Made by a program: the position numbers and the translations under genes
Part shown: positions 1 through 64,000 of the stretch, piece by piece
Layout of the letters: each line of letters starts with the position of its first letter
How positions within the stretch are numbered: position 1 is the first letter of the stretch
From: a virus
Taxonomy: Duplodnaviria > Heunggongvirae > Uroviricota > Caudoviricetes
Strand: one strand, 5' to 3'
DNA: 64,000 nucleotides
IMG/VR virus record: IMGVR_UViG_2541047860_000002
The notes under the pieces: generated by a model
What the model was told of the DNA's origin: nothing
Databases searched by the model: none
The model's input: the letters and a program-made list of their open reading frames with translations, nothing else

Positions 1-339
1 TTTGTTATTTTGCGGCAGGGATAATAGTTTCTGGAGTTTTAACTCTTTGTATCTTTCCATCCCGACGATGATTGCTGCTCTACCATCGGCATGACGGGTC
101 TTGAGAGTCACCTGGCTTGCTCCGGTGCCAGCGGAGATCGTTGGCGTAATTTCGTCTACCAGTACCTTAAATTTGCTTTTCCGCAGGGCTGCTATAGCTG
201 GAGGAATTTTTTGCTTTTGCTCCAATGCTGACGCGGGAAGGGGTTTTACTTCGTTAATAATGAGAGCACCGTCTTTCAGTATTGCAGTGAGCATTTGAGG
301 CTTGCTGGTGGTCAGGCTGAATATTGCGATCTTTTCCAT
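1..339 (-). CDS. hypothetical protein, 3' end beyond window start
   Basis: Minus-strand ORF from ATG at 337-339 preceded by GGAGGAAGG RBS; open to position 1; absent from the ORF track because it has no stop in the window. Confidence 0.4.
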   Translation of the reverse strand, partial: MEKIAIFSLTTSKPQMLTAILKDGALIINEVKPLPASALEQKQKIPPAIAALRKSKFKVLVDEITPTISAGTGASQVTLKTRHADGRAAIIVGMERYKELKLQKLLSLPQNNK

Positions 340-365
340 TGTCCTTCCTCCACGGATGACGGATA

Positions 366-390
366 CAAAAAAAGGCCGCACATGGCGGCC
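366..390 (-). terminator. rho-independent terminator-like hairpin
   Basis: GGCCGC-ACATG-GCGGCC stem-loop with an adjacent A-run on plus (T-run on minus). Confidence 0.45.
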
Positions 391-606
391 TGCTTTGGCG
401 TTATGACTCCCTACCGCGCTTCGGCTGAAAGTTAATCGTCAAAAGAACCTTCAACGGGAGCCGTTAGCGCGATGGATTATGTGCAGTTTGTGATTTCCAA
501 AATAGTGTCAACCACTTTTTGTGGATTTTATTTTTTGACAGAAATTTGGCCTAAATCATGTTGATTTGGCTGATTATTTTTATAACATAAAAGTCATTTT
601 GATTGC

Positions 607-1506
607 ATGAAGGACGGTGCAGTGAAGTTAAGGGTTTTAGGGACCGCGCTCGCGGCTAAGATGGTAAGGTATGGAGTTAATGAAATGTTTTTTATAAAAA
701 ATGGAAAAAGATTTTCCTCAACAATACTAGCTACTGTTGTTGCTCTTTTTGTCCCCACACTCACCTTTGCTTATGATTTTAGCAAAATTGACTGCAATTC
801 CCCTAAAACTAGGCAGATGTTAATCGATGATTATAATGAACTGCTGAAGGACGATCAGGAAGCAATTTCTGTAATCGATGCTTATAATCAGATCAATGAG
901 ATAAGAGAAAAAAATAAGCTCCAATGCCTGGGAACGTATGAATTCTCAGATGGAAGTGCGCTTAGGGTTAGATATAAGTTATATTTAAATAGCCTCGGCA
1001 CCCCCATATATGAATTTGCTCCAGTTGAGGAGTTAACGCAAGATGACGTAAGCGCATCTATCCAAAATATCCCTGCAACCACAGCGAGTAAGGCTGGAGG
1101 GAATGAAGAAACGTACTCCTGTAAAGTGGCTGTAACCTACAATGGAAAGCGCTCTAACTATATGGGGGATACTGGAGTCTGGGATCGTGTGATTACTGAC
1201 TATGGCACTTATTTCTCATGGGATTTGCCGCGCGGAAATCGAGGCAATAGTACAGGCCAGGATGCTTTTAGTGGCATGGACGAATCAAAGCCAGCATTAG
1301 AAAATAAGCTGGTGAGAAAGGAAGTCGAAAAAGATGGTAGCGTGGTTGATGAATTTAGGACTGATGTAAGTTATGGGGAAAAACAACCAGTTCATAAGTT
1401 TGTATATGCTCGTAGAATAAAACCTACAGGCATGAGAGAGTATTATGTTACGGATTTAACAGACAAGCGGGCGTTTATGTTTCTGAATTGTCAGAGAGAT
1501 TCGTGA
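607..1506 (+). CDS. hypothetical secreted protein (AT-rich cargo gene)
   Basis: 299-aa ORF; likely start at internal Met (about 661 or 685) giving a hydrophobic signal-peptide-like N-terminus; AT-rich codon usage unlike neighbours. Confidence 0.5.
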   Translation: MKDGAVKLRVLGTALAAKMVRYGVNEMFFIKNGKRFSSTILATVVALFVPTLTFAYDFSKIDCNSPKTRQMLIDDYNELLKDDQEAISVIDAYNQINEIREKNKLQCLGTYEFSDGSALRVRYKLYLNSLGTPIYEFAPVEELTQDDVSASIQNIPATTASKAGGNEETYSCKVAVTYNGKRSNYMGDTGVWDRVITDYGTYFSWDLPRGNRGNSTGQDAFSGMDESKPALENKLVRKEVEKDGSVVDEFRTDVSYGEKQPVHKFVYARRIKPTGMREYYVTDLTDKRAFMFLNCQRDS

Positions 1507-1546
1507 TTGACATAGCAGGCTTACTATTAAGCCTGCTTTTTGGCTA

Positions 1547-1906
1547 TTACTCGGTAATAGTTTTGCAGTTGTTTTGATTTAATGACAATCCTAGCTTGCT
1601 AGCAGCCAACTCATTTTCTGTGTGAGAACCAGCAAAAATGAAGCCTTGTTTTATCTTATTTACGGTGAAATATTTATTATACATGAACGCCCAGATAAAT
1701 GAGGCAATCCACGGGCCAATTCCGGCTGTGAGGAATGCCAGTATCAGCATCACTACGAATACCCCAATAAAAGTTATAAAGTCTTTCCTGAACAAAGCTG
1801 GAAAAGCACCAAACAAGAATGTAGTCCAGGAAAAACCATAAAAACCGGTGATTGATTCGCCAGTTTGAGGGTTTTCAAGTTTAATTTTAGTAGCCACGAT
1901 TATCAT
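1547..1906 (-). CDS. hypothetical membrane protein
   Basis: 119-aa ORF with several hydrophobic helices; AT-rich. Confidence 0.45.
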   Translation of the reverse strand: MIIVATKIKLENPQTGESITGFYGFSWTTFLFGAFPALFRKDFITFIGVFVVMLILAFLTAGIGPWIASFIWAFMYNKYFTVNKIKQGFIFAGSHTENELAASKLGLSLNQNNCKTITE

Positions 1907-2042
1907 CCTTTTACATAAAAAACATATAGTTATAGTGCTGTGTGAGATTCTAATGTTACTAATTTACACTTTGTAATGCAATTAAATAACTTTAGGCAGT
2001 GAAAGTAACTATTCGTGGCAGACTATCGTTAAGACCTTTCAA

Positions 2043-2327
2043 TTATGGTTGCTGTAAGTGGAGGGGAACAGCCTGTTCTATCATCTCGCGTATCAAGCCA
2101 ACTTCAAGTAGTTCCTCGGATTCCCAGTATCTGTTTGTCACCAGATCCAGGCTGGCTATGACCTTGTGCCGGTCATTCGGCATAGCCAATTTTTCTGCTA
2201 TAACCATCAGTGAAAACTCTTCATCCAGTAGAATTTGATACCAGTTTTTTGATAGTTCCACTTCCCTTATGAGACTGAAACGTCGCTGGATTGTGGCAGC
2301 AGAGTAAGTGAAATCTATTTTCTTCAT
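2043..2327 (-). CDS. hypothetical protein
   Basis: 94-aa ORF, AT-rich, no recognised motif. Confidence 0.35.
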   Translation of the reverse strand: MKKIDFTYSAATIQRRFSLIREVELSKNWYQILLDEEFSLMVIAEKLAMPNDRHKVIASLDLVTNRYWESEELLEVGLIREMIEQAVPLHLQQP

Positions 2328-2386
2328 CGTGCGGAGAATCCGGTTATTTAGTAGTTAAAGCCCCGGACAGGCCGGGGCAACAGTAA

Positions 2387-3328
2387 TTAACTAACAATCC
2401 AGTCCGTAGCAACAACATCCTCTGGAGCTAAATCAATCGCATGGATTTTCCCATCCCGGATAGTGCGCCAGTGCTTTCGTGATCCACCTTCGGGCCATAC
2501 CCATACACCTTCAGGCCAAGATGCTCGACGGCATACGATTGCATACCCTGTTTTAATCCTCTCTCTGGCGGTATGCAACGACAGGTTTGCCTTTGGACTT
2601 TCAGGCACAGGATGGTGGATTGCCTGAAACATCCCCATCTTTGGATGATACCAGCGTTTATTGCGTGGTTCTGCCTCCGACATCACCTGCTTAAAGGCTT
2701 TCCGGAAGGGGGCCAGAGCCACAATGGAGCGTCGCGCAAGCAAGCCATCGGGGGTCAAAAACTCATGTGTATCGGTGGGAATCCGGTAAGCGTTAACCAG
2801 GTTGCGGCATTTGGCTTCAGTCAGGCCGCATTTCGCCGCCAGCTGGCGGTAGCCAATGTAACCTTCCGGCATATTGCCTTTCTTGATTTGCTCGAGTGTT
2901 TCAGCAACCATCGATACTTGTGCTGATACCTCGGCTACCTGGGCATTTACGGCGTTGATCCGGCGTTCATGCTCAAGATGCATTTGCGCCATTTCAGCCA
3001 GGATTTCGGCTTTTGATTTTAACTGTACCCGGGCATTCTCCAGTTCGCGCCAGCGGTCCACTAGCCGGGCGGTAAATTCGGGAGAGAGCTGCGCGACGAC
3101 AACAATGCTGTCTCGTTTTCCTTGCTCGCCTTCGAAGACATAGACCGGATCTTTGACAACCTTCCCTAAGTTATTGATTCTTTCGACGAACTCATTTTGA
3201 GTTTCTCGGATGACACCGCTAGCCATCATATTGCGAATGGTACGTAAAACATTGCCGTGACGACTACCAACTAACTCTGCAATATCTAGGCTACTCATTG
3301 TCGCTTTTTGAGAGATGGACAGATTCAT
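2387..3328 (-). CDS. Rha-family phage antirepressor-like protein with C-terminal DUF2829-like W-rich extension
   Basis: 313 aa; N-terminal 235 aa is a paralogue of the ORF at 39966-40673; the extra C-terminal ~75 aa (W-x-G-W ... DL ... DWIV) is homologous to the separate ORF 39769-39969. Confidence 0.7.
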   Translation of the reverse strand: MNLSISQKATMSSLDIAELVGSRHGNVLRTIRNMMASGVIRETQNEFVERINNLGKVVKDPVYVFEGEQGKRDSIVVVAQLSPEFTARLVDRWRELENARVQLKSKAEILAEMAQMHLEHERRINAVNAQVAEVSAQVSMVAETLEQIKKGNMPEGYIGYRQLAAKCGLTEAKCRNLVNAYRIPTDTHEFLTPDGLLARRSIVALAPFRKAFKQVMSEAEPRNKRWYHPKMGMFQAIHHPVPESPKANLSLHTARERIKTGYAIVCRRASWPEGVWVWPEGGSRKHWRTIRDGKIHAIDLAPEDVVATDWIVS

Positions 3329-3543
3329 CAGTGCACCTCCACGCAGTTCATCGGCAGATTCCAGTAATTGAGGATCTCCATCGCATCAAGAGTGAAGCGA
3401 GCAGCAAAAATGCAGGGTTCTTCGGGAAGGTATGAGCGCGCCTCTGATTCGGTAGCAGCCATGACGCAGATATACAGGTGCTTTTGGCAGGAATAGAAAC
3501 GCCAGATAAATTCAGAATGAGTTGGGGTAGGGATAGTAGCCAT
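3328..3543 (-). CDS. small conserved prophage protein
   Basis: 71 aa; paralogue of ORF 40673-40897 (shared EFIWRF...QKH...AATE.EARS motif); start overlaps upstream gene stop. Confidence 0.5.
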   Translation of the reverse strand: MATIPTPTHSEFIWRFYSCQKHLYICVMAATESEARSYLPEEPCIFAARFTLDAMEILNYWNLPMNCVEVH

Positions 3544-3855
3544 ATTGGCAGCCTCCTTTTGCTAATTTAAGGAGCTACCGCGTGAGGTCTCAATCTCAAT
3601 GGCGGTAGCACTGGCTGGGTTGAGACTACCGGCGCAAAAGGGAACCGGCCTGCCTTTCGGCAGCCCAGCCAGCACTACCATTGATCTTGGAGCTATACGC
3701 TACGTATGGCTGTGCGATGGCATGACACAAAAAAAGACGCTTTCGGCGTCTGTGTCGCCTTTTGCATTATCCGGGGTCTCAATCCCGGCACCCGTTTTTC
3801 TAAGGTGCCGTAGAAATATACCCCACGATAATGCCAGGGCGCAACAGTCAGTATT

Positions 3856-4023
3856 TTATGCTTTGGCGGATTTTTTCCGGGCTTGCTTGCAGGCGTAGGC
3901 CATTGCTTTAGCTTTCACTTCATCCAGCTTCCCGGTGATCACTTCTTTTCCGAGAGTGACAAACCAGTCATAGCAACCGCCAGTAATGTTCTTGATTTGA
4001 AAGTTGAGGTAGCGAACAGTCAT
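3856..4023 (-). CDS. small hypothetical protein (55 aa)
   Basis: Hand-translated ORF below the 60-aa track cutoff, with a G-rich RBS-like stretch before the ATG. Confidence 0.25.
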   Translation of the reverse strand: MTVRYLNFQIKNITGGCYDWFVTLGKEVITGKLDEVKAKAMAYACKQARKKSAKA

Positions 4024-4344
4024 TTTGACACCCCCAGCGCGAGTAAAGAATGCAGATTATCGCGTGAGTGGTGGACGACGAGTGATGGGAAAAGACTGTA
4101 GTTGTTCATAGTGTAGTGACTCCTTGCTTTCGGAGCCGCCATCGACTGTTCCACGGTCTGGTGGCGGCGCAATAAAGGCTGGAACACCGTGAGTCAACGG
4201 GGGCTTTTCAGCCACCTATATTGCACCGCCATAGGTATGGCGGCGGCAATAATACGAAAAACTAAACAGTTTGTCTCAAAAAGTTGACCGGTGTGCCAAT
4301 CGGTAGTGAATGTACATCGGAGAAATTTTCAATTCAACTTAAAA

Positions 4345-4361
4345 TGTTAGAAAACTAATTT
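4345..4361 (+). promoter_or_regulatory. recurrent motif TGTTAGAAAACTAATTT (candidate operator/promoter element)
   Basis: Full 17-mer; overlaps the stop codon of the Ref-like gene. Confidence 0.4.
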
Positions 4362-4933
4362 ATCAATTCAATTGCCATCTGATACAACGCCATTTCATCG
4401 GCATTGTGCCGCATGAAATCTGCTTTTCCGCCTATTTTTCCATCAGCATGAACAGGGACCAGCCAGGGATATTGTTCTCGGACCTCGGCTGGCGCTGCGT
4501 ACTGGTGGTGCCATTTACACAAAGGGAGGACATATTTATGCGCGTTCTCTGCCGTTCTCCCGAAGATATGGTGCAGGGATACTACTGGGCTATGTTGCCC
4601 GTGAATATGGCAGGCAATGCAGGGGAGAGTACCGATAGCGGTCTGTATCCGGCGTTCATCGGCTGTGAGTGATCTGCCCTTCAGGCCGCGTGACGTGCGT
4701 GTTTTTTTGGACGGAGCGGATACAGCTTTCTCTTTTCTCCGCTGGTCATATTGCTTTGCTTTTTCAATTTTTTTTTGCCGATATTCAGGCGATGCGGCTT
4801 TTTCTCTCGCTCGCTGCTGCTGGCGTTGAGCTTGTTGAAGGCGCTTTGCCCTTTGTTCCTCTCGCCAGGCCGGGTCAGCCAATTTTTGCATGGCTTTTTG
4901 TCTCTGTTTCTCCCAGTAGCTCTGTTTCTGCAT
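4355..4933 (-). CDS. HNH-motif protein, Ref (recombination enhancement function)-like
   Basis: 192 aa; Cys/His motifs (CIAC ... HH ... CKWHH) and a C-terminal block resembling P1 Ref as I recall it; lysine/arginine-rich N-terminus. Confidence 0.55.
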   Translation of the reverse strand: MQKQSYWEKQRQKAMQKLADPAWREEQRAKRLQQAQRQQQRAREKAASPEYRQKKIEKAKQYDQRRKEKAVSAPSKKTRTSRGLKGRSLTADERRIQTAIGTLPCIACHIHGQHSPVVSLHHIFGRTAENAHKYVLPLCKWHHQYAAPAEVREQYPWLVPVHADGKIGGKADFMRHNADEMALYQMAIELIN

Positions 4934-4981
4934 GATGGCTGCCTCTTACTTTTCAGCGATTTTTCTATGATTGATCAAAAT

Positions 4982-4990
4982 TGTTAGATA
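4982..4990 (+). promoter_or_regulatory. recurrent motif variant TGTTAGATA
   Basis: Forms an inverted pair with the site at 5003-5011 in the divergent intergenic region. Confidence 0.35.
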
Positions 4991-5002
4991 TTCAAAATTG
5001 AT

Positions 5003-5011
5003 TTTCTAACA
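5003..5011 (-). promoter_or_regulatory. recurrent motif TTTCTAACA (reverse orientation)
   Basis: Partner of 4982-4990; about 195 bp upstream of the DUF4406 gene start. Confidence 0.4.
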
Positions 5012-5205
5012 CAAAACATTAATATCATTCCTGATAACTGTTTGGAGGACATGATGCTTATAGCTTTAAGTGCGATCCACCAGCCATCTGTGAATGAGAT
5101 TGGCCTGTTCTATGTGTTGTTTTTCGGGGCGTTGGCGCTACTTGAGCTTGGTATTGAGCTTTTCGCAGTGCTTATGTTTTGCGTCACGATTTTGGGGAAA
5201 TTTTG

Positions 5206-5829
5206 ATGGTGAAACGTGTTTTGAAAATTTACATCGCGGGGCCGATGACTGGTTATCCAGATTACAACCGTGCGGCGTTTAATGCGAAAGCGAGCGAGTT
5301 GATGGCTGAAGGGCATATCGTTCTGAATCCAGCGGTGTTACCTGGTGGCCTTTGCCAGAGTGAATACATGGATATTTGCCTGGCAATGGTGCGTTCTGCT
5401 GATGCGATCTATTTGCTCAATCAATGGGAAGAATCGGTTGGTGCTCGTGCAGAGCACGCGTTGGCTGAAAAGCTTGGGCTGACTGTAATTTATGAGTCAC
5501 CAACCAACATTGAATGCCAGGTTGCTACGCATATTTACCGGGAACTGGTCAATGCGTTACGTGATGTTGCTATTGAATGTCACGGCACGGATCAGCTTCG
5601 CGCTCGCTTAAGCCAAACCCTTTCCAGTTACCTGTCTTTGGCTGAAGGATACAACCTCCGACAGCGAAGAATGGTCAGATTAATCACGCGGTTATCTCAA
5701 TCCCTGGCAAATGCTGAACCAACTAATCCGCTACCTAATGACGCAATGAATTATCTGAAGTCATGCGGCGTTGTTTCTGAAGATGCAGTTCGTTTTGTGG
5801 AGTTTATGTCTCAGAGGATGTCGGCGTGA
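5206..5829 (+). CDS. DUF4406-like (nucleoside 2-deoxyribosyltransferase-like) domain protein
   Basis: N-terminal KIYIAGPMTGYPDYN motif typical of DUF4406; start taken at the internal ATG at 5206; C-terminal module shared with the ORF at 11567-12733. Confidence 0.55.
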   Translation: MVKRVLKIYIAGPMTGYPDYNRAAFNAKASELMAEGHIVLNPAVLPGGLCQSEYMDICLAMVRSADAIYLLNQWEESVGARAEHALAEKLGLTVIYESPTNIECQVATHIYRELVNALRDVAIECHGTDQLRARLSQTLSSYLSLAEGYNLRQRRMVRLITRLSQSLANAEPTNPLPNDAMNYLKSCGVVSEDAVRFVEFMSQRMSA

Positions 5830-6143
5830 GCTGGCGGGGATGGGGAAGGGCAGAAATCATGATACTCCGCCAGTGCGCCGGAACTATGACGGTCGAGAGT
5901 ATTGGGAAGCTGATCGGTCGTACCGGTGATGCCGTCAGGACTAAAGCGCGGGAGTTGGGGATCAGCATGATTCTGAAAGGAGACTTTCATCCGTCAGCCA
6001 AATACCGGCAGAGCGATATAGAACTGGCACGGCAGCTTCATCAGTGTGGTGTTCCCCGCCGTGAGATCGCGGAAAAACTCGAAATGCCCCTGGGCATGAT
6101 TAATCAGTACGTTTATTTCGAAAGGAGAGTGTATGAAGTCTGA
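5826..6143 (+). CDS. hypothetical protein
   Basis: 105-aa ORF in the plus-strand early-gene array; start uncertain. Confidence 0.4.
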   Translation: MSWRGWGRAEIMILRQCAGTMTVESIGKLIGRTGDAVRTKARELGISMILKGDFHPSAKYRQSDIELARQLHQCGVPRREIAEKLEMPLGMINQYVYFERRVYEV

Positions 6144-6642
6144 AGGTTTAACGCCCGCACAACTGGCAGAGCGTAACGCTGAGTATGTAACGGAAATTTC
6201 CCGACTTGAGCAAGAACGCTCGGCGCTGGCGGCGGAGAATGCGGGAATAAAGTCTGCAATTCCAGAATCACGGGATATTGAGGATGACAATGACAATATG
6301 GATGACGTATCTCTCGCGGAAGATTTCGGGTTCAATCATGCAATAGAACTGATGAGGAGACGGATTCCTGAAACTCCGGCCACCGACGCTTTCCTGGCTG
6401 AAGTACGTGCGGAGGCACGCAACGAGGGGATTAACTACACCGCAAGCCGTCTTGCTGCTGCGTTCAATCACGGATTTATCAATAAGTCTTTGCGTGAAGT
6501 TTTCGACGTTACACGCATGATTTTGTCAGCGAAAGAAGAGTTGGCTAATGAACCGCATCCGCTTGATGGCCTGTCCGGTGAATATGCGGAGAAATCCCTA
6601 GAAGAATGGGCGGAACAGATTCGCAAAGGAAGCAGCCAGTGA
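6133..6642 (+). CDS. hypothetical protein (acidic, coiled-coil)
   Basis: 169 aa; start preceded by AAAGGAGAGTGTATG cassette. Confidence 0.5.
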   Translation: MKSEGLTPAQLAERNAEYVTEISRLEQERSALAAENAGIKSAIPESRDIEDDNDNMDDVSLAEDFGFNHAIELMRRRIPETPATDAFLAEVRAEARNEGINYTASRLAAAFNHGFINKSLREVFDVTRMILSAKEELANEPHPLDGLSGEYAEKSLEEWAEQIRKGSSQ

Positions 6643-6914
6643 ATATCGACACCACGATAACGATCGATACGGCCCTAAATACCGGACTGGCACTTCTCGG
6701 TTGGCTTTACATCATGTCCAGTACATGGCGATGGCTGGGTTCCATTTTCCTAAAACAGTGGAAAAAACGGCGCAAACAGGAACTACGCCAGAAGGCATTA
6801 GAAGCGTTCTATGACGCATTTGAACTTAGCCGCATAGAACCAGGCACAACAGCCAGGATAGCGACAAAAGGCGACCTGATGATAGTGATGTTCAGACAGG
6901 AGAAAACAAAATGA
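6606..6914 (+). CDS. hypothetical protein
   Basis: 102-aa ORF overlapping neighbours in operon-like fashion. Confidence 0.35.
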   Translation: MGGTDSQRKQPVNIDTTITIDTALNTGLALLGWLYIMSSTWRWLGSIFLKQWKKRRKQELRQKALEAFYDAFELSRIEPGTTARIATKGDLMIVMFRQEKTK

Positions 6915-7135
6915 CAGAACAGACGATGACAAATCGCGAACTTGTTGATGCCGCGATTGAACTTGCTGGCGATTTTTATTCCATGATGGGTTACGAGCAT
7001 CGACCTGGTTTTAAGTATTGGGAGTCACCGCATCCGCAAGAACAACAGGTGTTTGAAATGGCTTGCCGTGCTTTTGAGTTTATTCGCGGTTCTGATGTGA
7101 TGGAGGCCGTTGCCGATTTGGAGGATGAAGAGTGA
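6911..7135 (+). CDS. hypothetical protein
   Basis: 74 aa, start overlaps upstream stop. Confidence 0.4.
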   Translation: MTEQTMTNRELVDAAIELAGDFYSMMGYEHRPGFKYWESPHPQEQQVFEMACRAFEFIRGSDVMEAVADLEDEE

Positions 7136-7443
7136 GCACAATTAAAGAAATGCCGGTAGAACGTGATGAATATGGCTGCTGGACACATCCGGAGTATGAA
7201 AAGTTTTGCGCAGGCCGTGAATATATTTCCACTGAGGAATTTGACGCCTGGATGAAGGGAAATAATCTTCAGTGGACTATTCGCAGTATGGATGAAGATG
7301 ATTTTGATCTGGACGCAGCTGGTCCCGATATTGCCGCCTGGGAACCGGAGCGACCAGAGGGTGAAGGCTGGTTTGTTGGCTCTATTCATGACACTGAAGA
7401 TGGTCCGGTTTGTATCTGGCTGCGTGAGAAGGTTGCCGCATGA
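7132..7443 (+). CDS. hypothetical protein
   Basis: 103 aa, translationally coupled to neighbours. Confidence 0.45.
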
Positions 7444-8132
7444 CACAGGCTATGCATGAAGTGAATTTATATAGCCGTATTGATGGTTCTGGCTACAGAA
7501 ACATATGGGTTGTTGGTGATCTGCATGGTTGCTACACCAGACTGATGTCCGAACTCCATCGTGTGGATTTTGACCCGGCGCAGGATTTACTGATATCGGT
7601 TGGCGACCTTATCGATCGCGGTACTGAAAATGTCGAATGTCTGGAACTATTGCAGATGCCCTGGTTCAGGGCAGTAATGGGGAACCATGAGCGGTTGATG
7701 CTTGATGCGTTAAGTCCTGATGGCAACGTGAATAACTGGCTAATGAATGGCGGACAATGGTTCTTCATGCTGGACACTGATCAGGAAATATTAGCCAAGG
7801 CGCTGGTGGAGCTGGTAAAGCGTCTGCCATATATCATTGAGTTGAACACCGGGCATGAAACTATCGTTATAGCCCATGCCGACTATCCAGGTGGAGAGTA
7901 CCAGTTCGGTAAGGATGTGTCGCTTTTTGATGTTGTCTGGTCGCGCAGTCGCGTCGGTGATTCGATAGATGGCATTGGTGGAGAAATCACAGGCGCAGAT
8001 CGCTTTATCTTTGGGCACACACCGGTACGAAGACCAAAAGCATACTGGAATCAGCACTACATAGACACGGGCGCGGTTTTTTGCGGAAATCTGACGCTAA
8101 TGCAGGTGAAGGGAGGGCAGCTTAAAGTCTGA
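7440..8132 (+). CDS. serine/threonine protein phosphatase (calcineurin-like, lambda PPase family)
   Basis: GDLHGC, GDLIDRG and GNHE metallophosphatase motifs. Confidence 0.9.
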
Positions 8133-8157
8133 TCAAATCATTTACGCACTCAAAATT

Positions 8158-8167
8158 TGTTAGAACA
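8158..8167 (+). promoter_or_regulatory. recurrent motif variant TGTTAGAACA
   Basis: Inverted pair with 8179-8187, 45-70 bp upstream of the 8230 gene. Confidence 0.4.
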
Positions 8168-8178
8168 TTGATTATAGT

Positions 8179-8187
8179 TTTCTAACA
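8179..8187 (-). promoter_or_regulatory. recurrent motif TTTCTAACA
   Basis: Partner of 8158-8167. Confidence 0.4.
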
Positions 8188-8229
8188 TATTATTTTACCG
8201 CTCGGAACAAAACAGAGTCGGTATACATT

Positions 8230-9225
8230 ATGAGTGCAATAATCACACCTCATTTCGTAAACGGAGCTGGTGTGGCTGTCTTTCCGGTAGACAAGCCCAC
8301 CAGTAACTACATTGGCGCAGGTCGCCGTTTCATTATCTCCCCACTTCCGCGTGAACAGGCTGAAAACACGCCAGATGGCGTAGTGGATCTGAATTATTCG
8401 CTGGTTGCCAACCAGTCTCTGAAACCGTTTTTTCAAAGCGAGCGCGTATTTAACGCGTTGGGCGGTGAAGATTCGCTTGTTCATTGGGTAAGTTCCAATA
8501 TCCACGATTGCCAGGCGCACGATAAGCGCGATTGCAGCCACCAGCTAACCACTCATTTCTATAACGGCTCTGCCGTTCGCCTGTGCTGGAAGCATGATGC
8601 GGAATACATGATGAAGGGGTACAGCAAGTTGGACGACCAGTTATCCCTGAATCGTGCCAACTGGGTTATGAACTGGGCTGCGAGCGAGTTAAAACTACCG
8701 CCAGAACGCGATCTGAGCATGGTTGAACTCACTTTTTGGGCCATTCGCCGGAATCTGAAAGATGAGCTACCAGATGAAGCCGGTCGCATTGCATTTTGTC
8801 AGCCAAAAACTGAAATCCCTACCGGTACGCTGAAAGAATCAGATATCACCTGGGAGCACAGTACCCGCGAGCTGGTGGACATAACCGCAGAGCAGATCGT
8901 CAACCTGTCTGTAGATGAGGATTCCGGCCTGCTTTATATGCGCCGACCAAAAGCGGTCCTCGGTAAAAGCCCGGCTTATCTCCGGTTTGTGGTTTCTCGT
9001 CCGTGCATCGGATGCGGTGGCAAAGTTAACCACCCGTTCATGTACCGCGCCCGCTCGTTAAACGAACACGACCGCTGGGCTGTTCCTCTTTGCGATGACT
9101 GCGCCAGAAGCGCAGAAAACGATGTCCGGGCATGGGAAAAAGCACATGGCATACGCCTTTACGTAGCCGCTAACCAGCTTTTTGACTTCGCCATCGAGCG
9201 CGGAGTGATCACTTTCAATAACTGA
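8230..9225 (+). CDS. hypothetical phage protein with C-terminal Cys/His-rich (HNH-like) motif
   Basis: 331 aa; C-terminal CIGCGG ... H ... NEHD ... CDDC pattern. Confidence 0.5.
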   Translation: MSAIITPHFVNGAGVAVFPVDKPTSNYIGAGRRFIISPLPREQAENTPDGVVDLNYSLVANQSLKPFFQSERVFNALGGEDSLVHWVSSNIHDCQAHDKRDCSHQLTTHFYNGSAVRLCWKHDAEYMMKGYSKLDDQLSLNRANWVMNWAASELKLPPERDLSMVELTFWAIRRNLKDELPDEAGRIAFCQPKTEIPTGTLKESDITWEHSTRELVDITAEQIVNLSVDEDSGLLYMRRPKAVLGKSPAYLRFVVSRPCIGCGGKVNHPFMYRARSLNEHDRWAVPLCDDCARSAENDVRAWEKAHGIRLYVAANQLFDFAIERGVITFNN

Positions 9226-9229
9226 TGAG

Positions 9230-9922
9230 GTGGATCAAAAAATGAAAGAACGCGGGATGATTTTTAACGATGAGATGGTCAGGGCCATCCTCGAAGGAAG
9301 GAAGACGCAGACTCGCCGACCTGTAAAAAATGTCAGGGCCGATAACTGCCTGGTTATCCGTAAACCGACAAAGAAACGCAATGGTGTCTATACCCACGTT
9401 ATGGATGCACCTGAACATGGTTTATGCCCGTTCGGTAACGTTGGTGATCGCATATGGGTCCGTGAGGCGTGGGCGATATTAGGCAATGAGGATGGTTGCA
9501 GTGTGGACTGGAACGACAACCTTTGTCGTGGCGATGAGAAGAACGCAGCAAGGATTTATCGGGCCAGTTGTGAGCAAAAGCCGGGTGATTACGGCTTGTG
9601 GTCGATACCCGATGATGCCGACTGGAAACCTCACACTGTGAATGAAAAATTTGATGGCGGGTGGCGTCCATCAATTCACATGCCGCGCTGGGCATCGCGC
9701 ATTTTGCTGGAAATTACCGACGTGCGTGTGGAACGGCTGCGTGATATGAGCGAGGCAGATGCTAAAGCAGAAGGCGCATCTCCGGCGATGTACAAAATTA
9801 CGCCGCCGGAAGCTGTTTATCGCGTTGGTTTTGGTGATATCTGGCGCAGTATTTACGGGCAGGATAACTGGCTATCTAACCCGTGGGTATGGGTAATCGA
9901 GTTTAAGCGCATTCAGGAATAA
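9230..9922 (+). CDS. conserved phage protein
   Basis: 230 aa; N-terminal FNDEMVRAILEGRKTQTRRP block that I recognise as a common phage signature but cannot assign. Confidence 0.5.
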   Translation: MDQKMKERGMIFNDEMVRAILEGRKTQTRRPVKNVRADNCLVIRKPTKKRNGVYTHVMDAPEHGLCPFGNVGDRIWVREAWAILGNEDGCSVDWNDNLCRGDEKNAARIYRASCEQKPGDYGLWSIPDDADWKPHTVNEKFDGGWRPSIHMPRWASRILLEITDVRVERLRDMSEADAKAEGASPAMYKITPPEAVYRVGFGDIWRSIYGQDNWLSNPWVWVIEFKRIQE

Positions 9923-10005
9923 ACCGTGAGTATGCATCAAATCGTCAGTTTTTCAGGTGGACGAGCATCGGCCTGTCTCGTTCATCTGTTCGAAGAGGTA
10001 GTGGC

Positions 10006-10209
10006 ATGACAATCGTAAAAACCCATACCGGCACCGTGATCACCAAAGACGGTCCGCAGGTAAAAAAACTGCACCAAACAGAGCGGATGTGGGTCGTCGG
10101 CAAAAATGAGTTTTACCACAAAGATACCGGACGCCGCCACTTTGCAGAAAATACGCGCCGTCGACTGCTGTTAGACACCATCAAGCCTATCGAGGTGAAG
10201 CATGTTTAA
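10006..10209 (+). CDS. hypothetical protein
   Basis: 67-aa ORF. Confidence 0.35.
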   Translation: MTIVKTHTGTVITKDGPQVKKLHQTERMWVVGKNEFYHKDTGRRHFAENTRRRLLLDTIKPIEVKHV

Positions 10210-10441
10210 ACAGAACGAAAAAGCTATCGCTCAAATTGCTGATTATATCCCGCGTGCGTGCCGGGGTATGCAGTTGCAGGAAGCCAAAGCGCGCCTGGAG
10301 AAAAAAATTGCGCTCTATATTGATGACGGCTGTGATGCTGCCGTTCTTAACGCGGCGTTCGCACCAGCTCTTAACAGTCATACTCGGGAGTCTTTTTTTT
10401 CGTGCATCGAAGCGCAACTCCGCAAAGGAGGCAACCAGTGA
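10202..10441 (+). CDS. hypothetical protein
   Basis: 79-aa ORF; stop overlaps next start (GTGA). Confidence 0.4.
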   Translation: MFKQNEKAIAQIADYIPRACRGMQLQEAKARLEKKIALYIDDGCDAAVLNAAFAPALNSHTRESFFSCIEAQLRKGGNQ

Positions 10442-11163
10442 GCCAGATTGATTATCAAAAGCTTCGTGAAATCGCTGAAAAAACAAAAATTGCCGGTGAA
10501 GCACCTGTAATGCCTTTCGATCAGCGAATTAATGCGCTTAACGATTTTATGAAGCACTTTTCGCCAGATATCGCGCTGGCATTGTTGGATGAACGGGAAA
10601 GAAACCAGCAATACATCAAACGCCGCGACCAGGAGAACGAGGATATTGCGCTTACGGTTGGGAGGCTGCGCGTTGAGCTGGAAGGCAAAGACAGCAAAAT
10701 AGCCAATCTTACCGCCGAACGCGATGCTCTTCGTGAAGGTGAGATGGGCGACGCTAGGCATAGCAACACACGGGCCGCAGCTGATATCTACTTCCAACTG
10801 GTCGAGGAATGCGAAATTCCTGCTGGCGGATCTCTGGTCGAGTACGTTGACGATATGCGCGAGAAGCTGGAAGCCGCAGAGAAGCGCATTGCAGAACTGG
10901 AAGCACGGGAAATAAAACCAGCCAAAGGCGAAGTTCTTGTCGTTGTCTCTGGTTTTACTGGTTGCGGGAAAAGCGCCATTGCCGGGGAAATAGAAATTGC
11001 GATGAAAGCTATTGGTGTGCCGGTTCAATGGACTAATGGCGATGCAGAAAAGCATATGACCGGCGCTGACTGGCTGACAGCGATTGAGATGTACAAACCA
11101 ACTGTGCGCATCGTGGAAGTTAATGTGCCACGCGCCGCTGGCATTCGCATCAAAGGAGAGTGA
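10438..11163 (+). CDS. Ea22-like coiled-coil protein
   Basis: GTG start after AAAGGAGG RBS; 241 aa with central coiled-coil heptads. Confidence 0.5.
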   Translation: MSQIDYQKLREIAEKTKIAGEAPVMPFDQRINALNDFMKHFSPDIALALLDERERNQQYIKRRDQENEDIALTVGRLRVELEGKDSKIANLTAERDALREGEMGDARHSNTRAAADIYFQLVEECEIPAGGSLVEYVDDMREKLEAAEKRIAELEAREIKPAKGEVLVVVSGFTGCGKSAIAGEIEIAMKAIGVPVQWTNGDAEKHMTGADWLTAIEMYKPTVRIVEVNVPRAAGIRIKGE

Positions 11164-11164
11164 T

Positions 11165-11359
11165 ATGGCAACCAACAACCGTAAAGCAAAGATTCTGTTA
11201 GTTCGTAGAAACGCTCCTGGCGTCTGGCAGTGGGTGAGACTCAGCAACCGACGGATGGGGTTGATGAAATATTACGGGATGATGGATTGTGGTTTTTGCA
11301 AAAAGCCCAGCGCGGCGCAAAACCGCTGGAAAAACCATTTGCGCACTAAAGGAGAGTGA
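11165..11359 (+). CDS. small hypothetical protein
   Basis: 64 aa from ATG preceded by the AAAGGAGAGTGAT cassette. Confidence 0.35.
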   Translation: MATNNRKAKILLVRRNAPGVWQWVRLSNRRMGLMKYYGMMDCGFCKKPSAAQNRWKNHLRTKGE

Positions 11360-11360
11360 T

Positions 11361-11570
11361 ATGGCTATTGCCGCAAGTTACACCATGCATCTCTATTGTG
11401 ACTGCCGCCAGTGTACGGAAGGTGTATATCCAGTGCCAGACTTCGGTGAGTATATCGGTACGTCATGGTCTGGTTGTGCAAAAGAGGCGCGCAAGGATGG
11501 CTGGCGCATAAGCAAAGACAAAACGCGTGCTTTTGCGCCCGGGCATAAAGTTTTGAGGATTAACAAATGA
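11361..11570 (+). CDS. small Cys-rich hypothetical protein
   Basis: 69 aa from ATG preceded by the same AAAGGAGAGTGAT cassette. Confidence 0.35.
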   Translation: MAIAASYTMHLYCDCRQCTEGVYPVPDFGEYIGTSWSGCAKEARKDGWRISKDKTRAFAPGHKVLRINK

Positions 11571-12733
11571 CCACTATTACCAAAGAGCGACTGCTGGCAA
11601 TCAAGCAGTGGCGCGAAACATACGGACCTGGTAGCAACGTTGTACTGCCAGCAGAAGAAGCGGAAGAACTGGCACGGATTGCTCTGGCAGCGCTGGAAGC
11701 TGAACCTGTTCTGTATCAGTCCTGCACTCGCCCCACTTGGAATAGCGGTGTTCCGTGGACGGAATGGAAAGAACGTAGTCGTGAGGGCTACGAAAACGAT
11801 TTGCGCTTTACAGACACGCCTGACCATGCCGGTTGGATAAACAAATGCCGAAAACAATATACCACTCCGCCAGTTCCGGTAATGCAGGCTGATGTCGCGC
11901 AAGCAATTGAAAACCTCAAGCAGAAGTTAGTGGAATGCAATCGCTATAACTACTGCGCAGATGCCGTTAAAGGTGTTGAGGATGCCAGCCGCGTCTTGGC
12001 ACTCCAAAATCAAAATATGTCAGCGCCGATAACGCCGGAGGCTATTGAAAACGCAATTGAATACATCCGCAGTATCGCTTTTCACATCAATGAAGACGAT
12101 TACCACGGCAAACATATTGCGTATTTCATGCGACAAGCATTGGCCTGGCTGGAAGGGCATTCATGCAGCAACGATAGACTGGGTAAAGCCGATAATCAAC
12201 CAGTACGCGGCAACCAGGCTGCCGAATCCAATCGCGGTAATGAGTGGACCGGCAATCCTGATATTGATAACGCCATCATCATGCTCGATCGCATAGATAC
12301 TCTGGAAAATTGCGATGATGACCGTATTGAGGCTGTTAAGGCCGTTTTGCGTAGACTGGCTGGCAACTATCCGGATATTCCGGATAGTTCGGTGCCAGCG
12401 CCAGGAAAGGGCGTCACCGGTGAACGTATCCGAATTAAGCCGCATGTTTATCGCGAACTGGTTAACCGTCTCCACGATACAGCGATCAAGTGTGCTGGCA
12501 CCCAGCAATTACGAGAAAGAATTAGCCGTGTTTTAGGCGACGTTATTACGCCAGATCATCATAAACAAGCCGAGAAAAGTGGCTTGGAAAGGTGTCACCT
12601 TGAGGCGGCATTAAACATTAAGCCGGGGCATACACTTGGCATTATTGATGCACTATTGGTTCATAAGATGGCCAGGGCTTTATTGCCGCTGGTGGCTGAA
12701 AAGCATGAGGTGGACCATGCCAACGAAAGCTGA
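11567..12733 (+). CDS. hypothetical protein
   Basis: 388 aa; C-terminal YRELVN.L.D.AI.C.GT.QLR.R module shared with the ORF at 5206-5829. Confidence 0.5.
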   Translation: MTTITKERLLAIKQWRETYGPGSNVVLPAEEAEELARIALAALEAEPVLYQSCTRPTWNSGVPWTEWKERSREGYENDLRFTDTPDHAGWINKCRKQYTTPPVPVMQADVAQAIENLKQKLVECNRYNYCADAVKGVEDASRVLALQNQNMSAPITPEAIENAIEYIRSIAFHINEDDYHGKHIAYFMRQALAWLEGHSCSNDRLGKADNQPVRGNQAAESNRGNEWTGNPDIDNAIIMLDRIDTLENCDDDRIEAVKAVLRRLAGNYPDIPDSSVPAPGKGVTGERIRIKPHVYRELVNRLHDTAIKCAGTQQLRERISRVLGDVITPDHHKQAEKSGLERCHLEAALNIKPGHTLGIIDALLVHKMARALLPLVAEKHEVDHANES

Positions 12734-13001
12734 ATTACAGGTGCGCGTAGATGAGCTTGAAAAAGAGAACGCGAGCCTCAAAAAAATGCTGTCGCGGGCG
12801 GAAAGGGAATTATCAGGCAAATTATTGCCAGAAGAACTGCCACCAGCAGATATACCTGATCGAGTGTCCTGGTGGATGAAGTATTTCCGTGCACCGTGGG
12901 AGGCGTTTTGGTGCTACCACCATCGCAGATGGTGTGATGAACTTGATAGCAGTTTTCCCTACTTTGCGGAAGGGAACACCTGCCCTCAATGCAGGGGATA
13001 G
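12717..13001 (+). CDS. hypothetical coiled-coil protein
   Basis: Internal ATG of track ORF 12636-13001. Confidence 0.35.
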   Translation: MPTKAELQVRVDELEKENASLKKMLSRAERELSGKLLPEELPPADIPDRVSWWMKYFRAPWEAFWCYHHRRWCDELDSSFPYFAEGNTCPQCRG

Positions 13002-13336
13002 CATTTGACGAAATCGATCACCCTATCCTGAACTTCAGAAAGAAGGTCTTTTTCACGCGCCAGGACGTCAGGATATTGACGTTCTGGCCTTACCAGATGC
13101 CGGAGCTTCCCATTAAGCAGAATGGCCTCAGAAAACACTTTTACGCTGTGCTTTATCCCCTCTGTTTCACTTTTCAGCGTCAAAATAAAGCGCAATTGCT
13201 TATTAGCCTGATTCAGATTCAATACACGAATTTGCAGTTCGTCTATGCTGTTTCGCAATGGGATTGATGCCACCACACTGGTGCAGTCTCTGATTGTCTG
13301 AATTGAACGGCTAACATTGAGAACGTTGTTGTGCAT
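12986..13336 (-). CDS. hypothetical protein
   Basis: 116-aa AT-rich ORF divergent from the humD-like gene. Confidence 0.4.
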   Translation of the reverse strand: MHNNVLNVSRSIQTIRDCTSVVASIPLRNSIDELQIRVLNLNQANKQLRFILTLKSETEGIKHSVKVFSEAILLNGKLRHLVRPERQYPDVLAREKDLLSEVQDRVIDFVKCYPLH

Positions 13337-13488
13337 GTGCCCGATCCACTAACTCCTGGAGGTTTCTTGTGTCAGATCGAAATATAGCAGCTAAAAGCCA
13401 GGAAGAGCGAGACAAGGTGAACGTAGACCTTGCCGCCAGCGGTGTTGCTTACAAACCCCGCTTTCACAAACTATGCCTTTTCAATGTA

Positions 13489-13508
13489 TACTGTATGAAT
13501 AAACAGTA
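13489..13508. promoter_or_regulatory. LexA box (SOS operator)
   Basis: TACTGTATGAATAAACAGTA matches CTGT-N8-ACAG; about 20 bp upstream of the humD-like start. Confidence 0.7.
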
Positions 13509-13526
13509 TCATTGAGGTAAAACGCT

Positions 13527-13916
13527 ATGGGCTTCCCTTCTCCTGCGGCGGATTATGTTGAAAGCCGAATTTCTCTTGATCAACAACTAATCAGGCATCC
13601 ATCAGCAACCTACTTCATGCGGGCAGCTGATAGCCATCACCGTGAGGGAATATTGCAGGGTGCTTTGCTGGTGGTTGATTCTTCGCTTACTCCAGTTGAT
13701 GGTTCGCTGCTTGTGTGCGCTATGGAGGGTGAATATCGCATAAAGAGATACAGGAAGTATCCGCGCCAGCACCTGGAGGATTTAAGCACCGGGAAGAAAG
13801 AGGCGTTACCAGTAGATGACGATGGATACACGGGCAGTAATGCTGTTTTTGGTGTGATCACCCACATTATCAATGACGCCAGGGGCGGTGAATTTGATGA
13901 TAGTCCTGCTATATGA
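13527..13916 (+). CDS. humD: UmuD-prime homologue (HumD-like)
   Basis: 129 aa starting directly at the GFPSPAADYVE motif, i.e. the post-cleavage form of UmuD; Ser and Lys dyad positions look conserved; LexA box upstream; no umuC-like gene follows. Confidence 0.75.
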   Translation: MGFPSPAADYVESRISLDQQLIRHPSATYFMRAADSHHREGILQGALLVVDSSLTPVDGSLLVCAMEGEYRIKRYRKYPRQHLEDLSTGKKEALPVDDDGYTGSNAVFGVITHIINDARGGEFDDSPAI

Positions 13917-14050
13917 TTTGTTTTCAGAGAAACCATAGAGAGGCATGACTGGATCTATATCGCCCTGGCCATTTAAATGATTCCTCCCATTAGACGCGGT
14001 TACTCACTTGAAGATAAGATGAGGTTATAATTCTCTTTTTAGGTACGCGA

Positions 14051-14473
14051 ATGAGTTCGTCTGCTTTTGTCACTGTTGTCACTGGAGTAAGCGTTTTTGT
14101 CCTAGGTCGACTCATCATCAAGGGGGTTGAGTCTTACATTTCATTCAAGGAACAGTTGGGGGAAATATCGCATCTGTTATTGTCTAACCAAGCAAAGCTA
14201 TCGAATCCCCGCTCTGACTTAAAACAAGAAATCATCCATGATTTGAAAGATGCGGCAGCACAGTTACGGGTGAAGTACGAACTATTACCTTTCTATATCA
14301 AAATGTTACACATCGGTTTTCGCCTTGTTCCATCAGAAACTGAAATTCGTAAAGCGGCGCAAGAATTGAATCTGATAGCCTCGATACATGACGGTAAAAC
14401 CGGAGAGCTGCCATATGAGCACATAGCCAAGATTGGATTACTGCTCAGAATTCCAACCACTTATTCTGCTTAA
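14051..14473 (+). CDS. hypothetical membrane-anchored protein
   Basis: 140 aa with a single N-terminal hydrophobic helix; AT-rich. Confidence 0.45.
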   Translation: MSSSAFVTVVTGVSVFVLGRLIIKGVESYISFKEQLGEISHLLLSNQAKLSNPRSDLKQEIIHDLKDAAAQLRVKYELLPFYIKMLHIGFRLVPSETEIRKAAQELNLIASIHDGKTGELPYEHIAKIGLLLRIPTTYSA

Positions 14474-14575
14474 TCCCAGCAATTGCAAGACTGCATCTCG
14501 AGGATTTAAGGCACCAAGAAGTGGTATTCAGCATCATTAAAACCTATAATTGCGTACACATAACGAGCACACGAG

Positions 14576-14803
14576 GTGTTTATGCAATCCATTAACTTCC
14601 GTACCGCGCGCGGCAACCTTTCTGAAGTGCTCAACAATGTTGAAGCCGGGGAAGAGGTTGAAATCACCCGCAGAGGCCGTGAGCCAGCAGTAATTGTTAG
14701 CAAGGCTACTTTTGAAGCCTACAAAAAAGCGGCGCTGGATGCCGAATTTGCATCCCTGTTTGACACCCTGGACTCCACCAACAAGGAACTGGTTAACCGA
14801 TAA
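14576..14803 (+). CDS. phd: Phd antitoxin (Phd/YefM family)
   Basis: Sequence matches P1 Phd as I recall it; true start probably the ATG at 14582; stop overlaps the doc start. Confidence 0.9.
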
Positions 14804-15183
14804 TGAGGCATATATCACCGGAAGAACTTATTGCGCTTCATGATGCGAATATAAGCCGCTACGGTGGCCTGCCGGGAATGTCAGATCCGGGTAGGGCAGA
14901 GGCCATTATCGGGAGAGTTCAGGCCAGAGTTGCCTACGAAGAGATCAGCGACCTTTTCGAAGTCTCCGCCACCTACCTGGTGGCTACAGCGAGAGGGCAT
15001 ATATTCAATGATGCCAATAAGCGTACCGCGCTAAACAGTGCGCTGCTATTTCTACGCCGTAACGGGGTGCAGGTATTTGATTCACCTGAACTGGCAGACC
15101 TTACTGTAGGCGCTGCGACTGGCGAGATATCTGTATCTTCTGTCGCCGACACGTTACGTAGATTGTATGGTTCTGCGGAGTAG
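14803..15183 (+). CDS. doc: Doc toxin (Fic-fold kinase)
   Basis: 126 aa matching P1 Doc as I recall it; immediately downstream of phd. Confidence 0.9.
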
Positions 15184-15187
15184 ATTA

Positions 15188-15385
15188 ATGGCACGTAAAT
15201 ACAACAAGTTGTCCCGTGAAGCGTTAAAGATGCTTCTTGATGGCGTGAGTCGCCGCGAGGTAAAGCAATACCTGGTTGGTAAGCAAATTGGTGCCAGGAC
15301 CGCTATTGCTGTGTTATGCCGTCAGGAAATGGTTGTGCTTAAACAGAGAATGCTTGGTAGCAGACAAAGTGCTTCCAGTATTTGA
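15188..15385 (+). CDS. small hypothetical protein
   Basis: Internal ATG of track ORF 15167-15385; basic 65-aa product. Confidence 0.3.
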   Translation: MARKYNKLSREALKMLLDGVSRREVKQYLVGKQIGARTAIAVLCRQEMVVLKQRMLGSRQSASSI

Positions 15386-15390
15386 AAAGA

Positions 15391-15417
15391 AGCCCGCCAT
15401 ACCAAGCGGGCTTTTTG
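15391..15417. terminator. bidirectional rho-independent terminator
   Basis: AGCCCGC-CATACCAA-GCGGGCT hairpin followed by a T-run, between convergent genes. Confidence 0.6.
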
Positions 15418-16194
15418 TTATTTCACCTCTTCTGCCGCTGTATCATTGGACTGTTCTTCTTTGGCCCGTTCTGCAATCGCCGCACGGCATTTCGCCCTGG
15501 CTGTAGCGATTGCTTCTGCTCGCACATCGTCTGGAATCGTTGACGTGATATACATATCCAGTTCTTCGGCACGGAATACTGTTTGGTCCAGATATTCGCG
15601 TAGCATCCAAGTAAATTCGAAATCACACGCGATAATCTCTGCGCTACCTTCTGCACCATTTGGGAAATGAATAAATGCCTGTTTAGCCAAACCGATAACA
15701 CGACATGCGGTTGCCAAAACAGCGACAACCAGGTTTACATTTTCACACGCTACGGGCTGATTAACGCCGGAGATTACTCCATTTAACTGTCGGTTATATG
15801 GAAGGTAGTTTGAGATGCGTTCTACGCGCCATGTGCCAGTCAGGCTGCCATTCTTAAAGATAATTGGTGTAACGGATAGCCCAAGCTCGCGTATAAGTCG
15901 TTGCGCTATAGCAGGATCATTAAACATGTCTAATGCTACACATTCGAAAGACTGTGCAAGGGTAAACAGTTCTTCCAGAGAGTAGTCTTTGCCCCTGGCG
16001 GTGATGTAACGATGAACGCCGCTTTCTGCATCGCTCCATATAGCTACGCCATGCTCTTCATTCAGCTCTTCATTAAAGCCGAGATACGTCATGATAGTAC
16101 GTTCAATCGTGTCAAACGGCAGTGACATGTCGGCGTTAACAGCCACCAGCAGGCCATTACGCAAGCGGTATTGAATTGCTTTAGTATTTTCCAC
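15418..16194 (-). CDS. hypothetical protein
   Basis: 258 aa, no recognised motif; first gene-distal member of the minus-strand operon ending at 18201. Confidence 0.5.
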   Translation of the reverse strand: MENTKAIQYRLRNGLLVAVNADMSLPFDTIERTIMTYLGFNEELNEEHGVAIWSDAESGVHRYITARGKDYSLEELFTLAQSFECVALDMFNDPAIAQRLIRELGLSVTPIIFKNGSLTGTWRVERISNYLPYNRQLNGVISGVNQPVACENVNLVVAVLATACRVIGLAKQAFIHFPNGAEGSAEIIACDFEFTWMLREYLDQTVFRAEELDMYITSTIPDDVRAEAIATARAKCRAAIAERAKEEQSNDTAAEEVK

Positions 16195-16200
16195 GTTAAA

Positions 16201-16878
16201 TCACTCCACTACAAACCAGTCACATGCCAGTAAGTCGCCTACAGAAGGAACCCACGGAACAACTACACCTTGTGCATTTTTTAAGGCGAAATAAGCACCA
16301 TACGGAACGAGGTCGCCGGGGAAATATCCCTTAATGGCTTCCATTCGTGCCGGGTACTGTCCTTCAGGAACCAGCCAGCAGAATTGGTTTTCGCCGTTCC
16401 ACCCGCGTCGAGCAACTTTCTTGCCATCCTTCAGCCACATCAGCGCGTCAGAAAAGTCGGCTGCTTCAAGGTCGATTTCTTCTTGCTGGGTGGTGATGCC
16501 ACCAGCAGAAATAGTTACGCTCCCGGTAAGATTAATCATCACGCCGTTGTCATCCGTAATGATGACCGTGGTTCCATTTTTGGAGGCGTCGTTAACCAGG
16601 CCATAGCGTTCCTCAAATGGTTTCTCCGGGGCATAGAACAGATAACCGTTTTCATAAACGATCAGATACCCGCCAGTTTTTGGTCGGTGTTTTTGTAAAA
16701 ACATTGCGTCAACACAAACTGTTGCCCCTTTTGGTTCAACGAGTTCGATGCAGCCCCAAAGTGGGGCATCAGTTACTCCGAAAATAACAACATTTTTGAT
16801 TTTCGATGCACTAACGTTTTTGTGAGCTTTGTATTTGGGAAGGAACTTAAAAAGCTCTTTCGTTGCCATGTTATTCAT
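16201..16878 (-). CDS. two-domain protein with C-terminal DUF2829 (Tad2-like) domain
   Basis: 225 aa; C-terminus FSDALMWLKDGKKVARRGWNG ... PWVPSVGDLLACDWFVVE matches the DUF2829 signature; N-terminal ~140 aa unassigned. Confidence 0.6.
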   Translation of the reverse strand: MNNMATKELFKFLPKYKAHKNVSASKIKNVVIFGVTDAPLWGCIELVEPKGATVCVDAMFLQKHRPKTGGYLIVYENGYLFYAPEKPFEERYGLVNDASKNGTTVIITDDNGVMINLTGSVTISAGGITTQQEEIDLEAADFSDALMWLKDGKKVARRGWNGENQFCWLVPEGQYPARMEAIKGYFPGDLVPYGAYFALKNAQGVVVPWVPSVGDLLACDWFVVE

Positions 16879-16892
16879 AGTCTTTTCTCTGC

Positions 16893-17387
16893 TTATAACT
16901 TTTCGTACTGAAGCGGTGAACGCTTAATTTCAAAGTGGCCTTCCGATGTGCTACCAAAGCCACCAGCACCACGTTCCGTTTCGTTGAGTTCCTCAACCTC
17001 GACTAGTGAGACTTGTTCAACTCGTTCAAAAATTCCTTGCATGACAGCCATTCCAGGCTTGAGACAAACGCCTTCCCCGCCGGGATCAGTAATCAGTTTT
17101 GCCATGATTTCGCCGCGATAATCGGAGTCGATAATTCCTACGCAGTTAGCCAGGCGAGTATGTTTTTTGCAGCCCAATCCGGATCGCGGATAGAGTTTCA
17201 GACACCAGCCGGGCGGGATCTCCATAGCCAGTCCGGTATACACCCACCAGCTTGAGGAAATTGCACCATTGCTATCGACGCATGGTTTTATTTCAACAGC
17301 CTCAAAATCCATCGCCGCCGATCCGGAGGTGGCATAAGCTGGAAGTTTTGCTGCCGGATGTAGGCGTTTCACTTTTACGTAAATCAT
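16893..17387 (-). CDS. dut: dUTP diphosphatase
   Basis: 164 aa with trimeric dUTPase motifs (AMDF, GIIDSDYRGE, RG.GGFGSTS). Confidence 0.9.
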   Translation of the reverse strand: MIYVKVKRLHPAAKLPAYATSGSAAMDFEAVEIKPCVDSNGAISSSWWVYTGLAMEIPPGWCLKLYPRSGLGCKKHTRLANCVGIIDSDYRGEIMAKLITDPGGEGVCLKPGMAVMQGIFERVEQVSLVEVEELNETERGAGGFGSTSEGHFEIKRSPLQYEKL

Positions 17388-17860
17388 TGTTTTTTAGCTC
17401 TCTGCGTGAAGGTGTAAACCCGACGTTTGATATGTGGAACGGTAGGAACAGGAAGACAGGAACTTTCAATAACTCCTTGCTCCTCCAGCGATCGCACCGC
17501 CCGCAAGAACTGCGACGTGTCGCCGCCAAACTGGCGGGCATAGGTGCTGCCGTTATGAAGTATTTGAGCTATTACCCGAGCTTTTGTCTGGCTGTCACGA
17601 TATGCGAATAGCCGCACGGCCTCTTCTGGCGCAATCGCTAACTGATAGCCTTTCCCGGCACGGTGTCGAATGAATCCATGCGCCAGTAGGTTTTTGAGTT
17701 CGTTACGAGTGCGAACAGATCCGTAATCCAGGAAGTGTGGATTGATAACGACTGGCTTAAACCATTCCGTAGGTGCTTTAGCTAATAGAGCTAACAGCTT
17801 CCCGGATAATTCTGGATAGGAAGACGGGTAACAATTCAGAGATGTGTAATAAGTTTTCAC
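17384..17860 (-). CDS. hypothetical protein
   Basis: 158 aa, translationally coupled to dut. Confidence 0.45.
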   Translation of the reverse strand: MKTYYTSLNCYPSSYPELSGKLLALLAKAPTEWFKPVVINPHFLDYGSVRTRNELKNLLAHGFIRHRAGKGYQLAIAPEEAVRLFAYRDSQTKARVIAQILHNGSTYARQFGGDTSQFLRAVRSLEEQGVIESSCLPVPTVPHIKRRVYTFTQRAKKQ

Positions 17861-18201
17861 CGACGCCCCCTTGCAGGATAGCGACCTGCATTAGTATCCG
17901 GTGCAATAAAGCCGGTAGTGGGGCGAGTGAAAGCGAGATTAATCTTCTCGACCATAGTGCGATAATTTTCCTGATAGTGGGCCAGGAGTTTTTCGGCGGC
18001 AATGATGGTTACTTTCCGGACGTAGCTTTCTGCTTCCTCCAGATTTCGCCAGTTTTTTTCGAGGGTAAACACAGGGACGGCCTCAAGCCCGGTCATGATG
18101 CCGAACACAACGACAGCATGACTGTTCTTAACACCAGCGGCGAAGGTTACGGTGTAACCATCCACCTTAAAGCGTCTTGATTCCGTGATTTGACTCTGCA
18201 A
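17857..18201 (-). CDS. hypothetical protein
   Basis: 114 aa; first gene of the minus-strand operon; recurrent motif about 60 bp upstream. Confidence 0.4.
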   Translation of the reverse strand: MQSQITESRRFKVDGYTVTFAAGVKNSHAVVVFGIMTGLEAVPVFTLEKNWRNLEEAESYVRKVTIIAAEKLLAHYQENYRTMVEKINLAFTRPTTGFIAPDTNAGRYPARGRR

Positions 18202-18259
18202 AGCACCCTCCGAAATAGGCGAGGGTACTTTACAGCAAAGATAACAATCTAAAAAGATG

Positions 18260-18276
18260 TGTTAGAAATTTAATTT
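18260..18276 (+). promoter_or_regulatory. recurrent motif TGTTAGAAATTTAATTT
   Basis: Overlaps the stop codon of the recombinase gene; reads TTTCTAACA toward the 17857-18201 operon on the minus strand. Confidence 0.4.
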
Positions 18277-19303
18277 ATGAATCCATCAGGCGGCTATTAG
18301 CCCCCACAGACACGCCGCCACGGCGCAGATACCGCATAAGTGTTTCCGGTTTCTTCCAGGTTCCTTCCTGCATGATCTCCACCATAGACACCTGCTTTTC
18401 TGCCATATCGATAGCAGCCCCGACACGAGCACTATGCCCGGTCCACGTCCGGTATCTCCCCTTGTTTGGAGTGGCATCTCTTTTATTCAGCAACACCCAG
18501 GCGTCACTAAATATTTTCTCCATTGCAGGTGCAGTAAGGGGCGTTGTCGTAATCCTGGCCTTATTGCTACGGTGTATCGGCGGGAACAGCACCGCGTCAG
18601 GATGTTCACGAAGCCCGGAAACATCCAGCCAGTCATTCAGCACAGCAGTAGTGCGACGGGAAAGCACCTTATCAAGCCCGGCGGCGGTCGTTATTGTCTT
18701 CGTGTGTGAAATATGTAGCGTGACAGTGTCACCTGTTTGGTCCAGATCTCCTACACGAATACGCGAGATTTCAGACATGCGCATCAGCGTATTGTATGCA
18801 ACAAAGAGAAAAGCCCGGTTGCGCAGGTCCACCAGCCGTTCTGACCTGGACAACAGGACGTCGAGCAGTTTCAGATCGTCCCACCGCAGCGGTATAGCCT
18901 GGCCTGTTCGTTCGCCTTTTTCCGTTGCCGCTTCACGCCGGATGCGCCGCATAGCCAGAGAAACACTTTTATCATCCGAAAGTGGCGGAAGGCCACAATG
19001 CGAAAGCAGCATGTTCAGCATGGCGTAGTGCTTATCAATGGTGGTCGAAGCCAGATCAGCATCATGCAGCTGAAGAAAATACTCGCGGGCCATCTCTGGA
19101 GAGATCGGGAACCAGGCGAGCTGGCGAGCGTGACACCATCTCGCCCAGGAGTGAAACACTAACCGGAGATCGCGCAAAGTATTAGGCGCGTAAGCCCCCT
19201 GGTCATTCATGAACCGCATAAAGTTTTCTGCGGCCTCCTGGTACTCTTTGCCAATGTTGCGCAGAAAACCACTGGAGCTGCCAGAGATAATTAATTCACT
19301 CAT
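18275..19303 (-). CDS. dre: Cre-family tyrosine site-specific recombinase, Dre-like
   Basis: 342 aa colinear with Cre, including the catalytic region (HSARVGAA ... Y near C-terminus); adjacent 32-bp site matches the rox site I recall for Dre of phage D6. Confidence 0.85.
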   Translation of the reverse strand: MSELIISGSSSGFLRNIGKEYQEAAENFMRFMNDQGAYAPNTLRDLRLVFHSWARWCHARQLAWFPISPEMAREYFLQLHDADLASTTIDKHYAMLNMLLSHCGLPPLSDDKSVSLAMRRIRREAATEKGERTGQAIPLRWDDLKLLDVLLSRSERLVDLRNRAFLFVAYNTLMRMSEISRIRVGDLDQTGDTVTLHISHTKTITTAAGLDKVLSRRTTAVLNDWLDVSGLREHPDAVLFPPIHRSNKARITTTPLTAPAMEKIFSDAWVLLNKRDATPNKGRYRTWTGHSARVGAAIDMAEKQVSMVEIMQEGTWKKPETLMRYLRRGGVSVGANSRLMDS

Positions 19304-19455
19304 GAAACTATTTAACCTCTATATACAGATGACGCTACGCGAAAAATATAAAAATGACAGGGTAGCTATAAGTTAATTTTCAAGATTCAAACCTTTGATT
19401 CGAGGCACGTATTTTCAGTGATGTCAACACTGATCATCCACCCATGATTATAGCT

Positions 19456-19487
19456 TAACTTTAAATAATGCCAATTATTTAAAGTTA
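19456..19487. other. rox-like recombination target site (14-4-14 inverted repeat)
   Basis: TAACTTTAAATAAT-GCCA-ATTATTTAAAGTTA, perfect 14-bp arms, about 150 bp upstream of the recombinase start. Confidence 0.8.
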
Positions 19488-19669
19488 TAAAGTGCCAATT
19501 TTTTTTAATCCATCATAGATTGATGATGACCAGTAACACGTTGCCTTCATGGTCTTTAATTTGCGAAGTGTGGTTTCTACGGTTGGTTTTCTAAAATTGA
19601 TGACAAAAAATCACAGTTCGATCCTTTACTCACTCTGTTATTCGACATAAATTTGTCATAGTAATTTTA

Positions 19670-19686
19670 TGTTAGAAAACTAAATC
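19670..19686 (+). promoter_or_regulatory. recurrent motif TGTTAGAAAACTAAATC
   Basis: Ends 11 bp before the ATG of the 345-aa gene. Confidence 0.45.
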
Positions 19687-19697
19687 GAGTAGGAATA

Positions 19698-20735
19698 ATG
19701 AGTAAGAAGTCGATCGAGAAAGAGTACAAACGGTTCCTGCAAACCGCTGAACGGTGGAAAGAGCTGGTGGTCGCAAACTCTGTTTTCCATGATACCAGTT
19801 ATGCTGGCGAGGAATTCCGCCATGTTGCATTAACGCATGACCAAAACATATTAGAAGAAGCTGAAAAATGTCTTGCTGAATGGAAAGCCTTCGTTGACAT
19901 GTGCCGCGATTCCGACGGCAAAGCGTCGAACATTGTTGAGTCTGTATATTCTCCGATCCCATTCATCATTGAGGACACCAATCAAAGCACGCATGTTGTT
20001 GTGCAAAGCGCTACAACAACACGTACATTTACACGTGAACAATTGCTCAAAAAATACGACAAAATCATAAAGAAAAGCCTGAAAAATAGGGTTTTTTCTC
20101 AAATCGTAGGCGCTCTTGAAGAAGAACAGCGCTTCTTTGAAGCTGAGCCTGAAGGCGAGATCTACCGGGCGCGTAAAGAGGCATATACAGATGTTGTGCT
20201 GACAACAAATATCGAAGGCAGCAATGCCCTTTCTCGCTTTAGAGTTGGCGCACATGGCGCATTGGTTTTCGCAAGACTACCGAAGACAACGATCCCCGTT
20301 GTCAATAATGTTGGTGAACGCCGGAGCATTACAATTTATTCTGGCGTCGAATCGGTACCTTGCAGCCTTCTCGGCGATTTTAACTTATATCGTGTTCGTG
20401 ACCTGGAAAAACACCAGCCAAGCTACGTTGCGAAGTCGTACATCTTAAGGAACATCGATATTCGCAATGAAAGCCTTAAGCAGAAATCCGCTAAGATGCT
20501 GGAGGATGCCGATCCGGCTATTCGCCATATCATTGAGCGTAAGATACGTACATCACGTGAAGCAATGGCAAGGCTGGATAAAATGGATCTGGAATTGTTA
20601 GACGTAATGATGGCCTCTGGAGACGACCTGACCGGCATTAAACTGAATGAAGCTCGTAAAAAATACGGCAAAGCAATCGAAGAACGTTACGGATACACAT
20701 TCCCCCAAACGCAGTACGCCGCGAAGCTCTGGTAA
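19698..20735 (+). CDS. hypothetical protein; positional candidate for the immunity repressor
   Basis: 345 aa, no recognised motif; lies between the rox site and pacB where P1-type phages carry c1; recurrent motif directly upstream. Confidence 0.45.
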   Translation: MSKKSIEKEYKRFLQTAERWKELVVANSVFHDTSYAGEEFRHVALTHDQNILEEAEKCLAEWKAFVDMCRDSDGKASNIVESVYSPIPFIIEDTNQSTHVVVQSATTTRTFTREQLLKKYDKIIKKSLKNRVFSQIVGALEEEQRFFEAEPEGEIYRARKEAYTDVVLTTNIEGSNALSRFRVGAHGALVFARLPKTTIPVVNNVGERRSITIYSGVESVPCSLLGDFNLYRVRDLEKHQPSYVAKSYILRNIDIRNESLKQKSAKMLEDADPAIRHIIERKIRTSREAMARLDKMDLELLDVMMASGDDLTGIKLNEARKKYGKAIEERYGYTFPQTQYAAKLW

Positions 20736-20744
20736 TCACAACCG

Positions 20745-20767
20745 GCCCCGCATCGCGGGGCTTTATA
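20745..20767. terminator. bidirectional rho-independent terminator
   Basis: GCCCCGC-ATC-GCGGGGC hairpin plus T-run between convergent genes. Confidence 0.55.
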
Positions 20768-22271
20768 TATCCAGATCAGGCATTTCGATATCCGCCAGAA
20801 CCTGATCTCGGAAAGTTGCCATTTCGGCACCAATATCTTCATTAGCAGGCACATAGTCCACCAGCATAGTGAAGCAGTAGGTATCCCATCGGTCAGGCGA
20901 TTTGATGTTTAGCTTTTGCCGCATGTGCTCTTTGCGCATCATCGCCATTTTCCCTTCTTCATTCAGTAAAAAGGGGATTTTTGACGCTTGCTCTGCCGTT
21001 TTAGGGTCACTGTCTATCCGCATACGCCCTGACTTTATGGCATCACGCGCCATAATATTTGCGTAGGCACGCTGATTAACAAATCGCTCCCTGTCTTTGT
21101 TCGCAAACATGGGTTTTCCCCACCGAATACGTACCGGGTTCGCACCACGACGCACCAACTGCGCACACGTATCAGAACCAAAACCATCAGCATCAACCGC
21201 GATTGTTATATTCGGGTATTTTTCCGGCGTACATTCGTTATATATGAAGTCAGCAAAGGCCAATGGGTCCATAGTGCCAGGCATCTCCATTACCTTAAAG
21301 TTAACAACGCGACGCTTATCCCTGTGACCAGATACCTTGCAGATGTTGAGGACCGACTTATCTCGCCCATTACCAACGTCAGCCGTTGCCACCCATCCCC
21401 AGTTTTTCTCCAACAACACCTTGCGGCGAGCAGCGCGATCGCATTCATCACGACCAAGCAAATAGCCGTTAATTTCTCGTGGGAACTGACCAAGCACCTT
21501 GACCATGTACTCAATAGAATCGCGCCCGCCATATTCCAGAAGCTTCTGCTTGATGAATTGTGGTGTGACGAACGGTGATTCTTCCGAGTTAAGAACAATT
21601 GCTGTCCAGATCCCTTTCGGGTTGTCTGGGGTTTTTGCTTGAGAATGGTGCGAATCGTAGAAATAACCACTTGGCCTTGTTGGCTGGGATAGCATCAACA
21701 TCCGGTTATCTTCTTCAGTAAGAGCACCGGTCATTACGCCGATCGCCTTATCAGATATACCAGATGCTTCGTCCAGAATTAGAAGCAAATGTGCCGCGTG
21801 TTCCCCCGCCAGCGCTTCTTCGTTGCCGAGTCGATAACCTTTGCAGAGAACTTCCCAAATCCCCTTACGGGAGCGCTCATAAAACATGGTGTCAGAGAGG
21901 ACAAAATAGGTCTGCAACCACCCATGACGCTTAACTGCATTCGCCCAATACTGTTTAACGTATTTGAATACGCCTGTTTTTACCTGGCCTATCTTGTTAG
22001 CAACAATGATGACACGGGCATCGGGGAACAGGATCATAAAAATCAACAGCAACATCGCGGTAAGGGACGACTTCCCCGTTCCGTGTCCGGACGTGACGGT
22101 CGTCCTACTCCCCGTTTCCTGCACTGACTGAATGATCTGCTGCTGCTGGTGGGAGGGGAACATCCCAAAAATATCGACAACAGCCTGGGTAAAGTTGTAG
22201 CGGTATTTGATTACCATATCGCGCCAGCGTGGATCGCTGGTGACGCATTTAATCTTGCGCCCGCCAGCCAT
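20763..22271 (-). CDS. pacB: terminase large subunit (PacB-like)
   Basis: 502 aa with Walker A (SGHGTGKS) and a C-terminal nuclease-like region; immediately downstream of the pacA-like gene. Confidence 0.75.
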   Translation of the reverse strand: MAGGRKIKCVTSDPRWRDMVIKYRYNFTQAVVDIFGMFPSHQQQQIIQSVQETGSRTTVTSGHGTGKSSLTAMLLLIFMILFPDARVIIVANKIGQVKTGVFKYVKQYWANAVKRHGWLQTYFVLSDTMFYERSRKGIWEVLCKGYRLGNEEALAGEHAAHLLLILDEASGISDKAIGVMTGALTEEDNRMLMLSQPTRPSGYFYDSHHSQAKTPDNPKGIWTAIVLNSEESPFVTPQFIKQKLLEYGGRDSIEYMVKVLGQFPREINGYLLGRDECDRAARRKVLLEKNWGWVATADVGNGRDKSVLNICKVSGHRDKRRVVNFKVMEMPGTMDPLAFADFIYNECTPEKYPNITIAVDADGFGSDTCAQLVRRGANPVRIRWGKPMFANKDRERFVNQRAYANIMARDAIKSGRMRIDSDPKTAEQASKIPFLLNEEGKMAMMRKEHMRQKLNIKSPDRWDTYCFTMLVDYVPANEDIGAEMATFRDQVLADIEMPDLDI

Positions 22272-23635
22272 TAATCATCCTCCGGCGGTTCTATCGCGAT
22301 ATCATCATCTCCGGCGTCATACCCTGCATCAGATGCATCATAATCACCGTAAATTTCAGCCGTTGCCGAAGGGTCAATATCCAGCTCTTCGTCGTTGGCC
22401 TCGAATTCTCCAGCTTTACGCTCGCCATTGCGGTCGTAATCTCCGCACCCCAATTCTTCAACAATGGTTGCCACATCCGCCCGGCGCTCTGCCAGCCATT
22501 GCGGATGGTTAGCCTGAAGCGTTGCAAACTCCCTTGCCTCTTTGTCCAGCTGTTCATCATCAACATCATTGACGTCAGAAACAGGTGGTTCGAGAAGAGT
22601 GATAGCTTTCGCCGCGCGCGCCGCGAGGATAGCCGGGACGCTGACCCCCTGGCGCTCGATGTATTCAGCAACACCGATATCATCCAGTTCCTCGCGCTCA
22701 CGCATACGTATAGCGGCGGCGATAACTCTGGCAGCGCGTGCGTCAGCGCCAATGCGATATTCAATCTCTTTGCCACGCTGTTCGGCCTGTAGGCGTGCTA
22801 ATTCGAGTTTTTCTCTGGCCTCAGCCTCTTTGAATGCTTGCTGGCGAGCGCTCTGACGAAGCTTTTCATCCCCCTGTCGCAGCTTTTGTTCGGACTGATA
22901 TATAGCTGCCAACCTACTGATAAAATCATTCATGTAGTAGGCCGCGTCACTGATTAGACCGAGAAGGCGCTGCCCAGGGTGCATTCCTTCTGGCTCTTTA
23001 TCGCCCAAGGCGTCTATTTCCGCCTGTAGACGTTCGGCCTCCTGATCAACAATGCTTTGATACTGAAGTGCGCGCTCTTGCGCCATTTGAATTGCTAACC
23101 GCAGGTGTTCTTCTGCGCCGTTCTTCATCATGTCGCGAGCCACATTCGTAGTGGGCAATGTGGCACGTTGCACAGCACCGCCAGGGATCATTGCTGAAGA
23201 TCCCTCAATTTTTGGGGCGCTTTTATCTTCTTCGGGGATCATTTTCGCCATTTTTTCGCGCAATGATCTCCTGACAGATTCTTTTATCTCATTGTTATTA
23301 TTTGCATTATTTTCATGATCCGAAGTTTTCTTTCTCGGCATACTTCGGAAAGAACCTGCGCCCTGCGAATTGTCAATTTCTGTAAATTTTGTTTTTTCTG
23401 CACCCTCTTCCAGCTTTTTTGTTGCTCTTCCCGCCCGTTTTTTTTCAGGTGATTTGGTGCTTTTTTTTGTTGTCTTTACCTGCGACCGCACCTCATTTTT
23501 TTTCATATTGAGATGCTTTCTGGCTGTATTGAAGCTAAGGCCATGCTCCTCACAGTATTCCTTTACAGTGATCCCTTTTTCTTCACGCAACGCTATAAAG
23601 CGGGCGCGGTGCTCCTCCCAATTAACCAGACTCAT
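22271..23635 (-). CDS. pacA: terminase small/pac-recognition subunit (PacA-like)
   Basis: 454 aa with N-terminal HTH-like segment and acidic C-terminus; start overlaps upstream gene; carries a GATC cluster (candidate pac site). Confidence 0.6.
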   Translation of the reverse strand: MSLVNWEEHRARFIALREEKGITVKEYCEEHGLSFNTARKHLNMKKNEVRSQVKTTKKSTKSPEKKRAGRATKKLEEGAEKTKFTEIDNSQGAGSFRSMPRKKTSDHENNANNNNEIKESVRRSLREKMAKMIPEEDKSAPKIEGSSAMIPGGAVQRATLPTTNVARDMMKNGAEEHLRLAIQMAQERALQYQSIVDQEAERLQAEIDALGDKEPEGMHPGQRLLGLISDAAYYMNDFISRLAAIYQSEQKLRQGDEKLRQSARQQAFKEAEAREKLELARLQAEQRGKEIEYRIGADARAARVIAAAIRMREREELDDIGVAEYIERQGVSVPAILAARAAKAITLLEPPVSDVNDVDDEQLDKEAREFATLQANHPQWLAERRADVATIVEELGCGDYDRNGERKAGEFEANDEELDIDPSATAEIYGDYDASDAGYDAGDDDIAIEPPEDD

Positions 23636-24024
23636 AAAGCAACACCACGCTTTTTAACGGCGGCATTCCACAGCTTATTCGCCATGTCCACCAGCTCTCG
23701 TTGCTCTTTTCGCGCCTGTTCGACTGATTTCCTGCTACAGTTTTTAACCAGTAAGCTACCGTATTCAGGCGTGCGCCCGCGCACCTTGAACTGATATCCG
23801 TTCAGACCATGTAGCCAGTATTTTCGTGGATACACACGATCATCCAGCTCACAGATTGCCCTGCTTGAACGAACAAAATGACGAATGATGTTAGTTACAC
23901 TTACTCGTGAAACATGGAGATGAGGGTATTTTTCTTTGGCGAGAGTGGTAATTTCAGTGACTGTCAGATAGCAGTCAGCCCTGATCATGATATCCGCAAT
24001 TTCTGCGCTGCTGATTTGTTCCAT
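23632..24024 (-). CDS. putative transcriptional regulator (possible late-gene activator, by position)
   Basis: 130 aa directly upstream of and coupled to pacA, where P1 carries lpa; HTH-like stretch; assignment positional only. Confidence 0.35.
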   Translation of the reverse strand: MEQISSAEIADIMIRADCYLTVTEITTLAKEKYPHLHVSRVSVTNIIRHFVRSSRAICELDDRVYPRKYWLHGLNGYQFKVRGRTPEYGSLLVKNCSRKSVEQARKEQRELVDMANKLWNAAVKKRGVAL

Positions 24025-24132
24025 TAATCCCCCGGGCAGGAAATGACCGAGGGGATGATAATGAGAATGTTAAAACTGTATAGACTGGTAAAAAGATGAT
24101 TATATTAGAAAATTAATATTAAATACCTAACG

Positions 24133-24525
24133 CTACCAGCGAGACAAACGAACAACATGTTTCACTTTTGCGATCCACTTTCCGCGATAACTATTGATTA
24201 CGGCCTGTGCCAGCTTCAAATTGGCTTCAAAATCAGCCTTACTACCATCAGACTCCACCAGCATTCCTCCATCTATTTCTGGTAAACATAGATAATCCTG
24301 CTCAACCTGCAGCGGCATTGATGGCTCTCTGAATGGCGTTACTTGCTCTGCTTTCCAGCGAAATCTAACCCTCATCCCCCTGGTGGTCATTACTAGATAG
24401 CCTGTTATAGTGCTTTTATGGCCCACATCAGTACGCGTGGCATTGCATGACACGATCTTACAGTTAGCGATAGACCACTCCATATTGGTGGCCTGTTGAG
24501 TGCTTAATTTGGTAGTCCCGTACAT
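24133..24525 (-). CDS. hypothetical protein
   Basis: 130-aa ORF. Confidence 0.4.
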   Translation of the reverse strand: MYGTTKLSTQQATNMEWSIANCKIVSCNATRTDVGHKSTITGYLVMTTRGMRVRFRWKAEQVTPFREPSMPLQVEQDYLCLPEIDGGMLVESDGSKADFEANLKLAQAVINSYRGKWIAKVKHVVRLSRW

Positions 24526-25100
24526 CAGAAAGCCTCCCAGTCAGTCGCGATAATATCCACACCAGTTGCAAACCAGTCTGTCTGCGCCTGTAAATCCCCA
24601 TTCATCATTACCAGGCGAGGCATCACCATCACATCGCACCCTTCCACAATATCGAATGCCTCTTCCGGCAAGAATTCGAAGAGCTTTTCTTTGCTGCCAA
24701 TGCTGCCACGGAACATCGATATATAGCTCCCTTTAGGCCATGATGTCCGCCGGGCATCAAGCCCTTTCATCATCCAGTAAAAAGCCGAGGAAAAAGGGAT
24801 ATTCTTTTTGCCAATGATTACATTATTCGCTTCTGTGTACTTCAGGAACTTAACTAACCTTACCATTGACTCGGATAACGCAACGTATGGCTCATGATTG
24901 ATTGCTGACACGCTTACACCGTGCAATCCAACGCTTACCACTGTCATATCGCCGCTCTGTGCGGTTTCGATATTGACGCCTTTGCGAACTAATGAGGCGT
25001 AAAGTTCCTCTCGCTTTTGGGTCCAGCGTTCCCGCTTCCCTATGAAGTCACTCAAAATGAGATCTTCTTCTGCATATGCGTTATCGTTCGCCATTAACAT
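24525..25100 (-). CDS. two-domain protein with C-terminal DUF2829-like domain
   Basis: 191 aa; C-terminus FYWMMKGLDARRTSWPKGSYI ... TDWFATGVDIIATDWEAF fits the W-rich DUF2829 pattern. Confidence 0.5.
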   Translation of the reverse strand: MLMANDNAYAEEDLILSDFIGKRERWTQKREELYASLVRKGVNIETAQSGDMTVVSVGLHGVSVSAINHEPYVALSESMVRLVKFLKYTEANNVIIGKKNIPFSSAFYWMMKGLDARRTSWPKGSYISMFRGSIGSKEKLFEFLPEEAFDIVEGCDVMVMPRLVMMNGDLQAQTDWFATGVDIIATDWEAF

Positions 25101-25554
25101 AACGTCTCCTTTTTTACACGCGCGACTATCCCCCGGAAGTGCCGGTAGTGATGTCGTAAATTCGTATTAATTAAGGGGTACAGCCTGAGCGGCTATATGA
25201 TGAATTGAAAGGAGTTGTGGCGGTGGTGCCTCCACCTGCCAGGTTAGCCACTCCTGGCGACGTCACTTATCAGAACGTAGTGAATAAAAATGGCTTCGTC
25301 ACGAGCGCATAGCCGCAATTACCACAACGGAAACGGCGCTCACGCTAATTAAACGCCTTTTCCTGTTGTGCGCCGTGCTCTTCCGGCTGTCACACCGAAT
25401 CGCCAGGATGGTGAGTCCTCGGTCCGCCACTGTTATCGGGGCTTGCACATTCCGGCTACCTGGTCCGTTTGCCTGAGCAAGAGTCAAAGATACCCCTTTA
25501 ACGTCACCAGACCGCTAACGACGCATGTGCCAGACGCCGTGTTACAACCAAATA

Positions 25555-25630
25555 TGGTGGCCCCTACCGGACTTGAACCGGTGACCGTGCGATTATGAGT
25601 CGCCAGCTCTAACCACTGAGCTAAAGGGCC
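25555..25630 (-). tRNA. tRNA-Ile2-like (anticodon CAT; could be read as Met)
   Basis: 76-nt cloverleaf with CCA end; near-identical to the E. coli ileX-type sequence as recalled. Confidence 0.8.
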
Positions 25631-25784
25631 AGATTACTGTTAATTCCGCTTACGCTTTTTGCCAGGACCGCGTAAGGCTTTTGCTGCTTGCTCGACCCCA
25701 TATGCAACCACCAGCAGAAATAAAAATGTCCACCAAGGGTTCTTGTCGGCAAACGTCCAAAATTCCATCATGTTATCTATTTGG

Positions 25785-26612
25785 TTATTTCACCGGAACA
25801 AACGGAACAGCGGTATTACTGGTCATATACTGCGGTAGCGTTCCGTTCCATTTGTTGATCGCTTCCAACTCCATAACGCCGGGGTTCTGGCGCAGAGCCT
25901 CACCGCGTAAACGAATGGCATCAGCTTCAGCCTGGGCTTTTGTGCGAATGGCATCGGCCTGTCCAGCAGCTTCTGCGCGCAGCATGTTGGCTTCTGCTTC
26001 GCGTTGCTTGACTTCCTGCTCGCGTTGCAGAGTTTTCTGGTTCGCCGTGACTTTGGCATTAATGCTGTCGATAACGGTTGGCGGGTACTCCGGCTTGCCC
26101 ACATATGAGAGGCTCATTACCTGAATACCGATGGGCGTCATTTCTTCCTGAATGTCTTTAAGGGCTGCATCAAGCAATTCAGATTTGCCACCGTCGATAA
26201 ATTTGTCGGTGGTCATTTTGCTGGCTAACCGGTTCAGAGCATCTGCAACCTTCTGGCGTAGATCGGTATCAGTAATATCATCTACACCTTTGCGATAGGT
26301 CTGAAATACCGTTGTGACTTTTGCTGGATCAACCTTGTAGGCTACGCCGATGTGGTAACCAATGGTTGTTCCGTCGCTCATCTGGAAGCTGAACGGCTCA
26401 TCGTATGTCTTCATTTGCTTAAAGGTCGGGAAGATATAAACTTCAGTATTCAAGCCTGTCCAGTAGCGACCAACGCCAACTACTTCACCGATACCTTTAT
26501 CATCCCCCAGCTTATTTACTTTGATCCCTACGTTACCTGGCTCTACCCGATCGCATCCGGTCAGACATAAAGAACCAAAAATAATCGCTGCACTAATCAA
26601 CGTTTTTTTCAT
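25785..26612 (-). CDS. SPFH/band-7 domain lipoprotein
   Basis: 275 aa; lipobox LCLTGC after signal peptide; prohibitin-like core and C-terminal coiled coil. Confidence 0.7.
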   Translation of the reverse strand: MKKTLISAAIIFGSLCLTGCDRVEPGNVGIKVNKLGDDKGIGEVVGVGRYWTGLNTEVYIFPTFKQMKTYDEPFSFQMSDGTTIGYHIGVAYKVDPAKVTTVFQTYRKGVDDITDTDLRQKVADALNRLASKMTTDKFIDGGKSELLDAALKDIQEEMTPIGIQVMSLSYVGKPEYPPTVIDSINAKVTANQKTLQREQEVKQREAEANMLRAEAAGQADAIRTKAQAEADAIRLRGEALRQNPGVMELEAINKWNGTLPQYMTSNTAVPFVPVK

Positions 26613-26829
26613 TAATCAATTTCCTGGTTTTTTCACGAAAAAAGACTACTGCAAAAGCCGGGTAAATGAGCGCGAGAAGGACTCCCAACAATACAAGTAT
26701 TGTGCTGTCAGATGAGATCATATTTGGCAAAAGCCAAACATACAGAACCAGTGACACAATCAAACAGAGGACGACATAAATATATAACCGCACCCATAGC
26801 GTTCGACATTTGTTCGGATTGTTCTGCAT
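26593..26829 (-). CDS. small membrane protein
   Basis: 78 aa with two hydrophobic helices; overlaps the lipoprotein gene start. Confidence 0.4.
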   Translation of the reverse strand: MQNNPNKCRTLWVRLYIYVVLCLIVSLVLYVWLLPNMISSDSTILVLLGVLLALIYPAFAVVFFREKTRKLINEKNVD

Positions 26830-27092
26830 CCTCTCACTCCATTATTTACCGAATAAAAAAGCTGCGGTGCCTGGTGCCTCCAGGTGACGTTAACCAGTTA
26901 ACAATTAACGCCGGGATGTTTGACTTAACCACTAAGGAGGATTGTTTTAACTGTTCCGCGTGCGCTTAGCCGCATTCACCGCAATGGTAAGAGCACTTGG
27001 CTGGCTGGGCGGCGATGACGCCTGTACGCATTTGGTGATCCGGTTCTGCTTCCGGCATTCGCTTAATTAGCCAAATACTCTTAACGTTGCAC

Positions 27093-27179
27093 TGGCGGAG
27101 AGTAATGGAATCGAACCATCATCGCTTGCGCAATGGGACGGTTTTCAAGACCGCTTGAGCACCATGCTCCCTACTCTCC
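27093..27179 (-). tRNA. tRNA-Ser-like (anticodon TGA), type II
   Basis: 87 nt; 7-bp acceptor stem, CTTGAAA anticodon loop, long variable arm, CCA end; fold checked by eye only. Confidence 0.55.
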
Positions 27180-27581
27180 AGTGATTGTGATGGTCGGTGC
27201 TGAACTCCGACACAGGGTTGTAGCAAGCCCCGCAAAGCGCGCACTACTGTAGTTGCGGCACATCAGCCTGTGCATTCACCACAATGTTGAGAACACTGGT
27301 TGTCACGCTGCAACGCAACATTTATTCATAGATTGGGATATGACCCCGTTACGCCAGTGTTCTCAACGTTGTGGTGCCGGTTACGGTTCCGGCCAGGCCT
27401 CTTCCTCAACGGGGTGTTCTCCATACGGACTACCGTTTATTGGTCGTTCCTGCGGTTTATGTTGTGAAGCCAGATGCTTATCTTCTGGTTGCTTCAAAGA
27501 GCTGCACTTCATCACAACGGTAAGAGCACTCGATGCATTTAAGCCAAGCCCCATAAGGGAGAATGCCCTTACCTGTTGTGT

Positions 27582-27657
27582 TGGTGCCGGTTAACGGACT
27601 CGAACCGCTGACATCCTGCTTACAAGGCAGGCGCTCTACCAACTGAGCTAAACCGGC
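27582..27657 (-). tRNA. tRNA-Thr (anticodon TGT)
   Basis: 76 nt, canonical D and T arms, CCA end. Confidence 0.8.
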
Positions 27658-27661
27658 AATT

Positions 27662-27748
27662 TGGTGGGGAGTGATGGAGTCGAACCACCCGAGTCGCAAT
27701 GACAGTAGATTTACAGTCTACCCCGCTACCCCTACGGACTAACTCCCC
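27662..27748 (-). tRNA. tRNA-Tyr (anticodon GTA), type II
   Basis: 87 nt with long variable arm, CTGTAAA anticodon loop, CCA end. Confidence 0.7.
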
Positions 27749-27753
27749 TAAAT

Positions 27754-27830
27754 TGGCGATGGTGGGTGGATTCGAACCACCGACCGACAGCTTAGAAGGC
27801 TGCTGCTCTATCCTACTGAGCTACACCATC
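27754..27830 (-). tRNA. tRNA-Arg (anticodon TCT)
   Basis: 77 nt, CTTCTAA anticodon loop, GGTTCGAATCC T-arm, CCA end. Confidence 0.8.
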
Positions 27831-28897
27831 ACTTGCCGGGTACGTCTCCGGCGAGGGCTTCCACCTCCGTATGCTTTTCGGCGCACCGCGCCCTGGCTGC
27901 AATTCGGTAACAGGGGATGCACAACCCTGGCTTCCAGCGTGATTAGCGCCTTCAGCATGACGGGATATACCCGTAGTAGGATGTTATCCCAGAAAGCCAT
28001 TAATCAATGGCTGTTACGCGGGAGGGACGTAACAGGTAAGGGCGCTGACCAGAAAGACCTGACCCTTCTCATTCATCTGGTTAATCACACCAGCGCCCTT
28101 GCCTGTTATGCCTCCCCGTTCCCTAATACACAGACGGGGACACTCTGCGGTCGATTTTTTGACGGGGGACGACTCATACCCCGTGGCGTCTGGCTTCTTA
28201 GGCCGCTACCATCATCAGATCATCGTTTGCATTTACTTTAATGGTCGGTTTCTAAACCGCCGCAAAGTCGCTAACCATGACGAAAACCCTAAAAAAGCCC
28301 ACCCGAAGATGGGCAAATACGCTACATCTCACACAAGAAAGAAGCCGACTGCCTGAGCTGGATTCACTTTCAAATGCCCGCAGAAAGGGATCACAAGTCG
28401 GCTTCTTTCTTGATGCGGCACTCTCTCCGCCCGTCACCGCTCTGTCTCGGTTGTCGCGTTTGCCACGCCAGCCGTAACGAGGTTTAAAGTCTTTACACGT
28501 TTCCATCACTCGACTGCCGTCTGTGGCTGTTCGTTGCAGCGGGGGTGCCTCCCCCTGGGGATATCCCCGGCCTTACCCCATTCTTTCAAGACACAATGCA
28601 AGGCCACATCCGCATAGGTGCATTACCGCAACATTAAGGAGACTCAGGGCAAAAGGTAACCGCCACAAAAATCCCTATGCCTCCTTAATGTTGAAGATGT
28701 GCATTGATGATTAGATGCAGCATGTACCGTTACTCTCTGCCGGACCATCATCAATGAACACCTTAAAAAGACCTTCCGTGGCTCAACATGTATTGTCGTT
28801 TACTCCGCAAAGTGCTCTCTCTGAAACCACTTTCCGCACTAAACCTGCTGAACTTTGGCCTGCACGGTGCCAAAGCGTGCTCTTGCATTACCATCCT

Positions 28898-28906
28898 TTT
28901 CTAACA
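28898..28906 (-). promoter_or_regulatory. recurrent motif TTTCTAACA
   Basis: In the ORF-free region upstream (minus strand) of the tRNA cluster. Confidence 0.35.
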
Positions 28907-29053
28907 CTTTAATTTGTTAAATGCTGGTGGGCGAACAATAACCAATAAGTGACTATCAAGCCCAGCAAGCGAAACGTGGGTACTGCCCACCAGCAAGGAA
29001 AATTCTATGTTAAGTTATCTCCACAATCAATACATTCGAATTGTGATTTTAGA

Positions 29054-29062
29054 TTTCTAACA
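29054..29062 (-). promoter_or_regulatory. recurrent motif TTTCTAACA
   Basis: 3 bp before the stop of the 407-aa gene; oriented toward the tRNA cluster. Confidence 0.35.
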
Positions 29063-29064
29063 CA

Positions 29065-30288
29065 TTATTTCCCATAAAGATCTTCTACACCCCCATTCTT
29101 CTTATCCCATTCGTTCGCCCATACCCGGCAAGCGTCAATGATTTCCTGACGACGATCTCCTTGCATGAACGGGATGCTTTCATGGAAACAGCTTGGAATG
29201 CAGGCCACACTGAATACAGTATCAAACTCCGTCTGCTTGATTGCCTCCAGCGTCTCCGGACGCATTTTTAATTCATCGATTGGCGCATCCTTAGAGTCCA
29301 TAATCCGGCGATATAAGCGCGGAAAATCCGTCTCCAGGTACGCCATAATTTTATCTGCGAGACATTCGTCTATGTCGGTATTCCAGTCCTTTTCGAAGCC
29401 CGGCAGGCGATAGTAAAGCGGCGTTCCCCATACCGATGGGATCACATCCATCGTTAACAGGCGATTGGTTCTGATTTGTTGATGGTAATTAGCCGTCAAC
29501 AGTGCTTCGCCACGCTGCCCTGTTTCCGCAACCAGGCCGTGCGGATACTCATGGATGTAGGCAATGGCATCCCTTCCATCATACATGAGTGGAAATGTCT
29601 CTGGTCTTTGTCCCATGCCACAAGCACGGTTCAGATCGTGACCAAGCTGTGAGCACTCTCGCTTTAATGTTTCGATAATGCTCTGCGCTGTAGCCAACTT
29701 TTTACGCAGTGTGACGCCTTCGCCTTGATAATCAATGCATTGCTGATTGAGCTTGGTTAAACGCTCTTTTAGTTCCCTGCGCTCTCTTTTCAGCGTGCGG
29801 TTATCCTTCTCCGCAACATCCAGCCGCTTTGTCAGGCTTGGCGGATAGTCTTTTTTGTAACGGTTCAAATCGGCTTCGGCAGATTTACGCAGTGTATTTG
29901 CCTGTTCAAGACGCGCTTCCAGATTGCCGATCTCATTACGCATATTCGCGGCAAATTGATTAACTGCATCACCTAGGCTTTCAACTGTCGCTGATACGCC
30001 TGTGACTTGTGAAAAACGGATCAAGCCATCATTAACGGCTTGTTGGTATTCCTCAAACTGATCCACCAGCTTATTGTAATCAACTGCCCCATCATCAAGC
30101 AGCTTGTTGATTTCCGCCACCAGGTTATCTGTAGTGGCAATGACACTCTCGTGCAGTCGCTTTGACAGGTCATCACCCGGATTCCGTTTCTGTATAAGAG
30201 CGATTTGTGTGCGCAGCGTTTCAATTGCTGTCGAGATAATTTCCAGATTAGAAGTATCAGTGTGTTGACTCATTGCTGTTCCCGTCAC
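29065..30288 (-). CDS. hypothetical coiled-coil protein
   Basis: 407 aa; N-terminal ~230 aa heptad-rich, C-terminal globular part with conserved Cys/His; probable start at the internal ATG (30273). Confidence 0.5.
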   Translation of the reverse strand: MTGTAMSQHTDTSNLEIISTAIETLRTQIALIQKRNPGDDLSKRLHESVIATTDNLVAEINKLLDDGAVDYNKLVDQFEEYQQAVNDGLIRFSQVTGVSATVESLGDAVNQFAANMRNEIGNLEARLEQANTLRKSAEADLNRYKKDYPPSLTKRLDVAEKDNRTLKRERRELKERLTKLNQQCIDYQGEGVTLRKKLATAQSIIETLKRECSQLGHDLNRACGMGQRPETFPLMYDGRDAIAYIHEYPHGLVAETGQRGEALLTANYHQQIRTNRLLTMDVIPSVWGTPLYYRLPGFEKDWNTDIDECLADKIMAYLETDFPRLYRRIMDSKDAPIDELKMRPETLEAIKQTEFDTVFSVACIPSCFHESIPFMQGDRRQEIIDACRVWANEWDKKNGGVEDLYGK

Positions 30289-30294
30289 TTTGTT

Positions 30295-30311
30295 AAATTA
30301 GTTTTCTAACA
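30295..30311 (-). promoter_or_regulatory. recurrent motif TGTTAGAAAACTAATTT (minus strand)
   Basis: Full 17-mer about 20 bp upstream of the probable start of the 407-aa gene. Confidence 0.45.
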
Positions 30312-30386
30312 TATTTTATTAGTTTGATGACGGTATCGGAAGATGCAATAAACAAAAAACCCGCTAATTGGCTGGTTTTTATGCAA

Positions 30387-30701
30387 TTACTGTGTTGCAG
30401 CCTGATAAATAAGATACGCGATAAATACAGGTACGATGGCCCATTGCAGCAATGAAAGTAGCCTCATTACTGTTATTGGGGTAACTCCATCCACGTATTG
30501 TTTCTCTGACATTTTCCCTAACCAACTAACCGACAACAGTGCCGAGTTTTCCCCCAATTCCAGCTCTCTGAGAGCTTCACGGATTAACGGCGCTGTCACA
30601 GCCTTAACCGGCGTGCTCAACGTGATACTCCGCGTCCTCCCCGCATCGTCAGCGAACGCCAGACTCACATGATATTTTTTGCTCAATGCACAAACTCCCA
30701 A
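30387..30701 (-). CDS. hypothetical protein with C-terminal membrane helix
   Basis: 104-aa ORF. Confidence 0.4.
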   Translation of the reverse strand: MGVCALSKKYHVSLAFADDAGRTRSITLSTPVKAVTAPLIREALRELELGENSALLSVSWLGKMSEKQYVDGVTPITVMRLLSLLQWAIVPVFIAYLIYQAATQ

Positions 30702-30897
30702 TCATCAGCGCTTGCACTTTCCGGGGTTATGTGAACCTTATCGCCAGTAACAATATTGCGAGCTTCAAAACTTCCATTGATACGTTTCGAGATCTCAATA
30801 CATAGAGCCTGCTGCCATGAGCGACGACGAGCGATAGCATTAGTTCCTGCAGGGATAAGTTCTGCCACGTTAAGTAAACGCAAAACGATTTCTCCGT

Positions 30898-31393
30898 TTA
30901 ATCAAGACAAACATACTCCGTGATAGCTTTTATGGCTTCAGCGGCACTGCGCGCCTCAAAGCAGTAGTAACCGGCTTCAGTGAGGCGGGTCATCCAGACG
31001 AGTTGTTCGGGAGTCAGGCGATTTCTCCCATGTTTCATCTCAATGCGCATTCCGTGGTATCCCCCCACAAGCAAGGTCTATAGAAAGATCGGGATATCCC
31101 TTCTTTTGGCCCTCTGCCACCATTTTTATTGCCGTCCTTATGCCTCGCAGGCCACCGTTTGGAGTGGCGTGAGTATGCTCATACACATAACGCATATTGC
31201 GATACAACCAGTCCAGGACGCGAACCTGCTCGTAATGCTCATGGTTCCTTTTGATTAGATCTGGGTTTTTCTCCAGTTCTCTAAGAGCTGCGGCATGTGG
31301 GGATGTTTCAGAATATTCACTGCGACGCCTTCTCTTTCGCGCTATTTTTCTAACACACATATTGATAGTAAATATGCGAAATAATAACAACAA
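30898..31393 (-). pseudogene. VRR-NUC domain nuclease, frameshifted at a C6/G6 homopolymer
   Basis: N-terminal frame (track ORF 31040-31393) carries the conserved NGG and PDL motifs then stops; the C-terminal E-x-K and LTPEQ motifs continue in another frame to 30898; a 5-nt tract would restore one ORF. Confidence 0.55.
31347..31355 (-). promoter_or_regulatory. recurrent motif TTTCTAACA
   Basis: Lies within the first codons of the VRR-NUC reading frame. Confidence 0.3.
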
Positions 31394-31529
31394 CGTTAGA
31401 TTTATAAAACAAGAGAGATACTACTCAAGGATGGTCTATATGCAACAGGTCGGATTTGCTTTTAGAGTAAAGAGTGACCTTAATCAACAAGGAGGGTAAA
31501 TCGCATGGCATTTACCCAACCTGTTATTT

Positions 31530-31790
31530 TTAAAGGGTTATTTTATCCTGTTCGGATAATTCTTTGATTGTCTTGTCGATTGCGATCAACCAACCTTCAT
31601 AGGTTAAATCATCAACAAGTTCTACCAACTTATCATCGGTGTGAGGAAAGTATACCCAGCTCCAGTTCGCGGGGTTTTCTGCTTTTCGCAGCGTAAAAAC
31701 CTTCTTGTATCGGTGGAACTCAAGGACATACCCCTTCGATATGGAATATTCCTTTAGGTCTTCGACCGTAAACCTACGATTCTTTCGCAT
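31530..31790 (-). CDS. hypothetical protein
   Basis: 86-aa ORF downstream of the DarB-like gene. Confidence 0.4.
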   Translation of the reverse strand: MRKNRRFTVEDLKEYSISKGYVLEFHRYKKVFTLRKAENPANWSWVYFPHTDDKLVELVDDLTYEGWLIAIDKTIKELSEQDKITL

Positions 31791-31792
31791 GG

Positions 31793-32227
31793 CTACCCCA
31801 TGATTCGATATTTCTCTATAGACTCGTCGTAACTTGTGTACACGTATGGCTCTGTATCATCGGCATAAGGTGCGACTTCCAGAGCATGAACAGGATTGTA
31901 TACCGCGTCATTTTCCAGGCGATCGCTCGAATACAGATGCCCAGCCAAAACCGTAAGCGCCGGGCGACTCATTTTGTAGATCTCTGCCACATCACTATCT
32001 ACAACTTGTCCAAATGATATGTCGCCGCGCTCCAGCAATAACGTTTTAAGCGCAGGCCACCACGGCCCATAAAGGTGATAAAGCTGTGGATCTCGTTTCA
32101 GCCTTTCCACCATGCCATTCAGATATGCATCCAGAAACGCCTCTTCACTCCTGCCATTGAGCGCCTGCGGCAAAATGTCCTCAAGGTAGGATTCCGTCGG
32201 TTTTACAGTGTCAATTAGTGTCGTCAT
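31793..32227 (-). CDS. hypothetical protein
   Basis: 144-aa acidic ORF immediately after the DarB-like gene terminator. Confidence 0.45.
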   Translation of the reverse strand: MTTLIDTVKPTESYLEDILPQALNGRSEEAFLDAYLNGMVERLKRDPQLYHLYGPWWPALKTLLLERGDISFGQVVDSDVAEIYKMSRPALTVLAGHLYSSDRLENDAVYNPVHALEVAPYADDTEPYVYTSYDESIEKYRIMG

Positions 32228-32263
32228 TCAAATTCGGCCCCGGTTGGGGCCGCTCCTTATCTG

Positions 32264-35200
32264 TTAAGCCGCATCGGCGATTATTTTACGCAGTTCATCT
32301 ACCGAGTAACGCGTAGATACCATCCACGCCGGACGGTCAAAGTCCACATCCGCGACAGGATTCACTTCAAAATTCCAGAAACGCCCGCCAATCTTCTTAA
32401 TCGCGTCTTTGGCGTTCCGTATTGTCGAGGAACCTGGTTGGTCGGCAATGAGATAAACCGCGCCAACGTCCTCGCTGACGCTCCACCAGCGCCCGCGAAC
32501 ACGCGCCTTAGCGCGAATAGGCTTATCATTAACCACAATGATATAGTCATCATTTGCCGCTTCATCAGCTCTGGCTTCAGCCACTGCCGCCTGCTCTTCT
32601 CTTTTGCTTTCAGCCTGCTCAAGCCTTTCCGCGATCTCTGATTCAGTGGCCCCGCCGTTTTTCAGCGATACATAGTCCTGCCACGTTGCCGATTTGAGCG
32701 TATCCGGCAACTCATTCACATAGTCGCCATCTTTCAACTCACGGGCGCGGCGGGTAGCCATTTCTACCAGGCGATTAACAGAAACAGCATCAGCAAAATC
32801 GTCCTTACTAATGTGTTTTTCATCAAATGCATTGATGACAGCCCCCACCTTAATCCACTGTGCTGCCGGTGATTCCAGGGGGTTATCAGCCTGGACAATG
32901 GCGAGTTTCGCTCCATCTACCCCATTATTCGCCAACTGTTCCAGCGCCGCCCATCCATCTGCATCACTGAGTGATTTATATTGCTCAAACAATGCATCGC
33001 GCCAGGCCACCAGCGCAGAACGTGTTTTTTCGATCTTCGCCTTAATTTTCGCGATCTTGACCTGATTAAACATCCGTTCAATATCATCGATATTGCTAAA
33101 GGCTTTCATCCTGCCCTGGAATAAACGGTATGCCAGCACGGTCCTCCAGAATGATTCCAGACCTTCTCCGGACGGTTTACGGAACAAGCTAAGAATATCT
33201 TCAGAAGTGACTTTATTAAGCGAACGACCTGACAGACCACGCCCAGCCATCCAGTTTTCGAACTCCTTGGCAACATCATCCATCGTTGCCTGTGCGCCCC
33301 ATGCCTGCATTCCCTGGATGTAATCATACCCATACAATGCCTGGAGGAATCCCTCTCCGTCCACGATATTCAGCGGGTTATCACTGGCTTGTATTTTTGC
33401 CACTTCACGCTTCAGCGCCTCGTCGTTGCCATCAGGATATATCCATCGTTCAGGTGCTATATCCGATGCTCGCCCGATTTTTTGGCCTATCACGCCATCA
33501 TAGGTCGATGACAGCGCGATCTGCCCATCATCTGTGCGATAGGCCCAGTATTTAATAGCTGATCCACCGCCCCATGCATTACCAGGTTTACCAGCAATAA
33601 CATTCATTACCCCATTGCGAATAGCATCATAGAACTGATCGCGAGTAAGTATTGTTGATAGCTGGTGGCACTGAACACCACGCGCAGCCGTTGCGCGCGA
33701 TTCAGCAACCCCCTCTTCAAAAGTTACCGCTTCAATCACAGAGTCAAACGGCAATGTAACGATTGACCCCGGTGATCGAGCGTAACGACTTGCTCTATCC
33801 AGCCAGGCGATACGACAGATGTATTGTGCTTTTTCACCGTCAATTTTTTCCACCCGGACAATCGCTGTTGTTTCGCGATCATCAATGACTGCACGGTAAT
33901 AACTACCTTTATGCAACAGGATATTCTTGTCAGTGCGCATATATTCCTGTGGGTTCTGAATAACATCGATACTGATATCCAGCACACCAGACTTAATAGC
34001 GCGCTCCACATCACCACGAGAGCGTTTCATTATGGTATCCGCGTCTTTTGCCCTGGTGATCGCAAACCGCAGCACCCGCGCACGTTTTCTGTAGCTACTC
34101 AACTGCTCAAGCGCGTATTTTTGCCCATTCCTGTTCGTACCCGCTTTTATCAGGTCGTCAAGATTGCGCTGGTAATACTCTATCTGTTCCATCGCGCTTT
34201 TCAGTTCTGTCTCCATCATGCCGATATCTTTTCCGGCGGCGTTTGCCGCTTTCAGGTAGATATCGAGAGCATTGTTGGCCTCGCGCTGTGCTTTCAGTTT
34301 CAGACGTTCTTCACGCTCTTGCGCCTGGCGAGCCATGATTGCGCGGCGTTCTTCCGGGTTTGCCGCCAGCATAATGGCGCGTTCATCAGCATCATCCACA
34401 TCACCATTGGCGATCTCTGACATGTCGGAGGTCATCACCATCTTGATCCAGTCTTTCTTACGTTTCAGCGTATCCAGACGGAAGTCGTCGAATGTGCCTT
34501 TGCCACAATAGTAGTGAACATTGACCTTCTCTTGCGGTGAACCTACGCGCGCACCGCGCCCATTTCGTTGGTCGATACTGGCTGGTGTCCAGGGTAGTGT
34601 CAGGTGGTGGATATCGGTTGTCCCGATGTGCAGGTTAATACCTACTTCAGCCTTCTTGTTACAGATTATGATGCGCGTGCGACCTTCGTTATAGTCGGCG
34701 GCAATACCTTCCATGCCCTCAAGGCCAGCATCATTTTTAGCTGAGAGATAATCCTCATATTGGGCAAGTTTGCTGTAGTAGGTTTCCCATGCCCCTTCTT
34801 TGTATTCACCGTTTTTGTTTGGAGTAGGTTCGGTCGGCTTATTCACCTTCTTCAGCTTGATGCCGCCAGCCTGGCTAACTGTCGTCGCATTGATAATGCC
34901 AATCTCCTGCTCCGGCATTTGCAGTGCACTGGCGATAATACGGCGCAGCTTCTGGTGCTGGGCTTTTTCATCAATAAAGACGATCTGCTTACCGTTCTTC
35001 AGACCTTCACGAAGATTTTCGATCAGCGCGGCATACTTCGGCGGGATGGGGTGCGATACCTGCTGCATATCAATACCGGCAGCCGCAATGGCCTTCAGTA
35101 TTTCAGCTTCCAGTTCAATGCTGGCACGTATTTCAACATGCGTCGGATGTTCACTAAAAGCGGTCTTCACTACCTTGCTGGTACGCGTACTGACCAGCCC

Positions 35201-38200
35201 GCCAGCGCCGTCTTCCTCGGCCTCATCAACATCATCTGCCACTTTACCACCAGCTACTTTTGGCAAGGCATCAGCAATAGCTTTTACCTGGTCTGCAAGC
35301 TCAACGGGGAACTGGAATGTAATCGCACTGGCATACAGATCCGGGTCTATAGCAACCTTGTCCATGTCACGGATGATGGAGAAGATGAAATCATCCGGTT
35401 TGTCGTTAGTGATATGCCCGTTTTCATCGACTGTCAGCTCATCATTGCGACTTAACTCCTGAGCACGCTTACGAAGTTCTTCATAAGCAGACTCCTGCTC
35501 CCCTGTCATCGGGATCTGCAAGGTGTTCTCGATGATGTCGGGAATTTTAACCGTCGCTCCGACATCTGCGGCAGTCTTCAGAGTGGTCCAACGATGGAAA
35601 ATACCACGCAGGCCATCAAGGTTCTGGAAGCCCACCAGCCCCTGCTTCTCTTCCACTTCCCCGGAAATTTTCTGGACCTGAACTGTGGCTGTTTTGCCAA
35701 ACACACGAACGAAATCATCAGGCGTAATGATGCCCATGCGCATCCACTCTTCCTGCGGAATGACAGTAGACAGCATGTTGAAGGCATCAATCGGACTGTT
35801 CACCAGCGGAGTTGCCGTCAGCATGACTACACCACGTCCGTTGTTGCGTTTCATCATGTACGCAGCTTTTACAGCCATGTCGCGGGCCATCTTGGATACT
35901 GCCGGGTTAGGCAAATATGCCAGTTGTCCCGCTTCACGCCCGGCATTAAAGGAGTTGCGGTAGTTATGCCCCTCGTCGGCAATCACGCTATCGAAGTTCA
36001 TATCCTCAAAGTACGGGATATTCTGCTTCTTCGTTGTACCGGTATTCGCGGCCTGATCCTTAATCTTGTTCTTCTTCTGTGCATCACGGTGTTTGCCAGA
36101 CGCCAGGTCAAGACGCCCCATTTCCACAGCATTAAAGACAGCTTGCTGTGAGTTCTCCTCGATGGTTTTTTCTCGTAGCGGGATAGACGCGAATTGTTCT
36201 TTTGTCATGATGACCGTTCGCCAATTTGACGACGGGATCATGTTCATGCGCTGAACGATAACGGCGCTGGCGGACTCTTTCACAACATTTCTGGTAAGAG
36301 GCTGCCCGTTACTGTCGAGGCGTGGTTCGCCATTTTCATCAAGCACCGGCGCGGTCAGAATATTTCCGCTGTCATCACGAACTTCATCCAAACCGATAAA
36401 CATCATATTGGCGAAGGCATCAGCACTGTAGAAACTCTGTGCCTCGTGATACCAGTTCTGATAAACCGCCTTCGGAACAACAATACACGTGCGTTTAGTG
36501 CGACCTGTTTCGAAGTTATACGCCTCAAGCGCAAGCGCGGTCGTGGTTTTACCCAGCCCGGTACCAAATCCCATGATGCCGCGCCCATCTTCTGACAAGC
36601 GACGAACTTCTTCATTTTGATAAGTCAGAGGAATGCGCTTTCCACTAATCCCTTCCAGGCCAAGCGGTGCGTTAGAGTGCGTGAACGGAATGAAGCCATT
36701 GAATGCGTCGTTATAGTCACGGGCTATCTGATCCGCCTGCGGGTGGGTGCGTAACCAGTCGTTAAAGCTAACTTCCAGTTGAGCAATTTTATCCAGGTAC
36801 TCGTTAGCGTTCTGCCCACGCGGTTTAACACCGTTCAGGTAGTTTTCTAACTGGTTCAGGAAGCCGTCTTTATTGTTGGCCTTCTTGAACTCATTCCCGT
36901 TTTTGCCGTTTACGGTTCGTAGCTGATAGCCGGTAAATACCCCGTCCTTACCTTCGTAATCGTCCGGAGATACCAGAATGCCATCGACGACCTTCAGATC
37001 AGGTTCAGTGTACTTAAACTCGTCATAGCCCTGCTCTGCCAGGAACTCTTTTATCAAGCGGCGATCCAGCCAGCGGGCATTCAGATTAACGGTGACTTTA
37101 TTTAGTGGCGTGAAAATGCGTTTCTCTTCGATTTTCGCCAACTGACGCTCAAAGTTCGCTTTCTGCTCACCTGTTGACGCATCACGCCAGCCCACCAGCA
37201 ATGCTGTTTTGGTTGCAATATCGCCGCTGGTGGCGCGGTCCATCGGCAGCAGGCAGCCATACCCATCAATAGCGATATCATCAAATTTCGCTAGGTATTC
37301 AAGGGCCGCGTCGTCGTCCTCTGGCAATTCACCAGCAAACGCCTCACGAAAGTCGCCCAGCGTTATAGGATTAAGGGCTACATCACTGAAAAGATGTGCT
37401 ATCACTTGTTCAGGACGTGTAAAGTCAATACCGGCAGCACCATCCGTTACATCAAGTCGCCCTGCCAGAAGGTCAGAAGTGGAACCATCCTGTTTCACAT
37501 TGCCAGTGAACGTCATCCAGTTTTTAGCGCCAGCTTCAGCAAGCCCATTCAGCTTAATCGCGTGCGGTGGTCCATACTTCGCAACTTCTGCTGCCGCCAG
37601 GCGGGATGCATCTGCCAGTTTGTCATCAACGTTCACCCCCAGGTTACGCAAATCAAGTGCCTTGTTGATCAACTGCCCTATCAGCGCACCGCGCATAACG
37701 CGCTCTCTGTCTTTTTCTCGCTGCTTGCCAGCAAAGCGAATCATTGCTGCCACTTCATCACTGACAACCGATGGATAGTCGGACGCGATCGCCGATATCT
37801 GGTCCCATGACAAAGCCAGAATCCCGTTTGTTGACTGGAACGCGATCTGCAGATCGCCAAACGTCGAAACACCATATCGACTTACATCAAGCGCGGAGGA
37901 TTTGGTTGTCGTGTCCTTAACCCATTTCAGGCCATCAAACTCATGCCAGATACCGCCTACAAGGCGTTTATCGCCCACTTTCGCGCCCTGCCATGCCTGA
38001 GTAGTTACGCCGAGCAAATCCCAATTGATGCGACTATCAAAGCGACGAGATAGCGCGGTTTTCATCGACTCATTGGATACACGGCCGTCTTTTTTCACCA
38101 CTAGGGTATTGCGGAAGCTGGTACGTTCCATGTCGCCGTAAACAAACCGCTTCCCTTCGGTTGTAAACCATTTTCCTTTGAGGAAGGTATCCCAAAGGAC

Positions 38201-39100
38201 GTTTGCCGATTTGAGCGTGGCATCATCCGTGTCGGGGATCATCTCCAGGAAGGTTTCCGGGTGTTTACGCAATACCCATACGTCCACCACGGTATCTGTA
38301 CCGGATTCGCTGAACGTACCAGAAGGCATACGATGTGCGGCCAAAAATTCCGCTTTACGGCTGACTTTATCGCGCAATTTTTTGTATTTCGTACCATCGG
38401 TCATGCCATTCGGCACCACCAATACGATAAGCCCACCAGGCTTAACCTTGTCGATCGTGCGCAACACAAAATAATTGCCAACGTTCTTCTCGTTTGCATA
38501 TGCCGGATCAAGCCCGGCAACGCCGGAACGCCCTTCACCAAACGGTACGTTACCAACAGCGTGGTCATACATTGCATCTTTCGCCGCCAGCGCCTCAAAC
38601 GCCCCGATATTCACATCGTCTTCCGGGTGCAAAAGCTGGTTTATTCGACCAGAAATCGGAGACAGTTCGGCGCTGGTCATTATCATGCCCTGCCGTTTTG
38701 TCTCCTGGAAAATACCTGTGCCCGCTGATGGTTCCAGTACGTGCCCGCCATCAATACCGTAGTCAGCAAACAGATCCCATATACCTTCAGCCATAAACTG
38801 TGGCGTGTAGTATTCGTATTGGCTGCCCTCACCATCTGTCAGGCCGCCTTCACCGGTATACCCGGCAAGAATCTGACGTTGTTCGTCAGTTAATTTCGCC
38901 CCATCGAAGCCGGGCGGAAGGGAATTAAGAAGATTTACTGCGGCGTTGTTTGCTGCACGGCGTGTTTTCTGAATACTGACGCCATCGGCTTTCCTGACGC
39001 CAAAGGTCGCAACAGCACGTAATTTATGCAACCGACTAACAATTTCAATCAGTTCGCCTAAGCTGGAGGCTTCACTGATTGAATGAAGTAATTTGTCCAA
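32264..39100 (-). CDS. darB: DarB-like anti-restriction protein (N6-adenine methyltransferase plus DEAH helicase)
   Basis: 2278 aa; methyltransferase motifs (EPSAGTG, NVPFG), Walker A GFGTGLGKT, DEGH box; size and architecture match P1 DarB as recalled. Confidence 0.85.
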   Translation of the reverse strand: MDKLLHSISEASSLGELIEIVSRLHKLRAVATFGVRKADGVSIQKTRRAANNAAVNLLNSLPPGFDGAKLTDEQRQILAGYTGEGGLTDGEGSQYEYYTPQFMAEGIWDLFADYGIDGGHVLEPSAGTGIFQETKRQGMIMTSAELSPISGRINQLLHPEDDVNIGAFEALAAKDAMYDHAVGNVPFGEGRSGVAGLDPAYANEKNVGNYFVLRTIDKVKPGGLIVLVVPNGMTDGTKYKKLRDKVSRKAEFLAAHRMPSGTFSESGTDTVVDVWVLRKHPETFLEMIPDTDDATLKSANVLWDTFLKGKWFTTEGKRFVYGDMERTSFRNTLVVKKDGRVSNESMKTALSRRFDSRINWDLLGVTTQAWQGAKVGDKRLVGGIWHEFDGLKWVKDTTTKSSALDVSRYGVSTFGDLQIAFQSTNGILALSWDQISAIASDYPSVVSDEVAAMIRFAGKQREKDRERVMRGALIGQLINKALDLRNLGVNVDDKLADASRLAAAEVAKYGPPHAIKLNGLAEAGAKNWMTFTGNVKQDGSTSDLLAGRLDVTDGAAGIDFTRPEQVIAHLFSDVALNPITLGDFREAFAGELPEDDDAALEYLAKFDDIAIDGYGCLLPMDRATSGDIATKTALLVGWRDASTGEQKANFERQLAKIEEKRIFTPLNKVTVNLNARWLDRRLIKEFLAEQGYDEFKYTEPDLKVVDGILVSPDDYEGKDGVFTGYQLRTVNGKNGNEFKKANNKDGFLNQLENYLNGVKPRGQNANEYLDKIAQLEVSFNDWLRTHPQADQIARDYNDAFNGFIPFTHSNAPLGLEGISGKRIPLTYQNEEVRRLSEDGRGIMGFGTGLGKTTTALALEAYNFETGRTKRTCIVVPKAVYQNWYHEAQSFYSADAFANMMFIGLDEVRDDSGNILTAPVLDENGEPRLDSNGQPLTRNVVKESASAVIVQRMNMIPSSNWRTVIMTKEQFASIPLREKTIEENSQQAVFNAVEMGRLDLASGKHRDAQKKNKIKDQAANTGTTKKQNIPYFEDMNFDSVIADEGHNYRNSFNAGREAGQLAYLPNPAVSKMARDMAVKAAYMMKRNNGRGVVMLTATPLVNSPIDAFNMLSTVIPQEEWMRMGIITPDDFVRVFGKTATVQVQKISGEVEEKQGLVGFQNLDGLRGIFHRWTTLKTAADVGATVKIPDIIENTLQIPMTGEQESAYEELRKRAQELSRNDELTVDENGHITNDKPDDFIFSIIRDMDKVAIDPDLYASAITFQFPVELADQVKAIADALPKVAGGKVADDVDEAEEDGAGGLVSTRTSKVVKTAFSEHPTHVEIRASIELEAEILKAIAAAGIDMQQVSHPIPPKYAALIENLREGLKNGKQIVFIDEKAQHQKLRRIIASALQMPEQEIGIINATTVSQAGGIKLKKVNKPTEPTPNKNGEYKEGAWETYYSKLAQYEDYLSAKNDAGLEGMEGIAADYNEGRTRIIICNKKAEVGINLHIGTTDIHHLTLPWTPASIDQRNGRGARVGSPQEKVNVHYYCGKGTFDDFRLDTLKRKKDWIKMVMTSDMSEIANGDVDDADERAIMLAANPEERRAIMARQAQEREERLKLKAQREANNALDIYLKAANAAGKDIGMMETELKSAMEQIEYYQRNLDDLIKAGTNRNGQKYALEQLSSYRKRARVLRFAITRAKDADTIMKRSRGDVERAIKSGVLDISIDVIQNPQEYMRTDKNILLHKGSYYRAVIDDRETTAIVRVEKIDGEKAQYICRIAWLDRASRYARSPGSIVTLPFDSVIEAVTFEEGVAESRATAARGVQCHQLSTILTRDQFYDAIRNGVMNVIAGKPGNAWGGGSAIKYWAYRTDDGQIALSSTYDGVIGQKIGRASDIAPERWIYPDGNDEALKREVAKIQASDNPLNIVDGEGFLQALYGYDYIQGMQAWGAQATMDDVAKEFENWMAGRGLSGRSLNKVTSEDILSLFRKPSGEGLESFWRTVLAYRLFQGRMKAFSNIDDIERMFNQVKIAKIKAKIEKTRSALVAWRDALFEQYKSLSDADGWAALEQLANNGVDGAKLAIVQADNPLESPAAQWIKVGAVINAFDEKHISKDDFADAVSVNRLVEMATRRARELKDGDYVNELPDTLKSATWQDYVSLKNGGATESEIAERLEQAESKREEQAAVAEARADEAANDDYIIVVNDKPIRAKARVRGRWWSVSEDVGAVYLIADQPGSSTIRNAKDAIKKIGGRFWNFEVNPVADVDFDRPAWMVSTRYSVDELRKIIADAA

Positions 39101-39250
39101 AGGATTTCCCCCTCTAAACCGTAAAAATTCCGCTATGCGGTACGGTTGAGAGGGTATGGAGAATGTTATTTTCAGGGGGACGATACTACCGTCAAAATCA
39201 CATACTCCCCATAGTTTGCCTACTTATTAACCCATGACCGGGAGAAAAAT

Positions 39251-39736
39251 ATGGCAAACATTGAACCTCGCTGGCTAATTGAAGCCCGTAAGCACATTGG
39301 CCTGACTGAAATAAAAGGCGCTAAACACAACCCTGAAATCGTTCAGTTCTGGCGCGACATCAAGCGCGGCGGAATTAAAGACGATGAAACGCCGTGGTGC
39401 GCAGCATTTGTCGGTGCAATGCTGGAACGTGTAGGCATCCGCTCAACAAGATTTGAGTCGGCAAAATCCTATCTGGATTGGGGCGAGAAATTAGATACAC
39501 CGGCATACGGATGTATCGTTGTATTTACCCGCGTAGGCGGTGGGCACGTAGGCTTCGTTGTCGGACGCCGCGCCAATGGCGATCTGCTTGTCTTGGGTGG
39601 GAACCAGGGGGATGCGGTTAATATTCGCGCATTCCCAACATCAAGAGTGTCAGGCTATCGCTGGCCTGCTGGCGAACCACGCAATACCGCTCTGTTACCA
39701 GTCGGAGACGCAGCAACCTCAACTAATGAGGCATGA
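39251..39736 (+). CDS. putative cell-wall hydrolase-like phage protein
   Basis: 161 aa with a conserved Cys (WCAAFV) and His (GGGHVGFVV) suggestive of a CHAP/NlpC-P60-type fold; assignment tentative. Confidence 0.4.
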   Translation: MANIEPRWLIEARKHIGLTEIKGAKHNPEIVQFWRDIKRGGIKDDETPWCAAFVGAMLERVGIRSTRFESAKSYLDWGEKLDTPAYGCIVVFTRVGGGHVGFVVGRRANGDLLVLGGNQGDAVNIRAFPTSRVSGYRWPAGEPRNTALLPVGDAATSTNEA

Positions 39737-39741
39737 AAAAA

Positions 39742-39760
39742 GCCCCGGCCAGGCCGGGGC
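39742..39760 (-). terminator. rho-independent terminator
   Basis: GCCCCGGCC-A-GGCCGGGGC hairpin with T-run on the minus strand. Confidence 0.55.
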
Positions 39761-39768
39761 ATCACGCT

Positions 39769-39969
39769 TCAAGTCACGATCCAATCATTACCGACAATAT
39801 CAGCCGTCGATAAATCAACTTCCCGGATCTGGAGTCCATTAATACAAAACCATCCGGTAGTAGAGTAATTATCAGGCCAGGCCCATACACCAACACTCCA
39901 TGCTTTACGGCGGCACACTTCAGCCTGTCCTTCCCTGATTTTTTTTACCGCCTGCATGATGTCCATCAC
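39769..39969 (-). CDS. stand-alone DUF2829-like W-rich protein
   Basis: 66 aa homologous to the C-terminal extension of the 2387-3328 protein; start overlaps the stop of the upstream Rha-like gene. Confidence 0.5.
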   Translation of the reverse strand: MMDIMQAVKKIREGQAEVCRRKAWSVGVWAWPDNYSTTGWFCINGLQIREVDLSTADIVGNDWIVT

Positions 39970-40673
39970 TCACCTCCCCAACCGATCACCTGGAATTGCC
40001 CCATTTTTGGGTGATACCAACGTTTTCCTCGGTGTTCAGCCTCCGACATCATCCGGTTAAAAGCATTCATGAAGGGAGATAAGGCGACGATGGAACGACG
40101 CGACAATACCCCCTCTGGAGTTAAAAACTCATGTGTATCTGTGGGAATCCGGTAAGCGTTGACAAGGTTGCGGCATTTGGCTTCGGTCAGGCCGCATTTC
40201 GCCGCCAGCTGGCGGTAGCCAATGTAACCTTCCGGCATGTTGCCCTTCTTGATTTGCTCGACGGTTTCTACCACCTGGCTAACCTTTGACTCAACAACAT
40301 GAAGCCGCTTTTGCTGCTGAACTGCATTTGCAGCCATTGCGGCGATCATCTCTATTTCGGTCAACGGCTGGCGTACTTGTTCTTCCAGTTCGCGCCAGCG
40401 GTCCACCAGCCGGGCGGTGAATTCCGGAGAGAGCTGCGCAACGACAATGATACTGTCACGCTTGCCTTGTTCGCCTTCGAAGACGTAGTGTGAATTTTTA
40501 ACTTTAAATCCTAAGTTATTGATATTTTCGGAAACCTCCATTGGAGGAAGTGGAATAACACCTGATTTACTCAAGCGTTCAATAGTGCGTTTAACGTTAT
40601 CCGGGCGACTTCCCACCAGCTCCGCGATCTCAATGCTGGTCATTGATGGCTTTTCAAGAATGCAGATTTCCAT
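39966..40673 (-). CDS. Rha-family phage antirepressor-like protein
   Basis: 235 aa; paralogue of the N-terminal part of 2387-3328 with long stretches of near-identical DNA. Confidence 0.7.
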   Translation of the reverse strand: MEICILEKPSMTSIEIAELVGSRPDNVKRTIERLSKSGVIPLPPMEVSENINNLGFKVKNSHYVFEGEQGKRDSIIVVAQLSPEFTARLVDRWRELEEQVRQPLTEIEMIAAMAANAVQQQKRLHVVESKVSQVVETVEQIKKGNMPEGYIGYRQLAAKCGLTEAKCRNLVNAYRIPTDTHEFLTPEGVLSRRSIVALSPFMNAFNRMMSEAEHRGKRWYHPKMGQFQVIGWGGE

Positions 40674-40897
40674 CAGTGTGCCTCCGCAATTCCGGGATTG
40701 GTAATATTGCGATACCAGGGATTAGTGTTTGGTTGTGGGGAAGTAGAGAAACGACCAGTAAGAACACCATACTGATCAGGGATCAGAGAACGGGCTTCTT
40801 TTTCGGTTGCGGCAATTGCGAAGTGATCGCAGTGTTTTTGCAGGGAGTGGAAACGCCAGATGAATTCTGGACGTGAGCAAGGATTGGCATTAACCAT
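40673..40897 (-). CDS. small conserved prophage protein
   Basis: 74 aa; paralogue of 3328-3543. Confidence 0.5.
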   Translation of the reverse strand: MVNANPCSRPEFIWRFHSLQKHCDHFAIAATEKEARSLIPDQYGVLTGRFSTSPQPNTNPWYRNITNPGIAEAH

Positions 40898-41248
40898 AGT
40901 TACGGCCTCACTAACAGGTTTAACAACCTGCTACCCGCTGTCAAACAGGTGGCAGGACGTGACAGGGTTGACAGACTGGCGTTAGTGAAACCAGCAGGCC
41001 GAAGCCTCCCCATCACGCCCCACCATAATTCGGGCGTAACGCGGTTTACGGACACAAAAATACCGCAATATCGGAAATCTGCGGTTGTCCGCACTAACAT
41101 TCAGGCTGTCAAACCTGGTCGCAGAATTTGCTACGACGGCATGAATATAAGCCTGAAAACATGGAAGATCAACTAAAAAATTTCAGCAATGGATGACTTC
41201 AGTCGATGATGCAGATCATACATTCCGATTTAGAAACAGCAAATTAAT

Positions 41249-41257
41249 TTTCTAACA
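41249..41257 (-). promoter_or_regulatory. recurrent motif TTTCTAACA
   Basis: Intergenic, upstream (minus strand) of the antirepressor cassette. Confidence 0.35.
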
Positions 41258-41311
41258 CAAATCATCGAGCGAGCATTTTCCGATCATTGGGATGCTTTGT
41301 AGACACACAGG

Positions 41312-42274
41312 TCATCCCCTAAATCCCGCAGGGATTGACCAATCCTCCCGGTCAAATTCAGACCGATAGCCACGTTGTTTCATCAGGTCAAAGGCTTCAC
41401 CAATGGTTACACACCCCTGGGAGCCAGAATAATCCATTGAGAAATCCAGGGCACTGGATTGTTTAGGCTTATTCACTGCGGTAGCGGCACTACGTATCCA
41501 TGCAAATTTTTTTGCCAGCTTTTCAGCGGTACGATACAGAGCCTGCCGTTTTGCGTGCCCCTCGTCTGAACGACGCTTTGCAGCTCTCGCTTTTGCCGCC
41601 GCCAGGCAGTGGTTGGTATGTTCTTCCCTGATTACTGTTTTTTTATCCAGTCCCCCATTATCCGCTTGAGTACTATCTGCTGGTGAAGCCTTTGGCTGAA
41701 CCGCGCATGATCTTTCTCTTCTTTTGGCTATAGAGTGACTCTTATTTTCTATTGGCTGTTCATTTTGAACATGGGGGGACTTGTTCAATTTGAACAGGGG
41801 GTTCCCAGTTTCAAAAAAATAACGTACCTTTGAAATCAATTGCTTAACCAGCTTTGTGGCGTTGGCAAATTTGATGCCCTGCTTACCCCCTATCTCCATT
41901 GCTACATGAATGAAGTGGAGAAATTGTGTCGTAAACCGATATACGTTACACACCTGGGCATTGTTATTCGCTACCTGATGTTGCTTAACAAGCATTCCGC
42001 ACTTCGTCGCTTCAGCAAATGCCCGGCGCACAGTAGAAATGCTGCGTCCTGTAATCTCGGACATATCAGCATATGAGCGACGGATCATGTATTCATCGGT
42101 AGACCCTGCCAGGTTGGCGAACTCGGCAATAATGGCGCTATGTGAAGGGGAAAGAAGACCGCTATGACGAGCAAAAAAACTCAACTGATGACCTTTGATT
42201 TTTTTGTGGTATTCAGTGTTGTTTTTATACTCAGAAGTGTTGAAAGTTACTGAAACTGAATTTAAAATACTCAC
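41312..42274 (-). CDS. HTH-containing protein, possibly RepL-like replication initiator
   Basis: 320 aa with an HTH segment (ADMSEITGRSISTVRRAFAEATKCGML) resembling RepL-family initiators; recurrent motif upstream. Confidence 0.4.
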   Translation of the reverse strand: MSILNSVSVTFNTSEYKNNTEYHKKIKGHQLSFFARHSGLLSPSHSAIIAEFANLAGSTDEYMIRRSYADMSEITGRSISTVRRAFAEATKCGMLVKQHQVANNNAQVCNVYRFTTQFLHFIHVAMEIGGKQGIKFANATKLVKQLISKVRYFFETGNPLFKLNKSPHVQNEQPIENKSHSIAKRRERSCAVQPKASPADSTQADNGGLDKKTVIREEHTNHCLAAAKARAAKRRSDEGHAKRQALYRTAEKLAKKFAWIRSAATAVNKPKQSSALDFSMDYSGSQGCVTIGEAFDLMKQRGYRSEFDREDWSIPAGFRG

Positions 42275-42447
42275 CAGATAGTTCCGTGAAAAAATCTATC
42301 TACCGTATAAATCTATGGCAGTGGATTTATACACCCAAAAAGCCGCTTCTCAGCGGCTTTTGCTTTTTTGGCAGTCGCTACCGGAGCAGTGACCGCGATC
42401 CTACTCGATCCCATCCACCAGGATCAACAGTGTATATAAATACACTA

Positions 42448-42464
42448 TGTTAGAAATTTAACTT
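42448..42464 (+). promoter_or_regulatory. recurrent motif TGTTAGAAATTTAACTT
   Basis: Preceded by a 16-bp near-palindrome GTGTATATAAATACAC; about 170 bp upstream of the 41312-42274 gene on the minus strand. Confidence 0.4.
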
Positions 42465-42474
42465 AACAAGGCGG

Positions 42475-43473
42475 TTACCCCCTTCTAGAAACGAAGAGTA
42501 ACGGGGTGGTGTTTTTGTTCTCCTTCGGTGATAACTCTGGTTCTTTCTTGCCTGATACCGGTAAGCCATAAGTAGCATTTGCCCCAAGAGATTCAAGCAT
42601 CGCAGCCACTATGCGGGCATCATCTTCAGACTGCATACGGCAGAGCGCCCGGCGCTGTTCTGCGCTGATAAAAACAGGCATTTCCTGGATAGCGTCACGC
42701 AAAATCCGGCGGCATTGCTTTGCATTTTCCCCCTGGCTTTCCATCATCGCTGTTTGAGCGCGCAGCTTATCTCGAAGCTGTATGTTTTCCACTTCAAGGA
42801 GCATCAATTCTGATTCCAGGGCTTCACGATGTGCAGATTCGAGCATGGCTTGCTGATTTTTCATTGCTGAAAAGTGGTGAACCAGATCCGTAGCAGCGTT
42901 ATCGGTAAAACCTTGTTCGATAAGTGCTGCATGAATAGCCGCATCGCGCTCTTCTGCTGATTCAAGCATCAGGCTTTTCTTGTCGAGGCTGATATAGTTA
43001 GGCACAGTTACGTAATCAAAGCCGTGGAAAGACTTTACCAGGGATACCGATGAATCTGGACCAGATGTAGCCCACGACCAACCACCAGCACCAGAATTAA
43101 TCATGCCCTGAACAATACGCCCGGTGTCTGTATCCAGTATTTCCTGCGTATGCGTAACAATGCCGTTGTCGTCAATCGAAATGTCGATAGTCCTGTTTGA
43201 CGGCACGTTCTCCAATACAACAGGCTTCCCATCTACCATCACAACAGAGACTTCCGGCAAGTTCAGGCTTTTCGTTTTGTTATAGTGCATCGCCCGGCGA
43301 CCATGACCGTAATAACCATACATCTCACCCAGCGCGATACGCTCTTTTGTTTCTGGCGAGTTGAATGTGTCTCGTACCGACTGAATGACATAATTTCGGT
43401 TGTTCTGCGGTGTGTGTTTGCGGATTTTCTCCACCAGGGAGAAGCGATCCGTAACAGTATTCAGTGATTGCAT
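42475..43473 (-). CDS. phage morphogenesis protein (possible head protease/scaffold)
   Basis: 332 aa directly downstream of the putative portal gene; C-terminal coiled coil; assignment positional. Confidence 0.35.
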   Translation of the reverse strand: MQSLNTVTDRFSLVEKIRKHTPQNNRNYVIQSVRDTFNSPETKERIALGEMYGYYGHGRRAMHYNKTKSLNLPEVSVVMVDGKPVVLENVPSNRTIDISIDDNGIVTHTQEILDTDTGRIVQGMINSGAGGWSWATSGPDSSVSLVKSFHGFDYVTVPNYISLDKKSLMLESAEERDAAIHAALIEQGFTDNAATDLVHHFSAMKNQQAMLESAHREALESELMLLEVENIQLRDKLRAQTAMMESQGENAKQCRRILRDAIQEMPVFISAEQRRALCRMQSEDDARIVAAMLESLGANATYGLPVSGKKEPELSPKENKNTTPLLFVSRRG

Positions 43474-43486
43474 TATTTCCCTCCGG

Positions 43487-45169
43487 TTAATTGCTCATCA
43501 CAAATTTTGCAAAGTTTATTAACTGTTCTGGCGTCCAGTTTTCCGGATCGTCACCGGACGACAACGGCGCGGATTCGTACATACCATGCTCGTTGTTTTG
43601 CTCTGATTCATTCGCCTTAAACTCTTTGATCATGGTGTTGAGAGTGTCATCGTCGATGTGCAACTGCTCAGTGAACAGATAACGCATAAACGCGTCACTA
43701 CCAGCCAGTTTCGGGTTGTTCTGGATCTGGTCCATAATTTGGGAGATGACAGCAACAAAGTTGGCGCGTGCATCCAGTTCTCGGTTTTCCTCTTCCTGGA
43801 TAGCAGTGTTCATTGAGTTGAATTGCACGTCATAAGGGCGGTTTGTTTCGGTGTAAACCTTGCCGTATTTATAAGCGAGGTGAATGTCCAGAAGCCGATA
43901 AATAGTTCGCTGGGCGGCCTGTCTGATCCAGTTCGCACGCAATGCAGCCTGGATAGCAGTTTGCTGCCAGCCGCCTTCTCCAAGCCCTCCGCTCATCTGA
44001 TCAGCCCAGCCAAGCATTGTTGCGTCAATGCCGAGGCTTGCAGCAAGCTGCCGGAGGTGAAACATAACGTCTTCGATACCACTGATATCTGCGGGTATGG
44101 ATTGCGTATCAATGGTGATGCCGTTCTTCCCGTCTCCCATAACAGGTATCAGATGGTTAAGCACAGTCGGAATAGCGTTGGCATTAATCGACCTTTGCGC
44201 CACCAGGTCACTATGACGCTTCAATGCCTGGCTGACGCCACGCGTATAGTTCGCCGCATTAACCGGGTCCAGTGTGTTCGTCGTAAGAGCAATCAGGCGG
44301 TCAATTTTGGCTGCATTATTTCGCGTTGATTTCAGCGCGGCGAGCGCAGCACATAAATTCAGGTAAGGTTCATAGCTGTATTCAAGGAATGAAGTTCCGT
44401 AATTCTGCGTCTCCATTAACGGCTTATCAGCCTGCTCACTTAACAGTGAGTACCCTTTTGTGCCGTAGCTGACCGGAATAACTTTATGCTGCGGCGTCCA
44501 ATAGGGATTTTTCATGGAAACCAGATTCCACGGTTCGGTTATTACTCTGCGCAAACTATGCGTATCCAGGATGTAATCACCACTGAAACCTACCAGCTGG
44601 CTACCACGATAAAACTCCTGGACGAAGTGTGGCAGAGTGTAATAACTGGACTCAATGCCTGTTATCCCCCTGCCCTGTTCAGCATAAGGGCGGACATAAG
44701 ACACCCCAAAGATAGCCATAATCATGGCCCATGAAGGAAGTCCGTCATTAATCATCGCCCCCAAATCAGCGGTTAACTCTTCACATCTACTTACTGCCTC
44801 GGCATCGGAACCATCCTTTGGCGAAAGGATGAATGCTTGTCCGGTTTTTTTTGAAGGCGCAAGCGCATGTGCAATGTGAATGTTTAAAGCCGTCGAGATA
44901 GTCGGGCTTTTAGCCATCGTTTCCAGGATGTTGTACTTTTGCAGGCGCTCGCCGGGCAGTTCAGCGGATAAAGAAATTGAATCTGCTGCACTCGTCATGC
45001 CATCGCTATTGCTCCCCAGGATGCCTGGACGTAAAGCAGACAGGCCGGAACGAGCAACGACACTATGTCCGCTCGTAAAAACGACCGGATCGGCGGGCGT
45101 AACATCACCACCGTTGAAGGCTTTCTTCAATGCTGACAGAAAGCCTTTGTTTTTGTCTTTCGTTGCCAT
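43487..45169 (-). CDS. phage structural protein, possible portal
   Basis: 560 aa; size and position between accessory virion genes and head-processing gene; no motif confirmed. Confidence 0.4.
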   Translation of the reverse strand: MATKDKNKGFLSALKKAFNGGDVTPADPVVFTSGHSVVARSGLSALRPGILGSNSDGMTSAADSISLSAELPGERLQKYNILETMAKSPTISTALNIHIAHALAPSKKTGQAFILSPKDGSDAEAVSRCEELTADLGAMINDGLPSWAMIMAIFGVSYVRPYAEQGRGITGIESSYYTLPHFVQEFYRGSQLVGFSGDYILDTHSLRRVITEPWNLVSMKNPYWTPQHKVIPVSYGTKGYSLLSEQADKPLMETQNYGTSFLEYSYEPYLNLCAALAALKSTRNNAAKIDRLIALTTNTLDPVNAANYTRGVSQALKRHSDLVAQRSINANAIPTVLNHLIPVMGDGKNGITIDTQSIPADISGIEDVMFHLRQLAASLGIDATMLGWADQMSGGLGEGGWQQTAIQAALRANWIRQAAQRTIYRLLDIHLAYKYGKVYTETNRPYDVQFNSMNTAIQEEENRELDARANFVAVISQIMDQIQNNPKLAGSDAFMRYLFTEQLHIDDDTLNTMIKEFKANESEQNNEHGMYESAPLSSGDDPENWTPEQLINFAKFVMSN

Positions 45170-45233
45170 GAATCACCGCAAATTGTTTCCAGTTTTGCGG
45201 CAGCATAATCAGTATGTGATTTCAGCGGTTGGT

Positions 45234-46631
45234 TTAGTTTTCCGTACGGCAATTATTTAGAACTGTAGAATTTTCAAACATAGCAAAGTTCAGACCTTTC
45301 CCTTCGCCAAATTCACCCTCAATTTCATCAGATACAGCAGACAAAATACAACGCAGATCAACATCGCCACCGCCGAACATATCGCCCAATGCCTGTTGTT
45401 TATGAGTCAGCTCGTCGTTGATTTTTTGCGCCATTTTTTTGAATGCTGCCCCCATACGCTTCGCACTGCGATTATTTGCTACGATGAATAGCGCCAATGC
45501 CTCAGCTTCCGGTGTACTGTCGCCGAATAACCCCCTTTGGGCGATCACTTCTTCAACGGCCTGACCGTTGTCTTTGGCTTCACGTACAAGATTAATTGCT
45601 TCCTGGAGTGCTGCTATCGCCTGTGTATCCAGGCCATTAACCTGCTCTATACCGTCCACTAAGCCTGTTACTGCGTCATGGTGAGCGTCGCCAGACAGCG
45701 ACTGCATTTGCGCAAAATCGCTGGCTGCCGTATTTAATGCGGTCAGGATATTACGCATTTCCGGATCTGGCTCTTCCGACACCAGCCGAACAAGCCTTTC
45801 ATCCTTGTACGCTTTGGCAAAAATTGCATTCTGGATGCGATCGATAAGCTGTTTCGTGGGACGCCCATCGGCAGTAAGCAAGCCTGCCGTCGCTGTATCG
45901 CCAATTTCGCACAAAAACGCACGAATAAACGCATCATTGGACCGCGCCAGCAGATTTCCATCATCTGAAGGATTAAATAGCGCCATGACGCTCTCAGTGA
46001 GAAATTGCGCATCCGCATACGCTTTTTCACTTGCTGCCATCTCTTGCAGATCGCTAATGTTTGAATCGCGGGCAAATTGAGCGCGGTCTACATCTGTGAG
46101 TCTTTCTCGCACCAGTACGGGCATAGACATTTGCGAAATTTCGTCAGGATTCAGACCAAACTCTTTCGCATGGTCGATCAGGTACTGGCGATACTCATCC
46201 GCCTGTCCTTGCTCATAGGCACGCCAGATACCCATACTCCTTCCGTTGCCGGATTCAACAACGTTGTCCGGACCAACTATCGGCGCTCCGTGGCTGCTCA
46301 TACCGGAATCCGTTAATTGTGCCGGGCGTAAATTGGAGGCAATACGGTTAACCTGGAGTTTGCTGGATAGCCGGGTACGATCTCGTGGTTGGAGTTCTTC
46401 CGGGAAGGCCGGGTTAATCGTACCGTCAAGGTTGTTCGAAATGATCAGACTGCTGGCATCAACGACCTTAAAAGCCGTCTTTACCTCTGCACCTTTGCTG
46501 GTGACTACGTAGCTACTTCGCCCCAAGCGTGTTTCTTTCCTCTCTAATGAAGAAACCAGAGCAATGACGCTGTTAATATCTGTGGCCCCGGAAAGCGCAG
46601 AAGTAACTGATTTGTTCAAAATACACTCCAA
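45234..46631 (-). CDS. ParB N-terminal domain-like protein
   Basis: 465 aa with ESGNGRSMG resembling the ParB/Srx nuclease-fold motif. Confidence 0.45.
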   Translation of the reverse strand: MECILNKSVTSALSGATDINSVIALVSSLERKETRLGRSSYVVTSKGAEVKTAFKVVDASSLIISNNLDGTINPAFPEELQPRDRTRLSSKLQVNRIASNLRPAQLTDSGMSSHGAPIVGPDNVVESGNGRSMGIWRAYEQGQADEYRQYLIDHAKEFGLNPDEISQMSMPVLVRERLTDVDRAQFARDSNISDLQEMAASEKAYADAQFLTESVMALFNPSDDGNLLARSNDAFIRAFLCEIGDTATAGLLTADGRPTKQLIDRIQNAIFAKAYKDERLVRLVSEEPDPEMRNILTALNTAASDFAQMQSLSGDAHHDAVTGLVDGIEQVNGLDTQAIAALQEAINLVREAKDNGQAVEEVIAQRGLFGDSTPEAEALALFIVANNRSAKRMGAAFKKMAQKINDELTHKQQALGDMFGGGDVDLRCILSAVSDEIEGEFGEGKGLNFAMFENSTVLNNCRTEN

Positions 46632-46713
46632 CTATAGAGAAAGCTGTGAGTGTAAAAAGTGTGTGATTTATGTGAGAACAGATAAGTAAAAGGGGCATTT
46701 CAGCCCCTTTTGA

Positions 46714-47082
46714 TTACCCGGCATAACCGTTAGCTTTCACCCAGCTTATGGTCTGCTCTTTAGCCTGCTCCAACGTAAGGAACTCGCCAACATAGTTTGA
46801 GATCCCACGCAGCGCATCAATAAATTCCATTTGTGTGGACTTTGTGAACACACCGCCCAGGAAGTCAGTCACTATCTTAGGGACTTCATCTACAACAGGA
46901 TCAGCCTGTTGTTGCGGTTCCGCTGCCGGTTGCGCGGCAGTCCCCAGGCCCAATTTCAGCATCACATCAACAATCTGCTTACCAATGGTGACGCGTTGCA
47001 ATACTGGCGCAGTTTTCTGCGCCTGCATTAGATCTGATAGCTCTTTACCTAATTTCAGGCGGTCTAAAACAGAGATGGTCAT
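46714..47082 (-). CDS. hypothetical protein
   Basis: 122 aa, translationally coupled to the upstream 660-aa gene. Confidence 0.4.
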   Translation of the reverse strand: MTISVLDRLKLGKELSDLMQAQKTAPVLQRVTIGKQIVDVMLKLGLGTAAQPAAEPQQQADPVVDEVPKIVTDFLGGVFTKSTQMEFIDALRGISNYVGEFLTLEQAKEQTISWVKANGYAG

Positions 47083-49064
47083 TAAACACCTCCCTGCTGA
47101 ATTTCAGCCAGAATATTGATCAGGTAGTCAACTGCTGCACCCACAGTGGCTTCGTTCTCGTCGTATCGACCTGCACTGATTAGAGCGTTTGCTGCTTCCT
47201 GCACATGATCAAGTTCAGCACTGATGACCGTCAGATCGCGGGATGTAAACTGCTCCGGCACGGATTTCAGGTACTCCAGCGCTTTATCTGCTTCCTGATC
47301 AGCTTCACTTGCTGATTCACCCGCTTCTTCTGGCTCCGACTCCTGTTCTGGTGCTGGTTGTGGTTGTGGTTGTGGTTGTGGTTGTGATTCTGGCTCAACC
47401 ACATGCTCTGTTTTTACTTCGCTTGAATGATTTTGAAGGGCGTTATACACGTCCATAATGAAAAGGTTCTCCCCATCACTAAGTGGATACGCCACGTTTG
47501 GAAACGCTTTGCGGAAAAGAATTTTCACTTGCGCCTTGAATGTTTTCAGGTCACTGCCAAACAGGTCCACATAGCCATCAATATGTTTCGACATGCTGGA
47601 CGCAACCAATTGGCCTGCAAAATCTTTCAGCTCATCTTCATCAGGAAGATAAAGCAACTCGTACTGGCTGACTTCTTCATCTGTCAGTTTACGGTCATAC
47701 GTAATGATACCGTGACGAGCATATTCGTAATACTGATCAGCCTGGTCAGGACGATCAAGCACGGCTTTATTTCCATCCGGAACAGCACCAACACCAGCTG
47801 GGCGAGATTGAAGTGCATAGTGGTATTTACCTACATCTTGGCTCTCTGGTTGTAATACTGGGTTCGTTTCGGGGTCTGTCTGTGGTGGCTCGGAGTCTTC
47901 CAACTGGCCTGGTAACACATCAACTTTATATTTATTTGCGTTATGCTCTCGGTAGGCTTTAAGTAATTTGGTTGCAGCATCTGCCAAACTGCCTCCTTTG
48001 ACAGCACTGGCATCAATACTGAATTTACCTTCAGGTGCTACTATCGTAACGAAATTGTCACTGCCGGACGTGACATAATTAACTTCAGCGCCATTATCCA
48101 GCACTGTTTTTCCGTCAATGGCAAGATTATGTTTTACATGTCGCAGCTGGTCACTAAACGCTCGTTCTTTCGTTTTTTCACCTTTAGCAGACAACAATTT
48201 ATCGCGTTTTGCTTGTAATTCCGCGTTGATGGCTTTCTGGGCATCAAGTTTTTTTTGCATCTCCGTAAGAGCAGCACGCTTTTCAGTCAGCCCACGTTGC
48301 GCAACGTCCACCTGATCAATCATTATTGACCGTTCTTCTGCCAGTTTATCTGCTTCATTGAGATAACTCTCAATATCTGCCTTCATTTTGTCCTGGCGCT
48401 CTTTTGCTTTCTTAAATTTTTCGCTGTTACGCTCAATCAAATTAGATAGCGCCTGACATACTTGGCTTAAAGAAACATCTCTCCCACCAATCGGGGCGAC
48501 AACGTGAGTTACGTTACGCTTATTAAGTAAAAACTGAAATGCAACAAGCTCGTCGTTACTCTTTATTTTTGCCCCATCAGCTGTTGGAGAGTGGAAAATT
48601 ATGCTTGTGCTCTGCCCGTCAGTAAGCGGTATCTGCGCGGTCAAAACAGGGATATTAGCTACCCGACGTACACGACCGATAATTGCACCACCAATACAAT
48701 TACGTCCATTTTCATCGGTCCCAGCTTCATCAGTCCCTGCCATAATATTCGTACCATTCAGGCCACGATTCAGCGCACGGACGAAAGCTCGCATTGTTTG
48801 AGCTAACCGAATTCTGGTTGTAGTTATGGACTCAAACATAGCTTCGTCAGACACAACCAGAATTTCATTGCCCATATAGGCAAGCTCAATATCTTCTAAG
48901 GTCGCCGCCTCAAAAATCAGGTCATCTTCGCTTAATTCTTCTGAAGACCAGCGACTTGGCATATAGCCGGGGATCGTATCAGCAAAAGTAGACTGAATAT
49001 TAATTCGTAAAGGATTGTTAATCATGCTCATCCTCCAGGCGCGCGATTTCTTCTTTAAGAGCAC
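47082..49064 (-). CDS. large virion-associated coiled-coil protein (possibly DarA-like)
   Basis: 660 aa with central coiled coil and a (QP)5 repeat; follows the holin-like pair as darA does in P1; assignment positional. Confidence 0.45.
   Translation of the reverse strand: MLLKKKSRAWRMSMINNPLRINIQSTFADTIPGYMPSRWSSEELSEDDLIFEAATLEDIELAYMGNEILVVSDEAMFESITTTRIRLAQTMRAFVRALNRGLNGTNIMAGTDEAGTDENGRNCIGGAIIGRVRRVANIPVLTAQIPLTDGQSTSIIFHSPTADGAKIKSNDELVAFQFLLNKRNVTHVVAPIGGRDVSLSQVCQALSNLIERNSEKFKKAKERQDKMKADIESYLNEADKLAEERSIMIDQVDVAQRGLTEKRAALTEMQKKLDAQKAINAELQAKRDKLLSAKGEKTKERAFSDQLRHVKHNLAIDGKTVLDNGAEVNYVTSGSDNFVTIVAPEGKFSIDASAVKGGSLADAATKLLKAYREHNANKYKVDVLPGQLEDSEPPQTDPETNPVLQPESQDVGKYHYALQSRPAGVGAVPDGNKAVLDRPDQADQYYEYARHGIITYDRKLTDEEVSQYELLYLPDEDELKDFAGQLVASSMSKHIDGYVDLFGSDLKTFKAQVKILFRKAFPNVAYPLSDGENLFIMDVYNALQNHSSEVKTEHVVEPESQPQPQPQPQPAPEQESEPEEAGESASEADQEADKALEYLKSVPEQFTSRDLTVISAELDHVQEAANALISAGRYDENEATVGAAVDYLINILAEIQQGGV
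47356..47385. repeat. hexanucleotide tandem repeat (TGGTTG)x5
   Basis: Five perfect copies encoding (QP)5 on the minus strand within the 660-aa gene. Confidence 0.9.
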
Positions 49065-49653
49065 GTGTCTTAGCTACTTCCTGAGACAAGGCAGCTTTAA
49101 CGTTACCCGTATCTTGCATTACTTTGTCTGACTTGCTCTGGAGTTTAGACAGTTTGTCGTTAGCATTAGCGATATCTTCACGGAGTGCATCACGTGATTC
49201 TTTCGCTTCAGCTAATTTCTGAGCGTTAGATTTAACTCCCTGCCGCTTCTTATTTCCGTCATCAATATTTTTTGCTGCACGAGCAAGTTTTCGAGCTAAT
49301 GACTTCTGGAAAGAAGTTGCTCCGCGATTAAATAAAGCCGCAAGAGATTGCCCCAAAGCCGACATTGTTTTTACTGGCTTGAACGGTACTGTTTTACCAT
49401 TCAGTTTGATCCCAGATATATCACCGGTATCGTTAACCTGAACTTCCATTGTCTGTTCATCAATACCAATAAGAGTAAACGTGCGCGTCATGATCCCATC
49501 TTTCTTCCTGCCATTACTTACAGGGATCACCCTCGCTATCTTGTAACCACCTTTGCTGATTTCTTTGACGAGTTTTGCCAGCCCCTTTTCGTTTAATTCA
49601 GCATAATTAAGAAGAACATAATTATTCTTATTTGACATCCCAGTCTCCTTCAC
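49018..49653 (-). CDS. hypothetical coiled-coil protein
   Basis: 211-aa ORF; probable start at an internal Met (about 49638). Confidence 0.4.
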   Translation of the reverse strand: MKETGMSNKNNYVLLNYAELNEKGLAKLVKEISKGGYKIARVIPVSNGRKKDGIMTRTFTLIGIDEQTMEVQVNDTGDISGIKLNGKTVPFKPVKTMSALGQSLAALFNRGATSFQKSLARKLARAAKNIDDGNKKRQGVKSNAQKLAEAKESRDALREDIANANDKLSKLQSKSDKVMQDTGNVKAALSQEVAKTRALKEEIARLEDEHD

Positions 49654-50074
49654 GCTTTTCGATCGTAAACTGGCGCTCTATGCAGTCATTGATAGGGAAA
49701 ATGCGATAAAGCGGATTCAGTCGGCAGTTACCGTTAGTCAATGTGACTTTCAGATCCCACTTCGTTGGCTCAAGATATTTCGTATCGATGAGCAAATACT
49801 CTTCTCTCTCACCGCGTTTTGAGGCGTCAACTGGTCGCGTTTTCCCTGAAATAACCACAGATGGATTTTTCAGGTCTTGCAACCAATATTCGATTTGAGC
49901 ATTGCTGACCCAGCTTCGCTTAACACGTAGCGAAACAGGAAATGCTATAGCGGATTCTTTCACTACAGCGTCACCAATACTCAAAATCTCAACACTCTTG
50001 CGACGAAAAATGAAACGGTCAATGATGGCAACAAATGCCATGATAAAAATGAAATAATTTCCAAAGTTACCCAT
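49628..50074 (-). CDS. membrane-anchored protein (possible antiholin, LydB-like by position)
   Basis: 148 aa with N-terminal hydrophobic helix, immediately after the holin-like gene. Confidence 0.35.
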   Translation of the reverse strand: MGNFGNYFIFIMAFVAIIDRFIFRRKSVEILSIGDAVVKESAIAFPVSLRVKRSWVSNAQIEYWLQDLKNPSVVISGKTRPVDASKRGEREEYLLIDTKYLEPTKWDLKVTLTNGNCRLNPLYRIFPINDCIERQFTIEKREGDWDVK

Positions 50075-50400
50075 TATTTCTCTCCACCTTTTCCCCCATT
50101 CGCTATTACGCTTAAGAGATTCAAGACGTTACTAGCTCTGGACTTCAAGCCCTGTAAAATTTCACTACCGTTGTTACTGGCAATCAGAACAACGCAGAAA
50201 ATGATACCTTCAGGCCATTCTTGGCTAACCGCCACCCCATACCCCGCAAGCCCGGCTGTTACCGCAGTAAACAATTCACTCGCAAGATTGAGCAGGGACG
50301 CAGAAATGCGCCCGTCTCTAACTCCGAGAAGGAATACGCCGGTTCCACTTAGTAGGGATGTTATGACTACTACAGCCAGATTTTCATAATCTGCAAACAT
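50074..50400 (-). CDS. holin-like membrane protein (LydA-like by size and position)
   Basis: 108 aa with hydrophobic segments and a charged C-terminus. Confidence 0.4.
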   Translation of the reverse strand: MFADYENLAVVVITSLLSGTGVFLLGVRDGRISASLLNLASELFTAVTAGLAGYGVAVSQEWPEGIIFCVVLIASNNGSEILQGLKSRASNVLNLLSVIANGGKGGEK

Positions 50401-50506
50401 ACCCCTCCAGAAATAACATCTAATGCGCCACTAACTTAGTCAGTTTGTTATTTCCTTACAGGACATCTTCTAAAATCTCCCCCCTTAACATACAAGGGGG
50501 GGACAT

Positions 50507-51067
50507 ATGCTTATTGGATACATTCGCGTATCAACTAATGACCAAAACACCGCTTTACAACGAAACGCCCTTGAAAGCGCAGGATGTGAGCTAATTTTTG
50601 AGGATAAGGCGAGCGGCAAAAAGGCTGAACGCCCAGGGTTAAAAAAGGTTCTCCGTATGCTTTCCAGAGGTGACACCCTAGTCGTATGGAAGTTAGATCG
50701 TCTTGGGCGCAGCATGCGTCACTTAGTTGTGCTGGTGGAAGAGCTGCGTGACAGAGGCATTAACTTCCGGAGTCTCACTGACTCCATCGACACCAGTACA
50801 CCAATGGGGCGCTTTTTCTTTCACGTAATGGGGGCGCTGGCAGAAATGGAACGTGAGCTTATCGTTGAACGTACACGCGCTGGACTTGATGCAGCTCGCG
50901 CAGAAGGTCGTATAGGTGGGCGTCGGCCTAAATACCAAGAAGAAACATGGCAGCAAATGCGGCGATTGCTCGAGAAGGGCATCCCCCGTAAGCAGGTTGC
51001 AATCATCTATGATGTGGCTGTTTCCACGCTTTATAAGAAGTTTCCGGCGTCATCATTTCAATCCTAA
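50507..51067 (+). CDS. serine DNA invertase (Cin/Gin/Hin/Pin family), copy 1
   Basis: 186 aa; N-terminal MLIGYIRVSTNDQ catalytic-serine motif and C-terminal HTH; 3' end runs into the left cix-like site. Confidence 0.9.
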   Translation: MLIGYIRVSTNDQNTALQRNALESAGCELIFEDKASGKKAERPGLKKVLRMLSRGDTLVVWKLDRLGRSMRHLVVLVEELRDRGINFRSLTDSIDTSTPMGRFFFHVMGALAEMERELIVERTRAGLDAARAEGRIGGRRPKYQEETWQQMRRLLEKGIPRKQVAIIYDVAVSTLYKKFPASSFQS

Positions 51068-51084
51068 ACCTTGGTTTAAGAGAA
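51059..51084. other. cix/gix-like inversion crossover site (left)
   Basis: CAATCCTAAACC-TT-GGTTTAAGAGAA, 12-2-12 imperfect inverted repeat. Confidence 0.55.
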
Positions 51085-51114
51085 CTCGGTACCAGTGGTG
51101 AAAAGATCCCCCTG

Positions 51115-52650
51115 TTGAGCACGGCTAACACATGGAGTGCGCGCCAGACTTTCAACGGCGGGATCACCGGGGCGCTGACAGGGAACGCCGATACCGCGAC
51201 GAAATTGAAAACAGCCAGAAACATTAATGGCGTCAGGTTCGATGGTTCGGCTGACATTAATATCAATACTCTGGTATCACGCGGTCGAGTAACTGCTCTG
51301 GCGTCGAATGCGCAGGGGACATCCGGGATTCAGCTGTATGAGGCATACAACAATGGCTACCCTTCCCCCTATGGCAATGTGCTTCACCTTAAAGGTGCCA
51401 CCGCTGCTGGCGAAGGTGAGTTATTCATTGGCTGGAGTGGCACGAGCGGTGACCATGCGCCCGTACATATCCGTTCGCGGCGGGATACTGATTCTGCCAA
51501 CTGGTCTGAATGGGCGCAGGTCTATACGTCAAAAGATTCCGTTCCCGGCGTTAATACCAAAGGGAATCAGGACACCTCTGGTAATGCGGCTACAGCGACC
51601 AAATTGCAGACAGCACGTACTATTAACGGTGTCTCGTTTGATGGTTCTAAAAACATTGAGCTAACAGCGGAAGATTTAAATCTTGAGCAAACCGTAGAAT
51701 TAGCCGCTGGATCATTGCAGAAAAACCAGAACGGCGCAGATATTCCAAACAAAGATAAATTTACGCAAACAATAGGTGCTTGCCGCTCTTTTCATGGTGC
51801 TATTAGCACAGGTGCAGGAAACTGGACGACGGCACAATTGATTGAATGGCTGGATTCTCAAGGGGCATTCAATCACCCATACTGGATGTGCAAATGTTCA
51901 TGGTCATACGGCAATAATAAAATTATTACCGATACTGGCTGTGGAACTATTCATCTTGCAGGTTGCGTTATTGAGGTTATGGGTAATAAAGGTGCCATGA
52001 CTATCCGTGTAACCACCCCGAGCACTTCCAGAGGTGGCGGAACTACTAATGCACAATTTACTTATATAAACCATGGCGCAGATTACGCACCAGGCTGGCG
52101 GCGTGACTACAGTACCAAAAATCAGCAGCCTGCATTTGCTTTAGGGCAGACAGGAAGCACTGTTGGAAATGACAAAGCTGTTGGATGGAACTCAATTAGT
52201 GGCGTTTATAATGCGACTATTGGTGGAGCATCAACATTGATTCTTCACTTTAATATGAATGCGGGGAGTTGCCCTGCTGTACAGTTCCGTGTGAATTACA
52301 GGAACGGTGGTATTTTTTATCGTTCAGCGCGTGATGGTTACGGATTCGAAGCTGACTGGTCAGAATTTTACACCACAACACGCAAGCCATCAGCAGGAGA
52401 TGTTGGTGCATATACCAAAGCGGAGGCGGACTCCCGTTATGTACGTGATATCCGACTTGGTGGCGCATCATCATACAAACCAGCAAATAATGGCACAACA
52501 TGGACACATCAGGCTCCATCTGGTTGCGCATATACCGGAATAATTGTTCAGGATACAGGCTCAAACTCTGCCGATAATATTGGTGGTGTTTATTACAGAC
52601 CAATTCAAAAAAATATTAATGGCACATGGTATAACGTATCGAGTATTTGA
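51115..52650 (+). CDS. tail fibre variable C-terminal segment (Sv-like), no constant part attached
   Basis: 511 aa from a TTG; frame is open back through the cix site to a stop at about 51034 with no ATG. Confidence 0.65.
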   Translation: MSTANTWSARQTFNGGITGALTGNADTATKLKTARNINGVRFDGSADININTLVSRGRVTALASNAQGTSGIQLYEAYNNGYPSPYGNVLHLKGATAAGEGELFIGWSGTSGDHAPVHIRSRRDTDSANWSEWAQVYTSKDSVPGVNTKGNQDTSGNAATATKLQTARTINGVSFDGSKNIELTAEDLNLEQTVELAAGSLQKNQNGADIPNKDKFTQTIGACRSFHGAISTGAGNWTTAQLIEWLDSQGAFNHPYWMCKCSWSYGNNKIITDTGCGTIHLAGCVIEVMGNKGAMTIRVTTPSTSRGGGTTNAQFTYINHGADYAPGWRRDYSTKNQQPAFALGQTGSTVGNDKAVGWNSISGVYNATIGGASTLILHFNMNAGSCPAVQFRVNYRNGGIFYRSARDGYGFEADWSEFYTTTRKPSAGDVGAYTKAEADSRYVRDIRLGGASSYKPANNGTTWTHQAPSGCAYTGIIVQDTGSNSADNIGGVYYRPIQKNINGTWYNVSSI

Positions 52651-53186
52651 TTATGATGCATTTAAAAAACATAAAGCCAGGCAATCCAAAAACCGAAGAG
52701 CAATATCTTTTAACTAAAAACTCAGGCGTCGTCTGGTTATGGACCGAAGATGGTAAGAACTGGTATGAGGAACAAAAGAACTTTCAGGAAGACACCATAA
52801 AGATTGCATATGATGAAAATAATGTTATATGCGACGTGCAAAAGGATGTGACTGCAATTTGCCCGGAGGGAAAAAGTGTCGTTGAGGTTCCTGATATTAC
52901 AGCAAATCGCCGGGCTGATATTTCGGGTAAATGGATGTTCAAAGATGGCGTAGTGATAAAGCGAACTTATACCGAGGAAGAGCAGAGGCAACAAGCGGAA
53001 AATGAAAAGCAAAGCCTGCTACAGCTCGTCAGGGATAAAACACAGCTATGGGACTCACAGTTACGGCTGGGTATCATTTCCGACGAGAATAAACAAAAAT
53101 TAACCGAGTGGATGCTCTATGCGCAGAAGGTCGAATCCACAGACACCTCCAGCCTGCCAGTAACATTTCCCGAACAACCAGAATGA
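52647..53186 (+). CDS. tail fibre assembly protein
   Basis: 179 aa; paralogue of the convergent ORF 53215-53742. Confidence 0.75.
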   Translation: MIMMHLKNIKPGNPKTEEQYLLTKNSGVVWLWTEDGKNWYEEQKNFQEDTIKIAYDENNVICDVQKDVTAICPEGKSVVEVPDITANRRADISGKWMFKDGVVIKRTYTEEEQRQQAENEKQSLLQLVRDKTQLWDSQLRLGIISDENKQKLTEWMLYAQKVESTDTSSLPVTFPEQPE

Positions 53187-53214
53187 GAGAAGGCCCGATA
53201 TCGGGCCTTAATTT

Positions 53215-53742
53215 TTATTCAGGCTTTTGTGGCCATTCAGGATTTGCCGTATCCACACGGCTGACCAGAACACTGTAGCGTTCCCATGACTCCAGTCGTG
53301 CGCGTTCCTCATCCGTCGCCATATTCAGCCTGACAGCGCGTTCCAGTGGCTGAATAACGCTTTCTGCTTCGGAAAGTAACGCGGCCTTTTGTGATTCGGC
53401 CTGTTGTTGCTGTTCATCTGCCGTATAAATCCGTTTAACCACAGCTCCGTCCTTAAACATCCACTTCCCTGAATCATCGGCACGACGATTGGCTGTTATG
53501 TCGGGAACCTCAACGACGCTAAAACCTTCAGGGTTAAGCGTGGAGGCATCTTTGGTGATGGCGACAATAATATTATTTTCATCGTAAACAATCTTTATGG
53601 TGTCTGGCTGAAAGTTTTTCACTTCCTCATACCAGTTTTTTTCGTCCTCAGAGTAAAGCCAGATGACTCCGTGCTTCTTTGTTAACTCATACTGATCCAG
53701 TGTTTTAGCATTACCCGCTTTTATGTTCTTTAAGTGCATCAT
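53215..53742 (-). CDS. tail fibre assembly protein (alternative)
   Basis: 175 aa, mirror-image partner of 52647-53186. Confidence 0.75.
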
Positions 53743-53743
53743 A

Positions 53744-54754
53744 TTAAACGCTCGCTACATTATACCAGGTGCCATTTATATACTTTTGAACGGGTCTGTA
53801 ATAAACGCCCGCTATATTATCGGCAGAGTTGGACCCTGTATCCTGAACATTAATACCAGACAATACATGACCTGACGGGCACTGGAAATTCCATGTTTGC
53901 CAGTTGTTTACTCCATAATATTGCTGTGAACCAAGTCGAACATCTTTCACATAACGGGAATCAAAGTTACCGTAATCCGAGGGATTAACACGCCCTGTAA
54001 TATTTATGGTTTTATTACTTTGAATGCTGCCGGAGACAAAGCGCATAACATGGACGTTATTAGCATAAACGTCCAGATTACCGTCGCCATTTTGTTTAAA
54101 GCCCGTGTCATTATCACCCAAAACAATCGAGTTACCGCCAAGAGCACTGGATGTTCCGATACCCAATGCACCATTCAATTGACCGCCAGATAATGACAAC
54201 GCCCCAACCTCAGCAGCAGTCGGTTTAATGTGCGAACTGTAAATTACATATACAGTTCCATCTGTCAGGCCTGTTGGTTTATTCGCTGTATAAGTTGGTG
54301 ATGTATGAATTTGTACAGTTGCATCCTTTGTATAATCCCACTGGATATTAACACCTGTGGCGTAATTACCTATTTTTACATAAATGTCATAGGTATCACC
54401 GGATGTATTCACCCATGCAAAATTAGTAAATCCAACCGAGGTCCGTCGCCATAATGCACCAGTAAGACCTTTTGGATTTCCATTTCCCGCACGAAGAACA
54501 AGTTCAGATATACCAGCCTGCATAGGGGAGTTAACATTATATCCAGCACCACCAATCAGACTTATGTAAACCACGGAACTGGCTTGTGGCATTGTTACAG
54601 TTGCCAGTTTGAACCATCCAGCACCACCACTAAAAGACATGGTTGTTGAATTTGTTGTGCCGATATTACGCAGGAATAGTTTTTTATCGGGAATATCTGC
54701 GCCGTTCTGGTTTTTCTGTAATGCGCCAGAAGCCTGATTTACCGTTTCCTGCAA
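53744..54754 (-). CDS. tail fibre variable C-terminal segment (alternative), no constant part attached
   Basis: 336 aa from a TTG inside the right cix site; a stop lies 3 codons upstream; shares the [12 protein letters not shown] block with the other variable segment. Confidence 0.65.
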
Positions 54755-54771
54755 ACCGAGGTTTTAGATAA
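54746..54771. other. cix/gix-like inversion crossover site (right)
   Basis: TTCCTGCAAACC-GA-GGTTTTAGATAA, close to the Mu gix sequence as recalled. Confidence 0.7.
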
Positions 54772-54825
54772 TGGCCGTTTCTGACCTGCATGGCATGATT
54801 TACGCTTTTGGACGGGAGATTCAGC

Positions 54826-55413
54826 GTGCTGATTGGCTATGTAAGGGTATCAACAAATGACCAGAATACAGACCTGCAACGAAACGCTCTTGTTTGTGCA
54901 GGATGTGAACAAATATTTGAAGATAAATTAAGCGGGACAAAGACAGACCGACCGGGATTAAAACGCGCTTTAAAGCGCCTTCAAAAAGGTGACACGCTGG
55001 TTGTCTGGAAACTGGATCGCCTCGGGCGAAGCATGAAACATCTGATTTCTCTCGTCGGGGAACTACGGGAGCGAGGGATTAATTTTCGCAGTCTGACCGA
55101 CAGCATAGATACATCTTCTCCAATGGGACGTTTTTTCTTCCACGTGATGGGTGCCCTGGCTGAAATGGAACGTGAATTAATTGTTGAACGTACACTGGCC
55201 GGACTGGCAGCAGCGCGCGCACGGGGGCGCACAGGCGGACGTCGCCCGAAGCTGACAAAAGAACAGCATGAGCAAATAGCAAGGCTGATTAAAAACGGTC
55301 ACGACAGAAAACAACTGGCAATAATTTACGGCATTGGTACATCGACGATTTATCGTTACCACCCCGCAGGAGAATCAAGCGGAACAATAGAGAAGAGTCA
55401 GAAAACAAAATAA
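54826..55413 (+). CDS. serine DNA invertase (Pin/Gin-like), copy 2
   Basis: Probable GTG start giving (M)LIGYVRVSTNDQ; catalytic-serine and HTH regions conserved; the track ORF starts at an upstream TTG (54808). Confidence 0.9.
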   Translation: MLIGYVRVSTNDQNTDLQRNALVCAGCEQIFEDKLSGTKTDRPGLKRALKRLQKGDTLVVWKLDRLGRSMKHLISLVGELRERGINFRSLTDSIDTSSPMGRFFFHVMGALAEMERELIVERTLAGLAAARARGRTGGRRPKLTKEQHEQIARLIKNGHDRKQLAIIYGIGTSTIYRYHPAGESSGTIEKSQKTK

Positions 55414-55441
55414 CCGCTAATCTGACCATTAGCGGTTTTTG
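55412..55441. terminator. bidirectional rho-independent terminator
   Basis: AACCGCTAAT-CTGACC-ATTAGCGGTT hairpin plus T-run between convergent genes. Confidence 0.65.
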
Positions 55442-55448
55442 TGTTAAA

Positions 55449-55943
55449 TCAGAACAGCCCTTTAACTGAACTGGCCGCGCTGTTAAGAGATGATGTCACC
55501 TTATCTTTGAAGCCGGACAGCATATCGCTGAACGATGAGGATTGCAGGCGCTCCCGCAAATCCTCATCACAGCGTTCAAGGGTCAGTGAAAATTCTATCT
55601 TTTTCGCCTTACCGTAGCGATCAAACTCGGAACGGGTCGTATTCGTTCCGGTCAGGACATACATGCCGTAAATCTGCCCGACGCCATCAATCAAAGGCCA
55701 GGGTCGTCCTGTATACGCCTGCGTGGTCAGCAGCGACAGCGACACTTCGCCACCTGTAATTTCAGGATAAAGCACACCAGAAAGAACGATGCGATCATCA
55801 CCTGCACCGATATACTGCCAGCTTGCTGAACGGTTAACGCGTTCATTTTTCACATGCCGCCAGCTTTTGTTTTGCTGTAACTGCTGATGCGGCAGCGTGC
55901 GCAGCTCAAAAACAAACATGCCGTAGATCATCATCATGGCCAT
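55449..55943 (-). CDS. P2 gpU-like tail protein
   Basis: 164 aa with the WQY.GAGDD ... LSG.LYPE.TGG block I associate with P2 gpU. Confidence 0.75.
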   Translation of the reverse strand: MAMMMIYGMFVFELRTLPHQQLQQNKSWRHVKNERVNRSASWQYIGAGDDRIVLSGVLYPEITGGEVSLSLLTTQAYTGRPWPLIDGVGQIYGMYVLTGTNTTRSEFDRYGKAKKIEFSLTLERCDEDLRERLQSSSFSDMLSGFKDKVTSSLNSAASSVKGLF

Positions 55944-55949
55944 GACTCC

Positions 55950-58757
55950 TCAATCTTTATCGTAAAAACTGCCACGCCCGGCACGGGCGCGCCGTTCCAT
56001 TTCTGCCCTGACCATTTCACCGACCAGTTTCGCCAGTTCGCGGGGATTCTGTGTAACAACGTTATGCAGATGAACATGAATTTCACCGCCAAATCCGGAG
56101 GCAACAGGCTCCCGGTTACGGGAAGTTGCAGGAACTGATGCCACTGGCGATCGTATGGCCTCCGCCACCGGGCGGGAGCTGGCCGCAACAACAGGGACCA
56201 GCGCCGGAGGCAGCGGAGCCGGAACCACGGGTGTGATATTAATTGCGGGGGCAGGCTTACTGACCTGCGCAATCTTCCGCTCCTGCCACTCCCCACGAAC
56301 AGCAAGTGCGCGGGGCAGGTTCTTAAAGACAATATCGCCGGGGCCAATGCGTTTTTTCGTCTCATCAACCAGCTTACCTGTGTTATCAGCAATTTTGCTG
56401 AGTCTGCGTAGCGTCCCGGTATTGCTGTCTGTGAGCGGTTTGTTGTCTTTGGGTTTATCACCTCCGGTGCCATTGCCATTTTCCACAGGCTTCGGCGGAT
56501 TGATTTTCGCCAGGTCCCCCTGAAGCAAGGCAACCTTGTCCTGAAGAATGGCCGCACGCTGTGCGTCTTCGATTTTCTTGCGCGCCCTTTCCGCTTCATC
56601 CGGAAGGACGCCAAGTTTTTCAAGTATCCACGCCAGCGTATCCAGTAGCATTTTTGCAGGTGTCAGAACAAGTTGTAACGCACCGCCAAGAACGTTACCG
56701 AATATCTCGCCAGCACTGGTACATTTATCCAGAGTTTCCTTGCTGGATTCCATCGGTGACAGCAGCGATTTAAACCAGTTAAACACCTGGCTGATCCCGC
56801 TTCCGATTGCGTCAAAAACAGGACCAAACCGTTCAAAGGTTTCGCGCAACGGGGTCAGCCTTTCCATAATCCCGCTGAACACCCCGGCAAAAAATGCCCT
56901 GATGGGATCCCAGTATTTCCAGATAAGAACGGCAGCTCCGGCAAGCGCAGCCACGATAAGACCAACCGGACTGAACAACGCCCCGATGGCGCCTCCCAGT
57001 AAAGAAACGGAACCCGTCACCATTCCCCACAGCGCAGGCAACGCCCTGACGACATTCATTGACCGGGTAAGAATGTCAAAACCAAGACGCAGGGTGGCCA
57101 GCTTCCCGTAAAGCACCCCAATAACCAGCGACAACGAGCCAATCGTTGCAGTCATTGCCAACAACGCACCGCCTGCTATCAGTAGCTGGCGCGTCAGTAC
57201 CGGATGGGCCTGCGCCAGCGAGGTGATTTTTTCAAGCACCCGCGTGAGCCACTGCGTGACAGAACGCAGCGGACCGTCAACCAGATCACTGATGCGAATA
57301 CGAAGACCTTCCCATGCGCTGTCGAGATTTTTCAGGTCCCCATCAAGATTATCGGCCATTACTTTTGCAACGCGATCGGACTCTCCCCTTGCCCCCTGCA
57401 ATTCTCTGGTCAGTTTTTGCAGCTCTCCTGAACCAGCCGCCGCAACAAGCGTCTGCAAACCAACGAACGCCTCTTCTCCGGCGATGTCCTTGAAGAAGGA
57501 AACCTGGTCCACCTGTCCGTATTTTTGTGTCGCCTTATAGAGATCAAGCAGCACATCCTCCATCGGGCGCATTTTGCCTCTGGCGTCAGCAACTGACACC
57601 CCCAGCTCTTTCAGTGCATCAGCCGCAGCTTTTGGCGGTGATGCAAGGCGGGACAGACTTGCGCGCATGGCCGTACCAGCATCGCTTCCACGAAGACCAT
57701 TATTGGCAAGCATCCCGGCCATAGCTGCCGCTTCTTCAAGACTGATACCAAGTTTTGCGGCAACCGGACCGGTATACTTCATGGTTTCGCCCAGCGCGCG
57801 TAAATCAGTATTGGTCCGGGTGAATGCCGCTGTCAGCGTATCGCCAACCCGGTCCATTTGATCGGCTGTCAGGTTGAACTGTGTGAGGATATTGGAGCCT
57901 ATATCAGCCGTCTCGCCGAGTTCGACGCCACCTGCCAGCGCCATATTAAGAACACCGGGCAATGCGGCCTGAATGGCCTGCGGAGTAAAACCAGCCATTG
58001 CCAGAAAGCTCTGCCCACTGGCGGCATCACTCGCAGTAAACTGTGTTTCAGAGCCAAGTTTTAACGCCTGCTCACGCAGCGCCTTAAACTGCGGGCTGTT
58101 TTTGTCGATTCGCGTCAGCGCCTGAACGCGGGACATCTCTTTGCCGAACCCGATCGCGGGCTGCAAAAAACGCCCGGCAGCATAGCCGCCCGCCGCTGCC
58201 GCACCAATTGCCAGCGCACCACCTGTTTTCAGTTTTCCCGCGGTTTCCTGCGCGCGCGAATACCGCTCACGCGCCCGCGTTACACGCGCAAGCGCCTGCC
58301 GTTCGCGTTCAAGCTGGTTGTTGTACTGTTCGGTGCGTCTGATGGCCTGCTGGATGGTGTTATCGCTGCCTGTCAGGGAAATGCCGTGGCGTTTCAGTTC
58401 TCCGCCAATCTCCCGCATTTTCTGAATTTCCCGTGTGCGCGATTCATTCAGGCGTTCAAGCCGGGTGCTTAACTGCTGCATCAGCTTTTGTTGTTTTTCG
58501 CTGAGCACTGTACCCGTGCGTTGTAACTGATTAAGGGCGTTAAGCTGGCGTCGTGCTTTCACGATGCCCGCATCCGCTTTACTGACAGCGTCACGGGCGC
58601 GCTCAAATGAACGCGCCTGACGCTCGAGATTTTTGATCGCCCCCTGCGTTCGCTGGATGGAGTCACCAAACTGCCCCATCAGGCGGCGGGCGTTTTCGGC
58701 AGGCCGGGTCAGCCTGTCAACGGCGCTGAAAGCGACCCGGATATCAAGAGTCTTCAT
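55950..58757 (-). CDS. tail tape measure protein
   Basis: 935 aa, coiled-coil N-terminus, Gly/Ala-rich hydrophobic core; directly after the E/E-prime chaperone genes. Confidence 0.85.
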   Translation of the reverse strand: MKTLDIRVAFSAVDRLTRPAENARRLMGQFGDSIQRTQGAIKNLERQARSFERARDAVSKADAGIVKARRQLNALNQLQRTGTVLSEKQQKLMQQLSTRLERLNESRTREIQKMREIGGELKRHGISLTGSDNTIQQAIRRTEQYNNQLERERQALARVTRARERYSRAQETAGKLKTGGALAIGAAAAGGYAAGRFLQPAIGFGKEMSRVQALTRIDKNSPQFKALREQALKLGSETQFTASDAASGQSFLAMAGFTPQAIQAALPGVLNMALAGGVELGETADIGSNILTQFNLTADQMDRVGDTLTAAFTRTNTDLRALGETMKYTGPVAAKLGISLEEAAAMAGMLANNGLRGSDAGTAMRASLSRLASPPKAAADALKELGVSVADARGKMRPMEDVLLDLYKATQKYGQVDQVSFFKDIAGEEAFVGLQTLVAAAGSGELQKLTRELQGARGESDRVAKVMADNLDGDLKNLDSAWEGLRIRISDLVDGPLRSVTQWLTRVLEKITSLAQAHPVLTRQLLIAGGALLAMTATIGSLSLVIGVLYGKLATLRLGFDILTRSMNVVRALPALWGMVTGSVSLLGGAIGALFSPVGLIVAALAGAAVLIWKYWDPIRAFFAGVFSGIMERLTPLRETFERFGPVFDAIGSGISQVFNWFKSLLSPMESSKETLDKCTSAGEIFGNVLGGALQLVLTPAKMLLDTLAWILEKLGVLPDEAERARKKIEDAQRAAILQDKVALLQGDLAKINPPKPVENGNGTGGDKPKDNKPLTDSNTGTLRRLSKIADNTGKLVDETKKRIGPGDIVFKNLPRALAVRGEWQERKIAQVSKPAPAINITPVVPAPLPPALVPVVAASSRPVAEAIRSPVASVPATSRNREPVASGFGGEIHVHLHNVVTQNPRELAKLVGEMVRAEMERRARAGRGSFYDKD

Positions 58758-59282
58758 TATCTACATTCCCGCTGCGAAGTGCCGCCCGCTCACGCCAGCT
58801 AACCACTTCGCCGGGCGTCATCATGAAGATTTCGGCGGGCGACCAGTTAAAAATGGCGGCGATATCTGCCACCAGATCTTCGATGTGCTCAAAGCACACC
58901 AGGGTGATTACGCTGCCGTCTCCTGCACGCTCTTCGCGCCAGAGTCTGGCTCGCTCATAAAATTTACAGCCACAGCGCACAACTGAATAAAATCGCGTGA
59001 CGACATTTTTTTAATCATCACTTCATCCAGTCGTGGCGAGGTCACGCGAGGCAACAGCGTGAACATGGTATCCGCTTTCAGATTCAGCACATCAGACAGC
59101 GACAGACCACGCAGGGATCCAGCCTGTTCAATAGCCCCGGTGATCTCCACATACGTGATTTTTTCGCCACCACGCTCAATTGGTCGGGTCAGTTTTACGC
59201 CACGTTCGACAGCCATATCCTCACCTGCCGTCACATCATCCGCCACGGTGTTATTCCGGGTTTCAGTATCGATGTCTTTCAT
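58744..59282 (-). CDS. tail assembly chaperone E plus E-prime fusion via -1 programmed frameshift
   Basis: gpE ORF is 58908-59282 (124 aa); the -1 frame is open from the A7 tract at 59006-59012 to 58744 and overlaps the tape measure start. Confidence 0.65.
59006..59012 (-). other. slippery heptanucleotide (AAAAAAA on mRNA) for the E/E-prime -1 frameshift
   Basis: Covers Lys91-Lys92 of gpE; shifting back one nt continues into the E-prime frame. Confidence 0.6.
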
Positions 59283-59337
59283 CAGTTGTCTCCTTTTCAG
59301 TCAGAGGCGACGCACTGCGCCGCCTGCATATTACTTA

Positions 59338-59850
59338 TCAGCCAAGCCCGAGCGCGGAACGGATGCGATCGGGCACAATGTCCTTGCCGTCCTTCCGGTA
59401 AATGAAGTTCAGCAGGTCAATCTCCCACAACGGGCGATCGTTAACACTCAGCTTGTAGTAGGTGTTTTTAATGGCGTAAGTGTGTGATGTGGCTTCGCCC
59501 TGTTTGGCTTCCCCCATATCAATTTCCGTCACACGTCCGCGCATTTCGACTTCATACAGGTCGCTTTCTGCATCGGTGTAGTATTCACCCGCAAAACGCA
59601 GCAGCGTGCCGTCAATCGTGCCGCCATACTTAAGGAACAGCTCACGAACTGCGCCCCCCATGACAAAGCTCGCATCAAGCGCGGAGTCGTCCAGACCGAG
59701 ATCAATACTTACCGCACCCATCATGCCACCACCCCGGTAGCTGTCGGTTTTGCGCGTCAGCTTAGGCAGAGTGACGGACGTCACCTTACCCACTTCGTTT
59801 TCACCATCCACAAACAGCGTAAAAAAGCGAAGATGTTTTGGTACAGCCAT
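59338..59850 (-). CDS. tail tube protein (P2 FII-like)
   Basis: 170 aa directly downstream of and coupled to the sheath gene. Confidence 0.8.
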   Translation of the reverse strand: MAVPKHLRFFTLFVDGENEVGKVTSVTLPKLTRKTDSYRGGGMMGAVSIDLGLDDSALDASFVMGGAVRELFLKYGGTIDGTLLRFAGEYYTDAESDLYEVEMRGRVTEIDMGEAKQGEATSHTYAIKNTYYKLSVNDRPLWEIDLLNFIYRKDGKDIVPDRIRSALGLG

Positions 59851-61034
59851 CAGGCACCTCCCAGCACCGCAAATGCGGGACCAAAGAATTCATCAGTAAA
59901 CGACTGGTAAAGCTCCATGTCTTCCAGCGGGGGAACAGGCGTATATTTGTAGCGAATACGCACGCGCCCCTGACGTAAATTCGTGGTGCCGTTATCCACC
60001 ACGTCATACCAGCACGACGCCCCAATCAGTTTCCCGGCAGTAACCAGTGAATCCAGTTTTGCCCTGATGGCACTGATAACATCTTTCACGTTCGCAGGCG
60101 TCAGTGGACTGTCGATGGTTTCAAACTGCGCTTCCGCAATTGAATCAGCCAGCACCTGTGCGGTTCGGGTATACACCTCAAAGATGTAGGCGTTCGTTTC
60201 CGGTGTGCGGTTGCCCCAGAAGCGGAACCCATTGCGACGAATAATGGTCGTGATTTCTTTGTTGTTGAGGCTGTTGGCATCGCTGTCTTCGGCCTGCAAC
60301 GACCAGAACACATGCCTCGACATCCCCAGCACATTTTTAACCGGAACGTTGGACAGTGATTTGTGCCAGCCCTGCTCATGGTCAATGTACGCACGAAGGC
60401 CGCACGCATAGGCAGGCGCGGGGAACGTTTCGTTTTTGCCACTTTTCGGGTTGTAGGCAATGAAGTCCGGCCATAAGAGCATCACCTCACGTTCGTTGAA
60501 TTTCTGGCGGTAGGTAATCGCCTCAGCCATCGTGTTACAGCCGTAACATGAGGCATACACAAACGCGCGCAGTTTACCTGCAATCACGCACAGGGATTTT
60601 GTTACAGCCTCCGTGTCCAGCTCCGGCGCGGCCAGAATACGCGGACGGTATCCGATGCTTTCATCCTGCTCTGCAACAAGCAGCGCATACATCCCCGTAT
60701 AGCTGCCGTCAGATTCAGAGCCACCGATAACCAGTTGATCCTGCGTCTTTCCGTCTTCTTCTTTGTGTTCAGCCACGCGAACGACGATCACCTTTGTGCT
60801 CACCTGGTCTGCGATGGCCTTAAGCGCACGATAAAGCGTCCCCGTTGTCCCGCATTTTCCCAGCACGTCATTGACGCGGGTCAGCAGTGTGGGCTTGTTC
60901 AGCGGGAACAGCTCTGCGTCCGCATCATCCGCCGTTGCCACGATACCGATAACACTGGAGTCAACATCATTAATCGCTGTTACCAGGTCGGTACTTTCCG
61001 TGACACGGGCACCATGAAAACGAGTTTCACTCAT
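59850..61034 (-). CDS. tail sheath protein (P2 FI-like)
   Basis: 394 aa, contractile-sheath size; first gene of the FI-FII-E-T-U block. Confidence 0.85.
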   Translation of the reverse strand: MSETRFHGARVTESTDLVTAINDVDSSVIGIVATADDADAELFPLNKPTLLTRVNDVLGKCGTTGTLYRALKAIADQVSTKVIVVRVAEHKEEDGKTQDQLVIGGSESDGSYTGMYALLVAEQDESIGYRPRILAAPELDTEAVTKSLCVIAGKLRAFVYASCYGCNTMAEAITYRQKFNEREVMLLWPDFIAYNPKSGKNETFPAPAYACGLRAYIDHEQGWHKSLSNVPVKNVLGMSRHVFWSLQAEDSDANSLNNKEITTIIRRNGFRFWGNRTPETNAYIFEVYTRTAQVLADSIAEAQFETIDSPLTPANVKDVISAIRAKLDSLVTAGKLIGASCWYDVVDNGTTNLRQGRVRIRYKYTPVPPLEDMELYQSFTDEFFGPAFAVLGGA

Positions 61035-61191
61035 AGCTTCAGCCCCTTGTATCCGTTAAATGATTCGGCAACAATCATCACCCACCACGCGCGTAATCTC
61101 ACCCCTGCGCCGTTCTCCCGCCACGGCGACAACAAAAAGCAGTAACCCCCTCCGCACGCACATGCGACCATGCCGCACAGGGAGGGAACAG

Positions 61192-62301
61192 ATGACCGAC
61201 ACCACCATGCAATTGCTCAGTCAGGGCACAGACCCCGTGAAAATGCCGGATTTTGATATTCTCGCGGAGGGTAAAACGTTGTCAGGCGTGGCAGAGCGCC
61301 TGATGAGCCTGTCACTGACCGACAACCGGGGATTTGAAGCGGACCAGCTCACCATCACGCTGGATGATGCGGATGGTCAGTTGCAGCTACCGCCACGGGG
61401 CGCGCGCCTGACGGTTCTCATTGGCTGGAAAGGAGAACCGCTGACAGAAAAAGGCACTTACATTGTTGATGAAATCGCTCACGAAGGACCGCCGGACAGG
61501 CTGACTGTTTCAGCCAGAAGCGCAGATTTTCGGGATGAATTTAACGTTAAACGTGAGGTGTCCTGGCATGATGTGACCGTTGAGCGTGTGGTATCCGCCA
61601 TCGCTCATCGGTATGGTCTGAAACCGCAAATCAGCGAAATGCTGATGGATATCGAAATCGACCACGCCGACCAGACCGAAGAAAGCGACATGTCCTTCCT
61701 TACGCGCATGGCGGAAATGCTGGGCGCAATCACCACGGTAAAAAGCGGTAATCTGTTATTCATCATGCCCGGCGGTGGCGTGAACGCGCAGGGCCAGCCG
61801 TTGCCATCGTTTGCCATCACACGCAGCAGCGGCGATCGCCATCAGTTCCGCATTGCTGACCGCGAGGCGTATACGGGTGTACGCGCCTACTGGCTTGATC
61901 TTAATTACGGGAAAAAGAAAAAAGTCAGCGTGAAACGCCGCAAACCGCCAAAACCCAAAAAGGAGAAAAGCAGCAGCCGCGAAGGTGACTATATGGAAGG
62001 TGCGGAAGGCAACGTATTTGTGTTACGCAAGACTTATCAGAACGAGCAGGCAGCAAGACGCGCAGCGGCGGCAAAATGGCAGCAGCTACAACGCGGAGCC
62101 GCATCATTTTCCATCACGCTGGCACGTGGACGCGCAGAACTCTACCCCGAAATGCATGGCACGGTAACAGGATTTAAAAGCGAGATTGATAATCAGGACT
62201 GGATTATTGCAAAAGCCGAGCACACCATTGATAACAGCGGCTTTACCACGCAGCTTGAGCTTGAGGCAAAAATCCCGGAATGGATAGCGGAAACAAAGTG
62301 A
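61192..62301 (+). CDS. P2 gpD-like tail protein
   Basis: Start at the internal ATG of track ORF 61060-62301; contains LTDNRGFEADQL characteristic of gpD; followed by ogr. Confidence 0.75.
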   Translation: MTDTTMQLLSQGTDPVKMPDFDILAEGKTLSGVAERLMSLSLTDNRGFEADQLTITLDDADGQLQLPPRGARLTVLIGWKGEPLTEKGTYIVDEIAHEGPPDRLTVSARSADFRDEFNVKREVSWHDVTVERVVSAIAHRYGLKPQISEMLMDIEIDHADQTEESDMSFLTRMAEMLGAITTVKSGNLLFIMPGGGVNAQGQPLPSFAITRSSGDRHQFRIADREAYTGVRAYWLDLNYGKKKKVSVKRRKPPKPKKEKSSSREGDYMEGAEGNVFVLRKTYQNEQAARRAAAAKWQQLQRGAASFSITLARGRAELYPEMHGTVTGFKSEIDNQDWIIAKAEHTIDNSGFTTQLELEAKIPEWIAETK

Positions 62302-62343
62302 GCAACTTAGAATAGCGGCAGCACCACGTTAAGGGAGGTCGCT

Positions 62344-62604
62344 ATGTTCCGTTGTCCGCTTTGTGGCGCATCTGCCCGTATCCGCACCAGTCGTCCGGAA
62401 AATGATTCAAACACCGTGCGGCAAAAGTATTACCAGTGTAACAACCTGGAATGCGGCGTATGCTTCTCAACACTGGAAGCTTTCCATAAATTCACATCGA
62501 AACACGCCTCCGGCGTTCACTCATCAGAAGGTATCCCGTGGCATGAGCTGCCAGCTTCACACAGGGGAAACAATCAGATGAGTTTGCCTTTACCTCAGAA
62601 TTAA
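62344..62604 (+). CDS. ogr: Ogr/Delta-family zinc-finger late transcription activator
   Basis: N-terminal MFRCPLCG ... YYQCNNLECG four-Cys pattern as in P2 Ogr. Confidence 0.75.
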   Translation: MFRCPLCGASARIRTSRPENDSNTVRQKYYQCNNLECGVCFSTLEAFHKFTSKHASGVHSSEGIPWHELPASHRGNNQMSLPLPQN

Positions 62605-62793
62605 CAGGCAGAATTGCCGGAGTAACAAAAAAGCGATAGATTACGTGCGGGTGCCTTTCGGCTGATGGTCGGAGGGAATACCCGAAGGCCAGATGTGGAA
62701 AGGCCCCGGAAAACATTTCTGTTTAACCGAGGCCCTAACCCGTCAACCTAGCAAGTGATAGGTTAGCGCCTCTCCAACAAAGGAGCAAGCGCT

Positions 62794-62934
62794 ATGTCGC
62801 AAAAATCGCTTACGGCCATCACGTTCTGCGTGACGGTAATCCTCATCATCTGGATGCTGCACGGTTCGCTGTGTGAAATACGGATGAGCTTCTGGGGAGC
62901 GGAGTTTGCGGCGTTCTTACAGTGTAAGCAGTAA
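62794..62934 (+). CDS. Hok/Gef-family type I toxin-like peptide
   Basis: 46-aa ORF below the track cutoff with one membrane helix and the LCEIR hallmark; upstream leader carries a small overlapping ORF. Confidence 0.6.
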   Translation: MSQKSLTAITFCVTVILIIWMLHGSLCEIRMSFWGAEFAAFLQCKQ

Positions 62935-63123
62935 GGAAACCGCGACGGGGAGGCAACTCCCCGTCAATCGGTTGCTAGGGTAAGGCCGATAAGGCACCCT
63001 ATCTCATAGGCATGAATAACAACCCCGCAGCGTAAAAACTGCGGGGTTTCTTTTTGGAACTCTCACTAGCTAGTGAGCCGTTAACTGCACATAATGCTCG
63101 CACAACAAATCAGTTAAAAGAGA

Positions 63124-63519
63124 TTACTCAGCATTCTCCTGCTTCCATTGCCGGATCATTTCATCGGTAACATCACTTTCATAACATACCACGTCATACC
63201 CGCCAGTACGGCTATATGCACTGCGTCCACCACATCTACTACCATTCCTTGCATGATTATACGGACACGCACAATTGCCTGGATAAGATTCAATGGATTC
63301 TTTAATTATTTCTTTCTTGATCTGAGCATCTGACTTTCCTGTTGCTGCATACCCACTAAAAGATACCAAACAAAGGCAGATTGCCATTAATAAACCACAT
63401 CGCATACCGATACACTCTATTACTAACCAATCATAGCCCACATCATAAAATCGAGATGAGGAGTACAACACCTTTAACAAGAAGGTGCCATCACGATAAT
63501 ATGCCGTGCAATTCATCAA
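63124..63519 (-). CDS. small secreted Cys-rich protein
   Basis: Likely start at an internal Met giving a signal peptide and a ~70-aa mature part with 6 Cys. Confidence 0.4.
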   Translation of the reverse strand: MMNCTAYYRDGTFLLKVLYSSSRFYDVGYDWLVIECIGMRCGLLMAICLCLVSFSGYAATGKSDAQIKKEIIKESIESYPGNCACPYNHARNGSRCGGRSAYSRTGGYDVVCYESDVTDEMIRQWKQENAE

Positions 63520-63945
63520 AAAAAAGATCTATATCAAAGAGATAGAGTTATTATCAGTGCTGCAGACATCAGCATTCGAGGCAGCAGAAAGACAGTAAAT
63601 CTAACGAATTTGTCTTTTTCTCAGGATGTTGTCAGATTAAAAAAGATAGAGTAGCGCAGACACCTTTTGGTGGATGGTAGGAGGAAAAATGAAGTTGAGT
63701 GGGAAGATCCCAGAAAAAACTTTGGTTTAACCAAGGCCCTAGTTCAATATGCGAAATGCAGATGAGTTGCAAGAGAGTTTTGCTTCACCCTTAGAGTTTA
63801 AACAGACGTGTACTATTATTATTTCTGCATATCGCCACACCATCGCCACTTTACCGCCATTTAACAAAATACAAATACAAAAAAACCACCCGAAGGTGGT
63901 TTCACGACACTGCTTATTGCTTTGATTTTATTCTTATCTTTCCCA

Positions 63946-64000
63946 TGGTACCCGGAGCGGGACTTGAACCCGCACAGCGCGAACGCCGAGGGATTTTAAA
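63946..64000 (-). tRNA. tRNA-Leu (anticodon TAA), 3' portion only
   Basis: CCA end, acceptor, T-arm and anticodon region readable on the minus strand; truncated by the window end. Confidence 0.7.

What the first reader, a model, noticed from the sequence alone, without database searches (positions are those of the whole stretch)
15418..18201. Five-gene minus-strand operon of unknowns built around a dUTPase
Genes 17857-18201, 17384-17860, dut (16893-17387), the DUF2829 fusion (16201-16878) and 15418-16194 are tightly coupled, preceded by the recurrent motif and closed by a bidirectional terminator. I do not recall a dUTPase in P1. Phage dUTPases can act as signalling proteins, and pairing with a nucleotide-sponge-like domain makes this the most plausible place for an uncharacterised anti-defence or regulatory module.
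Basis: inference. Interest (0 to 1): 0.7.

Follow-up and report, generated by a model that had tools for sequence, protein, structure and literature searches.

The report
Early phage-plasmid operon carrying Tad2 sponge
The five genes form a real operon of a D6-type phage-plasmid (not P1): three lineage-specific genes of unknown function plus two optional cargo genes, an ordinary-looking dUTPase and a fast-shuffling Tad2-type "sponge" for bacterial immune signals. The anti-defence guess is therefore right for one gene, and that gene was already flagged by others.

Summary
Five co-directional minus-strand ORFs sit at exactly the stated coordinates. Two junctions overlap by 4 nt and two have gaps of 14 and 6 nt. 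A 17-bp recurrent motif precedes them and a bidirectional hairpin terminator closes them.

The window is a D6-type phage-plasmid (98% identical to phage D6; 100% identical copies occur on E. coli and Salmonella plasmids). The operon is D6 orf117-orf113.

The operon is not built around the dUTPase. Relatives show a constant core: a 114-aa protein, a 158-aa tandem winged-helix protein and an IsaA homologue. dut and the DUF2829 gene are present or absent independently.

The DUF2829 protein is a Tad2-family sponge (E ~1e-20 to solved ModTad2; core pocket residues kept). It is fused to a domain homologous to the phage L capsid decoration protein Dec. In otherwise near-identical backbones this gene is mosaic, truncated or missing.

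The motif resembles a P1 C1 operator and also lies upstream of c1, ref and repL. The first gene has a TTG start, and its ribosome-binding site is buried in a conserved hairpin.

IsaA and the 114-aa protein have no recognisable fold relatives.

Tad2 in D6-like elements is already annotated by RefSeq and reported in a 2025 preprint. Interest is moderate.

The parts
18260..18276 (-). 17-bp operator-like motif AAATTAAATTTCTAACA, overlapping the dre stop codon, upstream of the first gene
   Evidence: The core occurs 11 times against 0.46 expected. Ten of the 11 copies are intergenic, including sites upstream of c1, ref and repL. The first half equals that of the P1 Ossb C1 operator, whose reverse complement is AAATTAATTAGAGCAAT.
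18196..18235 (-). 15-bp-stem RNA hairpin that pairs the Shine-Dalgarno GGAGGG and the TTG start codon of the 114-aa gene
   Evidence: The 47-nt segment folds at -25.6 kcal/mol, z -6.1. The 73-nt leader gives z -5.7. A hairpin pairing the ribosome-binding site is kept in four diverged relatives with compensatory changes: CCCTC/GAGGG, CCCCCG/CGGGGG, TCCTCC/GGAGGA.
17857..18201 (-). 114-aa protein (D6 orf117/orf3; phrog_1968), TTG start; four-strand meander sheet plus two helices, with a disordered C-tail carrying an invariant GFIAP motif
17384..17860 (-). 158-aa protein (D6 orf116/orf2; phrog_6669), probably a tandem winged helix; the fastest-evolving gene of the cluster
   Evidence: Only 4 clusters in 1.84 billion representative proteins. 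Profile hits are all weak but all winged-helix: EutK wHTH E 0.017 at profile positions 17-75, ArsR at 81-157, Pfam TrmB 2.5e-5 in one member.
16893..17387 (-). dut, trimeric-type dUTP diphosphatase (164 aa); optional in relatives
   Evidence: PF00692 E 1.7e-14. NCBIfam NF001862 scores 121.5 bits against a cutoff of 103. Motifs I, II, III and V align with solved enzymes; motif IV reads GMAVMQ, without the usual Arg. Absent in L005-7 and L054.
16498..16878 (-). N-terminal part of the 225-aa protein: Dec-like OB fold (aa ~10-95) plus a stalk-like segment (aa ~100-127)
   Evidence: A six-sequence profile hits phage L Dec (6e3c) at E 6.1e-07, profile positions 16-122 against Dec residues 24-121. 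The single sequence gives E 0.009. The domain stands alone or has other partners in other phages. Nucleotides 16582-16818 (aa 21-99) are deleted in frame in the D6 reference.
16204..16470 (-). C-terminal Tad2-like (DUF2829) domain of the 225-aa protein
   Evidence: PF11195 E 1.8e-22. PDB 9eib ModTad2 and 8v3e Tad2 at E ~8e-21. Residues matching SPO1 Tad2 W25, N26, W73, S76 and D79 are conserved.
15418..16194 (-). 258-aa IsaA homologue (D6 orf113; phrog_2326); confident model with an orphan fold
15387..15416 (.). bidirectional intrinsic terminator shared with convergent phd-doc-pdcA
   Evidence: sequence.
18275..19303 (-). dre (Cre-type tyrosine recombinase), same strand and immediately upstream. 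No intrinsic terminator lies between it and the operon, so read-through is possible.
   Evidence: 99.7% identical to D6 Dre. Pfam Phage_integrase. The rox inverted repeat is at 19456-19487. A promoter-like site with 11 of 12 matches is at 19474-19447.

Best explanation
This is the accessory operon that D6-type phage-plasmids carry directly downstream of their Cre-type recombinase (D6 orf117-orf113). I read it as a repressor-gated unit that is switched on when the prophage repressor is lifted.

It has two kinds of content. The first is a conserved, lineage-specific core. This comprises a 114-aa protein kept at low translation by a TTG start and a hairpin that buries its ribosome-binding site, a fast-evolving tandem winged-helix 158-aa protein (probably DNA-binding), and an IsaA homologue. 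The second is two optional nucleotide-related cargo genes.

One cargo gene is a trimeric-type dUTPase. By established knowledge of the enzyme family, it would lower dUTP and keep uracil out of replicating phage DNA.

The other cargo gene encodes a Tad2-family sponge fused to a Dec-like OB/stalk domain. By analogy with solved relatives, it would form an oligomer that sequesters TIR-derived signals (gcADPR or His-ADPR type) and possibly cyclic nucleotides, so that Thoeris-type effectors are never activated. This sponge gene is a recombination hot spot.

Shown here: the gene order, the homologies, the conserved core pocket residues, the motif distribution, the hairpin and the allele mosaicism. 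Inferred: C1 binding, early timing, ligand identity, and any function of the three core proteins.
For: Identity of the element: 98.3% identical to phage D6; 100% identical operon on PLSDB plasmids CP111090.1 and NZ_CP157120.1 and on the RefSeq plasmid NZ_CP122593.1.

Core versus cargo: the Raoultella plasmid L004 and S. Typhi pK91 (L011) keep 114, 158, dut and IsaA but lack tad2. L005-7 lack both dut and tad2. L054 has tad2 but no dut.

Tad2: PF11195 E 1.8e-22. ModTad2/Tad2 structures at E ~8e-21. The W, N, W, S, D residues of the SPO1 Tad2 pocket are conserved. The ModTad2 clade, including an enterobacterial member, inhibits type II Thoeris (10.1101/2024.01.03.573942). The family also covers Pycsar, CBASS and type IV Thoeris (PMC12393519).

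Arms-race signature: where Dre, 114, 158 and IsaA are 96-100% identical to the window, the Tad2 ORF ranges from about 74 to 100% and can be truncated. N-domain, stalk and Tad2-domain alleles combine freely. Differences in the Tad2 domain concentrate in the loop after beta2, which forms the second pocket in ModTad2/HgmTad2.

Cassette exchange with P1-like plasmids: about 85% nucleotide identity is confined to window 16154-16899, while the flanking IsaA is only 48% identical in protein.

Repressor gating: the 17-mer shares AAATTA(A/G)TT with the P1 C1 operator and sits upstream of c1, ref and repL, all C1-controlled in P1. In P1-like phages the tad2-isaA pair lies in the ssb operon behind operator Ossb.

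dut: NCBIfam equivalog above cutoff.
Confidence: 0.6

Rival explanations
1. The cluster is a cargo hot spot rather than a module. The position downstream of the recombinase is simply a permissive insertion site where unrelated accessory genes (dut, tad2, extra ORFs) accumulate. The five genes share a transcript but no common purpose.
For: dut and tad2 are gained and lost independently. Some relatives carry an extra 364-aa ORF after isaA in place of phd-doc. Others have arsenic-resistance or T6SS-related cargo right after the cluster. The isaA region is one of eight hypervariable regions in P1-like plasmids (PMC9603915).
Against: The 114-158-IsaA trio keeps its order and its position next to the recombinase down to 27-55% protein identity. 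In every locus examined that has tad2, it lies directly upstream of isaA, in both the D6-like and the P1-like lineage. The leader hairpin and TTG start are conserved.
Confidence: 0.25
2. The conserved core (114, 158, IsaA) serves prophage-plasmid housekeeping linked to Dre/rox or to the immunity switch. For example, the winged-helix protein could be a lineage-specific regulator. On this view the anti-defence gene is a passenger.
For: The core is immediately downstream of the Cre-type recombinase and close to c1 in every locus examined. The 158-aa protein looks DNA-binding and diverges roughly in step with C1: 80/72%, 68/65%, 35/27%. Expression of the first gene is tightly restrained.
Against: P1 has Cre, C1 and IsaA but no 114-aa or 158-aa homologue. 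In P1-like phages isaA sits with ssb, far from cre. No binding sites or targets have been identified.
Confidence: 0.12
3. One reading: the dUTPase is a signalling protein of the staphylococcal-phage kind, and it works together with the sponge domain as a regulatory or anti-defence pair.
For: The dut product has a 16-aa tail after motif V, and the segment between motifs I and II varies among relatives. Motif IV is atypical.
Against: There is no extra insertion between motifs III and IV in the alignment to solved enzymes. dut and tad2 occur without each other. The protein scores above the NCBIfam equivalog cutoff for the enzyme. No partner repressor is evident.
Confidence: 0.04

Closest known systems
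Phage D6 orf117-orf113 (NC_050154/MF356679; orf3, orf2 and dut in AY753669)
   Same: Same genes in the same order and position between dre and doc/pdcA, at 97-100% protein identity.
   Different: The D6 reference carries an in-frame 79-aa deletion (aa 21-99) that removes the OB fold of the DUF2829 protein, leaving 146 aa against 225 aa here. D6 annotation gives no functions beyond dut and DUF2829.
Tad2 sponges: ModTad2 (9eib), SPO1 Tad2 (8sme), HgmTad2/AcrIIA7 (8kbi, 9kzr)
   Same: DUF2829 fold by sequence. About half the residues match ModTad2 in the printed alignment. The core pocket residues W, N, W, S, D are kept. The loop after beta2 has ModTad2-like length.
   Different: The Tad2 chains matched in the PDB are 88-104 residues long, apart from a 158-residue AcrIIA7 chain with a roughly 45-residue N-terminal extension. 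Here the domain is the C-terminal third of a 225-aa protein with a Dec-like N-terminal part. Five ligand-contact residues differ, so specificity is unknown. Function is untested.
P1-family ssb-(tad2)-isaA early operon behind C1 operator Ossb (Op21)
   Same: The same tad2-isaA pair follows ssb in SJ46, Ro157c2YLVW and RCS47. The Tad2 domain of SJ46 is 100% identical to the window's. P1 annotates a C1 operator at the head of this operon.
   Different: In D6-type elements the pair sits behind dre with the 114-aa, 158-aa and dut genes, and D6 has no annotated ssb. P1 itself lacks tad2. IsaA is only 48% identical.
Phage L capsid decoration protein Dec (6e3c; PMC6449081)
   Same: The N-terminal domain profile matches Dec residues 24-121, covering the OB fold and the start of the beta-helix stalk, at E 6.1e-07. 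Some homologues are annotated as decoration proteins or lie in head modules.
   Different: Here the domain is fused to a cytoplasmic sponge domain and encoded in a non-structural operon. Capsid binding and trimerisation are untested.

Membership tests
Tad2 / DUF2829 (PF11195) immune-signal sponge | Domain match above the curated threshold | tested here: met
   80 bits against a cutoff of 25, E 1.8e-22, residues 141-224. PDB ModTad2/Tad2 at E ~8e-21.
Tad2 / DUF2829 (PF11195) immune-signal sponge | Ligand-pocket residues of SPO1 Tad2 (W25, N26, W73, D79, plus S76, T78, I63, T65, D67, H71) | tested here: inconclusive
   W160, N161, W209, S212 and D215 are conserved. I63, T65, D67, H71 and T78 are replaced by L, N, Q, V and G.
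Tad2 / DUF2829 (PF11195) immune-signal sponge | Homotetramer that binds gcADPR, His-ADPR or cyclic nucleotides and blocks Thoeris, Pycsar or CBASS | not testable with these tools
   This needs biochemistry and plaque assays.
Trimeric dUTPase (PF00692; NCBIfam NF001862) | Score above the equivalog cutoff, and the five conserved motifs | tested here: inconclusive
   121.5 bits against 103. Motifs I (AAMD), II (PRSG), III (GIIDSDYRGE) and V (RGAGGFGST) are present. Motif IV is GMAVMQ, with Ala where the aligned solved enzymes have Arg.
Signalling (SaPI-derepressing type) phage dUTPase | Extra divergent insertion (motif VI) in the central region between motifs III and IV (feature recalled from my own knowledge of the family) | tested here: not met
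   The alignment to solved enzymes is gapless from motif II to motif V.
IsaA (phrog_2326) | Full-length sequence homology to P1 IsaA | tested here: met
   phrog_2326 E 5e-136. 48% identity over 249 residues to P1 IsaA. The family has no known function.
Dec-type OB-fold decoration protein | Sequence homology across the OB fold and stalk | tested here: met
   Profile against 6e3c: E 6.1e-07, 32.9 bits.
Dec-type OB-fold decoration protein | Trimer that binds capsid quasi-threefold sites | not testable with these tools
   No structure model or experiment is available.
C1-repressor-controlled operon (P1 type) | Asymmetric 17-bp operator at the promoter, recurring at other C1-controlled genes | tested here: inconclusive
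   The motif is enriched 11 against 0.46. It lies upstream of c1, ref and repL. Half of it equals the P1 operator. However, no strong promoter is adjacent and binding is untested.
Winged-helix DNA-binding protein (158-aa gene) | Significant match to a wHTH family | tested here: inconclusive
   Only weak hits, but all are wHTH: EutK E 0.017, ArsR E 0.4. TrmB at 2.5e-5 in one of 12 members.

The most novel reading that the evidence does not exclude
The Dec-like OB/stalk part of the sponge protein is not a passive appendage. It may be a second, independently evolving recognition module: a second ligand or target site, or a trimerising element that turns the Tad2 tetramer into a higher-order assembly. 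The invariant neighbours (IsaA, always directly downstream of tad2, plus the translationally throttled 114-aa protein and the fast-evolving winged-helix protein) would then form an undescribed counter-defence or host-takeover system of D6/P1-family phage-plasmids.
Probability: 0.2. Interest if true: 0.65.

Novelty: new variant of a known kind. Interest (0 to 1): 0.4.

Why it matters
D6- and P1-like phage-plasmids are common in pathogenic E. coli, Shigella and Salmonella. This operon is on about 2% of complete E. coli genomes.

If the sponge works as predicted, it helps explain how these elements establish themselves in hosts with TIR-based immunity. The naturally shuffled alleles (three Tad2-domain types, several N-domain types and a natural OB deletion) form a ready-made panel for mapping what sets ligand specificity in the Tad2 family.

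The Dec-like fusion partner, IsaA with its orphan fold, and the conserved hairpin over the first gene's start site are concrete, cheap targets. Each could reveal a new function, but none is established here.

Tried and rejected
1. Pfam, NCBIfam, PADLOC and PDB sequence searches of the 114-aa, 158-aa and 258-aa proteins gave nothing significant.
3. BFVD Foldseek for IsaA found only P1's own protein.
6. The afdb50 library was unavailable.
7. An exhaustive HMMER search with the 158-aa protein found only 4 clusters.
8. Rfam found only a sub-threshold Trp-leader match on the terminator.
9. The repeat scan found nothing beyond rox and the operator-like copies.
10. The idea that the 114-aa protein replaces P1 Ssb rests only on its position and a weak Pur-alpha-like sheet, so I did not pursue it.
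11. The anti-CRISPR reading (AcrIIA7) has little support. The family's demonstrated activity is signal sequestration (10.1101/2023.05.01.538930).
12. The extra 364-aa ORF after isaA in pF719-4 has no Pfam match.
Full report

Yes. Two junctions overlap by 4 nt (GTGA, ATGA). The other two have gaps of 14 and 6 nt.

The 'recurrent motif' has the core TTTCTAACA. It occurs 11 times in the window against 0.46 expected, and none of 100 shuffles reached 11. The core extends to a 17-mer, AAATTAnTTTTCTAACA. One copy, at 18260-18276, lies between the stop codon of the upstream recombinase gene and the first gene.

The cluster ends in an 11-bp-stem hairpin with T-runs on both strands at 15387-15416. This terminator is shared with the convergent phd-doc-pdcA genes.

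**2. What element is this?**

The region is 98.3% identical to Escherichia phage D6. The upstream gene encodes a Cre-type recombinase 99.7% identical to that of D6, which GenBank record AY753669 names dre. It sits next to a 14-4-14 rox inverted repeat. Copies 100% identical over the operon occur on roughly 92-kb plasmids of Salmonella and E. coli.

The five genes are D6 orf117 to orf113, annotated as hypothetical, hypothetical, dUTP diphosphatase, DUF2829 and 'similar to P1 isaA'. At least 80% of the region is present on 115 PLSDB plasmids and in 98 of 5,426 complete E. coli genomes. Nearly all copies are on plasmids. But the element is not P1.

**3. The individual genes**

*dut.* It passes the NCBIfam equivalog cutoff (121.5 against 103 bits). 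Motifs I, II, III and V align with solved trimeric dUTPases. Motif IV reads GMAVMQ, without the usual arginine. A 16-aa tail follows motif V. There is no central insertion of the kind I recall from the signalling dUTPases of staphylococcal phages.

*The 225-aa protein.* Its C-terminal 89 residues are a Tad2-like domain (PF11195, E 1.8e-22). The closest solved relatives are ModTad2 (9eib) and Tad2 (8v3e) at E about 8e-21, followed by HgmTad2/AcrIIA7 and SPO1 Tad2.
- Using the SPO1 Tad2 contacts listed in 10.1101/2023.05.01.538930, the core residues W25, N26, W73, S76 and D79 are conserved here.
- I63, T65, D67, H71 and T78 are replaced by L, N, Q, V and G. A nucleotide-sponge function is therefore likely, but the ligand cannot be named.
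- The ModTad2 clade inhibits type II Thoeris by binding His-ADPR and also binds cUMP. The family as a whole covers several signal types.

*The N-terminal part of the same protein.* A six-sequence profile hits the phage L capsid decoration protein Dec at E 6.1e-07. The match covers Dec's OB fold and the start of its beta-helix stalk (domain limits from PMC6449081). This domain also occurs in three other settings:
- alone in a head-gene module (Ralstonia phage GP4);
- fused to Tad2 in the unrelated Klebsiella phage SopranoGao;
- joined to a different C-terminus in Pseudomonas phage Dolphis, where it is annotated as a decoration protein.

*The 158-aa protein.* It belongs to a tiny family: 4 clusters among 1.84 billion representatives. 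Its only matches are weak, but all are winged-helix domains, one for each half of the protein.

*The 114-aa protein.* The model shows a four-strand sheet, two helices and a disordered tail with an invariant GFIAP motif. There is no informative fold match.

**4. Comparative anatomy**

The operon is not built around dut.
- A Raoultella plasmid and S. Typhi pK91 have recombinase, 114, 158, dut and IsaA but no tad2.
- Three metagenomic 89-kb elements have recombinase, 110, 175 and IsaA only.
- Locus L054 has tad2 but no dut.

The constant part is therefore 114 + 158 + IsaA next to the recombinase. dut and tad2 are independent additions.

In P1-like phages (SJ46, Ro157c2YLVW, RCS47) the same tad2-isaA pair follows ssb. 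In P1 that operon starts with the C1 operator Ossb. P1 itself lacks tad2. The annotated N-terminal 56 residues of P1 'IsaA' match almost exactly (one substitution) the upstream leader that precedes tad2 in SJ46.

**5. The sponge gene is a hot spot**

I compared 36 IMG/VR loci.
- Where Dre, 114, 158 and IsaA are 96-100% identical to the window, the Tad2 ORF ranges from about 74% to 100% identity and can be truncated.
- In more diverged backbones it falls to 41-65% or is absent.

The protein is mosaic.
- OB-fold alleles (about 100%, 64%, 54%, or deleted), two stalk alleles and three Tad2-domain alleles occur in most combinations.
- The Tad2-domain alleles differ mainly in the loop after beta2. 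In ModTad2 and HgmTad2 this region forms a second ligand pocket. One allele also changes a core pocket residue (N161K).

Similarity to P1-like plasmids (about 85% nucleotide identity) is confined to window 16154-16899. That is the gene, its ribosome-binding site and the first 40 nt of isaA. This pattern is what one expects of a counter-defence gene under diversifying selection and cassette exchange.

**6. Regulation**

The 17-mer shares its first half with the P1 C1 operator. The reverse complement of P1 Ossb is AAATTAATTAGAGCAAT; the motif here is AAATTAGTTTTCTAACA. Ten of the 11 copies are intergenic. They include sites upstream of c1, ref and repL, which are C1-controlled in P1. I infer that it is the operator of the D6-type repressor and that the operon is repressed in the prophage state.

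No strong sigma-70-like promoter lies next to it, and no terminator separates it from dre. Read-through from the dre promoter is therefore possible.

The first gene starts with TTG in the window and in at least two diverged relatives (L004, L005). Its GGAGGG ribosome-binding site and start codon are paired in a 15-bp stem (-25.6 kcal/mol, z -6.1). Diverged relatives keep a hairpin over the ribosome-binding site through compensatory changes. Translation of the first gene is probably restrained.

**7. Verdict**

That gene is already recognised: RefSeq names some copies 'Thoeris anti-defense Tad2 family protein', and a 2025 preprint finds Tad2 in 93% of D6-like and 56% of P1-like phage-plasmids.

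As far as I could find, four things are new here:
- the Dec-like nature of the fusion partner;
- the domain-level shuffling of alleles;
- the definition of the conserved three-gene core;
- the hairpin over the first gene's start.

The core proteins remain functionally unknown.

Noticed in passing
window 18196-18235 (-): A strong hairpin pairs both the Shine-Dalgarno sequence and the TTG start codon of the 114-aa gene. Diverged relatives keep a hairpin over the ribosome-binding site through compensatory changes, and the start is TTG in the window and in at least two diverged relatives (L004, L005). How the hairpin would be opened is unknown.
   Followed up: partly
window 4345, 5003, 8179, 18260, 19670 (plus a 1-mismatch copy at 19588), 28898, 29054, 30303, 31347, 41249, 42448: A 17-bp motif, AAATTAnTTTTCTAACA, occurs at 11 sites, 10 of them intergenic, including upstream of c1, ref, repL and a pdcB-like HNH gene. 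Its first half equals that of the P1 C1 operator, so it is probably the D6-type repressor operator set. The same core also occurs in a Raoultella element whose C1 is only 43% identical (L004).
   Followed up: partly
L002 (P1 21569-22531) compared with L003 (SJ46): The annotated P1 IsaA (320 aa) begins with 56 residues that match almost exactly (one substitution) the upstream extension annotated on the SJ46 tad2-fusion gene. P1 looks like a precise loss of the tad2 gene, and the P1 isaA start is probably mis-set.
   Followed up: partly
window 16893-17387; L004 6823-7320: The dUTPase lacks the conserved Arg of motif IV (GMAVMQ) and carries a 16-aa tail after motif V. The Raoultella homologue lacks the tail but has a longer insertion between motifs I and II.
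   Followed up: no
L014 390-1484 (E. coli pF719-4); also L035, L036, L040, L041, L052: Some D6-like elements lack phd-doc downstream of isaA. At least pF719-4 has instead an overlapping 364-aa ORF with no Pfam match, which extends the operon to six genes.
   Followed up: partly
L005-L007 8900-10500; L004 8435-12243: Related phage-plasmids carry very different cargo right after the cluster. The 89-kb metagenomic elements have T6SS-related genes (Hcp, Tlde1 domain). The Raoultella plasmid has an arsenic-resistance set (ArsR-like HTH, ArsD, ArsA).
   Followed up: no
NZ_CP122593.1 and NZ_CP122597.1 (E. coli ETEC6335): One strain carries both a D6-like plasmid (operon 100% identical to the window) and a second, roughly 93-kb plasmid that shows the tad2-only match pattern typical of P1-like plasmids. 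Each has its own tad2-fusion gene, which gives an opportunity for the allele exchange seen.
   Followed up: no
window 19447-19487 (-): The only strong sigma-70-like site in the region (TTGGCA-16-TATAAT, 11 of 12 matches) has its -35 hexamer inside the spacer of the rox recombination site, upstream of dre.
   Followed up: no

What the first reader, a model, noticed from the sequence alone, without database searches (positions are those of the whole stretch)
18275..19487. Cre-family recombinase with an adjacent site matching the Dre rox sequence
The recombinase is colinear with Cre, but the nearby perfect inverted repeat has 14-bp arms and a 4-bp spacer rather than the 13-8-13 of loxP; the sequence matches the rox site I recall for Dre of phage D6. 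This places the element in the D6 lineage and identifies its dimer-resolution or circularisation module.
Basis: partly seen in the sequence, partly recalled or inferred. Interest (0 to 1): 0.5.

Follow-up and report, generated by a model that had tools for sequence, protein, structure and literature searches.

The report
Dre recombinase and its rox site
This is the already well-known Dre recombinase gene with its 32-bp rox target site, sitting in a close relative of phage D6 that lives as a plasmid in E. coli and Salmonella; it is ordinary, apart from a possible promoter built into the site.

Summary
The ORF at 18275..19303 (minus strand, 342 aa) is 341/342 identical to Dre of phage D6 (only G11S) and identical to RefSeq WP_001292235.1. 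It is 41% identical to P1 Cre, colinear with it, and keeps all six Cre catalytic residues. The perfect 14-4-14 palindrome at 19456..19487 matches the annotated D6 rox and the published rox at 32/32 positions, and occurs once in the window. Gene order is pacA-pacB-c1-rox-dre, as in D6. About 79% of the window aligns colinearly with D6, at about 96% weighted identity. It is therefore a D6-like phage-plasmid, a group found in more than 100 public plasmids.

The function is inferred from P1 Cre/lox: resolving plasmid multimers and circularising terminally redundant infecting DNA. Dre/rox recombination itself is published.

One addition: the only 11/12 match to the sigma-70 consensus in the 64 kb lies on the dre strand and overlaps rox. 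Its -35 (TTGGCA) covers the crossover core and its -10 (TATAAT) starts 3 bp outside the site. That -10 is unchanged in seven rox-bearing upstream regions spanning four Dre identity groups (70-100%), although the flanking bases differ. This suggests Dre may repress its own promoter, which is untested.

Novelty: already known. Interest is low.

The parts
18275..19303 (-). dre: Cre-type tyrosine recombinase, 342 aa, S11 allele, identical to WP_001292235.1
   Evidence: ORF. It is 341/342 identical to D6 Dre and identical to the CDS in NZ_AP022217.1. PF00589 match. Catalytic residues R175, K202, H290, R293, W316 and Y325 align with Cre R173, K201, H289, R292, W315 and Y324.
19456..19487 (.). rox: the 32-bp Dre recombination site. 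The arms are 19456-19469 and 19474-19487. The asymmetric core 19470-19473 reads GCCA on the + strand and TGGC towards dre.
   Evidence: It is 32/32 identical to the annotated D6 rox and to the published rox. It stays 32/32 in relatives whose Dre is 88-94% identical and whose intergenic DNA is about 71-78% identical.
19447..19474 (-). Putative sigma-70 promoter pointing at dre and overlapping rox. The -35 TTGGCA is at 19474..19469 and covers the rox core. The 16-nt spacer is mostly the dre-proximal arm. The -10 TATAAT is at 19452..19447, 3 bp outside rox. This is a hypothesis.
   Evidence: It matches 11 of 12 consensus positions. It is the only match of 11/12 or better on either strand of the 64 kb, and 1.9% of shuffles of the intergenic region give one on this strand. 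TATAAT at rox+3 is invariant in all seven aligned rox-bearing upstream regions, while the 3 nt before it and the bases after it vary.
19304..19446 (-). dre leader and upstream region. It holds a conserved TTGACA (19427..19422) next to a GATC (19432-19435), and a conserved block (about 19328-19375) that includes TTCGCGTAGCG, also found upstream of cra in P1.
   Evidence: Alignment A3 and the P1 sequence. No Rfam match and no unusual RNA structure, z = +1.3.
19698..20735 (+). c1-type prophage repressor gene on the other side of rox (context)
   Evidence: ORF. Annotated c1 / prophage repressor in the D6 records.
20763..23635 (-). pacB (20763..22271) and pacA (22271..23635) terminase genes. pacA contains a GATC cluster at 23186-23317, a candidate pac site about 3.7 kb upstream of rox along the pacA-to-dre direction.
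   Evidence: ORFs, D6 annotation, GATC cluster. P1 has the same layout, with pac at 90804-90813 and lox at 94784-17.

Best explanation
This is the Dre/rox site-specific recombination module of a D6-like phage-plasmid. Dre is a Cre-type tyrosine recombinase. One monomer binds each 14-bp arm of rox, and two rox sites with four Dre monomers form a synapse. Tyr325 cleaves and rejoins the strands in two steps through a Holliday junction. The asymmetric centre (TGGC towards dre) gives the site its direction. In the element's life cycle the module most likely does what Cre/lox does in P1. It resolves plasmid-prophage multimers into monomers so that each daughter cell inherits a copy. It also circularises injected, terminally redundant DNA when rox lies within the redundancy. 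Shown here: the identity of the protein and the site, intact catalytic residues, synteny, and very strong conservation of the site. Published for D6: Dre recombines rox and does not act on lox. Inferred: the biological roles, and the cleavage positions inside rox.
For: - **Protein:** it is 341/342 identical to D6 Dre and identical to WP_001292235.1.
- **Site:** rox is 32/32 identical to the annotated and published sites.
- **Catalytic residues:** the R-K-H-R-W-Y set is intact, PF00589 is matched, and the closest solved structures are all Cre.
- **Synteny:** the order pacA-pacB-c1-rox-dre matches D6. It parallels P1 pacA-pacB-c1-lox-cre, where pac lies about 4 kb from lox. A candidate pac site lies about 3.7 kb from rox here.
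- **Element:** about 79% of the window aligns colinearly with D6. The 3-kb locus matches 153 PLSDB plasmids (119 over at least 80% of it), and 122 of the 125 matching places in complete E. coli genomes are on plasmids.
- **Conservation:** rox is invariant in lineages whose flanking DNA is only about 71-78% identical.
- **P1 precedent:** the role of Cre/loxP in keeping the plasmid monomeric is stated in PMC2409434.
Against: - Nothing functional was tested for this allele (G11S) or this element.
- The roles in multimer resolution and circularisation are carried over from P1, and I could not read any paper that tests them for D6.
- The pac site is only a GATC cluster, not a mapped site.
- The extent of terminal redundancy in D6-like virions is not known from these data.
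- The replication and partition genes of the element lie outside the window.
Confidence: 0.93

Rival explanations
1. rox has a second role as the operator of a dre promoter. RNA polymerase using the -10 TATAAT (3 bp outside rox) and the -35 TTGGCA (over the rox core) must cover the whole site. Dre bound to rox would then shut off its own transcription and keep recombinase levels low in the lysogen. This adds to the main explanation rather than replacing it.
For: - The match is 11/12 on the dre strand.
- It is the only match of that quality in 64 kb, and 1.9% of intergenic shuffles give one.
- TATAAT keeps its position at rox+3 in all seven aligned rox-bearing upstream regions, whose Dre proteins fall into four identity groups (70-100%). 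The 3 nt between (AGC, GGC, GTA, TCA, GGT) and the downstream bases vary.
- P1 also has an annotated promoter, P4cre, reading through lox towards cre.
Against: - This is a consensus match with conservation only. There is no transcript or binding data.
- The whole-window shuffle expectation for matches of 11/12 or better is 1.2, so the match alone is not remarkable.
- The -35 weakens in natural core variants: TTAGCA, TTGGAG and TGGGGA.
- The 55%-identical relatives L077 and L078 lack the TATAAT at this position.
- Other conserved upstream blocks could hold the real dre promoters.
- I could not read Sauer and McDermott 2004 or Gilcrease and Casjens 2018, so the promoter may already have been described.
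Confidence: 0.3
2. The pair is an integrase with its attP and inserts the element into the host chromosome.
For: Pfam names the catalytic domain 'Phage integrase'. Three of the 125 matching places in complete E. coli genomes are on chromosomes.
Against: - The site is a simple 32-bp palindrome identical to a Cre-type site that needs no accessory arms.
- The protein is Dre, and no arm-binding domain was found.
- 122 of 125 places are on plasmids of about 90 kb.
- D6 is deposited as a circular plasmid-prophage genome.
Confidence: 0.02
3. The module is an inactive relic in this particular element.
For: The allele differs from tested D6 Dre at G11S, and no activity data exist for it.
Against: - The ORF is intact with all catalytic residues.
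- Residue 11 lies before the region that aligns with Cre, which starts at residue 22.
- The same allele recurs in a RefSeq plasmid and an IMG/VR contig.
- The site is perfectly conserved.
Confidence: 0.03

Closest known systems
Dre/rox of Escherichia phage D6 (AY753669, MF356679; Sauer and McDermott 2004, as cited in PMC4777119)
   Same: The protein is 341/342 identical and the 32-bp site is 32/32 identical. The dre ATG lies 152 bp from rox in both. The gene order pacA-pacB-c1-rox-dre is the same.
   Different: There is one conservative change (G11S). There are 12 substitutions in the 152 bp between rox and dre, including the base directly next to rox (T here, C in D6). The host element is a mosaic relative, with about 79% of the window aligned to D6, not D6 itself.
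Cre/loxP of phage P1
   Same: The fold family is the same, the alignment is colinear, and the six catalytic residues are identical. The genomic position between c1 and the recombinase gene, about 4 kb downstream of pac, is the same. The presumed roles are the same.
   Different: Identity is only 41%. The site is 14-4-14 rather than 13-8-13, and no loxP is present in the window. There is no cra gene between the site and the recombinase. P1's promoter that reads through lox (P4cre) lies outside lox, whereas here the candidate promoter overlaps the site.
Other Cre-type pairs used as tools (VCre/VloxP, SCre/SloxP, Vika/vox, Nigri/nox, Panto/pox)
   Same: Each is a single-protein tyrosine recombinase acting on a short palindromic site next to its gene (PMC3082901, PMC3553980 and PMC4957104, listed).
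   Different: They have different proteins and sites, and none is relevant to membership here.

Membership tests
Dre/rox (phage D6 type) | Protein essentially identical to D6 Dre and clearly closer to it than to other Cre homologues | tested here: met
   341/342 identical to both D6 records, against 41% to Cre
Dre/rox (phage D6 type) | 32-bp site TAACTTTAAATAAT-TGGC-ATTATTTAAAGTTA (14-4-14) | tested here: met
   32/32 identical to the annotated rox and to the published sequence. Geometry confirmed.
Dre/rox (phage D6 type) | Site lies between c1 and dre in the immC region (pacA-pacB-c1-rox-dre) | tested here: met
Dre/rox (phage D6 type) | Dre recombines rox without other phage proteins and does not recombine lox | not testable with these tools
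   The paper text retrieved here says Dre recognises and recombines rox and reports no cross-reaction between Dre and Cre on each other's sites. That no other phage protein is needed comes from my recollection of Sauer and McDermott 2004, which I could not read. Nothing has been tested for the S11 allele.
Cre-type tyrosine recombinase | Catalytic domain with the R-K-H-R-W-Y residues | tested here: met
   PF00589 at 62.6 bits against a cut-off of 27.1. R175, K202, H290, R293, W316 and Y325 are present.
Cre-type tyrosine recombinase | N-terminal helical core-binding domain | tested here: inconclusive
   PF02899 scores 21.6 bits, just under its cut-off of 22.3. Residues 22-130 nevertheless align colinearly with the Cre N-terminal domain.
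Cre/loxP of P1 itself | 13-8-13 loxP site and a protein near-identical to Cre | tested here: not met
   No loxP within 3 mismatches, and 41% identity to Cre
D6-like circular plasmid prophage | Genome-wide colinearity with D6 | tested here: met
   50.7 of 64 kb aligned, with the main blocks at 92-99% identity. The best plasmid matches are about 92 kb and 99.7% identical over the locus.

The most novel reading that the evidence does not exclude
The rox site also serves as the operator of a conserved dre promoter, with the -35 over the crossover core and the -10 starting 3 bp outside the site. Dre would then repress its own synthesis by binding its recombination site. In P1 the annotated promoters lie outside lox, so this arrangement would be specific to the D6 lineage. 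A by-product of the survey is a set of natural rox core variants (TAGC, GGGG, TGGA). A 55%-identical relative also carries a new 14-6-14 site. These may be ready-made orthogonal recombinase/site pairs.
Probability: 0.3. Interest if true: 0.4.

Novelty: already known. Interest (0 to 1): 0.15.

Why it matters
Public records label the protein just 'tyrosine-type recombinase/integrase', and the plasmid records read here list no rox feature (those tables may not carry such features). If the promoter inside rox is real, it has a practical consequence. rox sites placed in bacterial constructs would carry a strong outward-reading promoter that Dre could switch off. It would also be an example of a Cre-type recombinase controlling its own expression through its recombination site.

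Tried and rejected
- **Papers not held:** I tried to read Sauer and McDermott 2004, Gilcrease and Casjens 2018 and Lobocka et al. 2004. Statements about them come from papers that cite them or from record annotations.
- **Literature on a rox promoter:** a search for a promoter in rox or Dre autoregulation found nothing relevant.
- **Genome-contig scan:** the scan with a Dre/Cre alignment returned only Cre-like and remote relatives, with no further Dre lineages.
- **loxP promoter idea:** I considered that the TATAAT inside loxP might be an equivalent promoter element facing cre. I rejected this because in P1 that hexamer faces away from cre.
- **Conserved TTGACA:** the TTGACA at 19427..19422 has no acceptable -10 at 16-18 nt, so I did not call it a promoter.
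- **Adjacent direct repeat:** the 24-nt repeat next to rox (19479-19502, 75% identical, D1) is not conserved in other lineages and is treated as chance.
- **RNA in the dre leader:** there is no Rfam family and no unusual RNA fold.
- **Not done:** I did not predict a structure or run the large protein searches, because near-identity to Dre already settled the question.

Full report
**Observation.** The window holds a 342-aa ORF on the minus strand at 18275..19303. A perfect inverted repeat lies 152 bp upstream of its ATG. The arms are 14 nt and are separated by 4 nt, at 19456-19469 and 19474-19487 (I2). The 32-mer TAACTTTAAATAATGCCAATTATTTAAAGTTA occurs once in the 64 kb even with 3 mismatches allowed, and none of 100 shuffles gave a match.

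**Identity of the protein.**
- Pfam finds the tyrosine-recombinase catalytic domain PF00589 at 62.6 bits, against a cut-off of 27.1. It also finds a borderline N-terminal SAM-like domain, 21.6 bits against 22.3.
- The protein is 341/342 identical to Dre in both phage D6 records, AAV84949 and ASR76376. The only difference is G11S.
- It is identical to WP_001292235.1 on E. coli plasmid pWP8-S17-ESBL-05_2 and to one IMG/VR contig.
- It is 41% identical to P1 Cre and colinear with it over residues 22-341.
- R175, K202, H290, R293, W316 and Y325 align with the Cre catalytic residues R173, K201, H289, R292, W315 and Y324.
- The sequence search of solved structures (E ≤ 0.001) returned only Cre and engineered Cre derivatives, and no Dre chain.

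**Identity of the site.**
- The 32 bp match the misc_recomb feature 'rox' of AY753669 at every position. The flanks do not: 12 substitutions lie in the 152 bp between rox and dre.
- PMC3082901 prints rox as (A)TAACTTTAAATAAT TGGC ATTATTTAAAGTTA(G). This is the reverse complement of the window's + strand.
- PMC4777119 describes the 14-bp arms and 4-bp asymmetric spacer. It argues from mutagenesis that the functional crossover region is about 8 bp, as in loxP.
- No loxP is present in the window.

**Context.**
- Gene order is pacA (22271..23635, -), pacB (20763..22271, -), c1 (19698..20735, +), rox, dre. This is the order in the D6 immC region and parallels P1 pacA-pacB-c1-lox-cre.
- BLAST of the whole window against the D6 genome aligns 50.7 of 64 kb colinearly. 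The main blocks are 92-99% identical, and unrelated segments lie between them.
- The 3-kb locus matches 153 PLSDB plasmids from Escherichia, Salmonella, Shigella and Enterobacter, 119 of them over at least 80% of its length; the listed best matches are mostly about 90 kb. The best hits are 99.7% identical.
- It matches 120 of 5426 complete E. coli genomes, with 122 of 125 places on plasmids.
- D6-like plasmid prophages are an already described group (PMC6799933).

**How it most likely works.** Dre is a Cre-type tyrosine recombinase. By homology, one monomer binds each arm, two sites synapse with four monomers, and Tyr325 carries out two ordered strand exchanges through a Holliday junction. The asymmetric TGGC centre sets the direction of the site. 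That Dre recombines rox, and that Dre and Cre do not cross-react on each other's sites, is published work as cited in the papers read here. That Dre needs no accessory proteins comes from my recollection of Sauer and McDermott 2004, which I could not read.

The biological role is inferred from P1, where Cre/loxP resolves plasmid multimers and so stabilises inheritance (PMC2409434). By established P1 knowledge it also circularises terminally redundant infecting DNA. The geometry fits here. P1 pac lies in pacA about 4 kb before lox. In this window pacA contains the only dense GATC cluster, five sites in 132 bp at 23186-23317, about 3.7 kb before rox in the same direction. That cluster is only a candidate pac site.

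**Conservation.** I collected relatives from PLSDB and IMG/VR.
- The 32-bp rox is unchanged in elements whose Dre is 88-94% identical and whose intergenic DNA is only about 71-78% identical.
- In an Enterobacter plasmid whose Dre is 70% identical, both arms are unchanged and only the core differs, TAGC instead of TGGC.
- Other natural variants exist. These are a distal-arm variant TAACTTTAGATAAT, a GGGG core, and a TGGA core with an arm change.
- Two IMG/VR contigs encode a 55-56% identical recombinase. The palindrome at the same position is different: ATAACTTTATATAA-TGTCAG-TTATATAAAGTTAT. I did not find this sequence in the paper library.

**An addition to the finding.** The consensus scan finds one sigma-70-like site in 18100-19800. 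It lies on the dre strand and matches 11 of 12 positions. The -35 TTGGCA is at 19474..19469, which covers the rox core plus one base of each arm. The 16-nt spacer is mostly the dre-proximal arm. The -10 TATAAT is at 19452..19447, 3 bp outside rox.
- It is the only match of 11/12 or better on either strand of the whole window.
- Block shuffles of the window give 1.2 such matches on average. Shuffles of the 394-bp intergenic region give one on this strand 1.9% of the time.
- Across the seven aligned rox-bearing upstream regions, TATAAT stays at rox+3. Their Dre proteins fall into four identity groups (70-100%). The three bases between it and rox (AGC, GGC, GTA, TCA, GGT) and the bases after it vary.

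Any polymerase using this -10 must cover rox, so bound Dre should block it. I therefore propose, as a hypothesis only, that Dre represses its own promoter. Several points count against it:
- The -35 weakens in the core variants.
- The 55% relatives lack the element.
- Other conserved upstream blocks may hold the working promoters.
- There are no transcript data.
- I could not read the two primary D6 papers.

P1 has an annotated promoter, P4cre, that reads through lox towards cre but lies wholly outside lox.

**Rivals.**
- An integrase/attP reading is very unlikely. The site is a simple Cre-type palindrome, no arm-binding domain is found, and carriers are plasmids.
- An inactive relic is unlikely, given the intact catalytic residues, the recurrence of the allele and the perfect site.
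- Chance is excluded.

**Verdict.** This is the known Dre/rox module in a D6-like phage-plasmid, so it counts as already known and of low interest. The promoter overlapping rox and the natural site variants are the only points worth a follow-up.

Noticed in passing
window 574, 4344, 4998, 8174, 19583, 19669, 24102, 29049, 30298, 41244, 42447 (15-nt sites): The motif TTRGTTTTCTAAMAT occurs 11 times with up to 2 mismatches, against 0.67 expected. Two inverted copies flank the c1 upstream region (19583-19597 and 19669-19683), and one lies just upstream of the lpa homologue. It resembles the core of the P1 C1 operator. These are probably the C1 operators of the D6 lineage.
   Followed up: partly
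window 23186-23317 (inside pacA): This is the only cluster of five GATC sites within 200 bp in the 64 kb. The sequence contexts resemble the TGATCA/G hexamers of the P1 pac site. It is a candidate pac site about 3.7 kb from rox.
   Followed up: partly
L032:1857-1888, L047, L051, L071, L072 (arm variant); L033 and L076 (core TAGC); L018/L063 (core GGGG); L073 (core TGGA with arm change): Natural rox variants occur in relatives. Core variants would be expected not to recombine with wild-type rox.
   Followed up: partly
L077 and L078, about 1330-1365 (site) and 1501-2529 (gene): A 342-aa recombinase 55-56% identical to Dre has a different palindrome at the same upstream position: ATAACTTTATATAA-TGTCAG-TTATATAAAGTTAT. 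The sequence is intermediate between lox and rox arms. It was not found in the paper library.
   Followed up: partly
window 19328-19375: A conserved block upstream of the dre ATG (CCTGTCATTTTT..TTTTTCGCGTAGCG) is kept even with the 70%-identical Dre. The TTCGCGTAGCG core also lies upstream of cra in P1. This suggests dre sits where cra starts in P1.
   Followed up: no
window 6246-6626, 9228-10426, 25773-26862, 53789-64000: These segments have no or only weak matches to the D6 genome. They are mosaic replacements relative to D6 and were not examined.
   Followed up: no
window 19479-19502: A 24-nt direct repeat of the left part of rox lies immediately next to it, 75% identical (D1). It is not conserved in other lineages and is probably chance.
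   Followed up: yes
E. coli complete genomes: Three of the 125 places matching the dre-rox-c1 region are on chromosomes rather than plasmids. Whether these are integrated copies or something else was not checked.
   Followed up: no

Follow-up and report, generated by a model that had tools for sequence, protein, structure and literature searches.

A family of long, strand-biased hairpins beside tRNA genes in the ban operon region of a P1-like phage-plasmid and in other phages

RNase III stem-loops are known from several systems, namely the R0.3-R1.3 sites of T7, the N leader and sib of lambda, and the stems flanking 16S and 23S rRNA, and the enzyme requires a helix of about two turns (~20 bp or more). 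The hairpins of the phage tRNA region described here resemble these in forming helices of about two turns in what are presumably long polycistronic, largely untranslated transcripts, in occurring as several related copies per operon between functional RNAs, and in the position of a family hairpin in the early-left leader of lambdoid relatives. They differ in that their stems are near-perfect, with one conserved bulge or mismatch, whereas the T7 sites have internal loops. They are also fused to the CCA ends of tRNAs, are followed by a conserved linker and a small hairpin, and bear no sequence relationship to the known sites.

Structured non-tRNA RNAs lying straight after a tRNA are also present in the tRNA cluster of T4, as species 1 (rnaC) and species 2 (rnaD). 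RnaC combines a T-arm (GGGUUCGAAUCCC) with long hairpins, as do some members of the present family, an analogy of position and structure only. In T4 both RNAs are separate, stable species whose ends resemble those of tRNAs, and each is single-copy, in contrast to the repeated module described here. The RtT or tyrT operon repeats (RF00391) likewise lie downstream of tRNA genes, each with a copy of a tRNA 3′ end, and are freed by processing of the tRNA operon transcript, yet they are 178-bp direct repeats without a long hairpin of the family sequence. The RtT model gave no match in 26800-29100 at E≤10, and the same model recovers genuine RtT copies in another genome (L116). Similarly, the MITE-like palindromic repeats of bacteria, ERIC/IRU and Correia elements, measure 70-140 bp, lie in transcribed intergenic regions and have inverted repeats at both ends of an interior that varies, and Correia elements, once transcribed, are cut by RNase III. 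The present hairpins share this layout but have no target-site duplications, stand strictly in the sense orientation, keep conserved flanks and occur in phage early and tRNA regions only.

The stretch of DNA analysed, referred to as the window, comprises 64,000 nt of a P1/P7/D6-like phage-plasmid. The hairpins sit in its homologue of the P1 ban operon, where the tRNA sense strand is the minus strand, and in the annotation of P1 this region falls within a transcription unit controlled by Pban and the C1 operator. The first-pass annotation had described three direct copies of a 26-bp motif between tRNA-Ser and tRNA-Thr, and a repeat finder recovers them at 26972-26997, 27272-27297 (85% identity to the first) and 27505-27530 (77%). 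A degenerate core, CACAACGKTRAGARCAC, allowed up to 3 mismatches, is matched five times in the 64 kb against 0.73 expected; none of 100 shuffles reaches five matches, and four of the five real ones lie within 26980-27529. The inverted pair reported with the motif is equally real, with arms at 27277-27299 and 27354-27376 that are 23 nt long, 96% complementary and 54 nt apart. This 23-bp stem had been taken for the only hairpin, but the interval holds three, the other two direct copies having their own, more diverged inverted partners at ~27580-27558 and 27092-27069. Likewise, the motif lies where it had been placed, but two further members were found outside that span, at 28116-28020 and 25374-25315. 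Read on the minus strand, the motif supplies the 3′ arms of long hairpins, of which the window has five (HP0 to HP4), lying among the following features.

28116-28020, minus strand: HP0, upstream of the tRNA-Arg/Tyr/Thr block, with 5′ arm CATAACAGGCAAGGGCGCTGG and 3′ arm CAGCGCCCTTACCTGTTACG
27582..27830, minus strand: tRNA-Arg(UCU), tRNA-Tyr(GUA) and tRNA-Thr(UGU), 4-5 nt apart, called by ARAGORN and the Rfam tRNA model
27586-27505, minus strand: HP1, beginning 1 nt past the CCA of tRNA-Thr; its 3′ arm is the third direct copy
27466..27495, minus strand: small spacer hairpin GAAGC-AACCAGAAGATAAGCATCTGG-CTTC, present in the regional MFE fold, the "type A" continuation after HP1
27386-27372, minus strand: remnant of 15 nt from the 3′ end of tRNA-Thr, CCGTAACCGGCACCA, running into the start of HP2
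27376-27277, minus strand: HP2, the 23-bp hairpin, with a degenerate T-arm-like GGGGTCATATCCC in its loop
27258..27273, minus strand: predicted small hairpin GCACA-GGCUGA-UGUGC after a GGUGAAU linker, the "type B" continuation
27093..27179, minus strand: tRNA-Ser(UGA), called by ARAGORN, of tRNA-Sec-like geometry
27097-26972, minus strand: HP3, beginning 2-3 nt past the CCA of tRNA-Ser; its 3′ arm is the first direct copy
26863-26983, minus strand: STnc100-like element, from the GGUGAAUGC flank of HP3 to GCACCGCAGCTTTTTTATT
25380..25630, minus strand: tRNA-Met/Ile(CAU), called by ARAGORN, then a ~175-nt untranslated leader preceding HP4
25374-25315, minus strand: HP4, a short-looped family member, CACAACAGGAAAAGGCG...CGCCGTTTCCGTTGTG followed by GTAATTGC

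Folding of the minus strand, which had been proposed as a check, bears the hairpins out. The predicted energies are −39.7 kcal/mol for HP1 (z −4.16), −51.6 kcal/mol for HP2 (z −5.06) and −49.3 kcal/mol for HP3 (z −2.6), against −30.7 kcal/mol for HP1 and z −1.0 for HP3 on the plus strand; HP0 and HP4 reach −48.8 and −25.8 kcal/mol, the latter with z −4.49. HP0 and HP2 are kept in P1, P7 and D6, and the stem differences of HP1 from P1 and D6 are compensated. A covariance model built from the arms alone (R1) finds only family hairpin sites in the 64 kb. HP1 scores 42.5 bits on the minus strand and 24.6 bits on the plus strand, HP0 scores 25.1 bits (E 1e-5), and HP4, though absent from the training alignment, scores 40.6 bits (E 7e-11; 16.6 bits on the antisense). 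The sequences that follow the hairpins recur as well: the type A continuation is conserved behind several distinct hairpin types in other phages, and the small type B stem covaries among phages (GCGCA/UGCGC, GCACA/UGUGC, GCGUA/UACGU). In e14-like prophages, the leader that lies downstream of the cI-like repressor is a homologue of the one ahead of HP4. The tRNA-Ser(UGA) has a long acceptor stem, a 4-bp T stem and a 6-bp D stem; the general Rfam tRNA model missed it at the gathering score, and its top Rfam match is the tRNA-Sec model, with 44.6 bits against a gathering score of 47.

The family to which these hairpins belong comprises about 25 loop types with stems of ~17-28 bp and variable apical regions of 24-96 nt, followed on the 3′ side by a G(G/A)UGAAU linker and a small GC hairpin. 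The core outer stem has a median of 18 bp (15-26) and gains 1-3 extra base pairs at its base, with which the stems reach about two helical turns; the 3′ arm consensus is AGTGCTCTTACCGTTGTG, containing UGCUCUUA. In a set of 39 non-identical hairpins, pairing is intact in 96.2% of cells, whereas slid controls give 33-54%. Both sides are altered in 10 of the 19 stem pairs, and doubly changed cells number 74, compared with 16.9 in shuffles. All these figures are inflated, the hairpins being related and having been chosen for their pairing. G·U pairs outnumber A·C by 33 to 13, a bias that favours the tRNA-sense strand. The same strand gives the more stable fold in 63 of 76 distinct hairpins (mean difference −3.3 kcal/mol), a comparison that is circular for the five clusters oriented by MFE. 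A palindrome maintained at the level of DNA would also give compensatory changes, and against it the G·U bias is suggestive but not decisive.

The motif had been likened to a tRNA D-arm, a likeness that extends over only ~8-9 nt and draws no support from the tRNA covariance model or ARAGORN. Neither ARAGORN nor RF00005, at the gathering score or at E≤10, calls a tRNA on any hairpin or motif copy, pseudo-tRNA detection likewise finds nothing on the motif, and the motif itself is neither a D-arm nor a tRNA pseudogene. The related suggestion of tRNA remnants holds for the surroundings: the fragment CCGTAACCGGCACCA adjoining the motif equals the final 16 nt of tRNA-Thr minus one base when compared directly with ...CCGTTAACCGGCACCA, and canonical T-arm-like stem-loops occur in sense in 4 of 25 loop types against 0.09 expected, with none in antisense. 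With such relics at 27386-27372 and in the loops, the hairpins could be read as functionless debris, the product of tRNA genes in decay and of extra copies of tRNA 3′ ends that successive rearrangements of the cluster left behind, and the tandem modules and variable tRNA content of relatives agree with that origin. Nevertheless, the double changes preserve pairing at more than half of the stem positions, pairing is kept across phage groups that have no other common sequence, stems of 17-28 bp would not persist in debris, and the arms carry no tRNA covariance-model signal. This explanation is already disfavoured, and we regard it as quite improbable.

More than 1000 phage-plasmid records contain the element, as does about one complete E. 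coli genome in four; its 3′ arm and flank are ~98% conserved at 968 chromosomal places across E. coli. The carriers are P1-like and SSU5-like phage-plasmids, lambdoid prophages of the SfV, mEp460, cdtI and e14-like kinds, Stx2c phages and Klebsiella phages. They are unrelated, with no obvious phage protein common to them, and their range suggests that either a host factor or a purely structural role is involved. A scan of GTDB species representatives gave only 21 stretches, of which those from Enterobacterales alone look genuine (Pantoea, Escherichia, Mixta and an Enterobacterales MAG); the remainder may be chance palindromes. In the e14 region of E. coli K-12 there is no space for the element beside ymfK. 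With respect to tRNA genes, 136 of 434 instances begin −4 to +8 nt from the 3′ end of a same-sense tRNA and none shows the opposite arrangement. In lambdoid prophages the hairpin is sense-oriented and follows a TTGACA-17-TAATGT promoter, its place being the untranslated leader that separates the cI-like repressor from the early-left genes.

Rfam searches of the whole window at the gathering threshold returned no family that matches the hairpins, and at E≤10 (26800-29100, 25100-25640, and the P1 and e14-like homologues) the hairpins gave only chance matches shaped like miRNA precursors. PGAP and Rfam annotation leave the element unannotated in every record examined, and a literature search for the hairpin sequences and the P1/ban/tRNA region, outside of which the P1 genome paper lay, found no description of them. 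The first-pass annotation had held that a lack of covariance-model matches would speak against its proposal. For Rfam that lack is what was found, yet it does not make the hairpins unreal. The phage groups that carry them are unrelated, and compensatory changes conserve the hairpins among these groups. The family exists, is widespread and seems not to have been described before.

What P1 does annotate over the hairpins is a pair of predicted ORFs, upl and plp, and the region might accordingly encode plus-strand proteins Upl and Plp, with the repeats incidental. A 113-aa ORF at 27253-27594 indeed has 86% identity to Plp, although this identity arises because the underlying DNA is near-identical and from nothing more, and it collapses exactly where the HP1 loop differs, as does conservation of the frame. 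Moreover, plp overlaps trnT in antisense, the upl region is replaced by tRNA-Ser in the window, P7 and D6, Pfam gives no matches for the Upl/Plp reading, and the listed plasmid and E. coli chromosome records have essentially no CDS under the matches. A coding role is barely credible.

We consider it quite possible, though somewhat short of probable, that the hairpins are transcribed 3′-trailer or intercistronic stem-loops that act as processing or stability signals of the RNase III type and also as recombination joints. The sequences show the hairpins, their compensatory conservation, strand bias, tRNA adjacency and mosaic joints, and processing signals appear the most likely of the options that the first-pass annotation had offered. 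Orientation, tRNA adjacency and G·U bias fit a processing stem-loop carried in sense on a transcript, between functional RNAs. Judging from the P1 annotation, the region is probably transcribed as one RNA; we infer cleavage, by RNase III or otherwise, and any effect on tRNA maturation, and the naming of RNase III itself is a guess from shape and size. In the proposed mechanism, the stem-loops would be transcribed within the C1-controlled tRNA/ban early operon, each starting no more than 3 nt from the CCA with which the final tRNA of its block ends, or else where the 3′ end of a tRNA has decayed, and the double helix of about two turns would present the substrate form of host RNase III. A cut in the stem or at its base would release the tRNA from the RNA that lies downstream, with a short trailer left on it that exonucleases could trim. 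If left uncut, the hairpin may shield the RNA ends beside it and maintain structure along the extensive untranslated stretch. The common arms would incidentally provide short homologies for the exchange or deletion of tRNA cassettes and adjacent modules.

Mosaic boundaries and deletions of tRNA cassettes do coincide with the hairpins. Only the interior of HP1 sets the window and P7 apart from P1 and D6, the exchanged segment with tRNA-Ser reaches from the end of the HP2 spacer to the 3′ arm of HP3, a single hairpin type can be joined to differing upstream and downstream contexts, and in two further sequences (L009 and L026) deletions fuse the 5′ flank of HP0 to HP1 with loss of the tRNAs. Alternatively, the hairpins might be DNA-level elements, either palindromic joints or MITE-like mobile inverted repeats, which would have the function, or no more than the effect, of moving, swapping or deleting tRNA cassettes, with the RNA structure incidental. 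The outer arm is better conserved than the interior, like terminal inverted repeats, and inverted arms of 17-28 nt around short non-coding interiors of 24-96 nt are a MITE feature. However, no target-site duplications are visible at the ends and no direct repeats flank the arms; copies always have the sense of the adjoining tRNAs and genes rather than both orientations; conserved flanks such as these (G(G/A)TGAAT and the small hairpin) would be surprising if the element had transposed; pairs of the G·U type lean towards a single strand; and the carrier phages have no transposase or recombinase in common. Recombination is in any case expected at any conserved repeat, for which a dedicated function is unneeded. 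We hold a DNA element to be unlikely, while giving it appreciable weight.

P1 is a model phage, and the evidence favours conserved RNA stem-loops in a part of its ban operon whose annotation gives two hypothetical ORFs, upl and plp. Should the hairpins prove to be processing signals, they would account for the release of phage tRNAs from long early transcripts running into protein genes. If they are recombination joints, they would account for the highly variable tRNA content of the carrier phages, which bears on how phage tRNAs are currently viewed, namely as a counter-defence against anticodon nucleases. On either reading, the family merits an Rfam-type model, and upl and plp merit re-annotation.

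The position in the early-left leader of lambdoid prophages is also where a nutL site would be expected, and the 3′ arm consensus with its UGCUCUUA is followed ~14 nt later by the small GC hairpin, much as boxA is followed by boxB. A nut-like, boxA-based antitermination signal could keep RNA polymerase Rho-resistant through the untranslated tRNA region. Yet residues of the boxA-like stretch (columns 36, 37, 40 and 41) differ freely from hairpin to hairpin, in step with the bases they pair with, for example as GUUCUCAAC and GGCCUCAAC, and are locked in a stable helix, and NusB/NusE bind single-stranded boxA. The small hairpin has a 6-nt GGCUGA loop and not the boxB pentaloop. The features of a nut site, a single-stranded GCUCUUUA-like boxA with a boxB pentaloop, are absent, and antitermination of this kind is very improbable. 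The put-type antiterminator RNA of HK022, which has two irregular stems within 73 nt (PMC9378689), was rejected on comparison by description, not sequence, its published architecture being unlike the long regular stems. Long-range bracketing helices, in which the 3′ arm of one hairpin would pair with the 5′ arm of the next and enclose a tRNA as in rRNA operons, were rejected because, in the distal stem, covariation links each sequence to its local partner and not to the neighbour.

Known RNase III sites need less sequence conservation than these hairpins show. The conserved base (C)ACAAC(A)G / CGUUGUG together with the GUGAAU linker is a hint of a more specific partner than RNase III, and this conservation is partly an artefact of the search patterns, because an SSU5 member with a compensated CACAGC...GCUGUG base escaped them. 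The "invariant" stem columns were likewise rejected as recognition boxes, being forced by the search patterns and contradicted by the compensated variant. It is conceivable, if improbable, that the hairpins belong to a composite RNA module with a sequence-recognising partner. Such a module would run in the order tRNA end or small GC hairpin, ACA, long stem, GUGAAU and small GGCUGA-loop hairpin, and the apex of its long stem would be variable and sometimes T-loop-bearing. It might be dedicated to attC-like exchange of tRNA cassettes between enterobacterial phages without a linked integrase, or supply stable tRNA-mimicking decoys which, co-expressed with the phage tRNAs, would counter host defences that target tRNA.

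A related alternative is that the hairpins are excised as stable trans-acting small RNAs, such as a tRNA-like decoy, a sponge or a protein-binding RNA, comparable to T4 species 1 and 2 or to the Y-RNA-like YrlA. The very stable folds, the sense-oriented T-arm-like stem-loops, the precedent of rnaC and the near-constant 3′ arm and flank in E. coli chromosomes would all suit such RNAs. The apical regions are hypervariable, with ~25 unrelated loop types that mostly have no T-loop, and this counts against a trans-acting RNA because its single-stranded parts would be expected to be conserved. The YrlA / bacterial Y RNA model (RF02553) also misses the hairpins: it has no match in the window region at E≤10, and in P1 its sole match (25.6 bits) spans the tRNA-Asn/tRNA-Thr junction and no hairpin. 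A small-RNA role is distinctly unlikely on this balance, though it gains something from the element adjoining HP3, which resembles a prophage small RNA.

That small RNA is of the STnc100 / PasD kind (RF02076), of which STnc100 is encoded by a prophage (bioRxiv 10.64898/2026.05.13.724894). The match to RF02076 has 39.4 bits (E 1.6e-6), below the gathering threshold of 47 bits, and covers model positions 31-147 only. It lies on the flank of HP3 and not on the hairpin, and the other hairpins continue differently. The element runs from GGUGAAU to a terminator, and its homologue in P1 scores 33.4 bits against the same model.

The window is a P1/P7/D6-like phage-plasmid. In a sequence search, 26900–27600 matches phage P7 (94% covered, 95.6% identity) and also D6 and P1, and a 74.5-kb plasmid of E. 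coli O39:NM F8704-2 is 100% identical over 26960–27600. The P1 annotation places the homologous region inside the C1-operator-controlled ban operon, in which Pban, a 'dicF-like region', trnA, trnT, tciA-C, trnI and ban lie on one strand, with two predicted ORFs, upl and plp, annotated antisense across the tRNA–tciA spacer. The window contains five sense-strand hairpins (HP0–HP4) fused to tRNA ends or to relics of tRNA ends. These and the tRNA genes called by ARAGORN are:

28116–28020, minus, HP0, upstream of tRNA-Arg, outside the first-pass annotation
27830–27754, minus, tRNA-Arg
27748–27662, minus, tRNA-Tyr
27657–27582, minus, tRNA-Thr
27586–27505, minus, HP1, starting 1 base after the CCA of tRNA-Thr
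27376–27277, minus, HP2, the hairpin named in the first-pass annotation
27179–27093, minus, tRNA-Ser(UGA)
27097–26972, minus, HP3, starting 2–3 bases after the CCA of tRNA-Ser
25630–25555, minus, tRNA-Met/Ile(CAU)
25374–25315, minus, HP4, downstream of tRNA-Met/Ile, outside the first-pass annotation

Three direct copies of a motif and one inverted copy had been reported within 26972–27530, and repeat search finds them exactly there (family D2; inverted pair I1, 23 nt, 96% complementary, arms 54 nt apart). The direct copies are real; it had been overlooked that on the minus strand each forms the 3′ arm of a separate hairpin. The window holds 5 occurrences of the core pattern versus 0.73 expected, four of them inside the 560-nt interval of the reported copies. 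HP1, HP2 and HP3 fold on the minus strand at −39.7, −51.6 and −49.3 kcal/mol (z −4.2, −5.1 and −2.6), and the plus-strand folds of HP1 (−30.7 kcal/mol) and HP3 (−47.7 kcal/mol) are weaker because some pairs are G·U. R1, a loop-less covariance model (alignment A2) trained solely on the arms of related hairpins, matches HP1 (42.5 bits), HP4, which was outside its training set (40.6 bits), and HP0 (25.1 bits), with sense-strand scores above antisense scores and no other site in the 64 kb with E below 0.05. The long loops of HP2 and HP3, which are not among the matches, are penalised by such a model. The idea that the motif is a tRNA or tRNA pseudogene fell away, the hairpins being called by neither ARAGORN nor the tRNA model. 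An Rfam search of the hairpins gave no family at threshold and only chance matches of miRNA-precursor shape.

The hairpin arms pair with their local partners, and the family has been selected for this structure. Among 39 non-identical arm pairs, standard pairing occupies 96.2% of cells versus 33–54% with the partners slid, percentages that are inflated because the sequences were collected by patterns and a filter demanding the stem and are related to each other. Both sides have changed in 10 of the 19 stem pairs, and 74 doubly changed cells are observed versus 16.9 ± 3.2 in shuffles. The seemingly invariant AAC/G/AG columns are partly forced by the search patterns; a hairpin after tRNA-Ser in SSU5-like plasmids carries a compensated base, CACAGC...GCUGUG, which the regular expressions missed. 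The HP1 orthologues of the window and P7 differ from those of P1 and D6 by C-G to U-A twice and G·U to G-C once, and the distal stem sequence is private to each hairpin (GAGAACACUGG/CCAGUGUUCUC, GAGGCCA/UGGCCUC, GAUCAU/GUGAUC). Set beside these changes, inert tRNA debris is a highly doubtful account. A strand bias is also present: stem cells hold 33 G·U versus 13 A·C, and the tRNA-sense strand is more stable in 63 of 76 distinct tRNA-linked hairpins (mean difference −3.3 kcal/mol).

The instance set comprises 434 hairpins in 136 loci, and a tRNA lies within 700 nt of 377 of them. The start falls −4 to +8 nt from the 3′ end of a same-sense tRNA in 136 instances (Thr 88, Ser 29, Asn 19), and the opposite arrangement is found in 0 of the 434. 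Copies that lack a tRNA have one of two things ahead of the 5′ arm: a small GC-rich hairpin with ACA, or a recognisable fragment of the acceptor end of tRNA-Thr (27386–27372 in the window; TAACCGGCAC recurs in lambdoid copies). The core outer stem has 15–26 bp (median 18) plus 1–3 pairs at its base, and the apical region measures 24–82 nt among the representatives, with about 95 nt reached in an e14-like copy. Next on the 3′ side of the stem come G(G/A)UGAAU and a small hairpin, either GCRCA-GGCUGA-UGYGC with compensated variants or GCG-GCUAAG-CGC; a GAAGC...GCUUC hairpin is the alternative continuation. Canonical T-arm-like stem-loops occur in 4 of 25 loop types on the sense strand versus 0.09 expected and in none on the antisense strand, among the matches listed, and the HP2 loop contains a degenerate one, GGGGUCAUAUCCC. 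It is unlikely that the hairpins are excised as stable tRNA-like RNAs in the manner of T4 species 1 and 2. In T4, too, the rnaC gene lies behind a tRNA, and its product has a T-arm together with long hairpins.

The family is widespread in phages without an obvious common protein. P1, P7 and D6 carry the same hairpins as the window; in SSU5-like phage-plasmids the hairpins differ in distal stem and loop and are interspersed with tRNA-Asn, Tyr, Thr and Ser. A BLAST search with the region itself, independent of any pattern, found 1002 plasmid records, from Escherichia, Klebsiella, Salmonella, Shigella and Cronobacter, and an IMG/VR scan with a two-arm pattern found at least 120 stretches. At least about 25 mutually unrelated loop types sit on the common stem, as clustered among the matches listed. 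Of 5426 complete E. coli genomes, 1253 carry the 3′ arm with its flank, at 968 chromosomal and 748 plasmid places in all, and none of the matches listed is annotated; the arm and flank are also present in Stx2c, SPN1S, phiV10, phiEt88 and several Klebsiella phages. Scanning one genome per species in GTDB gave 21 stretches, the credible ones from Enterobacterales; perfect palindromes in MAGs from unrelated phyla (Clostridiales, Actinomycetes, Pyrinomonadaceae and Anabaena) also matched the two-arm pattern and may be chance matches or unrelated palindromes. Some copies without a nearby tRNA lie in the 650-nt untranslated leader from the cI-like repressor to the early-left genes of SfV/mEp460/cdtI/e14-like prophages, in sense orientation 3′ of a TTGACA-17-TAATGT promoter. 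A boxA/nut-like signal, which such a position might call to mind, is very unlikely; other tRNA-free copies stand in front of tail genes.

Recombination joints coincide with the hairpins. In the alignment of the window, P7, P1 and D6, differences begin and end within them: the HP1 interior has been swapped, and a segment from the end of the HP2 spacer to the 3′ arm of HP3 has been exchanged, containing tRNA-Ser in the window, P7 and D6 and a pseudo-tRNA-like stretch in P1. One hairpin type is joined to differing upstream and downstream modules in different phages. Two independent deletions, one in E. fergusonii plasmid NZ_CP086606.1 (L009, fusion at 1290–1390) and the other at locus L026, join the HP0 5′ flank (GGGAGGCA) straight onto an HP1-type hairpin with loss of the Asn/Thr (or Arg/Tyr/Thr) tRNA genes, and one additional unit is present in an E. 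albertii plasmid. Such joints could reflect a DNA-level joint or mobile palindrome, a somewhat unlikely explanation when the strand bias is placed next to them.

We tentatively suggest that the hairpins serve as processing or stability punctuation and that recombination at the arms they have in common is a by-product. RNase III sites classically take the form of a two-turn helix in a long, mostly untranslated transcript, as in T7 early RNA, the lambda N leader and rRNA operons; the near-perfect helix of about two turns in what is probably a long, mostly untranslated early transcript would be a candidate. Cutting within the helix, followed by trimming, could yield the mature tRNA 3′ end. There is no single-stranded room after the CCA for the usual RNase E cut, and helix cutting with trimming is therefore coherent. 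Since the carrier phages have no obvious common phage protein, a host factor is the likeliest partner, if one exists at all. It is quite unlikely that the conserved composite module has a specific partner and plays some less ordinary role. The feature is real, larger than first described and widespread. As a kind it is already known, among intercistronic or 3′-trailer stem-loops of phage transcripts; the family itself is apparently unannotated and undescribed, and a full-text literature search by sequence string did not find the hairpins.

Coding by upl or plp is hardly credible. The plus-strand ORF 27253–27594 shares 86% of its residues with P1 Plp, a likeness that follows solely from near-identity of the DNA and stops at the point where the HP1 loops diverge; plp and trnT overlap in antisense, tRNA-Ser occupies the upl region in the window, and neither the Plp-like nor the Upl ORF has a Pfam match.

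That tRNA-Ser(UGA) is atypical. It falls below the gathering score of Rfam's general tRNA model, and its best alignment is to the model for tRNA-Sec (44.6 bits versus a gathering score of 47), with an acceptor stem of 8–9 bp, a T stem of 4 bp and a D stem of 6 bp, a Sec-like or 'allo-tRNA'-like shape, yet the anticodon is Ser. The gene also occurs in P7, D6 and SSU5-like plasmids, and in the D6 record tRNAscan-SE did not call its amino acid. In P1, a weak YrlA (Y-RNA-like) match (3123–3240, minus, 25.6 bits) spans the tRNA-Asn/tRNA-Thr junction. The T-arm of one tRNA with the D-arm of the following tRNA behind it mimics the permuted YrlA order; such junctions are likely a source of false YrlA positives in tRNA clusters.

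Between HP3 and a 78-aa membrane-protein ORF, 26863–26983 (minus) gives a sub-threshold Rfam match to STnc100 (39.4 bits versus a gathering score of 47, E 1.6e-6) and ends 3′ in a terminator-like GCACCGCAGCUUUUUU/GCACCGCAGCTTTTTTATT. STnc100 and PasD are Hfq-type sRNAs of prophages (bioRxiv 10.64898/2026.05.13.724894). Directly after this element another module swap starts: 25785–26829 (minus) encodes an SPFH/Band-7 protein (275 aa, Pfam E 1e-30) and the 78-aa ORF where P1, P7 and D6 have tciA (TerB-like) and tciB. An untranslated stretch of ~175 nt after tRNA-Met/Ile(CAU) (25380–25554, minus; ATTTGGTTGTAACACGGCGTCTGGCACATGCGTCGTTAGCGGTCTGG...GGTAGCCGGAATGTGCAAG...) is homologous to an e14/SfV-like prophage leader (L136, 3195–3385) that follows a strong sigma-70-like promoter downstream of a cI-like repressor. 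Both homologues stand before a family hairpin; there is no Rfam match, and the stretch could be an early-leader regulatory RNA. Upstream of HP0, about where P1 has its 'dicF-like region', 28297–28420 (minus) holds a terminator-like hairpin, GCCCATCTTCGGGTGGGC then TTTTTT, with only weak Rfam matches, to MicA and STnc240; the hairpin may mark a small RNA at the operon head. Rfam matches to two C4 antisense RNA genes, isrK and the c4 a1/b1 target (3598–3685, 3730–3808, 40945–41030 and 41098–41150, minus) suggest that a single 64-kb stretch has two antirepressor control regions of the immI-like kind.
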